NCBI GenBank assembly: GCA_963819345.1 | Contig: CAWFVX010000013.1 | Coordinates: 22,852-86,851, forward strand | From: an uncultured Alphaproteobacteria bacterium | GTDB taxonomy: Bacteria > Pseudomonadota > Alphaproteobacteria > Acetobacterales > Acetobacteraceae | Direction of reading: 5' to 3' | Length of the DNA stretch: 64,000 nucleotides | Shown: one piece after another, positions 1 to 64,000 of the stretch | Numbering within the stretch: position 1 is the stretch's first letter | Layout: the number at the start of each line of letters is the position of its first letter | Notes under the pieces: model-generated | Database searches by the model: none | What the model was told of the DNA's origin: nothing | The model's input: only the letters and a program-made list of their open reading frames with translations | Made by a program: the position numbers and the translations under genes

Positions 1-54
1 CCCTGGCGCATGGCCCTTTAACGGAGCACACTGACGGCAAAACCAAAGTGGAGA

Positions 55-972
55 ATGACCGTGAAGCCTGAGGACGTTCTGGCGCATCCGCCGATTGTGC
101 TGACCGCTGCGCAGCGCGCGGCGTATTTCACCGACGGGTTTTTGGTCTTGCCCGACTATGTTCCGACGGCGTGGCTCGCTCGGCTTCAGGCGGTGACGGC
201 GGAGTTGATGGACCGCAGCCGGCGCGTGACGCGGTCGGACGGCGTGTTCGTGCTGGAGGAAGGGCATTCGGCCCACAGTCCGCGGCTGCATCGCGTGACG
301 AGCCCGCAGGACCAGCACCCGGACGTCTGGACGTTCTTCTGCGATCCGGTGATGACCGATCTGGCGGCCGATGTCGTTGGGCCGGACGTGAAGTTCCATC
401 ATGCCAAGCTGAATGTGAAATCCGAGCGCGGAACGCGCGGTTTCAAATGGCATCAGGACATTCCTGCGTGGCCGCACACCGACTACAGCCCGGTGACCAT
501 CGGCATTTATCTGAATGGCTGCGACGACGCCCAAGGACCGCTGACCTTCGTGCGCGGCAGCCATTTAGGACCGTTGCATAGCCAGTACGACGATGCCGGC
601 ACTTTCGTAGTGCGGGTGCATGATGAGGTGGTGCGTGCGATTCCTCCGGAAACGATCGTCGCCGCCACGGGCGGTCCCGGCACGGCCGTGCTGCTGAACT
701 GCCGGACCATCCATGGCTCGCTGGAAAACCGCTCGGATCGTGCGCGCCCTTTGCTTCTGCCGGTCTATTCATCGGCGGATTCGTTCGCCTACACGGCCAG
801 CCCAATCGTCAGTCCGCATATGGGAGATATCGTGTGCGGCCGGCCGGCGCGCTTCGCCAGCTTCGATATGAGGGCGTGCGAACTGCCGCCGGATTTTCGC
901 GCCGGCTACACGCCGCCCTGGGTCGCGCAAGAGCAACAGGAGCGCCGGCAAGCGCCTACGCTTGCAATGTAA
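55..972 (+). CDS. PhyH-family Fe(II)/2-oxoglutarate dioxygenase
   Basis: 305-aa track ORF; PhyH-like His-x-Asp box FKWHQDIPAW and a distal His in RTIHGS. Confidence 0.8.
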   Translation: MTVKPEDVLAHPPIVLTAAQRAAYFTDGFLVLPDYVPTAWLARLQAVTAELMDRSRRVTRSDGVFVLEEGHSAHSPRLHRVTSPQDQHPDVWTFFCDPVMTDLAADVVGPDVKFHHAKLNVKSERGTRGFKWHQDIPAWPHTDYSPVTIGIYLNGCDDAQGPLTFVRGSHLGPLHSQYDDAGTFVVRVHDEVVRAIPPETIVAATGGPGTAVLLNCRTIHGSLENRSDRARPLLLPVYSSADSFAYTASPIVSPHMGDIVCGRPARFASFDMRACELPPDFRAGYTPPWVAQEQQERRQAPTLAM

Positions 973-986
973 CGAGGAAAGCAACG

Positions 987-1799
987 ATGAAGCTGACGGA
1001 TAGGCAAATCGCCGAGTATGAGGAACGCGGCTTCCTGGTGTTCCCGAACCTGGTTGACCCACGCGAAATCGAGATTCTTCGCGCCGACCTGGGCCGCGTC
1101 GCGGGGCTGGAAGCCGAGGAGGTGATCCGGGAGAAAAGCGGGGTCGTGCGCACGGTTTTTCGGGTGCATGACCCAAAAAGCCCGACCGCGTCGGCGCCGT
1201 TCGAGGCGCTCGCCCGGCTGCCGCGCATCCTGGAGCCGGCGCAGCAGTTGCTGCGGGATGACGCTCTGTACGTTTATCACTCGAAGTGCAACATGAAGGA
1301 AGCGATCAAGGGCGAAATCTGGCAGTGGCATCAGGATTACGGCTCTTGGCGGAACGACGGTGTGCCGTCGCCGAATATGACGACGGCGCTGCTGATGATC
1401 GACGAGGCGAGCGAGATCGGAGGCTGCTTGTATTTCATCCCCGGCAGTCACACGCTTGGCCGGTTCGAAGCGGAACTGGATTGCGAGACGACATCGTATC
1501 GGCTATGGACGGTGAAGAAGCTGGATGTGGTCGGCGCAATGGAGCGCTTTGGCGATCCGGTGGCTATTACTGGGAAGCCCGGGACCGTGGTGCTGTTCCA
1601 TCCGAACCTGGTGCATGGGTCTGGCCACAACATGTCGCGTTACTCGCGTTGGCACATATACACGGTCTACAATCCAATAGCGAACCGACCGCCTGTGCAC
1701 CAAAACGCTCGGCCTGAGTGGGTGGTCGCGCAGGACGTGACGCCGCTTCGAATAGGGAGCGATGACGAAATTTTCGGGGTGAGCCAAGCCGCGGAGTAG
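987..1799 (+). CDS. Ectoine-hydroxylase-like PhyH-family dioxygenase
   Basis: Track ORF 834..1799 trimmed to ATG 987 (MKLTDRQIAEYEERGF), just downstream of GAGGAAAG; motifs WQWHQDYGSW and FHPNLVHGSGHN; tandem paralogue of the upstream gene. Confidence 0.8.
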   Translation: MKLTDRQIAEYEERGFLVFPNLVDPREIEILRADLGRVAGLEAEEVIREKSGVVRTVFRVHDPKSPTASAPFEALARLPRILEPAQQLLRDDALYVYHSKCNMKEAIKGEIWQWHQDYGSWRNDGVPSPNMTTALLMIDEASEIGGCLYFIPGSHTLGRFEAELDCETTSYRLWTVKKLDVVGAMERFGDPVAITGKPGTVVLFHPNLVHGSGHNMSRYSRWHIYTVYNPIANRPPVHQNARPEWVVAQDVTPLRIGSDDEIFGVSQAAE

Positions 1800-1965
1800 C
1801 AGCGAACAGAATGGCCGTCTGAGTAACGATACTGCTTATGCCAGCTTGTGTCGTAATGGATGATGGTTGCGGGTTCGGGTGCTCGGTCGTCACGACTGTG
1901 CGAACGGACCGAGATGGTTCTGATCCTGTTCAACCGAACGCGATTTTAGTCTAAGATAGTCGGCG

Positions 1966-2337
1966 ATGTTGAACCGCCGCGTTCCCGTCCATGGGCTGTT
2001 GGCCGTGCTGCTGGCGTTAATGGCGCAGCTTGGCATGGGCGCAACGGTGCCGCGGCTCGACCCGTTTGCACGGATTGTCAGCGCGGAGATCCTCTGCCAC
2101 GCGCCGGACGGTGCTGGTGACACACCCCCAGCGCCGATGCATCCGCTCGACTGCCTGATTTGCCCACTGTGCGTCTCAGTACATGCGCCGCCAGTAGTGT
2201 TGGTAAGTGACGTAGGGATTGACATGCCTTCCGCCGGGGTTGTGGTGCTTCGCTCCGAGCTTCCGCCACCGTCCACGGCGCCACCTTCATCCCACCGTCC
2301 ACCCAGCCAGCCCCGGGCACCCCCCGCGATCTCCTGA
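1966..2337 (+). CDS. DUF2946-like small exported Cys/His-rich protein
   Basis: 123-aa ORF with a hydrophobic N-terminus, a HPLDCLICPLC motif and a Pro-rich tail; family assignment is from memory of the DUF2946 pattern. Confidence 0.4.
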   Translation: MLNRRVPVHGLLAVLLALMAQLGMGATVPRLDPFARIVSAEILCHAPDGAGDTPPAPMHPLDCLICPLCVSVHAPPVVLVSDVGIDMPSAGVVVLRSELPPPSTAPPSSHRPPSQPRAPPAIS

Positions 2338-2394
2338 GCACGTCCGCCGGCCCACGTCCGTAAGGGCCGATTTTTTTGCTTCAGGAGATTATTC

Positions 2395-3345
2395 ATGAAT
2401 CCACGTTATTTGCTTGCCACGATGGCCGTCAGCACGATGGCATTGAGCGACCATGCCAGCGCCCATGGCTTTGCCGGAGACCATCTGTTCATCAGCACAC
2501 TGCTGCTCGACGATCCGAATGTCGCCGACGAGGCCAGCCTTCCCACCTTCAGCGTCCTGCCACAGCCGAACGACGGCGGACCAACGTCCAACCTATACGG
2601 GCTCGGCTTCGAGTGGGACAAGCGCATCACGGAGAATTTTGGGTTTGCCATTAATGACGGATATAATTGGCTGAGCCGGCCCGGCTCCAAGACTACCAAC
2701 GGCTGGCAGAATCTTGTCGTTACGCTAAAGTGGAAGCCGTACGTCAACTTCGAACACGAGTTCCTGTTTTCAGTTGGCGTGCAGCGGGAATTTGCGCGCA
2801 GCGGAGCCAACGGTGCAAATGGCGCAGTCCTCGATAATGACGACAGCAGCTCCACCGAACCAACATTCTACTTTGCAAAGGGCTTTGGAGATCTACCGGT
2901 CGACGCACTGCGACCGCTGATGCTGACCGGCGAACTTGGCTACGTGATCGCCGACAAGAAGCTGAAAGTCGATCCGAGCGATGGCAGCCCGATCAACAAC
3001 GGCATTGCCAATGCCTGGGCCGGGGGTCTGTCGCTTCAGTACAGCATCCGTTACCTGTCGGCCGAGGTGAAGGATTATGGACTGTCTACGTTCGTCAACC
3101 GACTGACGCCGATTGTTGAGCTAACCTGGTCATCGTCCGCAAGTAAGCCCAACCAGGACACCACACAATATCTTTTTGGCGTCGGGTTGAACTACACTGC
3201 CACGGATTACGCGTTTGGTTTGGAGATGCTGGTCCCTGGCAACCGCGAGACCGGCTCCCATCTGGGGGTCATCGCTCAGTTCCATCTGTATTTCGACGAC
3301 CTGTTTCCACATAGCCTGGGCAAGCCGATCGTGAACTGGTTCTGA
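2395..3345 (+). CDS. Outer-membrane beta-barrel protein (MetA/phenol-degradation-like transporter family)
   Basis: 316-aa ORF; signal peptide ending SAHG; alternating beta-strand pattern; C-terminal aromatic residue (..IVNWF); AGGAG upstream of ATG 2395. Confidence 0.6.
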   Translation: MNPRYLLATMAVSTMALSDHASAHGFAGDHLFISTLLLDDPNVADEASLPTFSVLPQPNDGGPTSNLYGLGFEWDKRITENFGFAINDGYNWLSRPGSKTTNGWQNLVVTLKWKPYVNFEHEFLFSVGVQREFARSGANGANGAVLDNDDSSSTEPTFYFAKGFGDLPVDALRPLMLTGELGYVIADKKLKVDPSDGSPINNGIANAWAGGLSLQYSIRYLSAEVKDYGLSTFVNRLTPIVELTWSSSASKPNQDTTQYLFGVGLNYTATDYAFGLEMLVPGNRETGSHLGVIAQFHLYFDDLFPHSLGKPIVNWF

Positions 3346-3965
3346 CGTGGTGAGCGAATTTTCGTTGGCGCCGGCCAGTTGCCTGGGGAGCCGGGCAATT
3401 CTTGCCTTCGCGCAAGCACCATCCTGCCGACCGCGCGCCGGCCAGGGTGACGATCGCCTTCATTGAAGGCACAGAGCCTGGCTTCAGTATGATCGAGGTA
3501 TGGGACTCGCACGACCTTCGGATCGGCGATGCCCTACCTGCACCCCGGCCAGCCGCACCGGCAGGCAGCTCTCGGTCGGCCCGCCGACGAATACGCAGTC
3601 ATCTCGGGCGCCACCCTACTTGAGACCCACAAGACTGAGGGCGCGTCGACTGCAGTGTTCCCCCTTGAGCCTTGCGTTGTCATCCCGGTCTTGGGGCGCG
3701 GGTGCTAACTGGCGACCTTGGTCTCGCTGGCCCTAGGGCCCCGACGAGCCTGAATGACGCCGGGGCGGCGGCCTGGCTAGGGGGTGGGCTGGTGCGCCTT
3801 GTCAGACAGTTCGATGGCGCTGCTCTGCTTACCGGCGTTGTCCGGGTGCCGCGATGAGCACGGCGCACATTGCGGCGCTGATTGCCGTCGTATGGTCAAC
3901 GTTGCGTATTTTGGCCGCTCATGAGCATATCCGGCCACTGTCCAAAGGTTTGGCCGAATTCACGC

Positions 3966-4637
3966 ATGGATTCTATCTTTAACGGCGATCTCAGCACGAC
4001 TAAGGGCCGCGCAGTGGCATGGATCAACTCACTGTTCGTCGATCACGCAGTGTTTCGCCTCGCTTGGAGCAACCTTGAGCCCGTTGTCCCCGGCAAGATC
4101 TATCGTTGCAATCACCCGACCCCGGCCCGTTTGCGCCGGCTAGCTGGGCGGCTTGGGCTGCGTACGGTAATCAATTTGCGCGGCCGGACGCAGAGCGGTT
4201 CAGACGCTCTTTCGCGGGAGGCGGCGCGCGAATTGGGATTGATGTTTCACGACAACGCGTTTGAGAGCCGGGGTGCACCACAGCGGGATCGAATCATGCG
4301 TTTGCACGATATTTATGCGTCTATGGAAACGCCGGCGATAATGCATTGCAAGTCCGGAGCTGATCGGGCGGGCCTTGCCGCGGGGCTGATGGTCCTGTTC
4401 GCAGGTGGCACGTCGGCTGAGGCGCTGCGGCATCTGTCATGGCGCTTTGGACACATCAAGCAGGCAAAGACAGGTATCCTGGACGCTTTCTTCTTGCGCT
4501 ATCAACGAGAAGCTGAAGGCTGCAAGTCCTTCCTGGACTGGGTGCGGGACGACTATGACGCGACCGCCCTGCAGCGAGATTTTCATGCCAACGGCTTGGC
4601 CAGCTTTATCAATGACTGGGTGCTAGCGCACGGGTAA
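3966..4637 (+). CDS. Tyrosine/dual-specificity phosphatase family protein
   Basis: CX5R P-loop HCKSGADRAG; track ORF 3882..4637 trimmed to ATG 3966 (MDSIFNG); start uncertain. Confidence 0.7.
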   Translation: MDSIFNGDLSTTKGRAVAWINSLFVDHAVFRLAWSNLEPVVPGKIYRCNHPTPARLRRLAGRLGLRTVINLRGRTQSGSDALSREAARELGLMFHDNAFESRGAPQRDRIMRLHDIYASMETPAIMHCKSGADRAGLAAGLMVLFAGGTSAEALRHLSWRFGHIKQAKTGILDAFFLRYQREAEGCKSFLDWVRDDYDATALQRDFHANGLASFINDWVLAHG

Positions 4638-4684
4638 CTCGCAAGATGCTTCCGCCAATAAAAAGTTTTATGGCCCAGTTGAGG

Positions 4685-4715
4685 GCCCGCCCCGTCTATG
4701 CTCGGCGGGACGGGC
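4685..4715. terminator. GC-rich hairpin between convergent genes
   Basis: gcccgccccgtc (4685-4696) pairs with ggcgggacgggc (4704-4715) with one mismatch and one G-U pair; lies between the phosphatase (+) and the small glycine-rich gene (-). Confidence 0.35.
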
Positions 4716-4748
4716 TCTCAGTGCGGCCAGAACTCCTGGAACTGCAGC

Positions 4749-4997
4749 CTAGTGTTCCGGCGTTCGCTGCATGTCCTGTTGCTGCACCTGCTTCTGGTCA
4801 GACTGTTTTTGCTTCTCGAATGCCATGTGGTGCCCTACCGCACAGCCTCCCGCCGCGCCAAGGACGCCATGGTTCGCCATGTGACCGGCGGCACCGCCGA
4901 CCACGGCGCCCGTTATACAGCCCTTCGCCTGGGCCGGGCCTGAAGCGCCCGCTGCCAGAGCAAGAGCCAAAGCGACGGGCATGATCATTAACTTCAT
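4749..4997 (-). CDS. Small secreted glycine-zipper protein
   Basis: 82-aa ORF; signal peptide MKLMIMPVALALALAAGASGPAQA; Gly/Ala/His-rich core GAVVGGAAGHMANHGVLGAAGG. Confidence 0.55.
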   Translation of the reverse strand: MKLMIMPVALALALAAGASGPAQAKGCITGAVVGGAAGHMANHGVLGAAGGCAVGHHMAFEKQKQSDQKQVQQQDMQRTPEH

Positions 4998-5057
4998 CGA
5001 ACGCGCTCCTTCGTTGCTTGGAGATGCAACGCCCGGGTCGAGGGGCCGGTTGCGAAC

Positions 5058-6002
5058 TCAGCCGAACATATCGGCGGGAGCTTGAGCGCGGAGGCTAGCA
5101 CCGAGGTCGGCGCCAATCCGGGCGCCATCCGTTGCGGCCCCGGTTTCTGAGCGCCGCAGCAGGAATGAGCCATCGACCCGGGCAATGAGGCCGGTCAGGG
5201 TCAGGCTTCCATCGGTCAGCAAGCGAGCGTGGGCACCGATCGGTGTGCGGCAGGAGCCATCTAGCGCCGCCAGCAGGGCACGCTCGGCGGTCGCGACGGC
5301 GCGAGACGTTGGGTCCTCGATTTGGCTGCATAGCTCGTGCAGCGCCGTGTCATCGGCGCGAAGGGTGATGCCGACGATCCCTTGGGTCGCGGCGGGCAGC
5401 ATTTTCTCCGGGTCGAGGATGATGGCTCCCGGGATGTCCATGCCCAAGCGGCGCAGGCCGGCCAAAGCTAGCGTAGTGGCTTGGCACTCGCAGTCACGAA
5501 GCTTTCTCAGGCGCGTCTGAACGTTGCCGCGGATCGGGACAACTCGGAGGTCCGGCCTGGGGTGCAGCAACTGCGCCTGCCGGCGGACCGAGGAGGTTCC
5601 GATCACGGCGGCATGCGGCAGTGCGGCTAACGGGTCGCCGGCCACGGGGGGACCGCAGCCCTCGCCGAGAATGATTACGTCGCGGGCATCCTCTCGCGCC
5701 AGCACGCAGCCGAGCAGGATTCCCGGGGGAAGATCGGTTTCGAGGTCCTTGAGGCTGTGAACCGCGCAGTCGATGCGGTGGTCCAGCAGGGCTTCGTGGA
5801 TTTCCTTGGCGAACAGGCCCTTGCCGCCGACGTCGGCCAACGGGCGGTCCTGCACGGCGTCACCGGTAGTCGCGATGATGACTTCCCGGCTGGCTCCCGC
5901 GTTCGGAACCGAGGCGAGCAGATGCAGGAAGCCTCGGGTCTGCAACAATGCCAAGGGGGATCCGCGGGTGCCGACTCTTATCTCGGACATAAGGGGTTTC
6001 AT
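5058..6002 (-). CDS. hemC: Hydroxymethylbilane synthase (porphobilinogen deaminase)
   Basis: RVGTRGSPLALLQT N-terminus, HSLKDL, GNVQTRLRKL and a cofactor Cys in DGSCRTPIG; track ORF trimmed to ATG 6002, because the longer form would overlap zwf. Confidence 0.9.
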   Translation of the reverse strand: MKPLMSEIRVGTRGSPLALLQTRGFLHLLASVPNAGASREVIIATTGDAVQDRPLADVGGKGLFAKEIHEALLDHRIDCAVHSLKDLETDLPPGILLGCVLAREDARDVIILGEGCGPPVAGDPLAALPHAAVIGTSSVRRQAQLLHPRPDLRVVPIRGNVQTRLRKLRDCECQATTLALAGLRRLGMDIPGAIILDPEKMLPAATQGIVGITLRADDTALHELCSQIEDPTSRAVATAERALLAALDGSCRTPIGAHARLLTDGSLTLTGLIARVDGSFLLRRSETGAATDGARIGADLGASLRAQAPADMFG

Positions 6003-6046
6003 AGCACCACGGTCGCCGGGCGGGATAGCGCGGGTCGGGGTGGGCG

Positions 6047-7522
6047 CTACTCGATTTCCTCGTGCCAGGTGCGGCCGTCGCGCTCGATCAGCGCGATCGC
6101 GGCGGTAGGGCCCCAGCTTCCCGCCGGATAGGGACGCGGATGGTCCGGCCTCGCCGCCCATCCCTCCAGGATTGGCTCGACCCAGGCCCAGGCAGCCTCG
6201 ACTTCGTCGCGGCGCATGAAGAGCGTCGGATCGCCACGCACGACATCCATCAGCAGCCGTTCATAGGCATCGGGAAAGCGCCGCCCGAACGTCTTCTCGA
6301 AGTTGATGTCGAGGCCTGTAGGGGAGAGCCGCAGACCACCGGGGCCGGGATCCTTGGTCATCATCTCCAACCGCATGCCTTCCTCGGGCTGCAGACGGAT
6401 GATCAGGGTATTGGGACGCCATTGTGCCGCGTCGGGAGGGAAGATGGTGAACGGCGGGGATCGGAACTGGATGACGATCTCGGACACTTTCGCGGGCAGC
6501 CGCTTGCCGGTGCGCAGGTAGAACGGCACACCGGCCCAGCGCCACGAGCGGACCTCGGCTTTCAGAGCGACGAAGCTCTCGGTGTTGGATACTTCCTCCG
6601 AGCCCAGATCGGCCGAGTAGCCGGGGACCGGCTTGCCGTCGATCGCGCCCTGGGTGTATTGGCCCCGCACCGTCAGGGCCGTGACTTCATGCGGTTCCAT
6701 GGGCTTCAGGGCACGCAGCACCTTCAGCTTCTCGTCACGCACCCGGTCAGCATCGAGCGAGACCGGCGGGTCCATCGCGATCAGGCACAGCAGCTGCAGC
6801 ATGTGATTTTGCAGCATGTCACGCAGCGCGCCGGATTTGTCGTAATAGCCGCCGCGGCCTTCCAGCCCGACCGTTTCGGCAACGGTGATTTGCACGTGGT
6901 CGATCACGTCGGCGGTCCATAGACGCTCGAAGATGGTGTTGGCGAACCGCAGCGCCATCAGGTTCTGCACTGTCTCCTTGCCCAGGTAGTGGTCGATGCG
7001 GAAGGTGTGAGCCTCGGAAAAGATCTTTCCGACCTCGTCGATGATTGCGTGCGCGGATGGGGCGTCGTGACCGATCGGCTTTTCCAGCACGACGTGGGAC
7101 TGTTCGGTGACCATGCCGTTGGCACCGAGCGCGTGGCAGATCGGACCGTAGAGGTCGGGCGAGGTGGCGAGGTAGAAGACCCGGACGCGGGCGTCGTCCA
7201 GCATGGGGCCGAAGCGGCTCCAGTCCGCGTCGTGCGCCGTAGCGTCGATCGAGACATAGTGCAGTTGCGCCAGAAACGCGCCGATCGATTCAGCATCCTG
7301 ATCGGCTTTCGGGAGGTGCTGTGCGAGGGTCTTGGCAGCGCGTTGCCGGTAGTCGTCGTCGGACAATTGGGATCGGGCGGCGCCGATGATGCGGGAGTCG
7401 GCGGGCATTTGCCCGTCGTGGAAGCGGTAGTACAGCGCCGGCAGCAATTTTCGCAGGGTCAGGTCGCCGGTGGCGCCGAAAACAACGCAGTCAAAGACGG
7501 CTACGGGTCTGATTTTCGGCAT
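6047..7522 (-). CDS. zwf: Glucose-6-phosphate 1-dehydrogenase
   Basis: [21 protein letters not shown] motif and RIDHYLGKE active-site motif; trimmed to ATG 7522 ([13 protein letters not shown]). Confidence 0.92.
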
Positions 7523-7846
7523 CCAGGCTCTCCTGACACGGGCTGATGCTGCGAGCGGGCTTCGCGGGTGCGGCATCGGTGCTACACCATGCGGGTCGGG
7601 AGGGCTACAACCCCTCGGGTTGCGGTGCTGCCCCCCAACGCTCAACTGGGATTCTGATGTGTCTCCGTGGGCATGTGGCCCCCGCTGACTGGTTCTTTCA
7701 TCAACGATCTGTATGGCAGCATCTGGATTTTCCAGCGCGGCGCATTCCTACAAGCAGGCGCGAAAGCTTTGGCTGAAACGGCGGGGTTCCAAGGCTGAAC
7801 AGCCAACACTTCCGTAACATTGGGCCGCGTGCTACCCGGCGGCGCA

Positions 7847-8521
7847 ATGAAGTCTTTACTTCGCACACCTCAAGCCCAGGCCATGCTCGCGAGCCTGCTG
7901 AGCTTCTATCTGACCTTCGCGCTCCGTACCACGCGGTGGACGCTGGACGGGCAGGAGCATTTTCGCCCGCACGGGGCCGGCGTTCCGGCGGTGTTCGCCT
8001 TCTGGCACGAGTTCCTGCCGCTGATGCCGGCCTTGTCGCTGATCGCCCGCAAGCTGCCATTTTATCGCCTTACCCCAATACACACCCTGGTGAGCCAGCA
8101 TCGCGATGGACAGTTCATCGGGGCGGTGGTGCGGCGCTTTGGCATCTCGCCGATTTTGGGCTCTTCCACACGAGGTGGCGCGACGGGGATGCGGAATTTG
8201 CTGGCCGTGCTCAGGAAGGGAGAACTAATTGGTATAACGCCAGATGGCCCAAGGGGCCCACGGCGTCAGGCCGCTTTTGGCGTGGCGCAATTGGCCGCGT
8301 TGTCAGGTGTGCCGGTGGTGCCCCTCGCAGCGCGGACCAGCCGGCGTGTCCAACTCGATACCTGGGACAGGATGCCGGTGCCCCTGCCGTTCGGCCGCGG
8401 CGTTATGGTGTGCGGCCCAGCGATCTATGTTCCTCGGCACGACTGGAAAGGTGCGATCCCGGCGATCACCGAGGCTTTGAACCTAGCGGCCGCGCGAGCG
8501 GACCTGTTGTGTCCGGCATGA
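7847..8521 (+). CDS. DUF374 (lysophospholipid acyltransferase-like) protein
   Basis: FWHEFLPLMP, SQHRDGQFI and ITPDGPRGPRRQA motifs; ATGA overlap with the waaA start; usual partner of waaA in alphaproteobacteria. Confidence 0.75.
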   Translation: MKSLLRTPQAQAMLASLLSFYLTFALRTTRWTLDGQEHFRPHGAGVPAVFAFWHEFLPLMPALSLIARKLPFYRLTPIHTLVSQHRDGQFIGAVVRRFGISPILGSSTRGGATGMRNLLAVLRKGELIGITPDGPRGPRRQAAFGVAQLAALSGVPVVPLAARTSRRVQLDTWDRMPVPLPFGRGVMVCGPAIYVPRHDWKGAIPAITEALNLAAARADLLCPA

Positions 8522-9789
8522 CCGCCGGTCTGCTTGCGTCCGGCTGGACTGTCGCGGCCACATTGCTGGCTCCGGCAATCCGAGCGAATTTGCACCGCCG
8601 GGTCAGGACCGGCCGCGAAATCGCCGAACGCTTGCCGGAGCGCTTCGGTATCGATGAAACGCCTCGGCCGTCCGGTCGCCTGTTATGGATGCATGCGGCG
8701 AGTGTAGGAGAGACGATGTCGATCCTTCCGGTCCTGGATGCGTTGCGTTACCGGGCGAAGGTGCTGCTGACGACCGGGACCGCGACCTCCCAGGCACTGC
8801 TGGACCAGCGCATTCCGGAGCACGGGCTTAGCGGCCACGTGCTGCACCGCTTCGCGCCGCTGGACGTGCCGTCTTGGGTCGGGCGGTTCTTGTCGCACTG
8901 GCAGCCCGATGCCGGCTGCTTCGTGGAAAGCGAGTTGTGGCCCAATCAGCTTGCCGCCTGCCACGCGAGGGGTATCAAGCTGATGTTGCTCAACGCCCGC
9001 ATGTCGGATCGCAGCTTCGTCCGTTGGCGCCAGGTGCCGGGGCTCGCATGCCGCCTGCTGGATGGCTTTGCCCTTATCCAGGCGCGTGGAGACCAGGACG
9101 CAGAGCGGCTACGCACGCTTGGGGCGACCCGCGTCGACAGTCCTGGGGATCTGAAGTTTGCCGCGCCGCCGCTGCCGGTGGATGCGGTTGAACAGGATCG
9201 TCTGAGGGGCATTTTGGGCGACCGCCCCGTCTGGCTCGCGGCGAGCACCCATCCGGGAGAGGAGACCCTGATCGCCCGCGTCCACCGTTCTGTAGCTGAG
9301 ACCCATCCAGGCTTGCTGACCATCATCGCGCCCCGGCACCCCGACCGTGGACCCGCCTTGTCGGCGGAACTGAACGCACCTCGGCGGGGGGCTGGGCAGG
9401 ATCCGCCACAGGATGCCGGAATCTGGATCGCCGACACGATGGGTGAACTGGGTCTGTGGTATCGCCTCGCGCCGATCGCCTTCGTGGGACGGAGTTTGAT
9501 CCGGTCCGGCGGCGGCCAGAACCCGCTTGAGCCGGCGCGTCTTGGCTGCTGCATCGCCGTCGGGCCGTATACCGGCAATTTTATCGACCACGTGGCGTTG
9601 TTGCGCGATGCCGGCGGCCTGGTGGATGTGGCCCACGCGGACGCACTGGCTCGGTTCGTGTCGACGATGCTCGACAATCCCGAGCAGCGGGGGCGTCTGG
9701 GCGAGCATGCGGCGGAGTTTATTCGTCGCTATTCGGACCTTCCCGCGCGTTCGGCAGAGGCGCTGCTCTCCCTGCTGCCCCGGGCCTAA
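8518..9789 (+). CDS. waaA: 3-deoxy-D-manno-octulosonic acid (Kdo) transferase
   Basis: Lies within track ORF 7936..9789; start ATG 8518 overlaps the upstream stop; LWMHAASVGE.. and GGQNPLEPA motifs typical of KdtA. Confidence 0.88.
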   Translation: MTAGLLASGWTVAATLLAPAIRANLHRRVRTGREIAERLPERFGIDETPRPSGRLLWMHAASVGETMSILPVLDALRYRAKVLLTTGTATSQALLDQRIPEHGLSGHVLHRFAPLDVPSWVGRFLSHWQPDAGCFVESELWPNQLAACHARGIKLMLLNARMSDRSFVRWRQVPGLACRLLDGFALIQARGDQDAERLRTLGATRVDSPGDLKFAAPPLPVDAVEQDRLRGILGDRPVWLAASTHPGEETLIARVHRSVAETHPGLLTIIAPRHPDRGPALSAELNAPRRGAGQDPPQDAGIWIADTMGELGLWYRLAPIAFVGRSLIRSGGGQNPLEPARLGCCIAVGPYTGNFIDHVALLRDAGGLVDVAHADALARFVSTMLDNPEQRGRLGEHAAEFIRRYSDLPARSAEALLSLLPRA

Positions 9790-9791
9790 AG

Positions 9792-10760
9792 ATGCCGGCA
9801 GCGCCAGGTTTCTGGGTGCATGACGGGTTGCTAGCCAAGGCGTTGTCGCCGCTGTCGGTTATTGGATCTGCCCTGACGGCACGGCGCGTGGCGCGGCGGG
9901 GATGGCGAGCACCGGTGCCGGTAATCTGCTGTGGCAACGCCAGTGTGGGTGGTGCGGGCAAGACGACCTTGGTTCTGGAGCTTGCGCATCGACTGTCCGG
10001 CCGAGGCGTCCACTGCTTGCTGCGCGGCTACGGCGGCTCGGCGAAGGGGGTGCGTCGGGTAGACCCGGACGATCCCGCCGCTCTGGTTGGAGACGAAGCG
10101 CTGTTGCTGGCGGCAGTGGCGCCGACTTGGATCGGCGCCGACCGGGCCGTTAGTGCCCAGGCGGCGGTTCGGGCCGGGGCGAGGGTCCTGCTCCTGGACG
10201 ATGGCCTGCAAAATCCCACTTTGGAGAAAACCGCCTCGCTCTTGGTGATCGACGGGCGCACCGGGTTCGGCAACGGTCGGGTGCTGCCAGCCGGCCCGCT
10301 GCGGGAGACGGTCGAAGCCGCCGCTTCGCGGTGCCAGGCGGCGGTCCTGATCGGGGCAGACGCGACGCAAGCCACTATGCGTTTGCCGCCCGGGCTGCCG
10401 GTGCTCCGAGCGGATATGGTCCAGGACAAATCTGTCGCGGGGCTTGCCGGACGAGCGGTGGTAGCATTCGCCGGGATTGCGATACCCGAGAAGTTCTTCA
10501 CGCCGTTACGCGACGCCGGCGCAACCCTGGTCACGGCCCGGTCGTTTCCTGATCATCATCCCTATACCGCGCGCGAATTAAGCGAATTGTTGCGTGAGGT
10601 CCGAGACCGGCGGGCGATACTGGTTACGACACCAAAGGACGCGGTGCGCCTGCCGTCTGCCGTGCGGTCCGAGGTCACAGTCGTCGAGGTCCGCCTGTGT
10701 TGGCAGGAACCCGAGCAAATCGATCAACTCCTCGACGGGGTTATGGTAGCCACCTCATGA
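9792..10760 (+). CDS. lpxK: Tetraacyldisaccharide 4'-kinase
   Basis: P-loop GNASVGGAGKTT, LLLDDGLQN and FPDHH motifs; starts 3 nt after the waaA stop. Confidence 0.88.
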   Translation: MPAAPGFWVHDGLLAKALSPLSVIGSALTARRVARRGWRAPVPVICCGNASVGGAGKTTLVLELAHRLSGRGVHCLLRGYGGSAKGVRRVDPDDPAALVGDEALLLAAVAPTWIGADRAVSAQAAVRAGARVLLLDDGLQNPTLEKTASLLVIDGRTGFGNGRVLPAGPLRETVEAAASRCQAAVLIGADATQATMRLPPGLPVLRADMVQDKSVAGLAGRAVVAFAGIAIPEKFFTPLRDAGATLVTARSFPDHHPYTARELSELLREVRDRRAILVTTPKDAVRLPSAVRSEVTVVEVRLCWQEPEQIDQLLDGVMVATS

Positions 10761-10841
10761 CCGACGACAAGGTCGTTTGACGCTGGCTTCCTCTCGCGAT
10801 ACGCAAACCGCGCTTTCACTTTATCCGACGCAGGAGACCCA

Positions 10842-11156
10842 TTGATGTTCATCGCCATGAATCGCTTCAAGGTTCTACTTGGCGCCGAGGCGGCCTTCGA
10901 GGAGGTGTGGACCTCTCGCGACACTCATCTGCGCGGCGTTCCGGGTTTCGGGTCGTTCCATCTGCTGCGTGGACCAACGCGGGAGGATCACGTGCTGTAT
11001 TCCTCGCACACCATGTGGCGTGACAAGGAGGCGTTCGAGGCTTGGACTACGTCCGAGGCGTTCCGCCAGGCGCACCGCAGTGCCGGCGGCAACAAGCCGC
11101 TATATCTTGGTCACCCAGAGTTCGAGGGCTTCGAGGTCATACAGACGGTCGAGTAG
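10842..11156 (+). CDS. Antibiotic-biosynthesis-monooxygenase (ABM) domain protein
   Basis: 104-aa ORF with the ferredoxin-like ABM pattern (FIAMNRF..., WRDKEAFEAW). Confidence 0.65.
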   Translation: MMFIAMNRFKVLLGAEAAFEEVWTSRDTHLRGVPGFGSFHLLRGPTREDHVLYSSHTMWRDKEAFEAWTTSEAFRQAHRSAGGNKPLYLGHPEFEGFEVIQTVE

Positions 11157-11282
11157 CGCACGCGGCCTGTCTTTGGCGGCAGTATTGCCATGGAAAATAT
11201 AAACTACACCCTCTATGGCGTTCCACCCCGCGCTGAGGCAGGCTGCAATAGTGCGCGGCCGCCGAGCAGCAGGGATGGGCAA

Positions 11283-12885
11283 ATGGCAAACGGGGTCAAT
11301 CGCCGGGGCTTCCTGAGGACTACAGCCGTAGTGGCAAGTGCGTTGGCGGCTCCTCGGCTGTCTCTGGCTGCCGACAACAAGACTCTGCGTTTCGTGCCGC
11401 AGGCCAACCTCGCCAATCTTGATCCGATCTGGACAACGCAGTACGTCGTCCGCAACGGCTCGCTGCTGATTTGGGACATGCTGATGGGCGTGGACGACCA
11501 ACTGCAGCCGAAGCCGCAGATGGTCGAAGCGTTCGAAAATACCAGTGACTTCAAGACTTGGACGTTCAAGCTCCGTCCCGGTCTGAAATTCCACGATGGC
11601 GAGCCAGGACCTGTCGAAGGATGTCGTGGCGAGTATCAAGCGCTGGATGGTGCGTGATGCGTCGATGGGTGGGCCGATCAAGAAACGGACGGATGCGCTG
11701 GAGACCGTCGACGACTACACCTTCCGCTTTCGCCTCAATCAGCCATACTCAAAGATGCTGTTTGCTTTAGGCAAGAGCGGCACGCCATGCCTGTTCATCA
11801 TGCCGGAACGGATAGCCGCGACCGATCCTTACAAGCAGATCACCGAGTATGTCGGATCCGGGCCGATGCGCTTTAAGAAGAGCGAATGGGTGCCTGGTGC
11901 CAGAGCGGTGTTCGAGAAATTCGACGGCTATGTGCCTCGGGATGAAAAGGCCGTTTGGTTGTCGGGCGGCAAGCGCATCCACTTCGACCGGATTGAGTGG
12001 CAGATTGTTCCCGACGGTGCCACTGCCGCGGCGGCGTTGCAGAACGGTGAGGTCGACTGGCTGGAGACGCCGCTGTCGGATCTGGTCCCGCTATTGCGGA
12101 AGAGCAGCAGCGTTGCGGTGGATATCGCTGATCCGCTGGGCAACATCGGCTCCTTCCGCATCAACCACCTGCATCCGCCGTTTAATGACGTGCGGGCGAG
12201 GCGCGCGGTGCAGATTGCGCTCAGTCAGGAAGATTACATGGGGGCGGTCGTCGGCGACGACGAAACGCTGTGGAAGACGCTGCCGAGCTTTTTCCCGCCT
12301 GACACGCCGCTCTATACCGAGAACGGCGGTGAGGTGCTGAAGGGCAAGCGCGACTACGACCTGGCGAAAAAGCTTCTCGCGGAGGCCGGCTACAAGAACG
12401 AGCCGATCATCTTGCTGGTCGCAACCGACGTGGCGATCACCAAGGCGCAGGGCGACGTGACGGCCGACCTGCTGAAGCGGATCGGGATGAACGTGCAATA
12501 TCAGGCGCTGGATTGGGGCACCGTCGGCCAGAGGCGCGCGAGCAAGGAGCCGCCGGACAAAGGCGGCTGGAACATCTTCCACACCTGGCACGCCGGCGCG
12601 GACTGCGTGAATCCGGCCCCCTATATTGCTTTGGACAGCAGCGGCGACACCGCCTGGTTCGGCTGGCCGAAATCGGAGCTGGTCCAGGAGAAAATCGCGG
12701 CCTGGTATGTTGCGCCGGATCTGGCGGCGGAAAAGGCGGTGATCGCGGATCTCAATAAGGCGGCTATGGAACACGTGGTCTACGTGCCTACGGGTTTCTT
12801 CAAAGGGTATCAGGCCTGGCGGAAGAACGTCTCGGGCGTGGTCAAGGCGCCGTTCCCGGTGTTCTGGGACGTGACTAAGGCGTGA
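11283..12885 (+). pseudogene. ABC transporter substrate-binding protein, family 5 (peptide/nickel), frame-disrupted
   Basis: Tat-type leader NRRGFLRTTAVVASALAAP in ORF 11190..11657 continues in ORF 11596..12885; junction GLKFHDGEP / DLSKDVVASIKRW near 11607 (gag cca g gac). Confidence 0.8.
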
Positions 12886-12891
12886 GCAACG

Positions 12892-13092
12892 GGAGGAAGG
12901 CCGGGGCTCCGCCCCGAACCCCGCCAAGGGCGGACCGCCCTTGGAACCCCGGAATTGGGTGGGTGGACAGGAGGGGGCGGCTCCAGCGGTTGCCCGGTCT
13001 AAGTTGCCCCCTCCCGTCCACCCACCCATTAGTGGGATCAAAGGGGCCGACGGTCCCTTTGCGGGTCCAGGGCGGAGCCCCGGCCTTCCTCC
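12892..13092. repeat. ~200-bp nested palindromic intergenic element (REP/MITE-like)
   Basis: Perfect 23-bp terminal inverted repeat ggaggaaggccggggctccgccc (12892-12914 vs 13070-13092); inner paired arms tgggtgggtggacaggagggggc / gccccctcccgtccacccaccca; each arm carries its own side hairpin; both strands give mirror-image ORFs in the track. Confidence 0.85.
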
Positions 13093-13108
13093 TAGCGCCC
13101 ATGCCCTG

Positions 13109-14050
13109 ATGCTGTCCTACGTCGTCCGCCGCATCCTGGCCACGATACCTGTCGTTCTAATGGTGGCTCTGTTCGTCTTCAGTCTTCTCTACATTGCCCC
13201 CGGCGATCCCGCCGCCATCATCGCCGGCGATCAGGCCACACCGGCGGACGTCGACCGCATCCGCGCCTCGCTCGGCCTCGACCGGCCATTTCTGGTGCGA
13301 TTCTTCGACTGGTTCTGGCACGTCCTGCAAGGCGATCTGGGGACCTCGATCTTCACCAACCTGCCGGTCAGCCACATGATCGCACAGCGAATCGAGCCAA
13401 CTGTCTCGCTAATGGTCCTGACCTTGATCCTATCGCTCAGCACCGCCATTCCGATGGGGGTGATCGCGGCGTGGAAGCACGGGACGTGGATCGACCGAGC
13501 GGTGATGGCACTGGCGGTGCTGGGCTTCTCGACGCCGGTTTTCGTCATCGGGTATGTGCTGGCCTACATCTTTGCGCTGCGGCTGGACTGGCTGCCGGTG
13601 CAGGGCTTTACCTCCATCGAGCAGGGTCTTTGGCCGTTCCTGCGCAACCTGATCCTGCCGTCGGTCGCGCTCGGGCTGATCTACATGGCGCTGATCGCGC
13701 GGATCACCCGAGCGACGATGCTCGACGTGCTGTCACAGGATTATGTGCGAACGGCGAAGGCGAAGGGCGTCGGACAACGCGGCGTGCTGTTTGTCCACGC
13801 CCTGAAGAACGCGGCGGTTCCGATCGTCACGGTGATCGGCATCGGCTTCGCGGCGCTCATCGGTGGCGCCGTGGTGACCGAGAGCGTCTTCGCCATTCCA
13901 GGTCTGGGACGCTTGACTGTCGACGCCATCCTGCGGCGCGACTATCCGGTGATCCAGGGTGTCGTGCTGCTGTTTAGCTTCGTCTACGTGCTGGTCAATC
14001 TCGGGGTGGACCTTCTCTACACGCTGTTTGACCCGAGGATCCGCTATTGA
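13109..14050 (+). CDS. ABC transporter permease (DppB/OppB-like)
   Basis: MLSYVVRRILATIPVV N-terminus and the EAA-loop region YVRTAKAKG; trimmed from track ORF 12941..14050. Confidence 0.88.
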   Translation: MLSYVVRRILATIPVVLMVALFVFSLLYIAPGDPAAIIAGDQATPADVDRIRASLGLDRPFLVRFFDWFWHVLQGDLGTSIFTNLPVSHMIAQRIEPTVSLMVLTLILSLSTAIPMGVIAAWKHGTWIDRAVMALAVLGFSTPVFVIGYVLAYIFALRLDWLPVQGFTSIEQGLWPFLRNLILPSVALGLIYMALIARITRATMLDVLSQDYVRTAKAKGVGQRGVLFVHALKNAAVPIVTVIGIGFAALIGGAVVTESVFAIPGLGRLTVDAILRRDYPVIQGVVLLFSFVYVLVNLGVDLLYTLFDPRIRY

Positions 14051-14943
14051 GCGCCACAACTCACGCAGCCTCCCCAGACCTACCCGCGATTCTGCCTGTG
14101 CCGGAGGAGCGGGGGCGGATCGCCGGCTTCATCTACCGGCATCCGACGATCTTCGTGGGTGGACTGTTGATCGGGTTGATGATCTTCATCGCGATTTTCG
14201 CGCCGTATCTGGGCACCAAGGATCCGACCGCACTGGCACCCGCGCGCCGTACGCGGGAACCCTCCGCGTTGTACTGGTTCGGCACCGACATGCTCGGGCG
14301 AGATGTCTATTCGCGCGTGCTTTACGGGTCGCGAGTATCGCTGATCGTCGGGTTCTCGGTGGCGTTTTTCGCTTCGGTCATTGGCACGTTCATCGGTCTT
14401 CTCGCAGGCTTTATCCGTCTTCTGGATGCCGTGGTCATGCGGGTGATGGACGGTCTGATGTCGATCCCCCCGATCTTGCTGGCGATCGCGCTGATGGCGC
14501 TGACCCGCGCCTCGGTGCAGAACGTGATCGTAGCAATCACCATCGCCGAATTTCCTCGGGTGTCACGCCTGGTGCGCGGCGTGGTGCTGTCGTTGCGCGA
14601 ACAACCTTACGTCGAAGCCGCGGTCGCCTCGGGCACGCGGGTGCCGGTTATCATATGGAAGCACATTCTTCCCAACACGCTTGCGCCGCTGATGGTGCAG
14701 GCAACGTTCATCTGTGCCTCTGCGATGATCACCGAGGCGACGCTCTCGTTCATTGGCGCCGGCACGCCGCCGATCATCCCGAGCTGGGGGAACATCATGG
14801 CCGAGGGACGTGCGCTGTGGCAGGTGAAGCCGTACATCGTCTTTTTCCCGGCAATTTTCCTCTCCATTACAGTGTTGGCGGTGAATCTGCTGGGTGACGG
14901 GTTGCGAGACGCGCTCGATCCGCGGTTGGCGAAGCGGTTGTAA
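14047..14943 (+). CDS. ABC transporter permease (DppC/OppC-like)
   Basis: 298-aa ORF; TTG start overlaps the upstream stop; multiple TM segments; EQPYVEAAVASG EAA loop. Confidence 0.85.
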   Translation: MSATTHAASPDLPAILPVPEERGRIAGFIYRHPTIFVGGLLIGLMIFIAIFAPYLGTKDPTALAPARRTREPSALYWFGTDMLGRDVYSRVLYGSRVSLIVGFSVAFFASVIGTFIGLLAGFIRLLDAVVMRVMDGLMSIPPILLAIALMALTRASVQNVIVAITIAEFPRVSRLVRGVVLSLREQPYVEAAVASGTRVPVIIWKHILPNTLAPLMVQATFICASAMITEATLSFIGAGTPPIIPSWGNIMAEGRALWQVKPYIVFFPAIFLSITVLAVNLLGDGLRDALDPRLAKRL

Positions 14944-14946
14944 TCG

Positions 14947-15967
14947 ATGGCGCCACTGCCCAGTCCGCCGAGCGGACGACCGCTGCTGGAAGTCGAAAAC
15001 CTGCAGACTCACTTCGGCACTCCGGACGGAGTGGTCCGAGCGGTTGAGGGGCTTTCGTTCCATATCGATGCCGGCGAGACGCTGGGGATTGTTGGCGAAT
15101 CCGGCTGCGGCAAGTCCGTTACTTCGATGTCAATTCTTCGGCTGATCCAGGAGCCGCCGGGAAAAATCGCCGGCAGCATCCGGTTCGAGGGCCGTGACCT
15201 GCTGAAGGTCAGCGAGCAGGAGATGCGGGGGATTCGAGGCAACGCGATCTCCATGATCTTCCAGGAACCGATGACGAGCCTCAATCCGGTGCTGACCGTC
15301 GGCAAGCAAATCGGCGAGACGGTAAGGCTGCACCAGGGCATGAACGCGCGCGACGCCGAAGCAAAGGCGGTCGAGATGTTGACGCTGGTGGGCATTCCTG
15401 CGCCTGCGCGGCGCGTCCGCGAGTATCCGCATCAGTTATCGGGCGGTATGCGGCAGCGGGTGATGATCGCGATGGCGCTGGCCTGCAATCCCAGGCTGCT
15501 GATCGCCGATGAGCCAACCACCGCGCTGGACGTAACCATCCAGGCACAGATTCTCGACCTGATGCGCGATCTTAAGACGCGTCTGGGATCGGCGATCATG
15601 CTGATCACTCACGATCTGGGCGTGGTCGCGGAGATGGCGCAGCGGGTGGTGGTGATGTATGCGGGGCGGAAGGTCGAGGAAGCTCCGGTCATCGAAATCT
15701 TCGCTCGTCCGCTGCATCCCTACACTCGCGGCTTGCTTGAGCGCAGTGCCGAAATTAGGATCATCGCTGGACGAAGGTGGACGCACCAAGTTGGCTGAAA
15801 TCGCCGGGCTGGTGCCGAGCTTGCGCAAGCCGATCGTGGGCTGCGCGTTCGCCGGGCGATGCCAGATGGTGACAGAGTTGTGCCGCAGCGTTGCGCCGGC
15901 GATCGAGCCGAAGGCGGCAGGCCATAGTGTCGCTTGTCACTACGCCGGGGATAAGGTGGCGGTATGA
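14947..15967 (+). pseudogene. ABC transporter ATP-binding protein (DppD/OppD-like), frame-disrupted
   Basis: Walker A GESGCGKS, signature LSGGMRQR, Walker B LLIADEPT; body ORF 14947..15798 joins the tail in ORF 15659..15967 at HPYTRGLL / SAVPKLGSS near 15739; the tail ends in an ATGA overlap with the next gene. Confidence 0.8.
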
Positions 15968-16977
15968 CCACCGACCGTCCGTTGCTTGAAGTGAACGTCC
16001 TCAAGAAGCATTTTCCGATCCGCGGTGGGCTGCTTGGAAGAGTGACCGCGAAGGTCTATGCGGTCGATGGAGTAACGTTTTCTATAAACCGAGGCGAGAC
16101 ACTATCGCTGGTCGGCAAATCCGGCTGCGGCAAATCGACCGTTGGCAAAGCGATCCTGCGGCTGTTCAAGCTGACGGACGGTGAGGTCTATCTGGACGGC
16201 GAGCGCATCGACAACATGCCAGCGCGCAAGCTGCGTATGATGCGCCAGCGGGTGCAGGTGGTGTTCCAGGACCCGTTCAGCAGCCTCAATCCGCGGGTGA
16301 AGGTGCGTGACATCCTGGCTGAGCCGCTGATCAATTTTGGTATGGCGCACGGCCGCAAGGACCTGAACGAAAAGGTCGCGGCGCTGATGGACAAGGTCCG
16401 CCTGCCGCGGGACGCTATCAACCGGTTCCCGCACGAATTCTCCGGTGGCCAGCGGCAGCGGATCGGCATTGCACGGGCGCTGGCGCCGGGCGCGGATCTG
16501 ATCATTTGCGATGAGGCCGTGTCGGCATTGGATGTTTCGGTCAAGGCACAGATCATCAATCTACTTGTCGATTTGCAGGACGATCTTGGGCTGGCGTTGC
16601 TGTTCATCAGTCATGATTTGGCGACGGTGGAGCACCTGACCCATCGCGTCGCGGTGATGTATCTGGGCAAGATCGTGGAACTCGCGGACCGCCGGTCGCT
16701 GTTCGCTGAGTCGCACCATCCCTATACGAAGGCGCTGTTGTCGGCCGTGCCGGTGACCGATCCGCTGGCGCGGCGGCAGCGGATTATTCTGCAGGGCGAT
16801 GTACCGAGCCCGATCAACCCGCCTTCGGGTTGCCGGTTTCATACGCGCTGCCCGTTCGTTTTCGACCGCTGCCGAACGGAGGAGCCGGTGTTGCGGCCGG
16901 TGAGCGATGGGCATTTCTCGGCATGTCATCTGGACGAGGTCCCCGGTGGCCAGGTTCTGCCCGCCGCCGCAGAATAA
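15964..16977 (+). CDS. ABC transporter ATP-binding protein (DppF/OppF-like)
   Basis: Walker A GKSGCGKST, signature FSGGQRQR, Walker B LIICDEAVS, C-terminal oligopeptide-type Cys motif GCRFHTRCP. Confidence 0.9.
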   Translation: MTTDRPLLEVNVLKKHFPIRGGLLGRVTAKVYAVDGVTFSINRGETLSLVGKSGCGKSTVGKAILRLFKLTDGEVYLDGERIDNMPARKLRMMRQRVQVVFQDPFSSLNPRVKVRDILAEPLINFGMAHGRKDLNEKVAALMDKVRLPRDAINRFPHEFSGGQRQRIGIARALAPGADLIICDEAVSALDVSVKAQIINLLVDLQDDLGLALLFISHDLATVEHLTHRVAVMYLGKIVELADRRSLFAESHHPYTKALLSAVPVTDPLARRQRIILQGDVPSPINPPSGCRFHTRCPFVFDRCRTEEPVLRPVSDGHFSACHLDEVPGGQVLPAAAE

Positions 16978-17003
16978 TGTCGGCCAGAATGGGCCGGGCA
17001 GTG

Positions 17004-17966
17004 CTATCCGCTTTTCGATTCCTCGAGCATTTGCCTGAAATAGGCTACCGTCCTGGCCAAGCCGGCATCGAGCTCGACTGTTGGCTGCCAACCGAGGACA
17101 TTTTGCGCCATTGTGATGTCCGGGCACCGCTGGAGCGGATCGTCTTCCGGCAGTGGGCGGTGGACGATGCGAGAGGACGCGCCGGTCAGACGGATTATGC
17201 GTTCCGCAAGTTCGCGCACCGGGATTTCGTGCGGATTGCCGATGTTGATCGGACCGGTGATGCCGGGGCCGGTTGCCATCAGGCGGATGAAGCCTTCGAT
17301 CAGGTCGTCCACGAAGCAAAATGCGCGCGTCTGGTTGCCGTCGCCGTAGAGCGTGATGTCCTCGTTTCGTAGTGCCTGGATGATGAAGTTCGACACCACC
17401 CGGCCGTCGTTCGGGTGCATGCGGGCGCCGTAGGTGTTGAAGATCCGAACTACCTTGATCCGAACACGATGCTGCCGGTGATAGTCGAAGAACAATGTTT
17501 CGGCGCAGCGTTTGCCCTCATCGTAGCAGGCACGGGGACCCAGCGGGTTGACGTTGCCGCGGTAGGCTTCCGTCTGCGGATGCACCGTGGGATCGCCGTA
17601 GACCTCGCTGGTTGAGGCCTGGAGGATCTTGGCGCCGATTCGCTTGGCGAGGCCGAGCATGTTGATGGCGCCGATGACGCTTGTCTTGGTGGTCTGCACC
17701 GGATCGAACTGGTAGTGCACTGGCGACGCCGGGCAGGCCAGGTTGTAGATCTGGTCGACCTCCACATACAGCGGGAATGTTACGTCGTGGCGCATCGCCT
17801 CGAAATGCGGATTGGCCGCCAGGTGAGCGATGTTGTCTTTACGGCCGGTGAAATAGTTATCGACGCAAAGCACGTCATTGCCTTCCGTCAATAGTCGCTC
17901 GCACAGGTGGGAACCAAGGAATCCGGCGCCCCCGGTTACCAGGATACGCGCGCGTGTCAGGGCCAT
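17004..17966 (-). CDS. UDP-glucuronate decarboxylase (UDP-xylose synthase), SDR family
   Basis: [16 protein letters not shown] Rossmann motif, [10 protein letters not shown], and the catalytic YDEGKR (YxxxK). Confidence 0.85.
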
Positions 17967-18181
17967 TCGGATCCGCCTCCAAGGTGGCTGATCGCTTAGA
18001 TGCCCTGATTTTCACTGCCAACGCAAACTGGCTCCGTTGCGAAGGCGGCGAGCTCTGCGTGCCGGGCAGGCGGCGGATGGCTTTGCGATCGGTGGCGATG
18101 GGTGACACGACGCACCTTGCCCCGATGGGGCCGTGCGAGCGAATATGCTCGCCTAACGGTCATCAAGAGAGGAAACCGATC

Positions 18182-18877
18182 ATGCCCGAACGCCCCTTCA
18201 CCCAGTCTGACTTGGACGTGCTGGCGCAGTGGGACACTCCAACCATCTGCAACGGGCTGGAGATCGTGGTGCCGGAGCGCCGCGCCTTCGGCTTTACGGT
18301 GGAGCAGATGGTCTGCATCGACCCAAAGGCGAAGCCGATTGTCGGATTGGCGCGAGTGGGCATGATCCGGGCCACAGAGCCGCCACGATCCAAGGTCGCA
18401 GATCGCGCAGATTGGTATGACTATGTTGCTCGGGTGGATTTTCCGACCATCGCGGTGATCCAGGACATCGACGGCCGGGTCGGCTATGGCGCTTACTGGG
18501 GCGAGGTCCAATCCACGATCCACAAGGCGCTCGGATCGATCGGCTGCGTTACCAACGGGTCATTCCGTGATCTGGACATGTGGGCACCTGGCTATCAGAT
18601 GATCGGCGGACGGATTGGACCCAGCCACGCGCATGTGCACATGATTGATTTCGGCAAGCCGGTGAATATTTTTGGCATGCATGTGGCACATGACGATGTG
18701 ATCCACGCCGACTTCCACGGGGCGGTAGTGATCCCCGCCGATGCGGTGCGGAAACTGCCCGCCGCGATCGACCTGGTCTCCCGCCGGGAGGCTGTGATCC
18801 TGGAGGTTTGCCGGGCGCCGGGCTTTACCCCCGCCAAGCTGCGGGAAGCTCTCCGGAAGTCCGGCGAAATTCACTGA
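18182..18877 (+). CDS. RraA-family protein (RNase E regulator / HMG aldolase-like)
   Basis: Track ORF 17954..18877 trimmed to ATG 18182; TPTICNGLE and GCVTNGSFRD motifs. Confidence 0.7.
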   Translation: MPERPFTQSDLDVLAQWDTPTICNGLEIVVPERRAFGFTVEQMVCIDPKAKPIVGLARVGMIRATEPPRSKVADRADWYDYVARVDFPTIAVIQDIDGRVGYGAYWGEVQSTIHKALGSIGCVTNGSFRDLDMWAPGYQMIGGRIGPSHAHVHMIDFGKPVNIFGMHVAHDDVIHADFHGAVVIPADAVRKLPAAIDLVSRREAVILEVCRAPGFTPAKLREALRKSGEIH

Positions 18878-19644
18878 GTTCGGCGGGCCTTCATCCGCTG
18901 GATCGCCTCGGAGACCATCCGGGTTGGTTCATCGGTTTGATAGGCGCGCGAGATGCAGCGTATGCCGGCTTCGATCGCGTCGTTGACCGGCATCGCTTCC
19001 CACTCCCGGATCAGTTCCTTCTGCAGCCGGATCGCTTTGGGTCCGGATTCGACAATGGATGTCACCCATTGGCCGAGGGCGGCGTCCAGATCAGCGGCAG
19101 GAACGACTTTCTCAACCAGCCCCCAGTCCAGGGCGGTGCGGGCGTCTATGTTGTCGCCGGTGTAGAGCAGCAGTTTTGTCCGCCCCCACCCGATCAATTG
19201 CGGCAGCAGAGCGGCCTCGACGACGGAGGGCAGGCCGATCTTGACCTCCGGCATGCCGAAGACCGCGTTGTTGCTGGCGATGTGCATGTCGCACGCCGCC
19301 ATGACCTCGAGGCCCGCACCCAGGCAGAAGCCGTTGACCCGGGCGATGACCGGCACCGGCAGGTCGCGCAACACTTTGCACATGCGATGAATCAGAATGA
19401 GGAAGTCTCGTGCCTTCGAGGGATTTAGCGCGCCGAGCTCGTGCAGATTGGCACCGCCGATGAAGGCACGGTCGCCCTCGCCGGTGATGATCAGCACGCG
19501 AAGATCCGGGTCGTCCGCCAAAGCGGTCACTGCCTCGATGAATGCCGTGATCTGGGCCTGGCCAAGGCAGTTCAGGCGCGCGGTGTTGTCGATGGAAACG
19601 GTCGCGACCGCGCCGTCTTGGTCGCGGCGGATGCGCAGGGTCAT
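18871..19644 (-). CDS. Enoyl-CoA hydratase/isomerase (crotonase) family protein
   Basis: Crotonase pattern VLIITGEGDRAFIGGANL and NGFCLGAGLEVMAACD; trimmed to ATG 19644, which forms an ATGA overlap with the upstream SDR stop. Confidence 0.8.
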   Translation of the reverse strand: MTLRIRRDQDGAVATVSIDNTARLNCLGQAQITAFIEAVTALADDPDLRVLIITGEGDRAFIGGANLHELGALNPSKARDFLILIHRMCKVLRDLPVPVIARVNGFCLGAGLEVMAACDMHIASNNAVFGMPEVKIGLPSVVEAALLPQLIGWGRTKLLLYTGDNIDARTALDWGLVEKVVPAADLDAALGQWVTSIVESGPKAIRLQKELIREWEAMPVNDAIEAGIRCISRAYQTDEPTRMVSEAIQRMKARRTQ

Positions 19645-20444
19645 GACTGTATCCTCTGATTCCAGCCGATAGGGCCCCGGAAAGGTCTCATATCCGGATA
19701 GCCGCTGACCGCCCACGCGCCGTCGACCAGTAGGCTGGCGCCGTTGACGTAGCTTGCGTCCTCGCTGGCGAGGTATAGCGCGGGCGCGGCTATTTCCTCC
19801 GGCTGCGCTGAGCGGCCCATCGGGATGCGTTGCTCGAAGGCGGCAAGGGCGTCGGGGTTATCGAAGTGCCGGCGCGTCAAATTGGTCTGCACCAGTCCCG
19901 GCAATATCGCATTCACTCGCAGACCGAATTCCGCGAATTCCAATGCGCCATTGCGTGACAGCATCTCGACGCCGGCTTTGGCGGCGACATAGGCTGACCC
20001 GGCATGCATCGGCACATGGGCGTTCAGCGATGCGATGTTGACGATGGCGCCGCTGCCCTGGCGTATCATCTGCCGCGCTTGGTGCTTCATGCCGAGAAAC
20101 ACGCCCTTGAGGCACAAATCGACGGTGAAGTCCCAGTCGGCCTCCGCCAGATCGACGATGTAGCCGCCGCGAGACCCGCCGGCGACGTTGAACGCCGCGT
20201 GGACCCCTCCGAACCGGTCTACTGCGGTTGCAACAAGTTCCTCGGCCGAGGACTCCTTGGTGACGTCGCCTGCGATCCCCACGAAAGCATCGCCTAGGTC
20301 ACCGACTGGATTCACATCGGTCCCGACGACGTTCGCACCCTCGGCCAGCAGGCGTTTCGTGATGGCCAGTCCGATACCCGAAGCGGCACCGGTTACCACC
20401 GCCACCTTGCCGGCGAACCGGTCTTTGCACGCGATCATCTGCAT
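19641..20444 (-). CDS. SDR-family oxidoreductase
   Basis: VVTGAASGIGLA cofactor motif and the catalytic YVAAK; trimmed from the 373-aa track ORF to ATG 20444. Confidence 0.85.
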   Translation of the reverse strand: MQMIACKDRFAGKVAVVTGAASGIGLAITKRLLAEGANVVGTDVNPVGDLGDAFVGIAGDVTKESSAEELVATAVDRFGGVHAAFNVAGGSRGGYIVDLAEADWDFTVDLCLKGVFLGMKHQARQMIRQGSGAIVNIASLNAHVPMHAGSAYVAAKAGVEMLSRNGALEFAEFGLRVNAILPGLVQTNLTRRHFDNPDALAAFEQRIPMGRSAQPEEIAAPALYLASEDASYVNGASLLVDGAWAVSGYPDMRPFRGPIGWNQRIQS

Positions 20445-20516
20445 TCTCCCCCCCGTGTTAAGAGTTTGGCAACTATTGCCGTGGTTCCGTGTCCGGGTTT
20501 TCGCTGGGAAGCCTGC

Positions 20517-23396
20517 ATGGAAGTATCGGTCGGGATCAAGGTCGCTGCCCGCGGTCTGGAATGGGATGTGACCGAGGTGGAAGGTCTCGGCGCCCAGCAG
20601 CGGGTGCGGCTGGCGTGCTCTGGGGGCGATCTGGCCGGCCTGGAATGGGACGTGCTTTTTCCAGCCGAACCCCTGTCGGTTCTGCGCACCGAACCGCGCG
20701 CTGACGAGGCCGGCTCTTTGGAAGCCTGGCGCCGCTATCACATCGCCCGGCTGCTGGAGCAAATCCCCGGCGCTCCGGTCCCGCCTGGCCGCGTCGCGAT
20801 CGAGGCCTACCAGCGGGTGCCCCTACTGCGGGCGCTCGACATGGTGCGCCCGAGGCTGCTGCTCGCCGACGGCGTCGGCTTGGGAAAGACCATCCAGGCC
20901 GGGCTGATCGCGGCCGAACTGCTGGTGCAGCGCCGAGCGCACCGGATCCTGATCGTTTGTCCGCCTGGTCCGCTGTTGCGCCAGTGGGAGCAGGAGATGC
21001 GCATCCGCTTCGGCCTTCGCTTCACCTCCATCGCCGACAGTGCCGAACTACGGAGCGCTCGGCGAGGTCTGGAACTCGGGGGCAACCCGTTCAATGCGAC
21101 AGCGCTATGTCTGACCTCGATCGATTTCGCTAAGCAGGATAGTGTGCTGGCGGAGTTGGAACGCGTCGCCTGGGATCTGGTCATCATCGATGAAGCGCAT
21201 CATTGCGTCGGCGAGGAAAACCGGCGTCGCCGTCTCGCCGAAGTGCTGGCGGCCAAGGGCGACGGGCTACTGCTTCTGACCGCAACTCCGCATGACGGAT
21301 ACGATCCGAATTTTGCCACACTGATGGCTTTGCTCGACCGTAGCCTGGTGGACGGCGCTGGCCAGTTGGTGGGAACCGCTTATCGTCGGCATGTCGTGCG
21401 CCGGATGAAATCGCATATTCGCACGCTGTCGGGCACGCCGCTGTTCCGGGAACGGATTGTCATCCCGGTGCGGGTGGATGTGACCGACGCCGCGGCGGTG
21501 GGGGATTTTCATAAGGCCCTGTCGGCGTTCGTGGCGCCCCGGCTGCAACGGTCGCGTGATCGAAAGGGTCTAACCGATGCACTGGCGTTCGTCAGCCTGC
21601 TGAAACGATCGATGTCCACCATCGCCGCGTGCGTCGCAACCTTGCGCGTGGTGGAAGATCGGTATGGCACGAAACAGTTGCGAGAACGTCAAAGAGCATT
21701 GAGCGCCTATCGCCGGCGGTTGGCTCGTTTTGGTGTGCTGGGAGCAGCCGAGGAGGCGGAGATCGCCGACCTGGAAGCCGAGGAGATGGCTGCCAATCTG
21801 GAAGGCACGACTGCTGAACTACATGAACTCATCCGTCTGGGCGAGGCGGCGGCGGCAAACGATCCGAAGCTGGCTGCGCTGGTGCTGGAAGTAAGGCTGA
21901 TCCGCTTACGCCATCCGGATGCCAATATCCTCGTCTATACGGAATATGCCGACAGCCAGCGCGCCGCGGTGGAAGCGCTGACAGGGATCGGCGGTTCCGT
22001 TCTGACCATCAGCGGCTCGGATTCCGAAGCCGACCGCACGGCGGCAGCGGAGCGCTGCACCGAGGAAGACGGGATCGTGCTGGTCAGCACTGACTCCCTG
22101 GCAGAAGGCCTGAACCTGCACCAGCGCTGCTTTCAGCTGATCCACCTCGATCTGCCGTACAACCCGAATCGGCTGGAACAGCGCAACGGCCGGATCGACC
22201 GCTATGGGCAACGCCACGATCCGGAGATTCGATACCTGTTTCTCGCGGGCACCTTCGAGGAGCGGCTGCTGTTGCGGCTGATCGCGAAATACGAGAAGGC
22301 GCGGGCATGTTTGTCGTTTATGCCGAATACACTGAACGTCGGTGCCGATCCCGCCAGCCTGCACGAACCGTTGTTCGCCGGCTTCGCTGAGGACTTGTTC
22401 AGCGCCATGCCGCGACTGGTGCACTCGCTTGATTTGGCCGCGGAGGATACGGACAGCGAGGCCTACCGTGAGCTGCTGCGGGAAATCGATCGGGCGTTTC
22501 AAAGCTTCGACCAACTGGCGGTACGTCACGCCTGGTTGTCGGGCGGCGAGGGGCTTGAGCCGGCGCCGCAGGAGAGCCAGTGCGGCATTGATCTGACCGC
22601 ATTCGTTCGATCTGTTTTGGTCCCAGAAGCTGACGCGTTTCGCGTGCCGCCCGCCTGGGGACAGGACCTGCACGGATTGCCCGGCTTCGATCAGGAAAGC
22701 GGGATTGTGCGGCTGACGGACGATCCCGAGCGTCTGCGGGATTCAAGTGGGCGGGCGCTGATGTATCCCGGGCGGTCACATCCGCTGACCCGGCGAGCGA
22801 TCACGTCGGTGAGGACAGGGCGGGTCAGCGCGGCACGCGGACAGAAGCGATCGTTGCTCATGACATATGCGGTGGAAGCCGGATCGCTTCTCCGCACGGT
22901 TTTCGCGCTGCTTCTGTCGCCGGATGGTACGGTCAAAGAACAAGCAGATTTTCTTTCCTGCGCCGATGATCCGGTGTTTTCGGACAGGTTGTGGCAAAAG
23001 AAGTTTGCGTCCTGGGCGCCAGAAGCGCTCGTGGCGGCTGGTGTGCGGGCGGTGCAGATCGGAGAGCGGATCGCTTCTGTCGCCGCTGCCGCCCATCAGG
23101 ACCGTCTGGCCCGGCAGGACGCCGTCGTTCGTGCCTGGCTGATACGGCGTGCATACGAACTCTGTGGACCGGCAGAAGCTCGCTTGGGAGACTTGTTCTC
23201 CTCCAGACCTTCAGACACTGACTGGAGATCCTGCGAGGTACCGGAACAGCGGCTGGCCGAGTTCGCGGCTGATCCGACGGTCCCGATCGCACGACGCCGC
23301 GAAGCAACCGACGCCCTGGAGCAATCAACAGCGAGACCGCTGCCGTTCCCGCGTCCGGCAGTGCGGACTTTGGGTATGCTGATGCTGGTGCCGTGA
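20517..23396 (+). CDS. SNF2/RapA-like superfamily-2 ATPase (helicase-like translocase)
   Basis: Motif I ADGVGLGKT, II IIDEAHH, III LLLTATP, V VLVSTDSLAEGLNLH, VI PYNPNRLEQRNGRIDRYGQ; about 100-aa N-terminal and about 390-aa C-terminal regions without motifs I recognise; ATG 20517 preferred over 20466. Confidence 0.85.
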   Translation: MEVSVGIKVAARGLEWDVTEVEGLGAQQRVRLACSGGDLAGLEWDVLFPAEPLSVLRTEPRADEAGSLEAWRRYHIARLLEQIPGAPVPPGRVAIEAYQRVPLLRALDMVRPRLLLADGVGLGKTIQAGLIAAELLVQRRAHRILIVCPPGPLLRQWEQEMRIRFGLRFTSIADSAELRSARRGLELGGNPFNATALCLTSIDFAKQDSVLAELERVAWDLVIIDEAHHCVGEENRRRRLAEVLAAKGDGLLLLTATPHDGYDPNFATLMALLDRSLVDGAGQLVGTAYRRHVVRRMKSHIRTLSGTPLFRERIVIPVRVDVTDAAAVGDFHKALSAFVAPRLQRSRDRKGLTDALAFVSLLKRSMSTIAACVATLRVVEDRYGTKQLRERQRALSAYRRRLARFGVLGAAEEAEIADLEAEEMAANLEGTTAELHELIRLGEAAAANDPKLAALVLEVRLIRLRHPDANILVYTEYADSQRAAVEALTGIGGSVLTISGSDSEADRTAAAERCTEEDGIVLVSTDSLAEGLNLHQRCFQLIHLDLPYNPNRLEQRNGRIDRYGQRHDPEIRYLFLAGTFEERLLLRLIAKYEKARACLSFMPNTLNVGADPASLHEPLFAGFAEDLFSAMPRLVHSLDLAAEDTDSEAYRELLREIDRAFQSFDQLAVRHAWLSGGEGLEPAPQESQCGIDLTAFVRSVLVPEADAFRVPPAWGQDLHGLPGFDQESGIVRLTDDPERLRDSSGRALMYPGRSHPLTRRAITSVRTGRVSAARGQKRSLLMTYAVEAGSLLRTVFALLLSPDGTVKEQADFLSCADDPVFSDRLWQKKFASWAPEALVAAGVRAVQIGERIASVAAAAHQDRLARQDAVVRAWLIRRAYELCGPAEARLGDLFSSRPSDTDWRSCEVPEQRLAEFAADPTVPIARRREATDALEQSTARPLPFPRPAVRTLGMLMLVP

Positions 23397-26300
23397 CGCT
23401 CGATCTCGGCGATTGCGTTCTCGTTGGTTCCGCAATGACCGAAAGCTTCCTGCGGGACGGTCTCGCTCCGGTGGCGCACGTCTCGAGTGGCGTCGAAGCT
23501 GAATGGGATAGTTTGCGTGCGTCGCTGCGGACCGGTGGAGCGCAGCGCGTCCATCAACATGTCACGACAAAGTTGGCATCGACCTTTGGTTACGGCCGCC
23601 CGTTGCGTCAGCACTCGGTGTCCACCCGGGAAGGACAAGAGGACGGCGGTTGGTTTTTGCAGGGCGCCAATGGCGAGCGGCTGCGTGCCTGGTCAATTCC
23701 CAGCGAAATTGATCTCGATGGACCAGACCGCTCGGCCCGCGCCTTTCGATCCAGCCCCACGCGTATCGCGCAGCGTGTCCTGCTGGCCAGCGGCGAGCGC
23801 GCCGGCTTGCTGACCAATGGCGAGGTCGTGCGCCTGTTGCTGTGCGATCCCTCCCGCTCGGATAGTCACCTGTCGGTCGGCATCAATGGGTGGAGGCAGG
23901 AGAAGCTTCCTCCGGATTCGTTTCGTATCCTGAAGGCACTGGCCGGGGCAGAGGGGTTGACCCGGCTCTCTGGCGTGCTCGAAGCCGCAAGGCTGCATCA
24001 GGTTCGCGTCACGACGAGCTTGCGCCGGCAGGCCCGTGAAGCGATCGTCGGCTTCATCAATGCACTGCCCGACCGAATTGGGATGGATCCGGCTGCGCTC
24101 TGGCACGAGGGTCTGATACTCGTCTATCGGCTACTCTTTATCCTCAAGCTGGAAAGCCCCGCCGAGGCGGGAACCGGCTTCAGTTTTGCTTCCACACGGT
24201 TGTGGCGTGAGTCGTTGTCGCCAAATCAAGCATTGGGATCGTTGGTACGAAGACATCTCGATCAGGGTCATGACACCGGGCGAATGCTTGAAAGTGGCCT
24301 TCGGCGATTATTCGCAATCTTTCATGGCGGCTTACATTGTAGCGAGCTGAATATCGTTCCGCTCGGCGGTGCGCTTTTCGGCGCGAGCACAACCGGGGTG
24401 CTGGACCGGATCGACTGGGGAGATCGCGCGGTAGCGCTTCTGCTCGATCGACTGATCTGGATCGTTTCGGCGCGCGGCGAACGGACGAGAGTGCATTACG
24501 GCTCACTGGATGTGGAGGACCTCGGCAGCATTTACGAGGGATTGTTGGAACAGGAACCCGGCATAGCTACGGAGCCACTGGTCCGTATCCGCCGCGGCAA
24601 AATGGAAGCGGTCGTCGCGGCAATGGAACAGCAAGGCGACATTCAATCTGGTCAGTTTTATTTGCGCACCGGGATGGGCCGCAAAGCCTCGGGTTCGTTC
24701 TACACGCCGCATGAATTCGTTCGCTTCGTGGTGCGGGAGACCTTGGACCCCAAGATCGCCGCCCTCAGCCCACTCGAGGACCCCCACCCTGCCCGCCTGT
24801 TGACGCTGAAAATTGTCGATCCCGCGTCGGGCAGCGGCCACTTTCTGGTCGAGGCGTGCCGGCATTTGGGTGAGGCTCTGCTAACCGCCTGCCGCCTTTG
24901 CGATGAACGCGGCTTGCACGACCGTATCGCCGCATTGCCTGACCCCGACGAGACGATCGCGGCCTATCTGCCCAGCCGAGGCTTTTCTGAACGCCGAGCG
25001 CGCGCAATCTGCCGTCGATTGGTGGCGGTGCATTGCCTGTATGGCTGCGATCGTAACAAACTAGCCGTCGAGCTGGCGAAACTCTCGCTGTGGCTGGAGT
25101 CCTACGCCGAGGGGCTGCCACTGACGTTCCTGGATCATCGATTGGTGCACGGGGACGCGCTGACCGGGCCATTTTTCGCTTCGCTTTCGACCCTTCCGGT
25201 AACCGGGGGCGTCCTCGATCCGCTGCTGGCGGGCGGTGTCGCCGACCGGCTGGACACCAGCTTACAGGAGGCGCGGCGGCTGGTCGCCACGCTGAATGCT
25301 TCGATCGGCCGCGACATCACTGATCTGAGGACGAAACAGGCGGCCAAGGATCGTTTGGACCGGGTGCTGCAGCCTCTGCGACAACTCGCGCGGGCCTGGG
25401 CGGGGGCGGCGATGTTGCGCGAGAGGGACGGCGACGACGTCTGGCTTGCGTTGGCCAGCGGGGTTGCTGAGACCGGATTTTGGCCGGATGCGTTGACTGA
25501 CCGTCAGGCGAAGCTTCTGGCAGCCGGGGCCGATGCGGTCGCCTGGGATGTAGTATTCCCGGAAGTGTTTCCCGGCGGCTTCTCGGTCGTTCTCGGTAAC
25601 CCGCCTTGGGATGTGGTCCTGCCGAACACCAAGGATTTCGTCGCGGACTACGATCCGGCCATTTTCGACGCCCGAACCCGGACCCAGCGGGCAGCGATCG
25701 AACAGGCGGTGCTCGCGCGACCTGGCGTTGCGGCGGCGTTTGATGCGTACCGCCTCGGCTTTGACCAATTGAAGCGAATCGCCGCACGGCTGTACCGCCA
25801 TCAGCGCGTCCGCGCCGGCAGCGAGACGACTGCGGGAAACCTCGATCTGTTTCGTTTGTTCGCCGAACGCAATATCGGTCTGAGCGGTGCGGATGGTACT
25901 ATTGGTGTGCTGATGCCCTCGGCTTTCCATGCCAACGAGGGCACCACCGGTATTCGTCGCCTATATCTCCAGGAAGCTGCCCTGCGTTTGTGCCTGTCGT
26001 TTGAAAATCGCCGCCGAATTTTCGATATCGACAGTCGATTTAAGTTTGACCTGATCGTGGCGCAACGGCCGGGTCCGACGAAAGAACTGCGCTGCGGCTT
26101 CTACCTCGACCGTATCGAGGATGCGGCCGACCCTACGAAGATCATGACATACACAACGCAGTTTCTCGACGAAACCGGCGGCACGCCATTGGAACTGCGG
26201 GGCATCACGGACCAGCGGATCGCCGAGGCTGTGTTCGCACAGCCCGGCCGGCTGGGGACGTGGTGCGCGGAGCGGCATATCCGATTCGGTAACGATCTGC

Positions 26301-27064
26301 ACATGACTGCGGACGCTGGTTGCTTCAGGCCTGCCGGAACCGCCGACCTGACGCTGCACGAGGGAAAGACGTTCCACCAGTATACCGACATTTGGGACAC
26401 AAGACCGCGCTACAGCGTCGCATCCTCCGCCGGCAACTCGGCCGCCGCCCGGCACTACCGTCTCGTCTTCCGCGACATCGCCCGATCCAACGATGAGCGC
26501 ACAATGATCGCCTGCATCGCGCCGCCCAGTACGGTGTTCGGCCATACCGCAACCGTTGAGAAGACCCCCTGGGAACGCCCGATCGCTTCGGCTCTGGCAC
26601 TGTGCGCGCTGTTCAACTCGTTCCCGTTCGATTGGCTGGTGCGGCAGAAGGCGGCGACGCACCTTAGTCTGTATCTGCTGCGAGGGCTACCCGTCCCGGC
26701 CTTCAGCGCTAGCGAGAGTCAATTCCTGGCCGGCGCGGCGCTACGTCTGTCCTGCAATCACTCGGGGTATGATGAACTCTGGCGAGATCAGGCTGGCGCG
26801 GTGCATGGGTTGGCGGGATGGGCGCTGCGGGCCGAAATCGATGCCGTAGTGGCGCGTCGCTACGGGCTTGACCGCAGCCAATATGACCACCTGCTACGAG
26901 CTTTCAGCCATCGTTCCTACCCAGAAGCTCCCGCGCTCTGCCTTGCGGCCTTCGATAAGGCCGGGAATGTTGAGGGCCGGGACTCCGATTCGTTCGAGAG
27001 GCGCCCCCCTGCCTCGAAAACACCAGCTCAACTCGGTCGGGCGTCACAGCGCAGGCTGGTGTAA
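23393..27064 (+). CDS. Large gamma-class N6-adenine DNA methyltransferase with a C-terminal specificity-like region (Type IIG/ISP/PglX-like architecture)
   Basis: 1223-aa ORF; SAM motif I IVDPASGSGHFLVEA precedes catalytic motif IV VLGNPPWD; C-terminal YRLVFRDIARSNDERTMIA and LFNSFPFDWLVRQ blocks; GTGA overlap with the helicase stop (alternative ATG at 23435). Confidence 0.85.
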   Translation: MTLDLGDCVLVGSAMTESFLRDGLAPVAHVSSGVEAEWDSLRASLRTGGAQRVHQHVTTKLASTFGYGRPLRQHSVSTREGQEDGGWFLQGANGERLRAWSIPSEIDLDGPDRSARAFRSSPTRIAQRVLLASGERAGLLTNGEVVRLLLCDPSRSDSHLSVGINGWRQEKLPPDSFRILKALAGAEGLTRLSGVLEAARLHQVRVTTSLRRQAREAIVGFINALPDRIGMDPAALWHEGLILVYRLLFILKLESPAEAGTGFSFASTRLWRESLSPNQALGSLVRRHLDQGHDTGRMLESGLRRLFAIFHGGLHCSELNIVPLGGALFGASTTGVLDRIDWGDRAVALLLDRLIWIVSARGERTRVHYGSLDVEDLGSIYEGLLEQEPGIATEPLVRIRRGKMEAVVAAMEQQGDIQSGQFYLRTGMGRKASGSFYTPHEFVRFVVRETLDPKIAALSPLEDPHPARLLTLKIVDPASGSGHFLVEACRHLGEALLTACRLCDERGLHDRIAALPDPDETIAAYLPSRGFSERRARAICRRLVAVHCLYGCDRNKLAVELAKLSLWLESYAEGLPLTFLDHRLVHGDALTGPFFASLSTLPVTGGVLDPLLAGGVADRLDTSLQEARRLVATLNASIGRDITDLRTKQAAKDRLDRVLQPLRQLARAWAGAAMLRERDGDDVWLALASGVAETGFWPDALTDRQAKLLAAGADAVAWDVVFPEVFPGGFSVVLGNPPWDVVLPNTKDFVADYDPAIFDARTRTQRAAIEQAVLARPGVAAAFDAYRLGFDQLKRIAARLYRHQRVRAGSETTAGNLDLFRLFAERNIGLSGADGTIGVLMPSAFHANEGTTGIRRLYLQEAALRLCLSFENRRRIFDIDSRFKFDLIVAQRPGPTKELRCGFYLDRIEDAADPTKIMTYTTQFLDETGGTPLELRGITDQRIAEAVFAQPGRLGTWCAERHIRFGNDLHMTADAGCFRPAGTADLTLHEGKTFHQYTDIWDTRPRYSVASSAGNSAAARHYRLVFRDIARSNDERTMIACIAPPSTVFGHTATVEKTPWERPIASALALCALFNSFPFDWLVRQKAATHLSLYLLRGLPVPAFSASESQFLAGAALRLSCNHSGYDELWRDQAGAVHGLAGWALRAEIDAVVARRYGLDRSQYDHLLRAFSHRSYPEAPALCLAAFDKAGNVEGRDSDSFERRPPASKTPAQLGRASQRRLV

Positions 27065-27205
27065 CGCGCTGCAACAAAAACAATAAAAGCAATGCATTGT
27101 CGCGTAACACGGGGCAACAATCATTGACTCGGCGCGGGGAACGAAACGCGCTAGGGGCGTTAGTGTAGTTAGCGATTGCGCTCGTACACGGACTGGACAC
27201 TTTGG

Positions 27206-28171
27206 ATGGATGGCTTAGTCAGACTGCCGAGCGATCAAAAGGACGTGGCCCCGGCCGGTATTTCATCCGGCTGCCGGCAGCGGACTCTCAAGGCCGCGAT
27301 CAATTGCGTCGGCGTCGGTGTCCATTCCGGCCGGCGGGTCACCCTCACCATCCGACCCGCGGCCGCCGATCACGGTATTGTTTTCCACCGCACCGACCTG
27401 AACCGCGTGATCGCAGCGCACTTTGACAACGTCGCCGATACACGTCTGTGCACTGTGCTGGCCGATCCTGCCATGGCCTCTGCCCGAATTGGCACCGTCG
27501 AGCATCTGATGGCTGCGCTGTCCGGTCTGGCCATCGACAACGCGCTGATCGAGGTCGACGGGCCGGAGATCCCGATCCTGGATGGATCCGCCGCGCCGTT
27601 CGTTTTTTTGCTCGATTGCGCCGGATCGGTCGAATTGGACACACCGCGGCGGGTGTTCGAAATATGCCGCCCCGTCCGCGTCACCTCTGGCGAATCCTGG
27701 GCCGAACTCCTGCCGCTTGGTTCGGGAACCCGCGCCGCGCAGCCGGTTCTGGAAATGGACTTGTCGATCGATTTTGCCGCCAGCGCGATCGGCCGGCAGT
27801 CCGTAGCCTTGCGGCTGACGCCGGACACCTTCCGCAATGAGATCGCCGCCGCCCGGACCTTCACCCAAGCTTGTGAGGTGGAGGAGCTCCAGGCCGCCGG
27901 TTTGGCGCGCGGCGGTAGTCTCGACAATGCGATCGTCGTCGACGGGTCGAACATCCTCAATAGCGGCGGCTTACGCATGGCGAACGAATTTGCCAGCCAC
28001 AAGCTGTTGGACGCGGTGGGCGATCTGGCGCTGGCTGGAGTCGGGTTGCACGGACGCTTCGCCGCGTATCGGCCCGGCCATGGGCTGAACAATCGCCTGC
28101 TGCGGGCGCTATTCGCCGATGCCGCCGCTCTGCGCCTGGTTACGGCGGCTCCGCTTACCGCCGCGGCTTAA
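27206..28171 (+). CDS. lpxC: UDP-3-O-acyl-N-acetylglucosamine deacetylase
   Basis: TLKAAINCVGVGVHSG N-terminus, TVEHLMAAL, and HKLLDAVGDLALAG...YRPGHGLNN C-terminal motifs. Confidence 0.9.
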   Translation: MDGLVRLPSDQKDVAPAGISSGCRQRTLKAAINCVGVGVHSGRRVTLTIRPAAADHGIVFHRTDLNRVIAAHFDNVADTRLCTVLADPAMASARIGTVEHLMAALSGLAIDNALIEVDGPEIPILDGSAAPFVFLLDCAGSVELDTPRRVFEICRPVRVTSGESWAELLPLGSGTRAAQPVLEMDLSIDFAASAIGRQSVALRLTPDTFRNEIAAARTFTQACEVEELQAAGLARGGSLDNAIVVDGSNILNSGGLRMANEFASHKLLDAVGDLALAGVGLHGRFAAYRPGHGLNNRLLRALFADAAALRLVTAAPLTAAA

Positions 28172-28224
28172 GCAGCCAGAACTCCCGTATTCGCGGATCG
28201 TGTGGGCATGATATAAGTCCCGCG

Positions 28225-29073
28225 ATGAATACGAGCTCACCCATGTTGCGCATCCTGTTCCTTGGGGCCATCGCGCTTTCGTTCTCTGGCTGCGGATCGT
28301 CGGAGGAGAATACCAAGCAAGCCTCGACCGGTCCGGTAGAGGAGCTTTATAACAACGGCGTAGATGCCTTAAGCGCGCGCCGATTTACCACCGCCGCGGA
28401 TCAATTCAACGCCGTCGAGCAGAATTATCCCTACTCCACCTGGGCGGTGAATGCGCAGTTGATGTCGAGTTACTCGCTTTATTTGCAGAACAAATACACC
28501 GAGGCCCTGGGCACGCTCGACCGCTTCATTCAGCTCCATCCGGCGCATAGAGACATAGCCTACGCCTATTACCTGCGTGCGCTGTGCTACTACGAGCAAA
28601 TCGCCGATATTCAGCGAGACCAGAAGGGCACCGAAGAGGCGATGAACGCGCTGCGGGAGGTCGCGACCAGGTTTCCCGACACGGCCTATGCTCGTGACGC
28701 GAAGTTGAAGATCGACCTGTGCTTTGACCATCTTGCCGGCAAAGAGATGGAAATAGGTCGATTCTACCAGAGGCAGCACCTCTACGAGGCAGCGATTGGA
28801 CGCTTTCAGCGCGTGGTGGATGATTTCCAAACCACCAATCACGCGCCTGAGGCACTGGCCCGGTTGACCGAAGTCTATCTTGCGCTAGGCCTGAAGGATC
28901 AGGCGCGCAAAAGCGCCGCCGTGCTTGGATACAACTATCCCGGCAGCGAGTGGTATAGCGCTACCTATGCTAACCTCGTGGACGTTGGTATAGCCCGCCC
29001 CGGGGACAAATCGCCGAGTGGCAGCCAGGAGCGGCCCGGCTTCTTCTCTCGTGCATGGCATGCTGTGTTCTGA
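28225..29073 (+). CDS. bamD: Outer-membrane protein assembly factor BamD
   Basis: Lipobox LSFSGC; TPR-like YfiO pattern (YPYSTWA, AYAYYLRALCYY, FPDTAYARDA). Confidence 0.88.
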   Translation: MNTSSPMLRILFLGAIALSFSGCGSSEENTKQASTGPVEELYNNGVDALSARRFTTAADQFNAVEQNYPYSTWAVNAQLMSSYSLYLQNKYTEALGTLDRFIQLHPAHRDIAYAYYLRALCYYEQIADIQRDQKGTEEAMNALREVATRFPDTAYARDAKLKIDLCFDHLAGKEMEIGRFYQRQHLYEAAIGRFQRVVDDFQTTNHAPEALARLTEVYLALGLKDQARKSAAVLGYNYPGSEWYSATYANLVDVGIARPGDKSPSGSQERPGFFSRAWHAVF

Positions 29074-29106
29074 TCGCGCGCTGTTCAGAAATGTGAGCCC
29101 CACGGC

Positions 29107-30821
29107 GTGCTGACCGCGCTATCGATTTGCGATGTCGTGCTGATAGAGCGGCTCGATCTGGCGTTCGAACAAGGTCTGACAGTGCTGACCGGCGAGACCG
29201 GTGCCGGCAAGTCGATTCTGCTCGACAGTCTCGGCCTTGCGCTCGGGGCGCGTGCGGAAACGGGCCTGGTCCGAGTGTCCGCGGAACATGCGAGTGTGAC
29301 TGCTTGCTTTTCGCCGCCTGACCGTCCCGCCTTGGCTGCCATGCTCGAACTGCACGGGTTGGCTGCGGACGAGGAGATCGTGCTGCGCCGCGTCGTGATG
29401 CGGGACGGCCGCTCACGCGCCTTCGTCAATGATCATCCGGTCGGTGTCGGCCTATTACGGCGGGTCGGGGCGTTGCTGGTGGAGGTGCAAGGCCAGCACG
29501 AGCAATTGAGTTTGGCTGATGCCACCAGTCACACCGGCCTGTTGGATGCGTTCGGGGTGGAACCGGCGTTACGGATCGCGGTGTCCGAGGCGTGGCACGC
29601 GTGGCGGGAAGCGCTGCGCCGGCTGGAACACGCGCGCGCGGCCATCGCCGCTGCCGAACGCGACGAGGAATGGCTGCGGCACGCGGTCGAGGAGCTTGCC
29701 ACCCTGGCGCCGCGAATTGATGAAGAAGACTCCCTGGCGCGCGAACGTCAGCGGCTGCAGCAGAGCGAACGGCGTGCGGAGGCAATTGCCGCCGCTCTGG
29801 CGGAGCTGACACCACGTGATCGGCGCAACGCCGGGCCGGCGGCCTCGTTGCGCGCGGCATCGCGATCGCTGCAACGCCTGGCGCCCTCGGGTCAGCCTGA
29901 GGTGACAGGCGAGAACCCGGCTGATCCGGCGCTCGCTGCGCTGGAGCGAGCGGAGGAGGCGCTGGCCGAAGCGGAAACGCTGTTGACGCGCCTCATCGCC
30001 GATGCGGATGTCGATCCGCGTCTGCTGGAACAGTCGGAGGAGCGGCTGTTCGCGCTGCGAGCCTCAGCCCGCAAGCATGGTGTCGCGGTTCCGGATCTGC
30101 CAGAATTGCTCGATACATTGGCCGCTCGATTGGCGGCGCTGGAGACCGGCGCGGCCGAGATCACGGCGCTGGAACAGGCGGCACGGGATGCCAAAGACCG
30201 ATACGTGGCCGCGGCTACGGCGCTTTCGGGTGCGCGAACCGCGGCCGCCGGGAAACTACAGAAAGCGGTGGGCAAGGAGTTGCCGCCGCTGCGTCTGGAC
30301 AAGGCTCGTTTCTTCGCCGAATTGAGTCCGCTGCCGGAGTTTGGGTGGGGTCCGAACGGCGCGGATCAGGTGCGCTTCCTGATCGCCACCAACCCGGGCC
30401 AGGAACCTGGACCGTTGGCACGCGTTGCTTCGGGCGGCGAGTTGTCGCGGTTGATGCTGGCGATGAAAGTGGTGTTGTCGGCGGGTTCCGATGTCTCAAC
30501 ACTGGTGTTCGACGAAGTCGACTCCGGGATCGGCGGTGCGACTGCTGCCGCGGTTGGCGAGCGATTGGTCCGTGTCGCCGAGGGTTTGCAAGTGCTGGTC
30601 GTGACGCATAGCCCACAGGTCGCCGCTCGCGGAGCCTGGCATTTTCGGGTCGCGAAGGCAGCATCCCGCGATCGGACAGCGACAACCGTGGATCAATTGG
30701 CGCCGCACGCCCGGCGCGAGGAAATCGCGCGAATGCTGGCCGGAGAGATCGTTTCTGACGCGGCACGTGCGGCGGCGGATGATCTGCTACGTGGCCAGAG
30801 GCCGCCGCAGGGATTGCTGGT

Positions 30822-30825
<4 letters not shown>
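29107..30825 (+). CDS. recN: DNA repair protein RecN
   Basis: Walker [17 protein letters not shown], long coiled-coil middle, signature [12 protein letters not shown], Walker [13 protein letters not shown]; ATGA overlap with ligA. Confidence 0.9.
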
Positions 30826-32913
<2,088 letters not shown>

Positions 32914-32961
32914 CAACAGCTGCTCGTGTCTGGTCAAAGGTGATTCGTCAGATCCTTGCCC

Positions 32962-33441
32962 TCAGCGCTGGCGCGCTGATGCGGTGCCTGCCTTCACCAT
33001 GGCTGCCCTGACGTTATCAGGATTGGTAAAGGTGAGATATTCTCTCGCGTACTCGGGTGGCAGAATCTCAACCATCGTCTCGTTCTCGACCCAGACCTCG
33101 ATCACATGGAACGGGCCGCGATTGCAATCATAGCAGTGCCACCCCGCGTGCCGGGCGATCGTCTGCACAGTATCGGCGTCAGTCGAGACGCTGAGCGCAA
33201 AGTGTGTCGAGCCATAGCCACGTGCGTCCGCCTTCACGAAGCTGCCACCCACCTCCCCGCCAGGCTGAAGCTCTGTTCCCGCCGGATAGACCTCAACCCC
33301 CGACCCATGTTCGTCGAGTTGCAGCGCAAAGAAACTGCCCGGATTGGGCGGGAAAGGTACCGCGGTTCCGCCCATGAGCTCAGCAAGCACCCCAGCGGCG
33401 TGCTTCGGGTCTCGCGCGGCAATCGAAAGATGATGGATCAC
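32962..33441 (-). CDS. VOC/glyoxalase-family protein
   Basis: Track ORF trimmed to GTG 33441, preceded by GAGGAAG; IHHLSIAARDP start and a paired beta-alpha-beta-beta-beta-like pattern. Confidence 0.55.
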   Translation of the reverse strand: MIHHLSIAARDPKHAAGVLAELMGGTAVPFPPNPGSFFALQLDEHGSGVEVYPAGTELQPGGEVGGSFVKADARGYGSTHFALSVSTDADTVQTIARHAGWHCYDCNRGPFHVIEVWVENETMVEILPPEYAREYLTFTNPDNVRAAMVKAGTASARQR

Positions 33442-33787
33442 GGCTTCCTCACGAGTTCGGTTTCTGTATAGATAGCACGAACGCAACTGCCGCTCCAGCG
33501 GGCCCGAAGTGCCGTGATCACGTCTCGGACGCCAATTGGCCGCAAAGGCTTGCGATTCTTGCCCTCTGGCAAGCGCGATGAGCGAGCAGCCGCTTGGTGC
33601 AGTTGCGCCGTCGAAAGTTGTCGACCGTGCTGAGAACGGGGTGAAACGGTTGGCCTATCGACCACACCCGGCGCTTGGGATAAGCTTGGCTAGCCGAACC
33701 CCGATCCAGCGTGATTCCAAGAAAATCCTCGTCTGGTCGTGACCATCCGGCCACCGCAGCGGTCCTCGGCAGCTCATGGGGGAAGGT

Positions 33788-34519
33788 ATGTTCGTCGGGA
33801 CGCGGACCAGACATGCTGGTTTTTTCCACACCGTCCTGGTCATCCTCCTGGCAACATGCCCCTTCCTGCCGGCCCATGCACAGCCGACCGAGCAAGCGCC
33901 CGATACGATGGAGGCGCGGCTGCTTGCCTGCGCTGCCTGTCACGGCAAGCAGGGCCAGGGGGTCGAGAGTGGCTATTTCCCGCGTCTCGCGGGAAAGCCC
34001 GCTGGTTATCTGATGAACCAGCTTGTCGCGTTCCGCGATGGCCGCAGACGCTATCCGCCGATGAACTATCTGCTGGAATACCTCCCGGACGCGTATCTGC
34101 AGAAAATGGCTGACTATTTCGCTGCGCTGCGCCCACCGCCGCTGGCGCTGTCGGTGGCCGACGTCAGCCAGACTCTGCTGGAACAGGGCCGCAGCATCGT
34201 CACTGCGGGCGACCCGCAGCGCGGCGTGCCAGCCTGCCAGCGCTGCCACGGCCCGGCGCTGACCGGCATGGAGCCGGGCATCCCCGGCCTTGCCGGCCTG
34301 CATGCAACCTACATCAGTGCTCAGCTTGGCGCCTGGCGTTACGGCACCCGCACGGCAAAGGTGCCGGACTGCATGCAATTCATCGCTGCGAGCCTGACCG
34401 AACGCGATGTCGCCGCCGTCGCGGCCTGGCTCGCGTCACAGCCGATCCCCCCCGATCCGTCCCCGGCGCCGAAGGGCACTCTGCCAATGCCGCTCACGTG
34501 CGGCAGCGAACCACCGTAA
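33788..34519 (+). CDS. Dihaem cytochrome c (c4-like)
   Basis: Two CXXCH motifs (CAACHG, CQRCHG); signal peptide; ATG 33788 follows GGGGGAAGG. Confidence 0.8.
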   Translation: MFVGTRTRHAGFFHTVLVILLATCPFLPAHAQPTEQAPDTMEARLLACAACHGKQGQGVESGYFPRLAGKPAGYLMNQLVAFRDGRRRYPPMNYLLEYLPDAYLQKMADYFAALRPPPLALSVADVSQTLLEQGRSIVTAGDPQRGVPACQRCHGPALTGMEPGIPGLAGLHATYISAQLGAWRYGTRTAKVPDCMQFIAASLTERDVAAVAAWLASQPIPPDPSPAPKGTLPMPLTCGSEPP

Positions 34520-34529
34520 AGGAGGTGTG

Positions 34530-35758
34530 ATGCGGGTCCTGATGACGCTCCTCCTGCTCGGTACTAGCGCCCGTCACGGCGTGGGCCGACGATTCGGCGC
34601 TGATCGCGCGCGGCGAATATCTTGCTCGCGCCGGCGACTGCATTGCCTGCCATACCAATCCGGGTGGCGCGCTATTCGCCGGCGGCCTGCCCATGCCGAC
34701 GCCGTTCGGCACGATCTATTCATCAAACATCACGCCCGATCCCGCGACCGGCATCGGCAAGTGGAGCGCTGACGACTTTTACGGCGCCGTGCATTTCGGC
34801 CGCTTTCCCGACGGTGGATTGATCTACCCGGCGATGCCGTTCGGGTCCTACACCAAGGTCACGCGCGCGGATTCCGACGCAGTCTTCGCTTATCTGCGGT
34901 CCGTGACGCCCGTGCATCAAGCGAATCGAGAGCACGACCTGCGGTTTCCCTACAACAACCGCGCGCTTATCCTCGGTTGGCGTACGTTGTTCTTCACCGA
35001 GGGCGAGTACAAGACAGATCCGGCCAAATCAGATGAGTGGAACCGGGGAGCCTACCTTGTACAGGGCCTTGGCCACTGCGCGATGTGTCACTCACCGATC
35101 AACATGCTCGGCGGCAGCTCTGAAATCGAAGGCGTTCGAGGGTGGCCTGATCCCAATGCAGAATTGGTACGCTCCCTCTTTGACATCGAACAAGGAGGCA
35201 GGGCTGGGCGAATGGAGCATCGAGGAAATCACTCAGCTTTTGCGCACCGGGGTATCGAACCGCGGCGCGGTGTACGGGCCGATGGCGGAAGTCACCTTTC
35301 ATAGCCTGCAGTACCTCGACGACACCGATGTGAAAGCGATGGCGGTCTATCTGAAGGGACTCGGCCAGGGCTCGCCGCTTACACTGGCACTATCGGGCGT
35401 GCCGTCGACGGAAAGCAGTCTACTGTTGGCGTTTGGACAGACGGTTTACACAACCCATTGCGCCGTTTGCCACGCCGCTGACGGCCGCGGGATGCCGCCG
35501 GAATATCCGCCACTGGCAGGTAATCCCTCGATCCAAATGGAGTCAGCGGTGAACCCGATCCGCATGGTGCTGAACGGCGGCTTCCCGCCCGGGACCGAGG
35601 GAAACCCCACTCCCTATGGTATGCCGCCATTCGCCCAGAGCCTGTCGGATGACGAGGTGGCAGGAGTCGTGACCTATATCCGAGCGGCCTGGGGCAACCG
35701 GGGACCGGCGGTGTCTGCGCGCCAGGCCAATGAATTGCGCCTGGCACCGGTGGAGTGA
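34530..35758 (+). pseudogene. Trihaem cytochrome c (dehydrogenase cytochrome-subunit type), read in three frames
   Basis: ATG 34530 after AAGGAGG; signal MRVLMTLLLL, then ..VLAPVTAWADDSALIARGEYLARAGDCIACH in the next frame (junction at ggtac, 34560-34564); second haem CAMCH; junction near 35113 to ..ALKSKAFEGGLIPMQNWYAPSL; third haem CAVCH. Confidence 0.75.
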
Positions 35759-35765
35759 TGTGGCG

Positions 35766-35954
35766 ATGATCAATTCCGACCCCGCCACTGGCGATCCCGA
35801 GACCGGCGCACCAACCGACAAGGTGGTGATGCCCATCCTGCGCACGGGCGCCCCAGGCGCCATTGTGCTGGCCGGCATCGCCACCGCTATCGTCGTGGCG
35901 ATCTGGTTCGCGTTCTACCTCTTGGTATTTGTGCCTCGAGCAGCAATGCCATGA
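35766..35954 (+). CDS. Small single-TM protein (possible oxidase subunit IIa-like)
   Basis: 63-aa ORF with one TM helix AIVLAGIATAIVVAIWFAFYLLVF; ATGA overlap with the subunit II gene. Confidence 0.45.
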   Translation: MINSDPATGDPETGAPTDKVVMPILRTGAPGAIVLAGIATAIVVAIWFAFYLLVFVPRAAMP

Positions 35955-36520
35955 GCCAACCTCCATCTTCGCCGCATGATGACACTGTCGGCCGGGTCGA
36001 ACAGATTGAGCGGCGCTGGGCAGCAGTTGCCGTTGTCGTCATTGTGGTGTTCGTGGTCGTGGCGACCCTCGCTGGCGTGCATCATTCATCGCTGCCACAG
36101 CCCCGCGTCGAGACGGCTGACCCACGCACGCTACATCTGACCGGAGAATTCATCGAGAGCAATCTCGGCAGCGCGCTCGAAGCGGATGGGTCCGTCACCG
36201 TCCGAGCAGTTGGTCAGCAGTATTCGTTCACGCCGCCCTGCGTTGTTGTTCCCGCCGGCATGCCGGTCACGTTCCGCGCTACCAGCGCTGATGTCGTGCA
36301 CGGGTTTCTGATCGACCAGACGAACATAAATCTCATGCTGGTGCCAGGCTATATCTCGGTTTTCACCACCCGCTTCGGTGCCCCCGGCGAGCGGCATATG
36401 CCGTGCCACGAATTCTGCGGCACCGGCCACGAGGGGATGTGGGGACAGATCAAGATCGTCGACAAGGCGGCCTTCACGCAGATGGCGGCTGACCGGCGGA
36501 GGGTAACCTGTGTCCAGTAA
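35951..36520 (+). CDS. Cytochrome c oxidase subunit II, B-family (ba3-like), CuA centre
   Basis: One N-terminal TM helix; CuA ligands VVHGF ... CHEFCGTGHEGM; no fused cytochrome c domain. Confidence 0.85.
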   Translation: MSQPPSSPHDDTVGRVEQIERRWAAVAVVVIVVFVVVATLAGVHHSSLPQPRVETADPRTLHLTGEFIESNLGSALEADGSVTVRAVGQQYSFTPPCVVVPAGMPVTFRATSADVVHGFLIDQTNINLMLVPGYISVFTTRFGAPGERHMPCHEFCGTGHEGMWGQIKIVDKAAFTQMAADRRRVTCVQ

Positions 36521-38135
36521 TCCGCGATTAATCCTTGCCCATTTCTGGCTGGCCTTCATCGGCTTCGGCGGGGCGCTGTTGCTCGGCGCTTGGCAGATGT
36601 TCGTCCGCAGCCCGTTGGCGGGCTGGATCAGCAATCCGGAATGGTACTACCGCTCCGTCACTGCTCACGGCACGACGATGGCATATGTGATGCCGACCCT
36701 GGTCGCGATGGGCTTCGGCTATTTTGTGACCGAGGCGGCTCTGAAGCGCCCCCTGATCGGGCTGTATTGGGCGTGGCTGGGATTTGCGCTGGTCGCGATA
36801 GGCACGGCCATGGCGGTTGTCCCGGTCGCCATGGGGCGTGCCTCGGTGCTCTACACATTCTATCCGCCGCTCGTCGGCGACCCATTCTACTATCTGGGCG
36901 TCGTGCTGGTCGTCGTTGGCTCGTGGATCTGGGTCACACTGATGTCGGCGAACCTTTACTACTGGAAGCGAGACAATCCCGGCGCGCCGGTTCCGCTTGC
37001 AATGTTCGCGACGGTCGCGGGTTCCTATCTCTGGGGCTGGACCGCAGTCGGCGCGGCGTTGGAACTGTTGTTTCAGATCCTGCCCGTGGCGTTGGGCCTG
37101 CGAGCGACGATCGACGCTGGTCTCGCCCGTGTCTTCTTTTCCTGGACGCTGCACGCGATTGTCTATTTCTGGCTGATGCCGGCATACATTGCGTACTACA
37201 CGATCGTGCCGCGGGCGATCGGCGGGCGGCTGTACAGCGATACGATGGGCCGGCTTGCCTTCATCCTGTTTTTGGTCGTGGCGATGCCGATCGGCATTCA
37301 CCACCTGTTCGAGGACCCGCAGGTCGGCTCCGGCTTCAAGTTTCTCCACTCGGTGTTTACCGCACTCGTCACCGTGCCGACACTGCTGACGGTATTTACT
37401 ATCTGCGCGTCGGTTGAAATCGCCGGACGGCTGCGCGGCGGCAAGGGCGCGCTGGGTTGGATCGCCGTGCTGCCCTGGCACAACCCGGTGATGCTTGGCG
37501 CGGCGCTGTCCTTCGTCATGCTGGGCTTCGGCGGGGCCGGCGGCCTGATCAACATGAGCTATCAGCTCAATAGCACGATCCACAATACGCAGTGGGTGAC
37601 CGGGCATTTTCACCTAATCTTCGGTGGCGCCATCGTCATAATGTATTTCGTGATCGCCTACGATGTCTGGCCGCATCTGACCGGGCGGGCATTGGATGAT
37701 TTCCGGCTGATGCGGTGGCAGCTATGGACGTGGTTCGTCGGCATGATCGTGCTGACGTTCCCATGGCACTATGTCGGTATCCTGGGCATGCCACGCCGCA
37801 TGGCGTTCTATGACTACACCGATCCGGTCATTGCGGCGCAGGCAGCCTCGGTCGTGATGTCGGTGGTCGGTGGCCTGATCCTGGTGGTTTCCGGCACGCT
37901 GTTCCTGCTGGTGCTGGCACGTGGTCAGTGGGCGCCACGGAACCAGCCTGGCGCCTACCGCTTCAGCGTGGCGACTCACCCACCGCGCACGCTGCCCGCT
38001 GCCCTGAACGGCCTTGGGCTATGGGTCGGGCTGATGCTCGCACTGACGATTGTGAATTACGGCTTCCCGATAGCCCATGTGCTGGCGATCCCTGGCACGG
38101 CCGTGCCCGCCGTCCCTGTCGGCTCAGCGCGATGA
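36510..38135 (+). CDS. Cytochrome c oxidase subunit I, B-family (ba3-like)
   Basis: 541-aa polytopic ORF; GTG start overlaps the subunit II end; haem/CuB His-containing helices (WTLHAIVYFWLMPAY, GIHHLF, VTGHFHLIFGG). Confidence 0.88.
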   Translation: MSSNPRLILAHFWLAFIGFGGALLLGAWQMFVRSPLAGWISNPEWYYRSVTAHGTTMAYVMPTLVAMGFGYFVTEAALKRPLIGLYWAWLGFALVAIGTAMAVVPVAMGRASVLYTFYPPLVGDPFYYLGVVLVVVGSWIWVTLMSANLYYWKRDNPGAPVPLAMFATVAGSYLWGWTAVGAALELLFQILPVALGLRATIDAGLARVFFSWTLHAIVYFWLMPAYIAYYTIVPRAIGGRLYSDTMGRLAFILFLVVAMPIGIHHLFEDPQVGSGFKFLHSVFTALVTVPTLLTVFTICASVEIAGRLRGGKGALGWIAVLPWHNPVMLGAALSFVMLGFGGAGGLINMSYQLNSTIHNTQWVTGHFHLIFGGAIVIMYFVIAYDVWPHLTGRALDDFRLMRWQLWTWFVGMIVLTFPWHYVGILGMPRRMAFYDYTDPVIAAQAASVVMSVVGGLILVVSGTLFLLVLARGQWAPRNQPGAYRFSVATHPPRTLPAALNGLGLWVGLMLALTIVNYGFPIAHVLAIPGTAVPAVPVGSAR

Positions 38136-38905
38136 GCGGCAAGCGCACTGACATCTGGCTTGCCTGCAGCATCGGGATGACCGCCGCGGTTGCCATTGGC
38201 GCTTTCGCCATCGGCTTCGTCTGGCTGCCACTAGCCGACACGACCGCCCGTCTTCATGGGGCCTGGAACGCGATCTGCGTCGCCGCTGGGCTGGTGCAGA
38301 CGGCGCCCGACCTCCAGCCGATTCAAACCGCCACCTATCCGGTGACGCGGGTCGAGGTATCGCCCCAGATGCTGCAACAAGCGAGTGCGGACTCAGTCGG
38401 AAGCGGTGCGACGCTCGCATTGCGCTGCACGATGTGCCACGGGCCGCGTGGGCTCAGTTTGGCCGAGGCGCCGAACCTGGCCGGCCAGTATGCGGTAGCG
38501 ATTTACAAGGAGCTCATGGATTTCAAGACGGGAGCGCGGCCGAGCTCGGTGATGCAGCCGCTGGCCGCGGACCTGACCGACGCTGATATACGCGACCTTG
38601 CCGCGTACTACGCCTACTTGCCACGCCCGTCGGGTCCCGATTCGAGCGAACCGCCCGCGATCGTCGCCAGCGGCGCGCCGATGCGCGGTATCGCCCCGTG
38701 CGGCGCGTGCCACGGCACCGTCGGCACCAAAGCGGGTGCGACCTGGCTCGGCGGACAGCCGGCGGCATATCTGCATGCTCAGCTGGTGGGGTTCGCCTCG
38801 GAGACGCGGCGGAACGATATCGATGCCGTCATGCGCAACATCGCCCGCCGGATGACGCCAGACGAAATCGAGGCAGCAAGCCGGTATTATGAGGCGCACC
38901 CATAG
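38132..38905 (+). CDS. Membrane-anchored dihaem cytochrome c
   Basis: ATG 38132 overlaps the coxI stop; N-terminal TM anchor; CTMCHG and CGACHG motifs. Confidence 0.8.
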   Translation: MSGKRTDIWLACSIGMTAAVAIGAFAIGFVWLPLADTTARLHGAWNAICVAAGLVQTAPDLQPIQTATYPVTRVEVSPQMLQQASADSVGSGATLALRCTMCHGPRGLSLAEAPNLAGQYAVAIYKELMDFKTGARPSSVMQPLAADLTDADIRDLAAYYAYLPRPSGPDSSEPPAIVASGAPMRGIAPCGACHGTVGTKAGATWLGGQPAAYLHAQLVGFASETRRNDIDAVMRNIARRMTPDEIEAASRYYEAHP

Positions 38906-39164
38906 CGGCTCAAGTCAACCTAAAAGTATTAGCATCAACGTCTCAGCCATAGCGCTTTCCATCTGATGTATTGGCACGATAAGTTTGCCAGGATACTGTG
39001 TGCCAGGCAGCATCTACCCAAAACACTCAGTGATCGGTACGCTGCTGCTGTCGCCGAGTATTCTGATTTAATGACTTCCCATGGGACGCCGTATGTCATG
39101 CCGCGATCCGGCCGAGCGCTTTAGGCGGCAGCTTGGTTGCGGGGCGGCTCGAGTGAGCATAGGG

Positions 39165-39180
39165 TTGACGTATTGGTTAA
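39165..39180. promoter_or_regulatory. Candidate MerR/LiuR-type operator upstream of fadD
   Basis: TTGACGTATTGGTTAA; it differs at two positions (one in the central spacer, one in the right arm) from the dyad at 40996-41011; located 180 nt upstream of the fadD start in a lower-GC spacer. Confidence 0.35.
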
Positions 39181-39358
39181 TTGAAAAACGTTTGGGTCAA
39201 TGGCATGGTCCGAACGGTCTATAGCCGCGACGAGACAAACGCGATTTGGACGGTCGCGAGGCCGCGATATCCTTTGTTAGGACCGTCGCGATTTCCTCGT
39301 GGTTCGGACGCAGCCTACTCGGCCCGGATGGGGCCCGTTGTTGCTGCTGGAGGAAAAG

Positions 39359-40990
39359 ATGGATACGCCTTTGCCCAAACCACTGCACATGCTGCCCGTT
39401 CCGACACTTTTTGATCGTGCCGCGGCTGCGTTTACGGACCGGCCGGCACTGTCATTCCAAGGCCGGCGTTGGATGTATGGCGAGCTCGCGGCCATGGTCG
39501 ATCGCGCAACGGCGGGACTTCAGCGCCTGGGAGTCCAGCGCGGCGACAAGCTAGGCTTGTGTCTGCCTAACACACCCTATTTCGTCGTTTTCTATTACGC
39601 GGCCCTTAAAGCCGGCGCCGTCGTGGTCAATTACAACCCACTCTACGTAACGCGCGAACTGCGGCACCAGATAGAGGACTCCGGCACCACCACAATGGTG
39701 GTTCCCGACCTCGCCGCGATCTATGACAAGGTCGCCGCGATCGAAAGTTTACGACGCATCATCTTGTGCCCGTTTGCCGACGTGCTGCCTACAGTAAAGG
39801 GTATCGCTTTCTCTATACTGAAGCGAAAAATGCTCGCCCGTCCCGTCTACGGCGAGCGCATCATTCCCTACAACCAAATCGTCGCCTCACGCGCTCCACC
39901 GGATCCGGTGCCGATCAATCCCTCGGACGTGGCGGTGCTGCAATATACCGGCGGAACAACTGGCCGCCCCAAGGGCGCTATCCTGACGCACGCCAACCTG
40001 TCGATCAACGCACAGCAGACCACGCACCACATGCCCAGTATGCGGCCCGGTCAAGAAAAGATGGTCGCTGTATTGCCCTTCTTCCATGTCTTCGCAATGA
40101 CGTCGATCCTAAACGGCGGCCTCAGCGTGGGCTGCGAGCTGATCCTGCACCCGAGGTTCGAGATCGACAGCATGATGAGGTCGCTGGTCCGCGACAAGCC
40201 GACCATCATGCATGCCGTGCCAACAATCTACAACGCAATCGCCACGGCGGCGGAACGGAAGCATGTCGACCTCTCCAGCCTGCGGGTCTGCGTCTCCGGC
40301 GGCGCGCCGCTGCCGGCTGAGATCCGCGAACGTTTTCAAAAACTAACCGGCTGCCGGATTATCGAGGGCTACGGCCTGACCGAGGCCTCCCCCGCGGTGA
40401 CCTCGAATCCCCCGGATGGCATTATCCGGCCAGATTCAGTGGGGATTGCGCTGCAGGGGACGGTAGTCGAGATCCGGTCGCTTGACGACATCAACCGCAT
40501 TCTGCCGGCCGGCGAGCGCGGTGAGATATGTATTCGAGGCCCTCAGGTCATGAAGGGCTACCTGAACCGGGGGCAGGAGACCCGGGATGCATTCATCGAC
40601 GGCGCGCTACGCTCGGGCGATGTCGGTTATCTGGATGCGGACGGGTATCTGTTCGTTACCGACCGGATCAAGGATCTGATCATCTGCAGCGGCCACAACG
40701 TCTATCCGCGGGTGATCGAGGACGCACTGTACGAACACCCGGCGGTCGCCGAAGCAATCGTCACTGGTGTCCCGGACTCCTATCGCGGTCAGGCGCCGGT
40801 GGCGTTCGTCACACTGCGCGCCGGTGAATTCCGAACCGGGGACGAACTCCGAGACTTCCTGCGTGACAAGATTTCCCCGATCGAAATGCCCGTGCGCGTG
40901 GAGATCAGAACTAGTCTGCCCAAGACGATGATCGGCAAGCTGTCCCGCAAGGAGCTGATCGAAGAGGCCATCGCGACGAGTTCGGCGTGA
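39359..40990 (+). CDS. fadD: Long-chain fatty-acid--CoA ligase (AMP-binding enzyme)
   Basis: AMP-binding signature LQYTGGTTGRPKGA, GYGLTE, and TGDVGYLDADGYLFVTDRIKD-like block; ATG 39359 after GGAGGAAAAG. Confidence 0.88.
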   Translation: MDTPLPKPLHMLPVPTLFDRAAAAFTDRPALSFQGRRWMYGELAAMVDRATAGLQRLGVQRGDKLGLCLPNTPYFVVFYYAALKAGAVVVNYNPLYVTRELRHQIEDSGTTTMVVPDLAAIYDKVAAIESLRRIILCPFADVLPTVKGIAFSILKRKMLARPVYGERIIPYNQIVASRAPPDPVPINPSDVAVLQYTGGTTGRPKGAILTHANLSINAQQTTHHMPSMRPGQEKMVAVLPFFHVFAMTSILNGGLSVGCELILHPRFEIDSMMRSLVRDKPTIMHAVPTIYNAIATAAERKHVDLSSLRVCVSGGAPLPAEIRERFQKLTGCRIIEGYGLTEASPAVTSNPPDGIIRPDSVGIALQGTVVEIRSLDDINRILPAGERGEICIRGPQVMKGYLNRGQETRDAFIDGALRSGDVGYLDADGYLFVTDRIKDLIICSGHNVYPRVIEDALYEHPAVAEAIVTGVPDSYRGQAPVAFVTLRAGEFRTGDELRDFLRDKISPIEMPVRVEIRTSLPKTMIGKLSRKELIEEAIATSSA

Positions 40991-40995
40991 GGTGA

Positions 40996-41011
40996 TTGAC
41001 GTATAGGTCAA
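40996..41011. promoter_or_regulatory. Candidate MerR/LiuR-type operator (dyad TTGAC-N6-GTCAA)
   Basis: TTGACGTATAGGTCAA, 21 nt upstream of the MerR-family gene start; near-identical copy at 39165. Confidence 0.45.
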
Positions 41012-41031
41012 GCTGCGGTATCGGACGGCGG

Positions 41032-41442
41032 ATGACGCGAGGGCAGCTCTACACCGTGACGGAACTAGCGAAGGAGCTGGGGATGACCGCGCGCGCCGTC
41101 CGGTTTTACGAGGACAAAGGTCTGATAACGCCGCAGCGGGCGGGCACCACGCGGGTCTATTCGGCGCGCGATCGTGCCCGCATGATCTTGATCCTGCGTG
41201 GCAAGCGGCTGGGTTTCGCATTGAGTGAGATCAAGGACTATCTCGATCTATACGACGCCGATGTCACTCAGCACGCGCAACTCCGCGTACTCTTGGCCGC
41301 GGTGGCAAAGCGACGAGTCCAGCTTCGGGCGCAACGCCAGGCAATCGACGAGGCACTGGCCGAATTGGCCGACATCGCCGCGCAGTCCGAGGCGGCGCTC
41401 AAAGTCCCCGCCGCGCGCGTCAAACGCGCCGTGAGCGGCTAA
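41032..41442 (+). CDS. MerR-family transcriptional regulator (LiuR-like)
   Basis: HTH YTVTELAKELGMTARAVRFYEDKGLI; embedded in an acyl-CoA catabolic cluster. Confidence 0.8.
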   Translation: MTRGQLYTVTELAKELGMTARAVRFYEDKGLITPQRAGTTRVYSARDRARMILILRGKRLGFALSEIKDYLDLYDADVTQHAQLRVLLAAVAKRRVQLRAQRQAIDEALAELADIAAQSEAALKVPAARVKRAVSG

Positions 41443-41504
41443 GCATCTGACCTTGCTCGCAAAGCGATTGGATGCGACAGCGTTCGGCTAACAGGGAGAC
41501 AACA

Positions 41505-42641
41505 ATGACTAACACCGTCATCGCCGGCTATGCACGCTCGCCTTTCCATTTCGCGGGCAAGGGCGGACTGGCCAGGGTGCGTCCCGACGATCTGGCTGCG
41601 CAGGTGGTGCGGGCGTTGATTACCCGCACCGGCGTGAAACCCGAGGATATCGAGGACATCATTGTCGGCTGTGCGTTCCCGGAGGCCGAACAGGGGCTTA
41701 ACGTCGCCCGCCTGATCGGCTTGTTGGCGGACCTGCCGCTGTCAGTCGCTGGCGTCACCGTCAACCGGTTCTGTGGCTCGTCCATGCAGTCGATCCACAT
41801 CGCGGCCGGCCAGATCGCACTGGGCGCTGGGGACGTTTTCGTCTGCGCCGGTATCGAAAGCATGAGCCGCGTCCCGATGATGGGCTATAATCCGCTGATC
41901 AACCCAGCGCTGATGAAGTCGATGCCCGCCGCCTATATCGGCATGGGTGAGACTGCCGAGAATGTCGCTCGTAAATGGCAAATCCCTCGGTCCGAGCAAG
42001 AGGCGTTTGCGGTGCGCAGCCACCAGCGGGCGGCCGCTGGACTCGCCGCCGGCAACTTCAGCGACGAGATCGTGCCGATCGTCAGCAAGGGCGGTTCGGT
42101 CGATCAGGACGGCTGCATTCGTCCCGACACGACAGCGGAAGGCCTCGCCGGATTGAAGCCCGCGTTCGACAAGGACGGCACCGTAACAGCCGGCACCGCC
42201 TCGCCACTGACCGATGGGGCCGCCGCGGTGCTTGTGTGCAGCGAGGCCTACGCGGACAAGCACGGGCTGCAACCGCTCGCGCGGATCAAATCAATTGCGG
42301 TAGCCGGTTGCGCGCCGGAGATCATGGGCATCGGCCCGGTCGCCGCTACGAAGAAGGCGCTGGATCGCGCCGGCATCGAGATCGGGGCGATCGACGTGGT
42401 GGAACTCAACGAGGCTTTTGCCAGCCAGGCCATCGCCTGCGCCCGCGAGCTTGGCATCCGTGACGAGACCCTGAACATCGACGGCGGCGCGATCGCGCTT
42501 GGTCATCCGCTGGGGGCAACGGGAGCTCGCATCACCGGCAAAGCCGCGTCGTTACTCGCCCGTACGGGTGGTCGTTATGCGCTGGCGAGCCAGTGCATAG
42601 GCGGCGGCCAGGGCATCGCCACGATCCTGGAACGCGTGTGA
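41505..42641 (+). CDS. fadA: Acetyl-CoA C-acyltransferase (thiolase)
   Basis: Active-site NRFCGSSMQ, NEAFASQ, GGAIALGHPLGATG and CIGGGQG motifs; ATG 41505 after AGGGAGA. Confidence 0.9.
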   Translation: MTNTVIAGYARSPFHFAGKGGLARVRPDDLAAQVVRALITRTGVKPEDIEDIIVGCAFPEAEQGLNVARLIGLLADLPLSVAGVTVNRFCGSSMQSIHIAAGQIALGAGDVFVCAGIESMSRVPMMGYNPLINPALMKSMPAAYIGMGETAENVARKWQIPRSEQEAFAVRSHQRAAAGLAAGNFSDEIVPIVSKGGSVDQDGCIRPDTTAEGLAGLKPAFDKDGTVTAGTASPLTDGAAAVLVCSEAYADKHGLQPLARIKSIAVAGCAPEIMGIGPVAATKKALDRAGIEIGAIDVVELNEAFASQAIACARELGIRDETLNIDGGAIALGHPLGATGARITGKAASLLARTGGRYALASQCIGGGQGIATILERV

Positions 42642-44977
42642 TGGCCGACCCACTTCTCATAAGGAAAGTCGGGGTCATCGGCGCCGGCACGATGGGGGCC
42701 GGAATCGCCGCCCAGGTCGCCAATGCCGGCGTGCCCGTGGTGCTGCTCGATATCGTGCCGCCCGGCGCCAACAATCGCAATGCACTGGCCGAGGGCGCGA
42801 TCGCAAAAATGCGCAAGGCGGAACCGGCGGCGTTCATGCATGACGGCGCCCCCAGACTGATCGACACCGGCAACCTGGAAGACGATCTGGCAAAACTTGG
42901 CGACTGCGACTGGATTGTCGAAGCCGTGCTGGAGCGCACTGACATTAAGCAGGCCCTGTATCGCAAGCTGGAGGGCGTCCGCCGACCCGGCAGCGCAATT
43001 AGCTCCAACACCTCGACCATCGGCTTGAACGTGCTGACCGAGGGCACGAGCGAGGCGTTCCGCCACGACTTCCTGATCACTCATTTTTTCAACCCGCCGC
43101 GCTATATGCGGCTGCTGGAAATCGTTGCTGGGCCGGAGACCGCCCCCGAAACGGTCGCCGCGGTTGCTGCGTTCGCCGATGTTGCGCTGGGCAAGAGTGT
43201 CATCCGGTGCGAGGACAGCCCCGGCTTCATCGCCAACCGGCTCGGCATCTACTGGATCCAGGTGGCAGTGAACGAAGCGATTGAACTCGGCCTAACAGTC
43301 GAGGAAGCGGATGTCATTGTCGGCCGCCCGATGGGGATTCCGAAGACTGGCGTGTTCGGACTGATGGACCTCGTCGGGATCGATCTAGGACCGCACGTGA
43401 GTGCCTCGATGCGCGCTGTGCTGCCGAAGTCGGATGCATTCCACGGCGTCGATCGGGAACAGCCACTGATCGCCCGCATGATCGAGCAGGGGCTGACTGG
43501 TCGCAAAGGCAAGGGCGGATTCTATCGGCTGGATCGCTCCGGCGGCGGCCGAGCCAGGCTGGCGATCGATCTGAAGACGGGCGAATACCGGCCGGAACAG
43601 ACGCCTGTATTGCCCGAGGTCGAGGCGGCGACGCGGGATCTACGCGTACTGCTGTCCGCACCAGGAAAGGTCGGTGCTTACGCCTTTCGTGTTCTCGCGC
43701 AGACCATTGCTTACGCTGCGACGTTGGTCCCGGAGGCGGCCTCGTCCGTCTCCGACATCGATGAGGCGATGCGGCTGGGCTACAACTGGAAGTGGGGACC
43801 GTTCGAACTTGCCGACAAGCTTGGTTCGGCGTGGCTGGTCGAGCACCTAACCGCTGCGGACCTAGTGGTGCCGAGGCTGCTGGCGGACGCAGCTGGGAAG
43901 AGCTTTTATCGTTTCGAAGGTGGCAAGCGTCAGTTTCTAGGCACCGATGGCGCCTACTATGACATCGTCCGCGCACCGGGAGTGCTGCTGCTCGAGGACA
44001 TCAAGCTCCAGTCCAAAGCCGTGCTGAGGAATAGCTCCGCGGCGCTGTGGGATATCGGCGATGGAGTCGCATGTTTTGAGTTCACCTCAAAGTCCAATGC
44101 CATCGACGACAAGATCATCGAGCTTCTCGGCAAGTCGATCGACGTTGTCGGACAGAAATTCAAGGCTTTAGTGATCTACAACGAGGGCAGCAACTTTTCG
44201 CTCGGTGCCAATCTGGGCCTGGCGTTATTCGCCGCCAACATTGCCGCGTGGGGCGAGATCGACAAGTCGATCGCTGCCGGTCAGAAGACCTACAAGGCAC
44301 TGAAATATTCTCCCTTCCCTGTCGTCGCGGCTCCGGCCGGCATGGCGCTAGGTGGCGGCTGCGAGATCGTGCTGCACGCCGACGCGGTGCAGGCGCATGC
44401 CGAAACGTATATTGGCCTGGTTGAATGCGGCGTCGGCCTGATCCCTGGCTGGGGCGGTTGCGGCGAGATGCTGGCTCGCTGGCGGGCGGAGCCGAAGCTG
44501 CCACGCGGCCCGATGCCGGCGCCCGCGAAGGTGTTCGAGGGGATCAGCACGGCGGACGTCTCGAAGTCGGCGCACCAGGCGATGGAAACGAAGTTCCTGC
44601 GCGAGACCGACGGCATCAGCATGAACCGCGACCGTGTGCTCGCGGACGCCAAGCAACGAGCTTTGTCGATGGTTGATGGTTACACGCCGCCAAAGCCGCC
44701 GGAGTTCGTGCTGCCGGGACCATCCGGCCGAGCGGGGTTGTATGCGGCGGCCGAGGGGTTCCGGCGGCGGGGAATTGCGACGGACCACGATCTGGTCGTC
44801 GCCGATGCACTGGCCGAGGTTCTATCCGGCGGCGGCGATACCGACATTATCGATACGGTGACAGAGCAACAAATGCTCGACCTGGAGCGGAAGGCATTCA
44901 TGCGGCTGGCCCGCACTGCGCCCACACTGGCAAGGATCGAGTATACGCTGGAAACCGGCAAGCCGTTACGGAATTAG
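42641..44977 (+). CDS. 3-hydroxyacyl-CoA dehydrogenase fused to a C-terminal enoyl-CoA hydratase-like domain
   Basis: VGVIGAGTMGAGIA NAD motif at the N-terminus; crotonase-like GMALGGGCEIVLHAD in the C-terminal third; TGATG junction with the thiolase gene. Confidence 0.85.
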   Translation: MADPLLIRKVGVIGAGTMGAGIAAQVANAGVPVVLLDIVPPGANNRNALAEGAIAKMRKAEPAAFMHDGAPRLIDTGNLEDDLAKLGDCDWIVEAVLERTDIKQALYRKLEGVRRPGSAISSNTSTIGLNVLTEGTSEAFRHDFLITHFFNPPRYMRLLEIVAGPETAPETVAAVAAFADVALGKSVIRCEDSPGFIANRLGIYWIQVAVNEAIELGLTVEEADVIVGRPMGIPKTGVFGLMDLVGIDLGPHVSASMRAVLPKSDAFHGVDREQPLIARMIEQGLTGRKGKGGFYRLDRSGGGRARLAIDLKTGEYRPEQTPVLPEVEAATRDLRVLLSAPGKVGAYAFRVLAQTIAYAATLVPEAASSVSDIDEAMRLGYNWKWGPFELADKLGSAWLVEHLTAADLVVPRLLADAAGKSFYRFEGGKRQFLGTDGAYYDIVRAPGVLLLEDIKLQSKAVLRNSSAALWDIGDGVACFEFTSKSNAIDDKIIELLGKSIDVVGQKFKALVIYNEGSNFSLGANLGLALFAANIAAWGEIDKSIAAGQKTYKALKYSPFPVVAAPAGMALGGGCEIVLHADAVQAHAETYIGLVECGVGLIPGWGGCGEMLARWRAEPKLPRGPMPAPAKVFEGISTADVSKSAHQAMETKFLRETDGISMNRDRVLADAKQRALSMVDGYTPPKPPEFVLPGPSGRAGLYAAAEGFRRRGIATDHDLVVADALAEVLSGGGDTDIIDTVTEQQMLDLERKAFMRLARTAPTLARIEYTLETGKPLRN

Positions 44978-45041
44978 GATGTTCCCAACCTCACTTTTTC
45001 GGGGATGAACTTGGCGACAAACTCTCAGAAAAGGGCACCGA

Positions 45042-46832
45042 ATGCAGACCTATAAAGCGCCTCTGCGCGACATGCGGTTCGTGCTGCATGAACTGCACGA
45101 CAGCGGCGCCCTGAGCCGGCTTCGCGGCCTTGAGGACGTCTCCCCTGAGCTGATGGACCACATTCTGGAGGAAGCCGCCAAGGTCGCGGAGGAAGTTCTG
45201 CTGCCGATCAACACATCGGGCGATGAGGCCGGCTGCGTGCTGGAAAACGGTGTCGTCCGCACGCCCAAGGGCTTCAAGGAAGCCTACGACACGTTTCGCC
45301 AGGGTGGCTGGACCGCGCTTTCCGCTGATCCGCGCTACGGCGGACAAGGTCTGCCGGAGAGCCTGAACAAGCTGGTTGAGGAGATGTCGTGCTCCGCCAA
45401 TCTCGCCTTTGGTCTGTATCCGGGGCTCACGCATGGCGCCTGCCAGGCAATCGCCAGTCACGCCCGTGACGAACTGAAAGACACCTATCTTCCCAAGATG
45501 GTTGACGGCACCTGGTCGGGCACCATGTGCCTGACCGAGGCGCATTGCGGCACCGACCTCGGCATGCTGCGCACCCGCGCAGTGCCCCAGGCGGATGGCA
45601 GCTACCGGGTCAGCGGGTCGAAAATATTCATCAGTGCCGGCGAGCACGACCTGACGGAGAACATCATCCATCTGGTGCTGGCTCGACTACCCGACGCACC
45701 ACCCGGGACGCGCGGCATCAGCCTGTTTCTCGTGCCGAAATTTATCCCGACGACCGACGGCCGCCCTGGCGCTCGCAACGGCGTTTTATGCACCGCGCTG
45801 GAGCATAAGATGGGGATCAAGGGCTCATCCACCTGTCAGTTGACGTTCGAGGATGCGACCGGATGGCTGATCGGCCAGCCGAACAGAGGCCTCGCCTGCA
45901 TGTTCACCATGATGAACAGCGAGCGCCTGTCAGTCGGAATTCAAGGTCTTGGCGCGGCCGAAACCAGCTACCAAAGCGCAGTCGTCTACGCCCGCGAACG
46001 CATCCAGGGCCGCAGCCTGAGCGGCGCCAAGGCCACCGACAAAGCAGCCGACCCGATCATTGTCCACCCCGACGTACGCCGCATGCTACTGACGATTCGC
46101 TCCTACACCGAGGGCTGCCGAGCCTTGGGGGGCTGGGTCGCTCGGGAGCTCGACGAGATGGAGCGGTCGGATGATCCCGACGCTCGCAAGCGTGCAGCGG
46201 ATTTCACTGCATTGATGACGCCGATCGTGAAAGCGCTGTTCACCGATCTCGGGTTCGAGGCGACCAATATCGGCATGCAGGTATACGGCGGTCATGGCTA
46301 CATCCGCGCAAACGGAATGGAACAGCTTGTCCGCGATGCCCGGATTTCGATGATCTACGAGGGCACCAACGGCGTGCAGGCTTTGGATCTGGTCGGCCGC
46401 AAGTTGCCGGTGGGCGCAGGGCGGATGCTGCGGACATTCTTCCATCCGGTTAGTGAGTTCATCGAACGAAACAGCGATCACAAGCAACTCGGGGATATGA
46501 TCAAGGGATTCGGTAAAGCCTTTGGAGCGTTGCAACTCGCGACGGCGGAGATCGCGGCAAAGGGGAGCGCGGATCCCGAGGAAGCCGGCGCCGCCGCGAC
46601 AGAATACCTGCGACTATTTGGCCTAGTGGCTCTGGGCTTTATGTGGGTTCGAGCGGCGGTCATCGCCGTGGAGAAACTGGCACGTCCGGATGCCGACGCC
46701 GCGTTCTACAAGGCCAAAATCACCACGGCCCAGTTCTTTATGGAGCGGGTACTACCGCAGGTCGGCGGATTACTGGTCGCGATCAAGGCTGGCAAGGGCG
46801 CAATGATGGAGATGCGGGAGGAGGCTTTCTAA
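45042..46832 (+). CDS. Acyl-CoA dehydrogenase (long, FadE-like)
   Basis: 596-aa ORF; CLTEAHCGTDLG, GSKIFISAGEHD and YEGTNGVQALDLVGRK motifs. Confidence 0.9.
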   Translation: MQTYKAPLRDMRFVLHELHDSGALSRLRGLEDVSPELMDHILEEAAKVAEEVLLPINTSGDEAGCVLENGVVRTPKGFKEAYDTFRQGGWTALSADPRYGGQGLPESLNKLVEEMSCSANLAFGLYPGLTHGACQAIASHARDELKDTYLPKMVDGTWSGTMCLTEAHCGTDLGMLRTRAVPQADGSYRVSGSKIFISAGEHDLTENIIHLVLARLPDAPPGTRGISLFLVPKFIPTTDGRPGARNGVLCTALEHKMGIKGSSTCQLTFEDATGWLIGQPNRGLACMFTMMNSERLSVGIQGLGAAETSYQSAVVYARERIQGRSLSGAKATDKAADPIIVHPDVRRMLLTIRSYTEGCRALGGWVARELDEMERSDDPDARKRAADFTALMTPIVKALFTDLGFEATNIGMQVYGGHGYIRANGMEQLVRDARISMIYEGTNGVQALDLVGRKLPVGAGRMLRTFFHPVSEFIERNSDHKQLGDMIKGFGKAFGALQLATAEIAAKGSADPEEAGAAATEYLRLFGLVALGFMWVRAAVIAVEKLARPDADAAFYKAKITTAQFFMERVLPQVGGLLVAIKAGKGAMMEMREEAF

Positions 46833-46884
46833 AGCGGAAAAAATTGCTGCTCGTCTGCGAGCGTCGCCGGCGACCCGCCGGGTG

Positions 46885-47775
46885 TCAGTCACGCGACATG
46901 GACAGTCCCGCGAGAAGCGGAGCGTACGCGGCGAGCCTGCGGGATACGAACTCCGTGAAGAGCCGGACGCGTTTCGTCTTGCGCGTCTCCCCCTGCGTGA
47001 GAAGCCAGAGCGTTCCAAGCATGTGCAGGTCGGTGCCCGGCACCCTCATCAATTGGGGGTCGGCATCTCCGACGAAGCAATCCAGCGTCGCCATGCCAAG
47101 CCCCTGCCTTACCGCGACGATTTGCGCCTCGCCGTCCGTGGTCCTGAACTGAAGCCCGGTGGCGCGAACCCCACCCTTGCTGGCCCAATCCGGGATCGCA
47201 TGACTGCTTATGACGATCCAGCGGATGGGTGCACCCGGACGCCATGCGGCTAGTCGATCGCAGGACATGTAGACGCCGCCGAACAGCTCCGGTCCCTTCA
47301 GTCCGTGAAGATTGAGCGGCAGGGTTTTGCGGTCGTAGACGACGCGAATCGCTACATCGGCCTCTCGGTTGGTCAGATTGGCCAGCTCGCCAGAGGACAA
47401 GATTTCCATCTCGATGTCCGGATGCAGACACGCGAAATCGGCGAAGTCCTTCATGAGCAGGTGTGTCGCGAGGGTCGGAGCCAACGTCACCCGCAGCAGC
47501 CCGCGCACATTCTGGTCGCGCCCGAAGACACGCGTCTCCAGCTGGTGCGACGACGCTTCCATCTGATTCGCGAGCTCCAGGACCTCCTCACCTGCTTCCG
47601 TCATGCGGTAGCCAGAAGGCAGCTTTTCGAACATGTGCGCCCCGAGGCGTTCCTCGAGCTGAGCGATGCGTCGCAGCACGGTCGAGTGATTCACCCCGAG
47701 GCGCCCGGCGGCAGCCCGCACTGAGCCTCCGCGTGCGACAGCAAGAAAATACCGAACGTCATCCCAGTCGATCAT
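46885..47775 (-). CDS. LysR-family transcriptional regulator
   Basis: HTH WDDVRYFLAVARGGSVRAAAGRLGVNHSTVLRRI; trimmed to ATG 47775; divergent from the SDR cluster. Confidence 0.88.
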   Translation of the reverse strand: MIDWDDVRYFLAVARGGSVRAAAGRLGVNHSTVLRRIAQLEERLGAHMFEKLPSGYRMTEAGEEVLELANQMEASSHQLETRVFGRDQNVRGLLRVTLAPTLATHLLMKDFADFACLHPDIEMEILSSGELANLTNREADVAIRVVYDRKTLPLNLHGLKGPELFGGVYMSCDRLAAWRPGAPIRWIVISSHAIPDWASKGGVRATGLQFRTTDGEAQIVAVRQGLGMATLDCFVGDADPQLMRVPGTDLHMLGTLWLLTQGETRKTKRVRLFTEFVSRRLAAYAPLLAGLSMSRD

Positions 47776-48051
47776 GGTGCAATCCAGCACCGCGCGGTGC
47801 GCCTTCCAAATCCCGTCCCCAACACATCGAACAACAGCAGGGGCGTTCAACATACCTTACGTCGATGGGCGCGGCCTAATTTCCGAACGGCGGAGAGCGA
47901 TCGTGGCGGCTGGCGTCATTCGTCCACCCGGATCAATTTCGCACCACCGATGTGCACGCTTCCGCACTCAACGCCCGACCTCGGCCGACTTACCTCCAGG
48001 CTCTCGGGGTTCTTCCCGAACGATCAAAGGCAGAGCCCGAAAGGAAAACTC

Positions 48052-48786
48052 ATGGGAAAGCTAGACGGCAAGGTTGCGGTCGTCACGGGTGGCGCTACCG
48101 GCATCGGCCGCGCCGCAGCGAAGCGCTTCATCGAGGAGGGCGCCTTCGTCTTCATCTTTGGCCGCAGGCAGGAAGCGCTCGACGCTGCTGTAGCCGCCCT
48201 CGGGCCCAATGCCCGCGCGGTGAAGGGCTCGGTCTCGGATGAGGCCGACCTCGACCAACTCTACGCGGCGGTCAGGGCCGAGCGCGGAACCATCGACATC
48301 GTCTTCGCCAATGCCGGGGCGGGAACCCAGCTTCGGCTCGGCGAGATCACCGCCGAGCACATTGACGAAACCTTCGACACCAATGTGAAAGGTACGATCT
48401 TCACGGTCCAGAAGGCGCTGCCGCTGATGGGCGAGGGCGGTTCGATCATCCTGACTGGATCGAGCGGCGGCACCACGGGCGCCCCCGCAATGAGCGCCTA
48501 CAGCGCGAGCAAGGCGGCAGTGCGCAACCTCGCGCGGACCTGGGCGGAGGACCTGAAGGGCACCGGCATCCGGGTGAACGTGCTGTCTCCCGGGGCCACG
48601 GCGACCGAACTCGCGAAGGAAGCGCTGGGTGAGGAGGGCCAGAAGGTGTTCGCCTCTATGACCCCGCTGCAGCGCATGGCCGATCCGGCAGAGATCGGGG
48701 CCGTGGCCGCCTTTCTAGCATCGCCAGACAGCAGCTTCATGACCGCCAGCGAGGTCGCCGTCGACGGCGGCCTGGCGCAACTCTGA
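48052..48786 (+). CDS. SDR-family oxidoreductase
   Basis: VVTGGATGIGRA and YSASKAA motifs; trimmed to ATG 48052. Confidence 0.85.
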   Translation: MGKLDGKVAVVTGGATGIGRAAAKRFIEEGAFVFIFGRRQEALDAAVAALGPNARAVKGSVSDEADLDQLYAAVRAERGTIDIVFANAGAGTQLRLGEITAEHIDETFDTNVKGTIFTVQKALPLMGEGGSIILTGSSGGTTGAPAMSAYSASKAAVRNLARTWAEDLKGTGIRVNVLSPGATATELAKEALGEEGQKVFASMTPLQRMADPAEIGAVAAFLASPDSSFMTASEVAVDGGLAQL

Positions 48787-48836
48787 CCCCGGCGCGGTCC
48801 CGGCCTGGTTCACATACAACGAAGGATAAAGAGATT

Positions 48837-49589
48837 ATGAAAAAGCTAGAAGGTAAGGTCGCAGTCATCACGGGCGGAAGCAGCGGGATTGGGCTGGCCA
48901 CAGCCAAGCGCTTCGTTGAAGAAGGTGCGCACGTCGTCATTACCGGGCGACGAGAGAAAGAGCTGAAGGAGGCCGCAGCCTTCATCAAGGGAAATGCTAC
49001 GACGGTCGTGGGCGACGTGTCGCGCTTGGAAGATCTGGACCGGCTCTATGCCGTCGTGAAAGAGAAACATGGTCACATCGACATTCTCTTCGCGAACGCG
49101 GGTGCGGGGACAATCGCACCGCTCGCGGTAGCTACTGAGGCCCATTTTGACCAGACCTTCGATGTGAACGTGAAGGGGCTGTTTTTTACGGTGCAGAAGG
49201 CCCTTCCCCTCTTCAAAGACGGCGGTTCGATTATCCTGAACTCTTCAGTCTCGAACGTGTTGGGGGTGCCAGGGTTTAGCGCCTACGCCGCGAGTAAGGC
49301 GGCTGTGCGCAACTTCTCACGCGCTTGGACCCTGGAGCTGAAAGACCGCAAAATCCGCGTGAATGCGATGAGCCCCGGACCAATCGAGACCCCCGCCTTG
49401 GAGACAACAACGGGCCTCACCCCTGACCAGGCCGAGCAAGCGGCCGCCCAGTTTGCTTCACAGATCCCAATGGGTCGCAGGGGCAAGCCAGAGGAAATCG
49501 CGGCTGCCGTCACGTTCCTCGGCTCCGATGAAAGTTCTTTCATCACCGGCGTGGATCTCGCTGTCGATGGAGGCATGGCGCAGGTCTGA
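48837..49589 (+). CDS. SDR-family oxidoreductase (tandem paralogue)
   Basis: VITGGSSGIGLA and YAASKAA motifs; aligns along its full length with the upstream SDR. Confidence 0.88.
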   Translation: MKKLEGKVAVITGGSSGIGLATAKRFVEEGAHVVITGRREKELKEAAAFIKGNATTVVGDVSRLEDLDRLYAVVKEKHGHIDILFANAGAGTIAPLAVATEAHFDQTFDVNVKGLFFTVQKALPLFKDGGSIILNSSVSNVLGVPGFSAYAASKAAVRNFSRAWTLELKDRKIRVNAMSPGPIETPALETTTGLTPDQAEQAAAQFASQIPMGRRGKPEEIAAAVTFLGSDESSFITGVDLAVDGGMAQV

Positions 49590-49619
49590 CCCCGGCGTTA
49601 ACAACATCGGAGAAACATT

Positions 49620-50222
49620 ATGAGCTATTCGATTGTAGGATTCGGCAATATCGGCCAGGCTCTTGCTAAGGCGTTTGCCCGAAAGGACATCGAAGTTTCC
49701 GTTGCAACCACGCGCGACCCGGAAAGCTTTGCAGCCGATGCCGCCGCGATCGGACCCACGATCATTCCCAAAAAGCTGGGGGACGCGGTCAAGGCGGACA
49801 TCATCTTTTTGGCTGTTCGTTTCGCGTCGCACCCGGATGTTGCAAAGGCGCTCCCCAGCTGGCAGGGCAAGACGATCATCGATGTGACCAACGCCTACGG
49901 CATACCCCCTGAGGAACTGGGAGGACAGCCTTCTTCCAAGTTCATCGCCCGGGCCTTCGGTGCTACAAGGCTGGTCAAGGGCTTCAACCATTTGATCGCT
50001 GCCACTCTTGGCCAAGATCCGGGCGTGCATGGTGGCAGGAAAGTCGTGTTCCTGGCGAGCGACGATGACGCTGCCGCAGCGGAGATTGGTGCGCTCGCGG
50101 AAGATCTCGGTTTCTCGCCGATCAAACTTGGCGGGCTGTCGGAAGGTGGGCTGCTAGTCCAGGCGCGCGGAAATAGCTGGGGTCATCTGATCTTTAAGGA
50201 CCTGATCAAGTTCGGCGAATGA
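49620..50222 (+). CDS. NADP oxidoreductase, F420-dependent-reductase-like (NAD(P)-binding)
   Basis: N-terminal IVGFGNIGQALA dinucleotide fold; 200 aa. Confidence 0.65.
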   Translation: MSYSIVGFGNIGQALAKAFARKDIEVSVATTRDPESFAADAAAIGPTIIPKKLGDAVKADIIFLAVRFASHPDVAKALPSWQGKTIIDVTNAYGIPPEELGGQPSSKFIARAFGATRLVKGFNHLIAATLGQDPGVHGGRKVVFLASDDDAAAAEIGALAEDLGFSPIKLGGLSEGGLLVQARGNSWGHLIFKDLIKFGE

Positions 50223-50303
50223 ACACGACGTGCCCACCGGCAGGGCCGCGATGCGAGGATCGTATCTACCACGATCCAATCCGAGTAAAGTGGAGTAATT
50301 CCC

Positions 50304-50717
50304 ATGAGCATTGAGAAGAACATCCAGACCGTGAAGGACTTCTTCGCCGCGATCGGCTGCGGCGACAGGGAGGCTCTGCTGGCGCTGGTCGCCGAAGACA
50401 TCGAGTGGATCATTCCGGGCGAGGACTGGCCGCTCGCCGGAACGCACCGCGGACACGCGGGGTTGGTGAAATTGCTGGAGACGGCATCCAAGTTGATAGA
50501 AACGTCTACAGAACCCCGGGAGTTTATTGCGCAAGGAGACCGGGTCCTGGTCGTCGGCTTCGCGAGGGGAAAGATCAAAGCCACAAACAAGACGTTCGAG
50601 GACAACTGGATCTTCGCCATTACAGTCCGCGACGGCAAACTCACCAACATCCGGGAATACGTCGACACCCAAGCACTGGCCCGGGCCTCGCAGATGGACG
50701 CGTCCGGGCCGGCGTAG
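50304..50717 (+). CDS. SnoaL/NTF2-like (ketosteroid-isomerase fold) protein
   Basis: 137-aa ORF; typical pattern VKDFFAAIGCGD...DIEWIIPG...NIREYVD. Confidence 0.65.
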   Translation: MSIEKNIQTVKDFFAAIGCGDREALLALVAEDIEWIIPGEDWPLAGTHRGHAGLVKLLETASKLIETSTEPREFIAQGDRVLVVGFARGKIKATNKTFEDNWIFAITVRDGKLTNIREYVDTQALARASQMDASGPA

Positions 50718-50750
50718 CGCTGGCCAACTGCGGCCATAAAGGAGATCCCC

Positions 50751-51375
50751 ATGTACGACCAACCCAAGCTGCCCGATTTGATCCGGTTCGCACGCTTCGA
50801 TGCGGGCTCCACCGTCATCGACGTTTACCCGGGCGACGGCGACTGGACCCGTCTCTTCTCCGACATCGTGGGACCCGAAGGACGGGTCTACAGCTTCGTG
50901 CCAGCTGAAGTCGCCCACTTCAAGAACGATCCGGTCGGCCGCATGCGGACGCCTGCGAAGGAGCCGGGCCGAGAGAACGTCGAAGCCGTCTCGGCGGACC
51001 TCCTGGCGATGCCGGAGGCCACGCAACCAGCGGATGTCCTGTGGCTGCACCTGTTTTACCATGACCTCCACACCGCACTGATCCAGGCAAGAGGCGCGAC
51101 GGCAGCCGACTTCAATCGAGCCGTCTACGAGCGGCTGAAACCCGGTGGATCCTACGCCATAGTCGACCGACGCCGCCGCCGTCGGGCCGGCACGAGCGAC
51201 GCCCAGTCGCTGCATCGGATCAAGCCTGCATCCGTGGGCGAGGAGTTGGAGACGGCCGGCTTCGTATTCGACGCGGAAAGCACCGTGCTCGCGAACAAGG
51301 ACGATCCATCACTCGATCAAGGTGTTCGATCCCTCGATCAAGGGCGAGACCGATCGCTTCGCCTATCGGTTGTGA
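50751..51375 (+). pseudogene. Class I SAM-dependent methyltransferase-like protein, C-terminus frame-disrupted
   Basis: VIDVYPGDGDWTRLF SAM-like motif; after ..ANKDDP (about 51308) the family-typical tail HSIKVFDPSIKGETDRFAYRL continues in another frame to TGA 51373-51375; a suspicious DRRRRRRAG run lies at 51162-51200. Confidence 0.55.
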
Positions 51376-51624
51376 AGCTCTGACAGCGAGTCATCCGCCC
51401 TACAGAAGAGGCCAGCTCATGCAAGCCTGAAAGGAGTTACGACTTCGACACAGCCGCGCCCGGGTATGGGAGTACATGCAGACTAAGTCATGATCCCGAG
51501 GTCCGGAAGGGGCCGTCGGACGGTGAACCGTCACATGGGCTCGGATTCTAGGAAACGCTTTACCGCTGTTGTCGCGTCGTGACCTCGCAGCGGACGACCT
51601 CCACCTCTTGCACCCACGCGCCGC

Positions 51625-52884
51625 ATGGCTTCCATTGCCCCAATGACCACCACGCATGATCCGCTGAACCAGCCGAACCCAAGGATCGCCGCCAACGTCA
51701 TGCACTTCGCGCGCCTGCTGCGCCGCGCCGGGCTACCAGTTGGCCCGGCGGAGACGATCGCCGCGCAGGAGGCACTGACCCACATCGATCTCGCCGCCAA
51801 GACACAGGCGTGTACCGCGCTGCGCACCGCGATGATCCATCGCCACGAGCACAGGGAGGTGTTCGACCAAGCCTTCGCCTTGTTCTGGCGCGACCCTTCC
51901 GCCGCCGAACAGGCCGCCGCGATGGCCCTGCTGGAGGCACAGAAAAAGCCTAAGCCCGACCGCGCGCCGCCCGCCTCTCGCCGCGTCGCCGAAGCCTTCG
52001 CGTCGAAAAAGGACAAGCCGCCGCAGCCGAAGGACGAGCCGCCCCCTGTCGACATGTCGATGACGGTGTCCGAGCAGGAGCGGCTCCAGCATATGGATTT
52101 CGAGGCGATGGGCGCCGCTGAAATCAACGAAGCCAAGCGTGAGATCCGCCGCTTGGTGCTGCCGCTGGACCTTCGCCGCACCCGCCGTCTCCGCCCCGAC
52201 CAGAACGGACCCGTTACCGACCTGCGCCGCACCATTCGCGCCAGCCTGCGTCAGGGCGGCGAGATCCTTACCATCGCGCGCAACCGGCGTATCGTCCGGC
52301 CGCCGCCGCTGGTCGTGTTGTGCGACATTTCCGGCTCGATGTCGCGGTATGCCCAGATTCTGCTGCACTTCCTGCACGCAGTGACCAACGACCGCGACCG
52401 CGTCCATGTCTTTCTGTTCGGTACTCGCCTGTCCAACGTCACCCGGCAACTGAAGGCGCGCGATCCCGAGGTTGCATTCCAGATGATCGCTCACGTTGTA
52501 CCCGACTGGTCCGGCGGCACGCGCATCGGCGAGGCCGTCGCCAGCTTCAACCGCCTTTGGGCGAAGCGAGTGCTGGGTCAAGGCGCCGTGGTGCTGCTGA
52601 TCACCGACGGGCTGGACCGCGACGGCGCCCACGGCCTGGCCGAGAACATGGACCGACTCCACCGCTCCTGCACAAGGCTGGTATGGCTCAACCCGCTGTT
52701 GCGCTGGACCGGGTTCGAGCCAAAATCGCAGGGCATCAAGGCGATGCTGCCGCATGTCGACGAATTCCGCCCGGTGCATAATCTGGCCAGCCTGCGGTCT
52801 TTGATCGAACTCGTTGTCACGCCCCGCCCCCCAAGCCTTACGAAGATAACAAGCCTTACGAAGATAAAGGGAACCAGCCGATGA
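51625..52884 (+). CDS. VWA-domain protein, CoxE family
   Basis: N-terminal FARLLRRAGLPVGPAE, then the VWA MIDAS region VVLCDISGSMSRY; start uncertain (51625 or 51643). Confidence 0.78.
   Translation: MASIAPMTTTHDPLNQPNPRIAANVMHFARLLRRAGLPVGPAETIAAQEALTHIDLAAKTQACTALRTAMIHRHEHREVFDQAFALFWRDPSAAEQAAAMALLEAQKKPKPDRAPPASRRVAEAFASKKDKPPQPKDEPPPVDMSMTVSEQERLQHMDFEAMGAAEINEAKREIRRLVLPLDLRRTRRLRPDQNGPVTDLRRTIRASLRQGGEILTIARNRRIVRPPPLVVLCDISGSMSRYAQILLHFLHAVTNDRDRVHVFLFGTRLSNVTRQLKARDPEVAFQMIAHVVPDWSGGTRIGEAVASFNRLWAKRVLGQGAVVLLITDGLDRDGAHGLAENMDRLHRSCTRLVWLNPLLRWTGFEPKSQGIKAMLPHVDEFRPVHNLASLRSLIELVVTPRPPSLTKITSLTKIKGTSR
52832..52867. repeat. Perfect 18-bp tandem duplication at the 3' end of coxE
   Basis: caagccttacgaagataa x2 (52832-52849 and 52850-52867); encodes the duplicated SLTKI(T) tail. 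Confidence 0.9.
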
Positions 52885-53210
52885 GCAGCACCACCGAAGT
52901 CGAGGATGTCCTGGGCACCGCCGCCGCATGGCACGCCGCCGGAGAGCAGGTTGCGGTGGCGACCGTGACCGAAACCTGGGGAAGTTCGCCTCGTCCCGCG
53001 GGCAGTCAGATGGCGGTGACCAGATCCGGCCGCATGGCTGGGTCGGTCTCGGGCGGCTGCATCGAGGGCGCGGTCGCTGACGCGGCGATGAAGACGATCG
53101 AAACCGGCAGCCCGCAATTGCTGGACTTTGGGGTGAGCAACGAGCGGGCGTGGGAGGTCGGCCTCGCCTGTGGCGGCAAGGTCAAGGTGTTTGTCGAGAA
53201 ACTGAGCTGA
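52881..53210 (+). CDS. XdhC/CoxI-family protein (N-terminal-domain type)
   Basis: 109-aa ORF; ATVTETWGSSPRPAGSQMAV...GSVSGGCIEG pattern. Confidence 0.75.
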   Translation: MSSTTEVEDVLGTAAAWHAAGEQVAVATVTETWGSSPRPAGSQMAVTRSGRMAGSVSGGCIEGAVADAAMKTIETGSPQLLDFGVSNERAWEVGLACGGKVKVFVEKLS

Positions 53211-53350
53211 GGAGTTGCCTCCAACCAACTCATAAGCTCACGGCGTCGGGGAGGAGGCACCGGAGCTGCCGCGAAATCTCGCGGTTCACGCCTCCCCTTT
53301 CCAGCGGATGCCGGTATGCTGGCGCAAACACAGTCGCGGGATGAACATCC

Positions 53351-54049
53351 ATGACCCCAGAAGTCCTTGCCGCCGTGGCGCAAGCAAAACAGGAAAAACG
53401 ACCCGTCGTCCTGGCAACGCGTTTGCCCTCCGGTGAGCAGCACTTGCTGCCAGACCCGAACGCTCCGGCGGATCTAAACGAGGCCGCCGCCCGGGCGCTG
53501 GACCGCGACCAAAGCGGAACCGTAAAGCTCGGGGACGTGGACTGGTTTCTACAGGCCTACAATCCGCCGCTCCGGCTGATCGTTGTTGGTGCGGTGCATA
53601 TTGCTCAGGCGCTGGTGCCGTTCGCGGCGCCGTGCGGGTTCTCGGTCACTGTGGTCGACCCACGCCGGTCGTTCGCTTCGGACGAGCGGTTTCCGAACGT
53701 TGAGATCTCCACCGATTGGCCTGATGAGGCGCTGGACACCTTCGCCCCAGACAGCCGCACCGCTGTCGTCACCCTGACGCACGATCCGAAGCTGGACGAC
53801 CCGGCGCTGGATCGCGCGCTGAAGTCGCAGGCGTTCTACATTGGCGCCCTTGGTTCCCGCCGGACCCATGCCGCGCGCTTGAAACGACTTCGCGAACTGG
53901 GCCATCAGGACAACGCCTTATCCCGCATCCGCGGTCCGGTCGGCCTGAATATCGAAGCCGTCACCGCGCCGGAAATCGCCTTGTCGATCATCGCCGAGAT
54001 CGTCGGCGTCCGCCGCAACGCGCCGCTGCCGCCGAAACCCGCTCCATGA
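53351..54049 (+). CDS. XdhC-family protein (Rossmann-domain type)
   Basis: LIVVGAVHIAQALV dinucleotide-fold strand; THDPKLDDPAL; YIGALGSRRTH. Confidence 0.75.
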   Translation: MTPEVLAAVAQAKQEKRPVVLATRLPSGEQHLLPDPNAPADLNEAAARALDRDQSGTVKLGDVDWFLQAYNPPLRLIVVGAVHIAQALVPFAAPCGFSVTVVDPRRSFASDERFPNVEISTDWPDEALDTFAPDSRTAVVTLTHDPKLDDPALDRALKSQAFYIGALGSRRTHAARLKRLRELGHQDNALSRIRGPVGLNIEAVTAPEIALSIIAEIVGVRRNAPLPPKPAP

Positions 54050-55704
54050 AGTTTGGCCCGGTCCCGCTGGACGAGGCCCGCGGTGCCATCATGGCGCACA
54101 GCCAAAAGGTCGGCGAACGGATGATCCGCAAGGGATCGCTGCTGGATGACAAGGCGATCGAGGCGTTGCGGGCGGCCGGCCGGTCGGAGGTAATTTGCGC
54201 CCGCCTGGAACCTGGCGACGTTCCGGAAGACATCGCGGCCGATCGCCTTGCGACCCCCCTGCTGTCGCCGCTGATCGCCCGGTCGCGCGCCGCCACAGGG
54301 CGGGTGAACCTGTCCGCTGAGGTCCCTGGATTACTGCGTATCGACGTCGGCCGGATCGACCGGCTGAACAGCATCGACGAGGCGCTCACGATTGGCACGC
54401 TGCCGGACTATGCCGTTGTCGCGCCGAAAGACCTGATCGCGACGATCAAGATTATCCCGTTCTCGGTCCCTGGAAACGTCCTGTCGGTAGCGGAAGCTAT
54501 GGTTCGTCAAGGTACCAGTCCGCTGACGCTGCACCCGTTCCGGCACCTGAAGGTCGGTCTGGTGGTGACCGAACTCCCCGGCCTGAAGGACAGCGTCACA
54601 GACAAGACCATCGCGATCACCGAGGCCCGGATTTCCGCCCTGACCGGCTCCTTGCTGCCTCCGGTCCTTTGCGCACATGAGGAAGAAGCCATTGGCCGGG
54701 CGCTGGACGGACTGGTCGGCGGGGGGGGCGACTTGCTTTTGGTCATTGGCGCCTCGGCCGTGGTGGACCGACGAGACGTCGGGCCGGCTGGAATCATGCG
54801 GGCGGGCGGGGAAATCCTGCATTTCGGCATGCCGGTCGATCCGGGCAACCTCATCTGCCTTGGCCAGATCGGCGAAAGGCCGGCGTTGGTGCTGCCTGGA
54901 TGCGCTCGCAGCCCTAGCCTCAACGGTATCGACTTCGTGCTGACCCGCCTGTTCGCCGGCGTCCCGGTTACTCCGCGTGACATGATGCGGATGGGCGTCG
55001 GTGGCCTTCTGAAGGAGATGGAGACGCGGCCCATGCCGCGTGAAAAGGCGCCGGCGACGCCTAGGTCCGGTGCCGCGCCGCGCAGCGCGCCGGTGATTGC
55101 CGGGGTTGTTCTAGGGGCAGGCCGGTCTCGGCGGATGGCGCCCCACAACAAACTGCTCGTTACCGACAAGGCCGGCAAGCCCATGGTCGCCCGGGTCGTC
55201 GACAACGTCTTGTCTTCCAATGCCCGACCGATTCTGGTCGTGACCGGCCATCAGGCCGAGCAGGTGGAGCATGCGCTGGGCGGCCGGCCGGTGCGATATG
55301 TGTATGCGGCCGACTATGCCGATGGTCTGTCCGCCAGCCTGAAGGCCGGGATCGCCGCGGTGCCGCCGGAATGCGCCGCCGCCGTGGTCTGCCTCGGTGA
55401 CATGCCGCTGGTGACGGGCCGGATGATCGACCGATTGTTATCGATGTACGACCCCGAGGAAGGCCGGCTGATCGTGCTGCCGACGTTCCGTGGCAAGCAG
55501 GGCAATCCAATGCTGTGGGACAAAAGGTTCTTCCCGGAGATCCTGCAGATCGGCGGCGATACGGGCGCGCGGTTTTTGATCGGTAAACACGCCGAATTCG
55601 TGTGCGAGGTCGAAATGGCGGACGATGCGGTGCTCCGGGACTTTGACACGACGGAATCGTTGACGACGCTGCCAAAGGGCATGCGGCCGGAGGGGGTCGG
55701 GTAA
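54046..55704 (+). CDS. Molybdopterin-binding domain fused to a MobA/MocA-like nucleotidyltransferase
   Basis: ATGA overlap with xdhC; MoeA/CinA-like GDLLLVIGASAVVDRRD region; C-terminal AGVVLGAGRSRRM NTP-transferase motif. Confidence 0.72.
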   Translation: MKFGPVPLDEARGAIMAHSQKVGERMIRKGSLLDDKAIEALRAAGRSEVICARLEPGDVPEDIAADRLATPLLSPLIARSRAATGRVNLSAEVPGLLRIDVGRIDRLNSIDEALTIGTLPDYAVVAPKDLIATIKIIPFSVPGNVLSVAEAMVRQGTSPLTLHPFRHLKVGLVVTELPGLKDSVTDKTIAITEARISALTGSLLPPVLCAHEEEAIGRALDGLVGGGGDLLLVIGASAVVDRRDVGPAGIMRAGGEILHFGMPVDPGNLICLGQIGERPALVLPGCARSPSLNGIDFVLTRLFAGVPVTPRDMMRMGVGGLLKEMETRPMPREKAPATPRSGAAPRSAPVIAGVVLGAGRSRRMAPHNKLLVTDKAGKPMVARVVDNVLSSNARPILVVTGHQAEQVEHALGGRPVRYVYAADYADGLSASLKAGIAAVPPECAAAVVCLGDMPLVTGRMIDRLLSMYDPEEGRLIVLPTFRGKQGNPMLWDKRFFPEILQIGGDTGARFLIGKHAEFVCEVEMADDAVLRDFDTTESLTTLPKGMRPEGVG

Positions 55705-55708
55705 GCCT

Positions 55709-57163
55709 CTAGGTATCTTGCAGGCCGCACAGTGACCACGGCACGCCATTCCACCACCACATCACGTGTCTATACCAAAGACCGAGCCGAGCGGACAGCG
55801 ACGGGCGGACGGGGTCGTAGACCTCGATATTGGCCATCATGCCAGCATCTTCGTGCCGCAGGACATGGCAGTGGAATACGAACCGACCCAGGATCAGGGG
55901 GTCGGTGAACGGCATCCGCAGCTTCACCTGACCACGTTCCGGTACAAGCACGGTATCAACATAGCCCGTGAACGGGACCGGCTTCCCGTTGGTCTCAACG
56001 ACCTGGAAGCTGATCTGGTGAATGTGGAAGATGTGCATATCGTCGGAATCGTTCCGTATCGTCCATTCCTCAATGTTGCCCAAGGGTATACGGATATCCA
56101 TCCGGCTCTCGTCGAACAACTTGCCGTTGACAAAAAAGAGTTGGCGGTCCGCCTTCGTCATAGTGGTCTGGGAAAAAACGACCTCGCGCGTCGCGTCGAT
56201 CCGGACCGCGCGCAGATCCGGGGGCGCGACTGTGGATGCTGCCGCGATCGTCGAAGGTAGTTCGTCTCCGGCGACATCCAATGAGCCGATCTCCCGGTCC
56301 GGCGTTTGTTCTGATCCGGTGCCCGTCATGATTCCTTTCGCCACCAGTGCGTAGCGGCCAACTTCCCCGGCATCGACGAGAACGTCGACGCGGGCGCTTG
56401 GCGAAACGTCCAGTACGTAGGTGGAACGTTCATTGACCGTTGCCTGGCCATCTTCTGCCACGACGCGAAAGCGATGGCCGTTCAATGCAATATGGAGCGC
56501 TCTGTCGGCACTCTGGTTGGTGAAGCGCCACAGTTGAGTTTCCCCCGGCCGCATGGCTTCGTTGGTCGTCAGCTGACCGTTCACCGACTGAACGATGCCA
56601 TGCATGGTGTCGTCGACCTCGGCATTGCCAGTGTCGTCGTCAAACACCATGTCCTTTAATACAAACAACCGCTGCGTCATCGATATCGGTTCTGGTGGTT
56701 CAACTATGAGCGTCCCGCTAAGGCCGCTCATGATCTGATGTTCGGCTATGCCGTGTACATGGGCGTGATACCAGTATAGACCTGGTGGTTGGGTGAGCGG
56801 TATCCTTACCTCGTAGTCGAAGCTATGGCCCGGTTGAATAACGAGATGCGGATTGTCGCTGTTGCCAAGGGGCGAGGTCTGAATGCCATGAAAGTGCAGG
56901 TTGGTCGGTTGCGACAGGTGGTTGACGAGCATCAGGCGCATTACGTCGCCTGGATGGACGTGCAGCACCGGTCCCGCGTAGACACCATTGTAGGTGGCGC
57001 CATCGAGTTCGAGGTTTCCGACCTGAACCTTTTCCTCTGCCGCCACCAATGTCGTCGACAGAACGCCGTCATGGCTAAAGATTTCGGTCGGGCTACCCGG
57101 ATCGTTCGCGCGCGCGATTGAAGTGCCGAGCAGTATCGCCAGTACGAGAAGGGCGATTCGCAT
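55709..57163 (-). CDS. Three-domain multicopper oxidase
   Basis: All four copper motifs present: LHFHG, WYHAHVHG, HIFHIHQ and HCHVLRHEDAGMM; Sec-type signal [19 protein letters not shown]; ATG 57163 overlaps the MCP stop (TGATG). Confidence 0.88.
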   Translation of the reverse strand: MRIALLVLAILLGTSIARANDPGSPTEIFSHDGVLSTTLVAAEEKVQVGNLELDGATYNGVYAGPVLHVHPGDVMRLMLVNHLSQPTNLHFHGIQTSPLGNSDNPHLVIQPGHSFDYEVRIPLTQPPGLYWYHAHVHGIAEHQIMSGLSGTLIVEPPEPISMTQRLFVLKDMVFDDDTGNAEVDDTMHGIVQSVNGQLTTNEAMRPGETQLWRFTNQSADRALHIALNGHRFRVVAEDGQATVNERSTYVLDVSPSARVDVLVDAGEVGRYALVAKGIMTGTGSEQTPDREIGSLDVAGDELPSTIAAASTVAPPDLRAVRIDATREVVFSQTTMTKADRQLFFVNGKLFDESRMDIRIPLGNIEEWTIRNDSDDMHIFHIHQISFQVVETNGKPVPFTGYVDTVLVPERGQVKLRMPFTDPLILGRFVFHCHVLRHEDAGMMANIEVYDPVRPSLSARLGLWYRHVMWWWNGVPWSLCGLQDT

Positions 57164-59043
57164 CAGGCCGCGCGTTTTCCGCGGATCCATTCGACCAGCG
57201 CACGTGGGGCCGCGGTGGAATCCCATGGGAAGCGGATGCTGGCTTCCTCACCATCCCGCAAGATCGTGCCGCTCAGATCTGGCAGACCCCCCACACGAAG
57301 GACAACGGCCGTTCCGGCCCCGATCCGGTGCTCCGACTGGACCCGTGCACCGCCAAAGCTGAGATCCAGGCAAATCACCGGCAGAGGGTTGCCGTTCAGG
57401 ACCAGCGTGGCCGGCAGATTGATCGAAACGCGCTCATCCTCCCGCCGGTTGGCGGCGTCCGACGACGTACGAACGATGCGGACCATTACATTTCGCAGCT
57501 CCGAAATATGCTCGGCTACCTCTCCAGCCACCGAGCGCATTTCGTTCACGGCCGCATCGGTCCCTTGTGCTTCTTGCGAAACCGACTTTACTTGAGCAGA
57601 GACTATCCGCATCGCCTCGGCTGTGCCAAGCACGTTGCGCGCAATCTCACCAGTTGCAGCCGTCTGCTGTTCCGCGGCTGCCGCAATCGTTTGAGTAATG
57701 CCCTCGATCGCGGCCACCCGGCCCACCATTTCCCCAACCACTCTCACCGCGTCGTGGGTAGCGCTTTGTACACTGCTGACGGCTCGCGCGATTTCCTCGG
57801 TGGATCGCGCGGTTTGTGTGGCCAGGGTCTTGACCTCGCCGGCAACCACAGCAAAGCCGCGACCGGCCTCACCCGCGCGGGCCGCCTCGATTGTCGCGTT
57901 CAGCGCCAGCAAATTGGTTCGTCCGGCGATGTCTCGGATCAACTGGGCGACCGCGCCTATCTGGCCCATCGACGCCGACAGCGCATCGATAATCGTGCGC
58001 GCTTGTTCGCCTGCCCGCGCAGTGCTCGCGATTTCGGCAGTGGAAACGGTAATCTGGGAGGCGATTTCGCTCGCCGAGCTTGAGAGCTTCTCCCCCGCGG
58101 CGGCGACGATCTCGCAGCTGTGCAGCGCGTCGTTGCTGGCGCCGGCTGCCGAGTCCACGCTCGCCAGCATGCGGGCCGCGGAGGCGGCGAGTTCCCCCGC
58201 CCGATCTGACAGAAGAACGCCGCTTCGAGAGGATCGTTCGGCGACAGTCGTGGTCTCGCGCTCGATGCTGTCCGCGGCGCTGCGCAAGGCTTCCACCTTC
58301 TCGGTCTCAGCTCGCTCGTGTTGCTCCTCACGTTCCGCGCCGGCCCGGGCGTTTTGTTGCATCGCCTCGCGGAACACGGCCGCTGCGCGTGCGACACCCC
58401 CGATCTCATCGCGGCGCGCAGACAGCCGGGGCGGGACGGCGAGATCCAAATCCCCCGCGGCCAGACGGGCAATGATGCGGGAAAGTTGACCCAAGGGGCG
58501 CGACAGATCGCGGCCCAGAACAAAGCCAACCCCAAGAGCAATGCCGACGGCGACGGCGATCTGAATCAGCACGACACGCGTGCTGCGACCAGCCGTCTCA
58601 TCCGCGTCGTCGCGCGCTTCCAAACCGTCGGCGGCAAACTTCTGCACCAGCTTCGTCAATGACCGATCAGCTTGCGTCATCCGATCAGTTAATTCCGGCG
58701 CAGGTGTTTCCGCCAACGAGGCCAGCAGTCCGCGCGTTTTTTTGCCCGCATCCCGGGCAGTGTCGGAAGCCGCTCGGTCCAGTGCGACATCGAGCAGGCT
58801 GAGCACCTTTTGCAGATCGCCTGTCGCGCCGACCGTCCCGCCGGCTGCCTGCTGGCTGTTCTTGAACCGCAGGAACTCGTTCTGCGCTTGGTTGACGTAA
58901 GACATACCCATGAACGCATGATCGAAGATGCCGATCGCCAGACGCCCCATTTGCGATGCCTGTTGCTGTGCCAGCACGCCAAGCAGGGCGATGATGGCGA
59001 CAAAGCCGAGGCACGCCGCCAGGATTTTCATACGCACGGACAT
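57163..59043 (-). CDS. Methyl-accepting chemotaxis protein with a C-terminal PilZ domain
   Basis: Two TM segments flanking a periplasmic helical domain; HAMP; signalling hairpin [31 protein letters not shown]; PilZ motifs RREDER (RRxxxR) and DLSFGG (DxSxxG). Confidence 0.88.
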
Positions 59044-59080
59044 CAAGGATTCCTGTCGAGAAAGGCAGCTGGCAGCAATG

Positions 59081-59402
59081 TCACTTAACCGTTACGGTCA
59101 TCTTCATGCTTGGATGGATACTGCAGCGGATCTTGAAGCGCCCGGCCTTGTCGAACGCATACTTTACGGTCTCTCCCGGTTTCTGCAAACCGAGATCCGT
59201 CGCGTCGTCTTCGTCGTTCAGTACCCGTGATGTTATGGCTCACGTCGTCCTGGTTCTGGAAGTTCAGAGTATCACCCGGCTTCAGGTCAATCGATTTTTC
59301 GCTAAACTTCTGCCCACTCTGCGAGATGTTTGTCGCGGCGGCGCGAACATCGGCGCCTCCGGCGACGAGCATTGTCGCGAGCACGATGGCTGATACACGC
59401 AT
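59081..59402 (-). pseudogene. Type-1 (blue) copper protein, amicyanin-like, frame-disrupted
   Basis: Signal peptide plus His ligand in DVSHNI (ORF 59085..59402); after acg-g-gta (about 59225) the true tail [47 protein letters not shown] (ligand loop C-x2-H-x2-M) runs in another frame to the stop at 59081-59083. Confidence 0.7.
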
Positions 59403-59428
59403 GGTTCACACTCCTAGACTGATAACGT

Positions 59429-60808
59429 TTAGAAACGGGCTGCAGCCCAGATGCTGAAGTATAGGGCGTTGTTGGCGGCCGCATTATTGGTGACGCCGTC
59501 GAAGCGGAAGTAGCTGACGTATTGCACGGCTAGGCGGACATTGCCCCACGAGATAAAGGAGTCCGGCTTACCCCATGGCACATACGCGATCTCAGCGATC
59601 ATGCCCGAAGTGTTCGGACTACCGTTCGGCGTTGCCCAATACGCCGGGTCGCCGGTGCCGTTGGTTTGGAAATATTGGATCGAGGGCGTGACGGTCGCGC
59701 CTAGACTATACGACACATCGGCGCGAAACGTATTCAGGCCATGATATGGCAGCGAACCGTTGATTGCCCTGCTGGCGCCGAGCCAGCCGTCCTCGTGGAT
59801 CAGGGTGGCGTGTGCTGAGACTATGTCGCTGGTGACGCTGCGAGGATTGACGTAAAACTGGTAGTTGGCGTCCAGCGCGAGATCGGTGAACTGATCCGCT
59901 TGGCCGGGAACTTCGATGCCGCCGGGTGCCACGTTCCCATTCAGGCCGTATGTGCCGACTTCGAAGTAGTGGCGGCCAAAATCCTTCTGCAGTGCCAGGC
60001 GCCAGTAGGGAATGACTCCCAGCGTCTTGTCGGTATTGGCGACTGGAACGATCCCGGTGGCGTTCAGCACGTCATACCCAAGGCCCCGATAGAGGTCGAA
60101 CTCGGCGTAGACCAGACTGTTCCACATTGCATAGGCGCCGGCCCCGGCTACGCGTTGGCCCAGGCCGCCATCGATCAATGTCGCTGCCAAAGGCGTTGGG
60201 GCGAGCGGCGAGCTGTTATATGGAAAGCTCCAGACCGGCGTTGAATTCCACAGGTCAGACACGGTCGGGCTGTTGTTAGCAGTAAAACCGTAGACGAAAT
60301 CTTCGTCGAACAAGTCCGTGTCGTGCGCATAACGGATGTCAGCGTTGTCGACATGTCCCTGATCGGCGACGCCGTCATAGGTGAGTTGAATGAAGGCGCC
60401 AAACCCCCCGGCAATTTTCCCGGCGTAATACACGGACGCCTGGTCCATCGCGAAGTTGTTGTTGGAGGCGAAATGCGGGGCGGCCGGACCCGGCTGATCG
60501 TTGTTGGTGTGGGTGAAGGATAATTGCGTGGTGACCGCGAGCGGTAGGCCGTGTTTCTTATTATCGGTTGCGGTGTAGCCGTTCAGCTTAAATTCGCGGC
60601 CGAATTTGGTGAGCTGCGGCCCGAAAGCGCCAACGTGACATGCCGCACAGGGCTGTCCGGTCTGCCCCGCGAACGATGGAACGGCGGTAGCGGTGATGGG
60701 CCGGAGCAGCAGAAACGCGGCGAGGATAGACCCAAATGCAAACCGCAGGATGAACCGCAACCGCAGAATGCGGGCCCGCGGCGGAAGCGAGAGCTGCGGC
60801 ACACTCAT
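59429..60808 (-). CDS. Fused monohaem cytochrome c / outer-membrane beta-barrel (Cyc2-like architecture)
   Basis: Signal peptide, then a single CXXCH (PSFAGQTGQPCAACHVGAFGPQLTKFGREFKLNGY), then about 400 aa with an alternating beta-strand pattern ending in ..WAAARF (terminal Phe beta-signal). Confidence 0.7.
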   Translation of the reverse strand: MSVPQLSLPPRARILRLRFILRFAFGSILAAFLLLRPITATAVPSFAGQTGQPCAACHVGAFGPQLTKFGREFKLNGYTATDNKKHGLPLAVTTQLSFTHTNNDQPGPAAPHFASNNNFAMDQASVYYAGKIAGGFGAFIQLTYDGVADQGHVDNADIRYAHDTDLFDEDFVYGFTANNSPTVSDLWNSTPVWSFPYNSSPLAPTPLAATLIDGGLGQRVAGAGAYAMWNSLVYAEFDLYRGLGYDVLNATGIVPVANTDKTLGVIPYWRLALQKDFGRHYFEVGTYGLNGNVAPGGIEVPGQADQFTDLALDANYQFYVNPRSVTSDIVSAHATLIHEDGWLGASRAINGSLPYHGLNTFRADVSYSLGATVTPSIQYFQTNGTGDPAYWATPNGSPNTSGMIAEIAYVPWGKPDSFISWGNVRLAVQYVSYFRFDGVTNNAAANNALYFSIWAAARF

Positions 60809-61042
60809 TCTCTTAGCGCCACGCCCTAACGATCAGTGTAGACGGAAGCATGCTGCCTGGCTCTCCGAAAAAGGAGTTCTGATTAGGCCCGCAAACATGA
60901 ATTAAGGGTTAAAGCGATCCTGAAATACCTCGGGGTAAACGATCTCAGCACAGGGCATGTTAGAGCAGAGCAAAAACTCTTCTGTGCTCTGGTTTATGGA
61001 CGCCGGTGACCCTTGGTTTGCAGTGCAATCGAGAACATCTAT

Positions 61043-61060
61043 TTCTGTTCGATAACAGAA
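61043..61060. promoter_or_regulatory. Inverted repeat TTCTGTT-N4-AACAGAA upstream of the cytochrome-porin operon
   Basis: 7-bp perfect arms separated by cgat, 235 nt upstream of the operon start in a 480-nt non-coding spacer. Confidence 0.2.
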
Positions 61061-61291
61061 CCGATTCACTTGGCCGCGGAAGCAAGCAGTTGATTAAAGG
61101 CTAGCCAATAACAGCTGACCTTTCTCCGAAAGTTTTCCGAAGGGTGGGGCAGCAACGTTTCCGGCGCCCAGGGGGCCGGTGGGATTGAGCAGGACCTTGC
61201 CGAGGACCCTTCCGGCGTCGAAGGCAAGCCGCTGGGGAACCAAGCCTATTCGACCTGCGTTGGATCAGCGATAGACAAGCAGGAGGACGTT

Positions 61292-61504
61292 GTGGATCGG
61301 ATCAAAGTCTTGGACGAAACGCTGTGGCATCAGGTCCCCAAGGATGTGATCATCGAGGCCGAACATGCCGCGAAGGAGACCCCCGTTTGGATCGCTCGAC
61401 AGAGTAACGGCCATATTGTCGCGATGGACGGACCGGGAAACCCCGGAGTTGCTACCGGGGATATCACTTTCATCGCCGAGGTGGCGCCTAGCGTAGGACC
61501 GTGA
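61292..61504 (+). CDS. Hypothetical small protein
   Basis: 70-aa ORF; GTG start 5 nt after AGGAGG; followed by a hairpin; no recognisable motifs. Confidence 0.3.
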   Translation: MDRIKVLDETLWHQVPKDVIIEAEHAAKETPVWIARQSNGHIVAMDGPGNPGVATGDITFIAEVAPSVGP

Positions 61505-61519
61505 CAGTGGTCCTACGCT
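61490..61519. terminator. Perfect 11-bp stem hairpin between convergent genes
   Basis: agcgtaggacc (61490-61500) / ggtcctacgct (61509-61519) with an 8-nt loop; overlaps the stop of the small ORF; no U-tract. Confidence 0.45.
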
Positions 61520-61548
61520 GAGAAATCAGCGTCGCGTAGACGATCGTG

Positions 61549-62631
61549 CTACCCCCACGGATCGACCAATACCTTGGCGTGCCGCTCGGGATTAGCAAGC
61601 TCAGCGAACGCTTTGCTGACGCCTTCAAGGCCTACCGTTCCTGTGATCAGGGGTGACACGTCGACCTTTCCCTCGGCGATAAAGTGGAGGCTTTCAGCGA
61701 ACTCGGCGGCCGTATAAGCGAGCACGAACTGAACGTTCAGTTGCTTGACGATGCCGAAAAATGGCTCGATCCGATCGGTCTCCATGCAGACGCCAACGAC
61801 TACGATCCGGGCGGACGCGGGCGCCCCCTCCATGATTTGTTGCAGGACGCCAGGCACGCCGACGCACTCGAAGATCACTGCCGGTCGCAACTTGGCCCCC
61901 AGCCCAAACAGCTGAGCGTAGCGGCTTCCGTCGAAGCCTTCGGGTGTCGCCGTCTGTCGCCACGTGTCGTAAGGTGATCCTTCTGCCGGGTCGATCGCGA
62001 TGTCGGCGCCCATCCGCAGCGCCAATGCCCGTCGTGCGGGTGAAAAATCGGCGGCGATGATGGGATGGACATCCTTGATGACCAACCCGGCGATTACCGC
62101 CAGGCCGACCGGGCCGCAACCCACCACGAGCGGCACATCCTGGGGCGACAGACGGGCATTTTCCACAGCGTGCCAACCCACTGCGATCGGCTCGGTCAGC
62201 GCGGCGCTGGAGGCCGGCAGACCGTTCGGCACCGGCAGCAGCATCCGGTCGGCGAGCGGCATGTATTGCGCGAACCCGCCGGCAATCTCATTCGAATAGC
62301 CAATGCCCTGGACCGTCTCGCCCGCCAGGGTCATCGGCATGGAACAGACGAGCGTGCCCGGTGCAAGCCTAGCCGGGGTATCCGGACCATATTCGACAAC
62401 TTCGCAGCAGAATTCATGGCCGAAGACAACGTCGCGATCGGCGTCCATGGCCCACCGGTTACCAGCCCGCTGTGCAAGATTGACGAACTGGTGAGTGTGT
62501 TTCGCGGCATGAAGGTCCGATCCGCAAATCCCGCAGGCCAACGAGCGTGCGAGCACCTGGCCCTTTACCAGCACCGGGTCGGGCAGCGTATCGACGACGA
62601 TTTTCCCTTCGCGAAAGATAGCGGCACGCAT
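61549..62631 (-). CDS. Zinc-dependent alcohol dehydrogenase (MDR) family oxidoreductase
   Basis: Catalytic Zn motif ACGICGSDLH; Rossmann VVGCGPVGLAV; ATG 62631 after GGAGGAAAACAAG. Confidence 0.88.
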   Translation of the reverse strand: MRAAIFREGKIVVDTLPDPVLVKGQVLARSLACGICGSDLHAAKHTHQFVNLAQRAGNRWAMDADRDVVFGHEFCCEVVEYGPDTPARLAPGTLVCSMPMTLAGETVQGIGYSNEIAGGFAQYMPLADRMLLPVPNGLPASSAALTEPIAVGWHAVENARLSPQDVPLVVGCGPVGLAVIAGLVIKDVHPIIAADFSPARRALALRMGADIAIDPAEGSPYDTWRQTATPEGFDGSRYAQLFGLGAKLRPAVIFECVGVPGVLQQIMEGAPASARIVVVGVCMETDRIEPFFGIVKQLNVQFVLAYTAAEFAESLHFIAEGKVDVSPLITGTVGLEGVSKAFAELANPERHAKVLVDPWG

Positions 62632-62699
62632 CTTGTTTTCCTCCGGCCGATGATCGTTGCAGCCCATTTTTTTGCAAAAGGCGGACAGCCGAAAATCGG

Positions 62700-63498
62700 C
62701 TATCGAATGTTGATCCGCCAGGCTCTTTCCTCGAGCGCGTCCAGCATGGTGTCAAGCGCAAGCCGAGGGAGACGCAGTGACAGGCGCGACCGTTTGGGTG
62801 CGATACGACGAGGGCGGGCGCGATCGCCACCAAGTTGTTTGACCAGTTCATCGACCGTTGACAGGCCGTCGATCAGGCCCATCGACAAACCCTGCTCGCC
62901 TAGCATGTATCCGCCGTCGAATATCGCCTCATCCGGGGCCGCAAGCCGCTGGCCTCGCCGTAGCCGCACCCAGTTCTTGAAGCGGCCATGCAGTTTCTCC
63001 ATCAGGTCCTTGGCGAAAGCCACGTCCTCCGGTTTCTCCGAGCTGAACGGATCCAGCCGGGCCTTATTAGTGCCTGCAGTGTAAATTCGTCGCTCGATTC
63101 CCAGCCGTCCGAGCAGGTGAGGGAAGCCGAAGCCACCACCGACGACGCCGATGGAGCCAACGATACTCATCGGATTGGCATGAATTTCGTCGGCCGCACA
63201 GGCGATCCAGTAGCCACCGGACGCCCCGACCTCCCGGATCACGGCGTGGACACGGACGCCGGCTTTGTCGGCATGAGACCGAATCATGCTTGCGATCAGG
63301 TCGGATTGAACCGGCGACCCGCCGGGGCTTTCGATATCCAGTATGACTGGCCGCCGCCCCGGAGAGTCAAAGCCCTTCTCGATCAGCGGGCGAGCAGAGT
63401 CGGCGTTCAGCATACCCACGCGGGCTGCGATGGTGCCGTGCAGTACCGATCACATTCAGGCAAGGCCGGCGCCACGGCAACAGGCTAGTCCCACTCAT
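62700..63498 (-). pseudogene. S49-family peptidase (SppA 36K type), N-terminus frame-disrupted
   Basis: Body ILDIESPGGSPVQS ... ASGGYWIACAADEI in ORF 62700..63419; the N-terminus MSGTSLLPWRRPCLNVI lies in ORF 63367..63585; junction atc-g-gta ctg cac (VLHGTIAARVGMLN) at about 63447. Confidence 0.75.
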
Positions 63499-64000
63499 GC
63501 ACTTCATCCCGCGTTCCGATGCCACCCCGCAAGCCTGCGAGTCCGTGAAGCGCCGTGCCATCGGCGGCGAAGTTGGACGGGTCAAGCCACTCTAGCAGGG
63601 CGTCGCGGCAAGGTGGCCATTCGTCGCTGACGATACTGTACCAGTCAGTGTCGCGCTGCCGCCCCTTCACCAGCATATGCATGCGGTGGCGGCCTTCATA
63701 GGTAAAGCCCAGGCGCTCCGCCGCGCGTTTCGAGGGCGCATTGAGCGCGTTACACTTCCATACCAGCCGCCGGTAGCCAAGATCATCCGCCGCCAGCTTA
63801 AGAGTCAGGAAAATCGCCTCGGTCGCCGCCCGCGTGCGTTGCATACGCGGGCTGAACCAAATGTTGCCCAATTCGATTGAGGCATTCTTCGGCTGGATAT
63901 CCATCAACGCTAGCCATCCCGACACAATTCCTGTGGCGACCGGCCGTGCCGCCCAGAACATAGGGTCGTGCGTCGCTGAGAAATCCATGACTGCGCGCGC
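63485..64000 (-). CDS. GNAT-family N-acetyltransferase (RimJ/RimL-like), 5' end probably outside the window
   Basis: Acetyl-CoA motif region TRAATEAIFLTLKLAADDLGYRRLVWKCNALNAPSKRAAERLGF; the reading frame stays open to the window edge. Confidence 0.72.
   Translation of the reverse strand, partial: ARAVMDFSATHDPMFWAARPVATGIVSGWLALMDIQPKNASIELGNIWFSPRMQRTRAATEAIFLTLKLAADDLGYRRLVWKCNALNAPSKRAAERLGFTYEGRHRMHMLVKGRQRDTDWYSIVSDEWPPCRDALLEWLDPSNFAADGTALHGLAGLRGGIGTRDEVHEWD

Follow-up and report, generated by a model that had tools for sequence, protein, structure and literature searches.

Four closely spaced genes in a 64,000-nt stretch of DNA (the window) from an uncultured alphaproteobacterium of the Acetobacteraceae raise the question of what is achieved by encoding a haem-bearing outer-membrane barrel, a blue-copper protein, a chemoreceptor and a multicopper oxidase (MCO) side by side. 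An earlier note on this DNA proposed an electron conduit with its own taxis receptor, and here we examine that proposal through the individual proteins, their conservation across genomes and the competing explanations.

Organisation of the locus

ORF calling places all four genes on the minus strand as described in the earlier note (Table 1), with 26 nt between the barrel stop and the cupredoxin ATG, 37 nt between the cupredoxin TGA (59081) and the chemoreceptor ATG (59043), and an overlap of chemoreceptor stop and MCO start (TGATG at 57163). The leader upstream of the barrel gene is presumed, rather than recognised, to be the promoter region of the operon because no sigma-70-like consensus site was found in it.

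Table 1. Features of the four-gene locus, in window coordinates
Feature	Coordinates	Strand	Evidence
Cyc2-superfamily fused cytochrome-porin, 459 aa	59429..60808	-	ORF, homologues, motif comparison, AlphaFold2 model
Haem-c attachment motif C54-A-A-C57-H58 of the barrel protein	60635..60649	-	Sole such motif; alignment of homologues
Amicyanin-like type-1 cupredoxin gene, 106 aa once repaired; +1 frameshift	59081..59402	-	DNA alignment, Pfam
GGG run with one-base insertion (relatives: GG or AG)	59224..59226	-	DNA alignment with L001, L002, L004, L016
Inner-membrane chemoreceptor: TM1, periplasmic sensor, TM2, HAMP, MCP signalling, C-terminal PilZ	57163..59046	-	Pfam HAMP, MCPsignal, PilZ
Periplasmic sensor domain, about residues 30-160, ~125 aa	58567..58959	-	Profile alignment; approximate coordinates inferred from hydrophobic segments
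PilZ domain of the chemoreceptor	57253..57450	-	Pfam PilZ residues 533-598, 29.9 bits; RRxxxR and DxSxxG motifs
Periplasmic three-domain MCO, 484 aa	55709..57163	-	Pfam, motifs, structure-database relatives; start overlaps MCP stop
Non-coding leader 5' of the barrel gene	60809..61291	-	Lower G+C; presumed promoter/regulatory region of the operon (inferred)

The barrel protein and its redox carrier

The barrel protein comprises a signal peptide ending ...ATA, the mature N-terminus VPSFAGQTGQPCAACHVGAFGPQL and an outer-membrane barrel with a C-terminal Phe. It contains exactly two cysteines, which form a single CAACH (residues 54-58), the CXXCH motif reported earlier, and C54, C57 and H58 are invariant among 21 aligned homologues. 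All full-length representatives of the family, for which one search gave >1500 homologues and a second 2349 clusters at 50% identity, have this haem motif. The protein has no Pfam or NCBIfam match. An AlphaFold2 model (pLDDT 72, pTM 0.73) shows about 16 strands, and Foldseek matched it to 16-strand porins with the best query-normalised TM-scores (0.48-0.49) for OprO/OprP, the porins also reported for Cyc2 (Keffer et al.). Full-length relatives at 35-50% identity (E 1e-55 to 1e-100) bear the Cyc2 identifier motif AxPxFARQT...CxxCH...PxL (Keffer et al.), seen in them as AxPSFARQTGxxCxxCH...PxL. On sequence grounds the barrel is a member of the Cyc2 superfamily of fused cytochrome-porins, which makes it a homologue where the earlier note had drawn an analogy. 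In the window barrel's own clade, however, the Arg of the FAR motif is replaced by E, Q or G and the stretch from haem His to PxL proline is two residues longer than in the FARQT relatives, so that haem environment and substrate could differ from those of Cyc2, for which Fe(II) oxidase activity has been reported (Keffer et al.).

A gene-neighbourhood survey of barrel homologues, as suggested in the earlier note, covered 80 genome loci and revealed that the barrel is nearly always paired with a cupredoxin or a small cytochrome c. Such a small periplasmic redox carrier adjoins the barrel gene in 71 of the 77 loci evaluable for it, a cupredoxin in 62 and a monohaem cytochrome c in 9, the cytochrome taking the cupredoxin's place in distant loci as judged by Pfam checks. 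All four components occur together in 25 of the 80 loci, 19 of them in the window's gene order (6 of these 19 appear cupredoxin-first through overlapping ORF coordinates) and the other 6 in different orders, with taxon labels including Rhodopila, other Acetobacteraceae, Aliidongia, Telmatospirillum, Caulobacterales and 'Ferrovum' MAGs. Independent gene calls confirm the arrangements barrel-cupredoxin-MCP(PilZ)-MCO, barrel-cupredoxin-MCO and MCO-barrel-cupredoxin in unrelated flanking contexts. The presence of the full cassette in several orders and taxa argues for functional coupling, and sensor and MCO are each found repeatedly with the barrel. No other gene family recurs around the barrel gene in the 80 loci. 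Judged by their record titles, the carrier MAGs come from peat, bogs, palsa and boreal lakes, and the cassette is kept by many bacteria of peat, soils and lakes. With a CxxCH motif invariant across the family and gene linkage repeated in dozens of genomes, both exceed chance.

The cupredoxin gene of the window is interrupted. Its 322 nt are no multiple of 3: the N-terminal part with the His56 ligand lies in one frame, ending at TAA 59085, and the C-terminal part with the C-x2-H-x2-M loop (CSIHPSM) in the +1 frame, ending at TGA 59081. Alignment with the DNA of four relatives (L001, L002, L004 and L016; barrel identity to the window 91-94%) reveals one extra G at ~59224-59226 (ACGGGTA vs ACGGTA/ACAGTA) that is absent from all four, leaving the Cys, His and Met copper ligands out of frame as sequenced. 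The unrepaired ORF falls below the Pfam Copper-bind cut-off (19.6 vs 21.2 bits), and removal of one G yields a 106-aa cupredoxin that passes it at 41.2 bits with ligands His56, Cys93, His96 and Met99. Its nearest counterparts in the PDB are the tethered cupredoxin domain of a Cu nitrite reductase, amicyanin and plastocyanin. The type-1 copper protein called earlier is encoded here together with its amicyanin-like loop, but the gene is split by the insertion and is not one frame; the earlier call had read across the frameshift without remark. Either the cassette is crippled in this genome or the insertion is a homopolymer sequencing error.

Multicopper oxidase and chemoreceptor

The MCO is complete, as previously described, with all three Cu-oxidase domains found by Pfam, all T1, T2 and T3 ligands (motifs H90xH, H133xH, H377xxHxH and H431-C-H-x3-H-x4-M) and the axial Met. 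Its leader is of Sec type and lacks a twin-arginine, no Met-rich tract is present (no 30-residue stretch holds more than 3 Met), and the C-terminal tail is conserved and Trp-rich with a lone Cys. The closest solved relatives are laccase/CueO-type oxidases of Thermus and Campylobacter, and the best NCBIfam matches, CueO (138.9 bits, cut-off 525) and CopA (91.5 bits, cut-off 479), are both below cut-off. Among the 54 loci sufficiently flanked for sensor and MCO counts, the MCO is found in 23, which indicates an accessory part rather than a core or essential one.

The chemoreceptor starts at TTG 59046 or ATG 59043, and its HAMP, MCPsignal and PilZ domains agree with the MCP with C-terminal PilZ read earlier from the sequence. 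The c-di-GMP-binding motifs of PilZ are intact (RREDER at 534, DLSFGG at 561). The periplasmic sensor domain belongs to no Pfam family and is kept beside barrel genes in 32 of the 54 loci. A profile alignment of 36 non-redundant copies reveals the motifs YD, LDva.eRa.s.r.R and f.adgl..Rd.ae (capitals mark positions conserved in 80% of copies or more, small letters those in 50% or more, dots variable ones) and no conserved Cys, His or Met of the kind that would suggest metal or haem binding. Next to barrel-cupredoxin pairs the domain is joined to three outputs, namely MCP+PilZ (14), MCP (11) and HAMP-PAS-GGDEF-EAL (8). The MCO accompanies the PilZ form in 12 of 12 cases and the GGDEF-EAL form in 0 of 6, the latter being a three-gene cassette without any oxidase. 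In more distant loci the barrel gene has as its neighbour a histidine kinase, an HD_5 HD-domain protein (probably HD-GYP-type) or a cytochrome b561-MCP fusion.

Proposed function and alternatives

Building on these homologies, domain contents, intact catalytic and binding motifs and conserved linkage, we posit, giving the idea an even chance, a compact, horizontally mobile four-gene cassette that would lead electrons from outside the cell to periplasmic O2 reduction and couple this path to behaviour. Cyc2 homology, carrier pairing and the recurrence of sensor and MCO favour, as the predicted function, the conduit with its own taxis receptor envisaged earlier, as does the operon geometry. We see in the cassette what appears to be an uncharacterised route for oxidising, and possibly also sensing, iron or some other reduced metal outside the cell. 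Its Cyc2-type porin of ~16 strands, with a single c-type haem at the mature N-terminus, would take electrons singly from a dissolved reductant, for which Fe2+ is the likeliest candidate by homology; the choice between Fe, Mn and Cu is purely conjectural. The periplasmic cupredoxin would accept the electron from the barrel haem, and the MCO could serve as sink by re-oxidising the cupredoxin at its T1 copper and reducing O2 to water. Alternatively, the MCO may oxidise metal ions passing the porin, and respiratory oxidases encoded elsewhere are a possible parallel sink. The periplasmic domain of the chemoreceptor, specific to these cassettes, may read a signal made by the pathway and so steer swimming, with PilZ allowing c-di-GMP to tune the response. 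Within this scheme we infer which way the electrons flow, their donor, transfer from cupredoxin to MCO and the sensor ligand. Points against the conduit are the clade's altered FAR motif, the patchy MCO (23/54), the frameshift, a sensor without Cys, His or Met, and electron donation by a protein, which is unusual for three-domain MCOs.

The variety of outputs on one sensor domain, the MCO's association with the MCP-PilZ but not the GGDEF-EAL form, and the signalling genes of distant loci would also fit a cassette that is primarily a sensor, a reading we consider unlikely. The Cyc2-like protein and cupredoxin would then carry a small inward current from extracellular Fe(II) or another reductant, and the receptor would read the reductant/O2 balance, its periplasmic domain responding to the cupredoxin's redox state or a product and the MCO resetting the carrier with O2. 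Cells would be steered to redox interfaces, and in sister cassettes the sensor would drive c-di-GMP turnover instead. The cassette encodes no inner-membrane link to the respiratory chain, and a sensing role for Cyc2 has already been floated in the literature. However, respiratory partners need no linkage, adjacent signalling genes may just regulate the pathway or give taxis to its substrate, and the association of MCP-PilZ and MCO could reflect shared descent of two sub-lineages. The sensor also lacks obvious redox or metal ligands, and we know of no receptor that reads a cupredoxin.

Quite unlikely, in our view, is the same architecture acting on another substrate, either Mn(II), reduced humic/quinone compounds or peat phenolics with the MCO as main catalyst, or in reverse, with Fe(III) or humics outside the cell being reduced. 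Oxidation of Mn(II) and of phenols is classically the work of MCOs, Cyc2 homologues are candidates for a part in Mn(II) oxidation in 'Ca. Manganitrophaceae', and one Cyc2 isoform has been linked to Fe(III) reduction in acidithiobacilli; the sources of the carrier MAGs and the altered haem motif, which allows changed specificity, point the same way. Yet the predicted small pore and internal haem suit a dissolved cation over bulky organics, and T1 sites with an axial Met tend to have a lower potential and to be less suitable for oxidising Mn(II). Experimentally tested Cyc2 proteins, moreover, are all Fe(II) oxidases (Keffer et al.). We regard as highly improbable a copper-homeostasis system like CopAB/PcoAB, in which the MCO would oxidise periplasmic Cu(I), the barrel carry copper through the outer membrane and the cupredoxin-like protein handle it. 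An outer-membrane barrel gene with a periplasmic MCO does recall PcoAB, for which a role as a porin-MCO system has itself been suggested in Fe(II) oxidisers; copper is required by two of the four proteins, and CueO and CopA are the MCO's best NCBIfam matches. Those matches are far under cut-off, however. The MCO has neither a Met-rich region nor a twin-arginine leader, and the barrel, homologous to Cyc2 and invariant in its haem motif, has no CopB/PcoB match, which strengthens the case already made against a CopA/CopB-like pair. The core pairing of barrel and electron carrier, with cytochrome c for cupredoxin in distant loci, fits electron transfer rather than copper handling. No cop, cus, CopC/D, P-type ATPase or CueR genes were found in the Pfam-annotated flanks, nor does any such family recur in the 80 loci; where the earlier note would have seen copper resistance in cop/cus islands, the neighbours in five annotated contexts (the window, L001, L082, L084 and L086) are unrelated housekeeping genes.

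Comparison with known systems

Full-text literature searches returned no description of this four-part combination, in keeping with the earlier note, which was aware of none. In contrast to the rus operon, the window cassette encodes no inner-membrane or quinone-linked component, and energy conservation is therefore not evident. The acceptor role proposed for the cupredoxin is that of rusticyanin or Cyc1 beside Cyc2, and the electron-donating cupredoxin domain tethered to Cu nitrite reductase, its best solved relative, offers a precedent for transfer to a T1 copper. The chemoreceptor shares its MCP-PilZ architecture with Tlp1 and Cbp1, which act in aerotaxis and chemotaxis.

Gene order and surroundings of the cassette

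ORF calls recovered the four minus-strand genes that the earlier note had placed at 55709-60808, together with the close spacing it described, namely 26 nt from the barrel stop codon to the next ATG, 37 nt from the TGA at 59081 to the ATG at 59043, and a TGATG at 57163 in which the stop codon of the chemoreceptor (MCP) gene overlaps the start of the multicopper oxidase (MCO) gene. Promoter scanning of the region ahead of the barrel gene detected no sigma-70-like site, terminator-like matches on the minus strand all fall within coding sequence and are uninformative on operon boundaries, and the window contains no tRNA genes or Rfam families.

Features of the window and of related genome loci (L numbers), each in the coordinates of its own sequence
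Feature	Sequence	Coordinates	Strand	Content
Barrel gene	window	59429-60808	-	Cyc2-like fused cytochrome-porin, 459 aa
Cupredoxin gene	window	59081-59402	-	one-base insertion
Chemoreceptor gene	window	57163-59043/59046	-	HAMP, MCPsignal and PilZ domains, 627 aa
MCO gene	window	55709-57163	-	three-domain multicopper oxidase
MCO C-terminal tail	window	55709-55830	-	...L(Y)xHVWWWWxGVPWSLCGL, conserved in the window's clade, beyond the last cupredoxin domain
70-aa ORF	window	61292-61504	+	divergent from barrel gene; no Pfam family
Maturation genes	window	51625-55704	+	CoxE-like VWA, XdhC/CoxI, XdhC_C, 552-aa protein with MobA-like NTP_transf_3 domain
Helicase-methyltransferase pair	window	20466-27064	+	976-aa SNF2/ResIII helicase, then 1223-aa Eco57I/MmeI-type N6-adenine methyltransferase; stop/start overlap
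Haem-copper oxidase cluster	window	33776-38135	+	dihaem cytochrome c (247 aa), second cytochrome c (241 aa), short COX2 (189 aa), COX1 (541 aa)
Paired barrel genes	L007	3613-7755		two paralogues, 38% identical to query
Paired barrel genes	L031	1656-5682		two close genes, 57-58% identical to query; cupredoxin after the first
Barrel and cytochrome c	L076	9196-10263		barrel, then monohaem cytochrome c
Barrel and cytochrome c	L081	6311-7720		barrel, then monohaem cytochrome c
b561-MCP fusion	L045	5655-7961		cytochrome b561 (Ni_hydr_CYTB) fused to MCP signalling domain, directly upstream of Cyc2-like gene
Deletion	L004	~9762-11104		from MCP C-terminus to near MCO end
Split MCP	L001	9765-11636		MCP gene interrupted
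Frameshifted genes	L016	8001-13097		barrel and MCO frameshifted

The 70-aa ORF divergent from the barrel gene is kept at the same position solely in the closest relatives (cluster c11), and might be either a regulator or a spurious ORF. The plus-strand maturation genes, which belong to molybdenum-hydroxylase or CO-dehydrogenase-type enzymes, run towards the MCO gene, leaving only 4 nt between their stop codon and its own, and are syntenic in one related locus (L001). The helicase-methyltransferase pair elsewhere in the window is probably a restriction or defence module.

Conservation of the cassette in other genomes

A total of 80 loci holding barrel relatives, taken from a scan with one genome per species, were searched as six-frame translations with the window proteins and a sensor-domain profile. 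Judged by record titles, most are MAGs from soil, peat, bog, palsa and boreal lakes, and they are labelled Rhodopila, Lichenicoccus, other Acetobacteraceae, Xanthobacteraceae, Rhizomicrobium, Caulobacterales, Telmatospirillum, Aliidongia, 'Ferrovum', Bryobacteraceae, Zoogloea, Thiobacillaceae and Nitrospirillum. A small redox carrier directly adjoins the barrel gene in 71 of the 77 evaluable loci (cupredoxin in 62, monohaem cytochrome c in 9), with the cytochrome c carriers, confirmed by Pfam, confined to loci with 38-52% barrel identity. Among the 54 loci with wide flanks, 32 encode a sensor-domain protein within 5 kb of the barrel gene and 23 an MCO, including 11 of the 17 in which the barrel is at least 65% identical.

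The complete set of four is present in 25 of the 80 loci, 19 times in the order of the window and six times in other orders. Independent gene calls labelled by Pfam gave the arrangements barrel-cupredoxin-MCP(PilZ)-MCO, barrel-cupredoxin-MCO and MCO-barrel-cupredoxin. The flanking genes in the five contexts annotated with Pfam are unrelated housekeeping genes and include those for sulfite reductase, glutamate dehydrogenase, a peptide-binding protein and flagellar components; besides cupredoxin, sensor and MCO, no other neighbour family recurs across the 80 loci. Because the linkage of carrier, sensor and MCO recurs in several orders and between unrelated flanks, the cassette is a conserved, mobile functional unit. 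The earlier note had named consistent placement within cop/cus copper-resistance islands as evidence that would count against its reading, and none of these genes occurs in the five genomic contexts annotated with Pfam.

Two loci carry a pair of barrel genes (L007 and L031). At L076, L081, L072, L077 and L078, which have 38-42% barrel identity and include Zoogloea, Thiobacillaceae and Sulfotelmatobacter, the barrel gene is followed by a monohaem cytochrome c gene.

The barrel protein as a divergent Cyc2 relative

The barrel protein has a hydrophobic leader, read from the sequence as ending ...ITATA, and terminates in Phe. Its only two Cys residues form a single CXXCH near the N-terminus (CAACH, residues 54-58), of which C54, C57 and H58 are invariant among aligned homologues, as is the downstream P64-Q-L66 (PXL). 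Neither Pfam nor NCBIfam models matched at E <= 0.01, and its identity was therefore drawn from homologue motifs and fold. Homologues are numerous: one search gave more than 1500, and an exhaustive one gave 2349 clusters at 50% identity, of which 462 had E-values under 1e-30.

Keffer et al. (2021; PMC8406198) defined Cyc2 by the motif AXPXFAR[Q/K][T/Y] upstream of CXXCH, which they called unique to Cyc2, together with PXL downstream, and described a protein with a signal peptide, a single haem and a porin of 16 strands similar to OprO/OprP. The corresponding segment AVPSFA(E/Q/G)QTGQPCAACHVGAFGPQL..GR.FKL is nearly invariant among 21 close homologues; in the window it reads A-V-P-S-F-A-G-Q-T, which fits eight of the nine motif positions and has Gly in place of Arg, the residue at this position being mostly Glu or Gln in close relatives (at least 58% identical). 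Homology is strong (E 1e-55 to 1e-100) to many more distant representatives with 35-50% identity, in which the commonest form, A.PSFARQTG..C..CH...P.L, carries the diagnostic motif; this comparison is with motif-bearing proteins rather than a named, studied Cyc2, and the cluster members of ten such FARQT-type homologues are all annotated 'hypothetical protein', with no named Cyc2 among them.

An AlphaFold2 model (pLDDT 72, pTM 0.73) has 18 strand segments, corresponding to about 16 strands, with the haem region poorly modelled. Foldseek matched this model to 16-strand porins, the best query-normalised TM-scores being those of OprO/OprP (0.48-0.49), in keeping with the OprO/OprP-like fold of Cyc2, and the length of 459 aa exceeds the 365 aa required of a family member. 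The protein thus shares with the Cyc2 of Acidithiobacillus ferrooxidans and with Mariprofundus Cyc2PV-1 (PMC8406198) a signal peptide, a single CxxCH by the mature N-terminus, the A-x-P-x-F-A-.-Q-T and P-x-L motifs, a length of about 450 aa, a fused porin of the same type and a frequent neighbouring periplasmic electron carrier. Unlike Cyc2, and unlike the FARQT relatives in the second respect, it has Gly for the FAR Arg (Glu or Gln in most of its clade) and five residues instead of three separating the haem His from the proline of PxL. Based on the homologue motifs, the ~16-strand model and the OprO/OprP matches, we assign the barrel, as predicted from sequence and model, to the Cyc2 superfamily, in a clade that lacks the motif Arg and has two extra residues before PXL. 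The methods text of PMC8406198 describes a PXFAR[Q/K][T/Y] filter, by which sequences of this clade were presumably removed from the reference Cyc2 set.

The cupredoxin and its frameshift

The earlier note had read 59081-59402 as one type-1 copper protein gene, a description that fails for the window as sequenced, as the 322-nt span is not a single open frame. The first 59 codons, among them the one for the His ligand of SHNIT, lie in one frame that terminates at 59085, and the C-x2-H-x2-M loop (CSIHPSM) lies in the +1 frame. The window has ACGGGTA at ~59224-59226 where four relatives with 91-94% identical barrels have ACGGTA or ACAGTA, and the gene is intact in relatives. Removal of one G yields a 106-aa cupredoxin with ligands His56, Cys93, His96 and Met99 and a Pfam Copper-bind score of 41.2 bits, compared with 19.6 bits for the ORF as sequenced, below the cut-off of 21.2. 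Several frameshifts occur within the related loci L001 and L016 themselves, which makes a homopolymer sequencing error a plausible source of the insertion; the alternative is a real pseudogene. The damage at L004, L001 and L016 reflects either frequent decay of the cassette or many indel errors in long-read MAGs, and bears on how the window's own frameshift is read.

The repaired protein resembles amicyanin and plastocyanin, and its best solved relative (domain E-value 1e-7) is the electron-donating cupredoxin domain tethered to Cu nitrite reductase (PDB 9cck, 6hbe). Electron supply from a small cupredoxin to the T1 copper of an enzyme with the MCO fold has its precedent in these reductases; unlike them, the cassette encodes the cupredoxin separately, and the partner to which it may transfer electrons is a three-domain oxidase, not a trimeric two-domain nitrite reductase.

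The multicopper oxidase

Pfam detected all three domains of the MCO (Cu-oxidase_3, Cu-oxidase and Cu-oxidase_2), and its copper ligands are complete (H90xH, H133xH, H377xxHxH, H431-C-H-x3-H-x4-M). The lack of a Met-rich tract and of a twin-arginine leader, both pointed out previously, is borne out by a maximum of 3 Met per 30 aa and a Sec-like leader without twin arginines; RR is present in the leader n-region of some MCO homologues, not of the window's. The closest solved structures are the Thermus thermophilus MCO 2xu9 (E 2.6e-57), other laccases, and Campylobacter and CueO-type oxidases. Against the CueO model the protein scores 139 bits (cut-off 525), and against the CopA model TIGR01480 91.5 bits (cut-off 478.95).

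The C-terminal tail of the MCO contains four consecutive Trp in most close homologues and three in the window, and its Cys is the sole Cys besides the T1 ligand. Distant homologues have another tail in which a C-terminal Cys is kept. The tail might anchor the protein in the membrane, cover the T1 site as a lid or bind a partner.

The chemoreceptor and its sensor domain

Pfam identified HAMP, MCPsignal (9e-27) and PilZ (7e-7) domains in the MCP, and the c-di-GMP-binding motifs of the latter are retained (RREDER at 534 for RRxxxR; DLSFGG at 561 for DxSxxG), as expected of a PilZ chemoreceptor predicted to bind c-di-GMP. No Pfam family covers the periplasmic domain, which spans about 125 aa and is bounded by two transmembrane segments. 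Conservation is concentrated in Tyr-Asp, several Arg, Glu and Asp, and 'f.adgl..Rd.ae' (capitals mark at least 80% conservation, small letters at least 50%, dots variable positions), and no Cys, His or Met is conserved in the alignment. With the isolated domain as query, a homologue search returned only 13 proteins, mostly fragments, and within this data set of barrel loci the domain always adjoins barrel genes.

Beside barrel genes the sensor domain is joined to several outputs: MCP with PilZ (14 copies), MCP alone (11) and HAMP-PAS-GGDEF-EAL (8). The last defines a sister cassette of barrel, cupredoxin and the same sensor on a HAMP-(PAS)-GGDEF-EAL protein in place of the MCP, observed at L010, L014, L017, L021, L025, L026, L032 and L038. 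In wide-flank loci an MCO accompanies the MCP-PilZ form in 12 of 12 cases and the GGDEF-EAL form in none of six; the two groups intermingle in barrel identity, with values of 73-74%, for instance, occurring in both. Distant barrel loci carry instead a histidine kinase, an HD_5 HD-domain protein (probably HD-GYP-type) or a cytochrome b561-MCP fusion. Taken together, these sensor outputs and the kinase, HD_5 and b561-MCP proteins of distant loci identify signal transduction, often via c-di-GMP, as a recurrent partner of this Cyc2 branch.

Next to the barrel in the most distant loci (L076, L081, L072, L077 and L078) lies either a HAMP histidine kinase, accompanied by a likely response regulator, or the HD_5 protein. 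The b561 fusion was found at L045 and L048, in MAGs labelled Gammaproteobacteria and Steroidobacteraceae, and a membrane haem-b domain as receptor input hints further at redox sensing.

PilZ-bearing chemoreceptors whose taxis is tuned by c-di-GMP binding are known from Azospirillum brasilense (Tlp1) and Azorhizobium (Cbp1) (PMC3604760, PMC6454048). The likeness of the cassette MCP to these rests on architecture, i.e. a periplasmic sensor, HAMP, MCP signalling domain and C-terminal PilZ with RxxxR and DxSxxG. Unlike theirs, its sensor has no family annotation, is genetically tied to Cyc2-like and cupredoxin genes, and is also found on GGDEF-EAL proteins.

Proposed function and alternatives

The best-supported model, in which we place roughly even confidence, is that the cassette encodes a short electron conduit. 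The outer-membrane haem of the barrel would take an electron from a dissolved reductant, most likely Fe2+ because every tested Cyc2 is an Fe(II) oxidase (PMC8406198), and pass it to the cupredoxin, from which it would be consumed by the MCO with O2 or by respiratory oxidases elsewhere; the receptor would tie motility to this pathway. Donor, direction, the cupredoxin-to-MCO step and the sensor ligand are posited here from homology, motifs and gene linkage. The haem-copper oxidase cluster of the window, 21 kb from the cassette on the opposite strand and unlinked to it, is a possible downstream acceptor for the cupredoxin.

The main rival, which we regard as unlikely, is that the cassette is chiefly a sensor of Fe(II)/O2 balance. 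Here the Cyc2-type haem and cupredoxin would import electrons from extracellular Fe(II) as redox information, the sensor domain would read the state of the carrier, and the MCO would serve as an O2-dependent reset, such that Fe(II)/O2 balance drives taxis ('ferrotaxis') and the sister cassette wires the same input to c-di-GMP synthesis and breakdown. This reading draws support from the GGDEF-EAL version without an oxidase, from the absence of any membrane-chain component in the cassette, and from published speculation that Cyc2 may sense iron. Substrates other than Fe(II), or reverse operation of the conduit, seem somewhat less likely still. Copper homeostasis is the least probable explanation, and we consider it very doubtful. 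A CopAB identity was rejected on model cut-offs and on a genomic context without cop/pco/cus genes: neither Pfam nor NCBIfam supports CopB/PcoB for the barrel at E <= 0.01, and a CopA/PcoA-type MCO is contradicted by the sub-threshold TIGR01480 score, the missing Met-rich region and a leader that in the window has no RR.

Novelty and significance

Pairing of Cyc2 with rusticyanin is classical. Cyc2 homologues have already been noted in Hyphomicrobiales and Acetobacteraceae (in the latter usually beside mono- or dihaem cytochromes), pairs of a porin and an MCO have been put forward as a hypothesis (PcoAB), and receptors of the MCP-PilZ type are known. A full-text literature search, whose coverage is incomplete and in which absence is not proof, returned no conserved cassette that joins a Cyc2-type gene to genes for a cupredoxin, a dedicated sensor and an MCO, consistent with the earlier note, which was unaware of such a combination. 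It likewise returned no account of this motif-variant clade.

Cyc2 is the main genetic marker for recognising iron-oxidising bacteria, and surveys may miss this clade, given its divergence at the screening motif; by record titles the clade is common in Alphaproteobacteria of peat, bog, soil and boreal lakes. Were Fe(II) oxidised by the cassette, iron oxidation would reach into the abundant organotrophs of acidic wetlands, which would bear on the coupled iron and carbon cycles, and the route would be one that ends in a soluble MCO instead of a membrane oxidase. The tightly linked sensor, with its alternative chemotaxis and c-di-GMP outputs, offers a testable handle on how bacteria locate Fe(II)/O2 interfaces and respond to them. 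Should the cassette instead be a sensory device, it would be the first taxis input dedicated to iron redox state and would give a Cyc2 relative a role outside metabolism.

Comparison with the rus operon and CopAB/PcoAB

The rus operon of A. ferrooxidans is arranged cyc2-cyc1-orf-coxBACD-rus. Like rus, the cassette brings together, in what is predicted to be one transcription unit, genes for an outer-membrane cytochrome of Cyc2 type, a blue-copper protein and a copper enzyme that reduces O2, and unlike rus it includes a chemoreceptor. The full rus-type linkage of cyc2, a dihaem c4 cyc1, aa3 genes and rusticyanin is absent, as the cassette consists of barrel, cupredoxin, MCP and MCO only, lacking both the dihaem Cyc1 and the aa3 oxidase. 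In contrast to rusticyanin, the repaired cupredoxin is a minimal amicyanin-like protein, and in contrast to the rus oxidase, the soluble three-domain MCO cannot pump protons.

A 'porin-periplasmic MCO' hypothesis was proposed for PcoAB by He et al. (2017; PMC5566968), with a role in Fe(II) oxidation or metal detoxification. As in PcoAB and CopAB, an outer-membrane barrel gene belongs to the same unit as a gene for a periplasmic MCO and can directly adjoin it, as in the MCO-barrel-cupredoxin arrangement. Unlike PcoB, the barrel is Cyc2-like, with a haem-binding motif and about 16 strands rather than 10-12, and unlike CopA and PcoA, the MCO falls below the CopA and CueO cut-offs, is devoid of Met-rich segments and has no other cop/pco genes nearby.

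What the first reader, a model, noticed from the sequence alone, without database searches (positions are those of the whole stretch)
59429..60808. Cyc2-like fused monohaem cytochrome-porin in a Bradyrhizobiaceae-like, non-acidophile genome
The protein has a signal peptide and then one CXXCH within about 20 residues of the predicted cleavage site (..ATAVPSFAGQTGQPCAACH..). This is followed by a roughly 400-aa beta-barrel-like sequence ending in a terminal Phe. It is 459 aa long. That is the architecture reported for Cyc2 iron oxidases: a small N-terminal cytochrome plug fused to a porin. I cannot judge sequence homology to Cyc2 by eye. Only the architecture and the neighbouring cupredoxin support the analogy.
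Basis: partly seen in the sequence, partly recalled or inferred. Interest (0 to 1): 0.65.

Follow-up and report, generated by a model that had tools for sequence, protein, structure and literature searches.

The report
Cyc2-type cytochrome-porin with cupredoxin partner
The gene encodes a true relative of Cyc2, the outer-membrane haem-plus-pore protein that iron-oxidising bacteria use to take electrons from dissolved iron; in this soil-bacterium lineage it always sits beside a small blue-copper protein and usually a membrane sensor, so it may serve sensing as much as energy.

Summary
ORF 59429..60808 (-) encodes 459 aa: a signal peptide, one CXXCH 11 residues after the predicted cleavage site, a predicted 16-strand beta-barrel and a terminal Phe.

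The Cyc2 reading is supported by homology. The protein is 32% identical over 455 aa (E 2e-41) to the cyc2 product of an Acidithiobacillus rus operon. A profile built only from sequences that pass the published Cyc2 screen scores it 497 bits.

It belongs to a divergent clade:
- The Arg of the defining AXPXFAR[Q/K][T/Y] motif is replaced (AVPSFAGQT), so the published tree-building screen would drop it.
- The PXL motif sits two residues further from the haem site.

The context is new to the papers I searched:
- In all 78 related loci with enough downstream DNA, a plastocyanin-like cupredoxin follows directly.
- 25 of 30 well-flanked loci also carry a signalling protein sharing one periplasmic sensor module. 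Its outputs vary: MCP-PilZ as here, GGDEF-EAL, or histidine kinases.
- A multicopper oxidase completes the operon here.

The window's cupredoxin frameshift is probably an assembly error. Iron oxidation itself is untested. The Bradyrhizobiaceae assignment could not be checked. Verdict: a real Cyc2 homologue and a new variant of a known kind.

The parts
59429..60808 (-). cyc2-like gene: a fused monohaem cytochrome c and 16-strand outer-membrane porin, 459 aa
   Evidence: ORF. Homology to Acidithiobacillus rus-operon Cyc2. Canonical-Cyc2 profile score of 497 bits. AF2 barrel. Foldseek matches to 16-strand porins.
60683..60808 (-). Predicted signal peptide, residues 1-42, with cleavage ATA|VP
   Evidence: Read from the sequence. 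AF2 helix 10-34. The Acidithiobacillus Cyc2 aligns at AWA|LPSFARQTG.
60611..60685 (-). Cytochrome motif block, residues 42-66: AVPSFAGQT-GQP-CAACH-VGAFG-PQL. CXXCH lies at 60635..60649.
   Evidence: P44, T50-C54, C57-G60 and F62-L66 are invariant in A1. The position equivalent to the Cyc2 Arg (G48) is variable. Motif definition from PMC8406198.
59438..60541 (-). 16-strand beta-barrel domain, residues 90-457. It includes the conserved loop NNSPTVSDLWNSTPVWSFPY, which is shared with Acidithiobacillus Cyc2.
   Evidence: DSSP strands. Alignment to Cyc2. W454 and F459 are invariant.
59081..59402 (-). Plastocyanin-like type-1 copper protein (cupredoxin), about 106 aa. It is broken in the window by a 1-nt insertion near 59224-59228.
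   Evidence: Frame analysis. Alignment to the intact L001 gene. Pfam Copper-bind 1e-9 for the intact form. Ligands H, then C-x2-H-x4-M, are conserved. Present directly downstream in all 78 loci with enough downstream DNA. Contigs from 3 other runs lack the extra base.
57163..59046 (-). Chemoreceptor, 627 aa: TM, a periplasmic domain of about 130 aa with no Pfam family, TM, HAMP, MCP signalling domain, then a C-terminal PilZ domain (c-di-GMP binding)
   Evidence: Pfam. The N-terminal sensor module is shared with neighbouring GGDEF-EAL, histidine-kinase and hybrid-kinase proteins in related loci.
55709..57163 (-). Three-domain multicopper oxidase, 484 aa from the ATG that overlaps the chemoreceptor stop codon (TGATG)
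   Evidence: Pfam Cu-oxidase_3, Cu-oxidase and Cu-oxidase_2. Nearest NCBIfam model is CueO, below its cut-off. Overlap read. Same position in L001, L003, L027, L028, L032 and L059.
60809..61548 (.). 740-bp upstream intergenic region, presumably holding the promoter. It contains a conserved 70-aa ORF on the opposite strand (61292..61504).
   Evidence: The same 70-aa ORF is called in L001. No Rfam match. No sigma-70 consensus promoter or convincing terminator between the four genes.

Best explanation
The gene encodes a Cyc2-family outer-membrane protein of the A. ferrooxidans type ('Cluster 2' in McAllister 2020). After export, about 375 residues form a 16-strand barrel in the outer membrane. 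The short N-terminal monohaem c domain (VPSFAGQTGQPCAACH...PQL) sits at or in the periplasmic mouth of the barrel.

By homology, a small dissolved reductant enters the pore and reduces the haem. Fe(II) is the most likely reductant. The electron then passes to the co-transcribed periplasmic plastocyanin-like cupredoxin.

In this genome the two genes head a four-gene operon: cyc2-like, cupredoxin, MCP-HAMP-PilZ chemoreceptor, multicopper oxidase. I infer that the multicopper oxidase can re-oxidise the cupredoxin with O2. I also infer that the chemoreceptor's periplasmic module monitors this small redox chain. On this view the module serves periplasmic oxidation and behavioural sensing rather than a dedicated energy-conserving respiratory chain.

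Shown:
- homology, motif conservation and the predicted fold
- the strict cyc2-like/cupredoxin gene pairing
- the recurrent sensor module

Inferred:
- haem attachment and outer-membrane location
- Fe(II) as substrate
- every electron-transfer step
- the link to the sensor
For: Homology to rus-operon Cyc2:
- 32% identity over 455 aa, E 2e-41.
- Family profile hits at E 8e-48 to 3e-38.
- A canonical-only profile scores the window protein 497 bits.
- The profile search found 3204 clusters. The more distant ones carry the exact motif A[VL]PSFARQTG..C..CH..FPELTPFGR.

Fold and haem site:
- 16 strands and porin folds.
- Exactly one CXXCH in every full-length close homologue and in 123 of 124 full-length representatives.

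Partner logic:
- The cupredoxin lies directly downstream on the same strand in all 78 related loci with at least 450 nt downstream.
- All four type-1 copper ligands are conserved.
- Its nearest solved relatives are electron carriers: the cupredoxin domain of a Cu nitrite reductase, pseudoazurin and amicyanin.
- Other branches of the family pair instead with HiPIPs or small c-cytochromes. In Acidithiobacillus the neighbours are Cyc1, a cupredoxin-like ORF and rusticyanin.
- So a small periplasmic acceptor is the common theme.

Operon:
- Gaps of 26 and 38 nt, then a TGATG overlap.
- The same four-gene cassette occurs in different genomic flanks (L003).

Sensor:
- One TM-periplasmic-TM module is fused to five output types next to the gene pair.
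- It is present in 25 of 30 loci with at least 3 kb on both flanks.

Function of relatives: Cyc2 proteins from all three clusters oxidise Fe(II) in vitro (PMC8406198).
Against: - There is no biochemical datum for this clade.
- The Arg of the defining motif is missing, and the CXXCH-to-PXL spacing is 2 residues longer. The haem environment may therefore differ.
- Keffer et al. warn that function in the large non-Cluster-1 groups is uncertain.
- The AF2 confidence for the cytochrome segment is low, pLDDT about 50. The 'plug' position is therefore not modelled.
- The multicopper oxidase is present in only 19 of 87 loci, so it is not a core part.
- No cytochrome c or terminal oxidase lies in the operon. 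A COX1 gene lies 21 kb away.
- The cupredoxin reading frame is broken in this very assembly. That is probably an artefact.
- Gene adjacency does not prove physical interaction.
Confidence: 0.55

Rival explanations
1. Sensory conduit. The Cyc2-like protein and the cupredoxin are the input device of the adjacent sensor. The redox state of the cupredoxin is set by extracellular Fe(II) or another reductant through the pore-cytochrome, and by O2 through the multicopper oxidase. The conserved periplasmic module reads that state and converts it into chemotaxis (modulated by c-di-GMP through PilZ), c-di-GMP turnover or phosphorelay. Energy gain is irrelevant on this view.
For: - The same sensor module (E 7e-56 in L111) is fused to MCP-PilZ, MCP alone, PAS-GGDEF-EAL, a histidine kinase or a hybrid kinase, always next to the gene pair.
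- 25 of 30 well-flanked loci carry it.
- Chemoreceptor and GGDEF-EAL outputs do not regulate transcription. Adjacency therefore cannot be explained as control of the operon's expression.
- The periplasmic module has no conserved Cys, His or Met. This fits a protein partner rather than direct metal binding.
- Flagellar gene clusters lie next to the locus in L001 and L004.
Against: - The evidence is synteny only; no interaction or phenotype is known.
- 5 of 30 well-flanked loci lack the sensor.
- I could not test the reciprocal association, that is, whether this sensor module ever occurs without the gene pair. The search on it returned only 13 short fragments.
- I know of no characterised sensor that reads a cupredoxin (own knowledge).
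Confidence: 0.3
2. Energy-conserving lithotrophic or mixotrophic Fe(II) oxidation, as in known iron oxidisers. Electrons go from Cyc2-like to the cupredoxin, which plays the role of rusticyanin, and then to a haem-copper oxidase or the bc1 complex encoded elsewhere. The sensor merely steers cells to Fe(II).
For: - Homology to A. ferrooxidans Cyc2, which works with rusticyanin.
- Some Bradyrhizobium strains oxidise Fe(II) and carry Cyc2 homologues (PMC5566968).
- A COX1 gene is in the window at 36510..38135.
Against: - No oxidase, cyc1-like cytochrome or carbon-fixation gene is linked in any of the 87 loci examined for these neighbours.
- The published Bradyrhizobium Cyc2 cluster has a HiPIP and three cytochromes, which is a different branch (compare L106).
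- The clade is widespread in ordinary soil metagenomes.
Confidence: 0.12
3. Copper or manganese handling. The multicopper oxidase and the cupredoxin form a periplasmic Cu(I) or Mn(II) oxidation and detoxification unit. The Cyc2-like protein is its outer-membrane partner, analogous to PcoB with PcoA, or oxidises Mn(II), as proposed for the Cyc2 homologues of 'Ca. Manganitrophus' (own knowledge of that proposal).
For: - A CueO/PcoA-like multicopper oxidase is in the same operon, translationally coupled.
- A porin-multicopper-oxidase idea was raised for Fe(II)-oxidising Bradyrhizobium (PMC5566968).
- A paper on the Manganitrophaceae came up in the Cyc2 literature search (PMC9040806); I did not read it.
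Against: - The multicopper oxidase is present in only 19 of 87 loci, whereas the cupredoxin is always there.
- No copA, copB, copC, copD or cusRS genes are nearby.
- The cupredoxin is a minimal electron carrier of about 85 residues with no His/Met-rich metal-binding tail.
- The multicopper oxidase has no Met-rich insert (sequence).
Confidence: 0.08
4. An ordinary diffusion porin whose CXXCH is incidental, that is, not a cytochrome.
For: - Foldseek's best hits are general porins such as OmpT, Omp32 and OmpK36.
- No cytochrome Pfam domain is detected.
Against: - The CXXCH and 20 flanking residues form the most conserved block of the whole family.
- The protein is homologous to a biochemically proven haem protein.
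- No porin family matches by sequence.
Confidence: 0.02

Closest known systems
Cyc2 of Acidithiobacillus ferrooxidans and relatives (first gene of the rus operon; Cluster 2 in McAllister et al. 2020)
   Same: - Signal peptide, one CXXCH right after the cleavage site, and a barrel of about 400 aa.
- 32% identity over the full length.
- Shared blocks: PSFA.QTG..CAACH, P.LT..GR.FKL.G, NN.PT..DLWN.TP.W..P and PY.RLA.
- A copper protein is the periplasmic partner in the same operon.
   Different: - Arg of FARQT is replaced by Gly, and this position is variable in the clade.
- There is a two-residue insertion between CXXCH and PXL.
- The partner is a plastocyanin-like protein of about 85 residues lying directly downstream, not rusticyanin at the far end of an oxidase operon.
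- There is no cyc1 and no cox genes. A sensor and a multicopper oxidase stand in their place.
Cyc2PV-1 of Mariprofundus ferrooxydans and other Cluster 1 Cyc2 proteins of neutrophilic iron oxidisers (Keffer et al. 2021, PMC8406198)
   Same: - The architecture: monohaem, 16 predicted strands, more than 365 aa.
- The motif logic used to define the family.
   Different: - No Cluster 1 sequence was available, so I made no direct comparison.
- Published identities between clusters are only 17-23%.
- The window protein groups with the A. ferrooxidans type.
- It fails the PXFAR[Q/K][T/Y] screen by one residue.
Bradyrhizobium Cyc2 from a pyrite-oxidising enrichment (Percak-Dennett et al. 2017, as described in He et al. 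2017, PMC5566968)
   Same: - A Cyc2 homologue in a Bradyrhizobium-type soil alphaproteobacterium.
   Different: - That gene is clustered with a HiPIP and three c-type cytochromes. This resembles the canonical-motif branch seen in L106.
- The window clade instead has a cupredoxin plus a sensor.
Rusticyanin and AcoP (periplasmic cupredoxins of the A. ferrooxidans iron chain)
   Same: - A type-1 copper protein encoded with a cyc2 gene, presumed to accept electrons on the periplasmic side (PMC5982212 listed).
   Different: - The window's cupredoxin is much smaller and has a plastocyanin-type C-x2-H-x4-M loop.
- By sequence it is closest to pseudoazurin, amicyanin and the cupredoxin domain of a Cu nitrite reductase, not to rusticyanin.
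Chemoreceptors with a C-terminal PilZ domain, for example Azospirillum brasilense Tlp1 (own knowledge, not checked here)
   Same: - The architecture TM-periplasmic-TM-HAMP-MCP-PilZ.
- Tlp1 integrates c-di-GMP into energy taxis.
   Different: - The periplasmic module here has no Pfam family.
- It is tied by synteny to a cytochrome-porin and a cupredoxin.
- Homology to Tlp1 was not tested.
PcoAB/CopAB multicopper-oxidase plus outer-membrane-protein pairs, and MtoAB/PioAB/MtrAB porin-cytochrome complexes
   Same: - An outer-membrane barrel working together with a periplasmic redox protein.
   Different: - PcoB is a barrel with 10-12 transmembrane segments and no haem.
- Mto and Mtr barrels have 26 strands and enclose a separate decahaem protein.
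- Here the haem domain is fused to a 16-strand barrel.

Membership tests
Cyc2 fused cytochrome-porin family (criteria of Keffer et al. 2021 and FeGenie) | N-terminal signal peptide | tested here: met
   Arg-rich n-region, hydrophobic helix 10-34 and an ATA|VP site. This aligns with AWA|LP of Acidithiobacillus Cyc2. No dedicated predictor was run.
Cyc2 fused cytochrome-porin family (criteria of Keffer et al. 2021 and FeGenie) | Exactly one CXXCH haem-binding motif near the N-terminus | tested here: met
   C54-H58. It is invariant, and every full-length relative but one has exactly one copy.
Cyc2 fused cytochrome-porin family (criteria of Keffer et al. 2021 and FeGenie) | Length of at least 365 aa | tested here: met
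   459 aa.
Cyc2 fused cytochrome-porin family (criteria of Keffer et al. 2021 and FeGenie) | AXPXFAR[Q/K][T/Y] motif upstream of CXXCH. PXFAR[Q/K][T/Y] was used as a hard screen for the published tree. | tested here: not met
   The window has AVPSFAGQT, which matches 8 of 9 positions, with Arg replaced by Gly. All 118 close homologues that match the motif pattern lack the Arg and carry E, Q, G, A, K and other residues there. More distant full-length relatives and Acidithiobacillus Cyc2 have the exact motif.
Cyc2 fused cytochrome-porin family (criteria of Keffer et al. 2021 and FeGenie) | PXL motif about 4 residues downstream of CXXCH | tested here: inconclusive
   PQL is present and invariant, but the Pro is the 6th residue after the His (H-VGAFG-PQL) rather than the 4th (H-TSY-PQL in Acidithiobacillus). 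The 'long' form occurs in 46 of 128 representatives.
Cyc2 fused cytochrome-porin family (criteria of Keffer et al. 2021 and FeGenie) | Beta-barrel porin domain of 16 predicted strands | tested here: met
   The AF2 model has 16 strands between residues 90 and 457. Foldseek finds 16-strand porins at TM 0.5-0.58 normalised by target length.
Cyc2 fused cytochrome-porin family (criteria of Keffer et al. 2021 and FeGenie) | Significant full-length sequence similarity to a characterised Cyc2 | tested here: met
   BLASTP gives 32% identity over 455 aa, E 2e-41, against the rus-operon Cyc2 of A. ferrianus. Profile E-values are 8e-48 to 3e-38. The canonical-only profile scores 497 bits.
Cyc2 fused cytochrome-porin family (criteria of Keffer et al. 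2021 and FeGenie) | Score above the calibrated cut-off of a FeGenie Cyc2 cluster HMM | not testable with these tools
   The FeGenie HMMs and the figshare alignment were not available. My own surrogate profile is not the published one.
Cyc2 fused cytochrome-porin family (criteria of Keffer et al. 2021 and FeGenie) | Covalent haem, outer-membrane location and Fe(II) oxidase activity | not testable with these tools
   These need experiments.
General diffusion porins and phosphate porins (OmpC/OmpF, Omp32, OprP/OprO) | Sequence match to a porin family model | tested here: not met
   No Pfam or NCBIfam hit at E up to 1. No PDB sequence hit with either the single sequence or the profile. The resemblance is at the level of fold only.
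Plastocyanin/azurin-type cupredoxins (for the downstream gene) | Copper-bind domain with His, Cys, His and Met ligands | tested here: met
   Pfam PF00127 at 1e-9, above its cut-off, for the intact L001 form. H56 and C93-x2-H96-x4-M101 are conserved across loci. The window copy is frameshifted.

The most novel reading that the evidence does not exclude
A whole clade of Cyc2-type cytochrome-porins is not a respiratory iron oxidase. Instead it is the outer-membrane antenna of a three-part trans-envelope redox sensor. The pore-cytochrome samples extracellular Fe(II), or another reductant, and sets the redox state of a dedicated periplasmic cupredoxin. A conserved periplasmic module reads that state and is plugged into chemotaxis (with c-di-GMP input through PilZ), c-di-GMP synthesis and breakdown, or two-component phosphorelay. 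Where a multicopper oxidase is present, it makes the cupredoxin a comparator of reductant against O2.
Probability: 0.3. Interest if true: 0.8.

Novelty: new variant of a known kind. Interest (0 to 1): 0.55.

Why it matters
cyc2 is used as the marker gene for iron oxidation in metagenomes.

First, this clade is common in soil, peat-type and rhizosphere data. The metagenome scan found 473 related stretches, and the wider family has 3204 clusters at 50% identity. The clade is homologous to proven Cyc2, so HMM-based tools will probably count it. Yet motif-based screens drop it, because the Arg is missing. Whether it should count as iron-oxidation potential is therefore a practical annotation question.

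Second, the invariable cupredoxin partner gives a directly testable electron acceptor for a Cyc2-type protein from a non-acidophilic setting.

Third, the recurrent sensor module with interchangeable outputs suggests that some Cyc2 homologues in bacteria not known as iron oxidisers serve redox or Fe(II) sensing and behaviour. This would help explain the long-standing puzzle of why so many such bacteria carry cyc2.

Tried and rejected
- Pfam, NCBIfam and PDB sequence searches of the protein and its profile found nothing. No solved Cyc2 structure was detectable.
- The supplements of Keffer et al. hold no sequences.
- A full-text search for motif strings such as FARQY only found German 'Infarkt' papers. 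That search was wasted.
- Cluster look-ups gave no names, accessions or organisms, so taxonomy could not be established.
That left no scan for the taxonomic spread of the clade.
- The search for homologous proteins on the sensor module returned only 13 short fragments. The reciprocal association and an alignment-based fold of the module could therefore not be done.
- I considered a c-di-GMP riboswitch or another RNA element upstream, but there is no Rfam hit.
- There is no consensus promoter or convincing terminator within the operon.
- The His/Met motif (DHAFMGM) in the chemoreceptor's periplasmic domain looked like a possible copper site, but it is not conserved.
- The 'RNA' soil runs give only sparse fragments at 92-99% identity over the four genes. 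This is too weak to claim expression.
- The plasmid collection holds homologues at 42% identity or less, in Caballeronia, Polymorphobacter, Ralstonia, Acidiphilium, an A. ferrooxidans plasmid and Methylocystis. None is from the cupredoxin clade.
Full report
**1. What is there**

The minus-strand ORF 59429..60808 encodes 459 aa. Its parts are as follows.
- A signal-peptide-like N-terminus, residues 1-42, ending ATA|VP.
- The block AVPSFAGQT-GQP-CAACH-VGAFG-PQL.
- About 370 residues that AlphaFold2 folds into 16 beta strands, residues 90-457. The alignment had 54 sequences; mean pLDDT is 78 and pTM 0.75.
- A terminal Phe.

Foldseek against the PDB returns 16-strand general porins (OmpT, Omp32, OmpK36, VhChiP) and AlgE, with TM 0.5-0.58 relative to the target. 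No Pfam, NCBIfam or PDB sequence match exists. The CXXCH starts 11 residues after the predicted cleavage site.

**2. The haem motif is not a chance feature**

The protein belongs to a very large unannotated family.
- More than 1573 proteins were found by the word-indexed search, all named 'hypothetical'.
- A profile search of 1.84 billion representatives found 3204 clusters at 50% identity with E up to 1e-3, and 667 with E up to 1e-30.
- All 119 full-length close homologues have exactly one CXXCH. So do 123 of 124 full-length representatives; one of these lies behind an N-terminal extension. The single exception reads CxxCY.
- The cytochrome block is the most conserved part of the alignment.

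**3. Is it Cyc2?**

Keffer et al. 2021 define the family by these features (PMC8406198):
- a signal peptide
- one CXXCH
- at least 365 aa
- a porin with 16 predicted strands
- an AXPXFAR[Q/K][T/Y] motif before the haem site
- a PXL motif after it

No Cyc2 sequence was directly available. I therefore searched the species-representative genomes with the rusticyanin sequence, which I first verified as identical to PDB 1CUR. This recovered Acidithiobacillus rus operons.

L009 is from A. ferrianus plasmid p1MG. It shows the canonical order: a 485-aa ORF, a dihaem cytochrome, a cupredoxin-like ORF, COX2, COX1, coxC, then rusticyanin. The 485-aa Cyc2 begins ...AWALPSFARQTGWSCAACHTSYPQLTPMGR.

The comparisons gave these results.
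- BLASTP of the window protein against this Cyc2: 32% identity over 455 aa, E 2e-41. That is as high as published identities among members of the A. ferrooxidans group (26-35%) and above the between-group values of 17-23%.
- The window family's profile hits six Acidithiobacillus Cyc2 proteins at E 8e-48 to 3e-38, with Z = 1.8e9.
- A profile built only from 61 representatives that pass the published screen, plus those six proteins, scores the window protein 497 bits over residues 23-456.

Homology to Cyc2 is therefore established. A. ferrooxidans Cyc2 is 'Cluster 2' in McAllister et al. 2020.

**4. How it differs from canonical Cyc2**

- In the window and in all 118 close homologues that match the motif pattern, the Arg of the motif is replaced. 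The window has Gly; others have E, Q, A, K and other residues.
- The PXL motif is shifted by two residues: H-VGAFG-PQL against H-TSY-PQL.
- Among the 128 full-length representatives, 64 have the canonical Arg with the short form, 23 have Arg with the long form, and 23 have the window's combination of no Arg with the long form. The remaining 18 fall in minor or unmatched classes.
- The published tree-building screen required PXFAR[Q/K][T/Y]. This clade would have been removed by it, although an HMM plus haem plus length rule would probably keep it.
- For this reason I do not file it as a strict motif-defined member. I file it as a divergent clade of the Cyc2 homologous family.

**5. Context in the window**

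Four minus-strand genes follow each other.
- cyc2-like, 59429..60808.
- After 26 nt, a cupredoxin, 59081..59402.
- After 38 nt, a 627-aa chemoreceptor with HAMP, MCP signalling and C-terminal PilZ domains, 57163..59046.
- Overlapping the stop codon (TGATG), a three-domain multicopper oxidase, 55709..57163.

These are supported. No terminator-like site separates them convincingly.

The cupredoxin frame is broken by one extra base in a G-run near 59224. The 94%-identical relative L001 has an intact 106-aa protein with His, then Cys-x2-His-x4-Met ligands.

Contigs at 99% identity or more from three independent soil metagenome runs all lack that base. The essential ligA gene in the same window is also split by frameshifts. 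The break is therefore most likely an assembly error.

**6. Context across relatives**

I combined five loci fetched by exact protein look-up, 80 loci from a metagenome scan (57-80% identity) and one more distant locus. I then searched them for the neighbours.

- *Cupredoxin.* In all 78 loci with at least 450 nt downstream, a cupredoxin gene lies directly after cyc2-like on the same strand. One search flagged 17 of them as lacking it. In 16 the cupredoxin ORF was found but its called start ran upstream into cyc2-like, an artefact of my ORF calling. In the last, L037, only the tblastn search finds it, as a weak hit.
- *Sensor.* A protein carrying the same N-terminal TM-periplasmic-TM module as the window's chemoreceptor is present in 57 of 87 loci, and in 25 of 30 loci with at least 3 kb on both flanks. 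It lies downstream on the same strand in 21 loci and upstream and divergent in 31.
- *Outputs.* The module is fused to five different outputs: HAMP-MCP-PilZ, MCP alone, (HAMP-)PAS-GGDEF-EAL, HAMP-HisKA-HATPase, and a hybrid kinase with REC and Hpt domains (E 7e-56 for the module in L111).
- *Nature of the module.* It has no Pfam family and no conserved Cys, His or Met.
- *Multicopper oxidase.* It occurs in 19 of 87 loci.
- *Other branches of the family.* These pair with other small periplasmic carriers. L106 has two HiPIPs. L109/L110 and Polymorphobacter have a monohaem cytochrome c. Caballeronia has a HiPIP plus a c-type cytochrome.

A small soluble acceptor next to the pore-cytochrome is thus the common theme. 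The cupredoxin plus sensor combination is specific to this clade.

**7. Mechanism**

Shown:
- homology to an outer-membrane Fe(II)-oxidising cytochrome
- conserved haem site and barrel
- an obligate genomic partner that is a type-1 copper electron carrier
- operon structure
- a recurrent sensor module

Inferred:
- Fe(II) or another small reductant reaches the haem through the pore, as proposed for Cyc2.
- The haem reduces the cupredoxin.
- The cupredoxin is re-oxidised by the multicopper oxidase with O2, or by the respiratory chain.
- The sensor module reports on this chain.

From general knowledge, the potentials allow this order. Cyc2PV-1 is at 208 mV, typical cupredoxins at about 250-370 mV, and the T1 sites of multicopper oxidases are higher.

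I rate the conduit-to-cupredoxin model at 0.55. The stronger sensory reading gets 0.3, classical energy-conserving iron oxidation 0.12, copper or manganese handling 0.08, and a haem-less porin 0.02.

**8. Novelty**

Cyc2 homologues in Bradyrhizobium and in the Hyphomicrobiales are already published. The published Bradyrhizobium cluster has a HiPIP and cytochromes, which is a different branch. In the searchable library I found no paper that links a cyc2 gene to a cupredoxin plus chemoreceptor, c-di-GMP or kinase neighbourhood. This is absence from that library, not proof of absence. I call the finding a new variant of a known kind.

**9. Limits**

- The FeGenie HMMs were not run.
- No Cluster 1 or Cluster 3 sequence was compared.
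- Taxonomy and habitat pH are untested. The only relevant facts are 62-63% G+C and matches in soil, rhizosphere and sediment metagenomes.
- The AF2 model is uncertain for the cytochrome segment, with pLDDT about 50.
- Transcript evidence is too sparse to use.
- All functional statements are inferences.

Noticed in passing
window 59081-59402, near 59224-59228: The cupredoxin gene has a 1-nt insertion in a G-run. Contigs at 99% identity or more from three other soil runs lack the base, so this is probably an assembly error rather than a pseudogene.
   Followed up: yes
window 30822-32872: The NAD-dependent DNA ligase gene (ligA) is split into a 168-aa ORF and a 515-aa ORF, and its C-terminal tail also looks out of frame. 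Frameshifts in an essential gene point to indel errors in this assembly.
   Followed up: partly
L001 9765-11636; L030 8333-8641: Related metagenome assemblies show similar breaks. The chemoreceptor is split in two in L001, and the cupredoxin is frameshifted at a different place in L030.
   Followed up: no
window 55709-57226: The multicopper oxidase has a Sec-like rather than a twin-arginine leader if it starts at the overlapping ATG ([19 protein letters not shown]). It ends in an unusual Trp-rich tail (WYRHVMWWWNGVPWSLCGLQDT). It has no Met-rich insert.
   Followed up: no
window 57163-59046 and relatives (L004, L057, L100, L111): A periplasmic sensor module of about 130 aa with no Pfam family carries the conserved motifs YD.AF...Y, LD.A.ER and DGL.ARDD. 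It is fused to five different output architectures.
   Followed up: partly
L001 1-4341; L004 1201-6189: Flagellar gene clusters (fliM, fliL, flgF, flgG, flgA, flgH; flhB, fliR, fliQ, fliE, flgC, fliP) lie just upstream of the cyc2-like locus in two differently arranged relatives.
   Followed up: no
window 61292-61504 (+): A 70-aa ORF in the 740-bp region upstream of cyc2-like is also called in the 94% relative L001. It has no Pfam match.
   Followed up: partly
window 20466-27064: An SNF2/ResIII helicase (976 aa) is followed by an Eco57I/MmeI-type methyltransferase fusion of 1223 aa. This looks like a restriction-modification or defence island.
   Followed up: no
window 36510-38135: A haem-copper oxidase subunit I (COX1) gene lies in a 2-kb bin with a strongly negative AT skew (-0.23). 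It is 21 kb from the cyc2-like operon.
   Followed up: no
window 51625-55704: CoxE-like VWA, XdhC/CoxI (in two ORFs) and MobA-like NTP-transferase genes abut the operon. These are accessory genes for molybdo-enzymes. The same genes flank it in L001.
   Followed up: no
P0146 (family representative): One full-length family member has CAGCY in place of CXXCH. This is a possible haem-less derivative.
   Followed up: no
L006, L009 (Acidithiobacillus ferruginosus and A. ferrianus plasmids): Complete rus operons, including cyc2 and rusticyanin, are carried on plasmids in these strains. A. ferrianus also has a chromosomal rusticyanin homologue at 80% identity.
   Followed up: no
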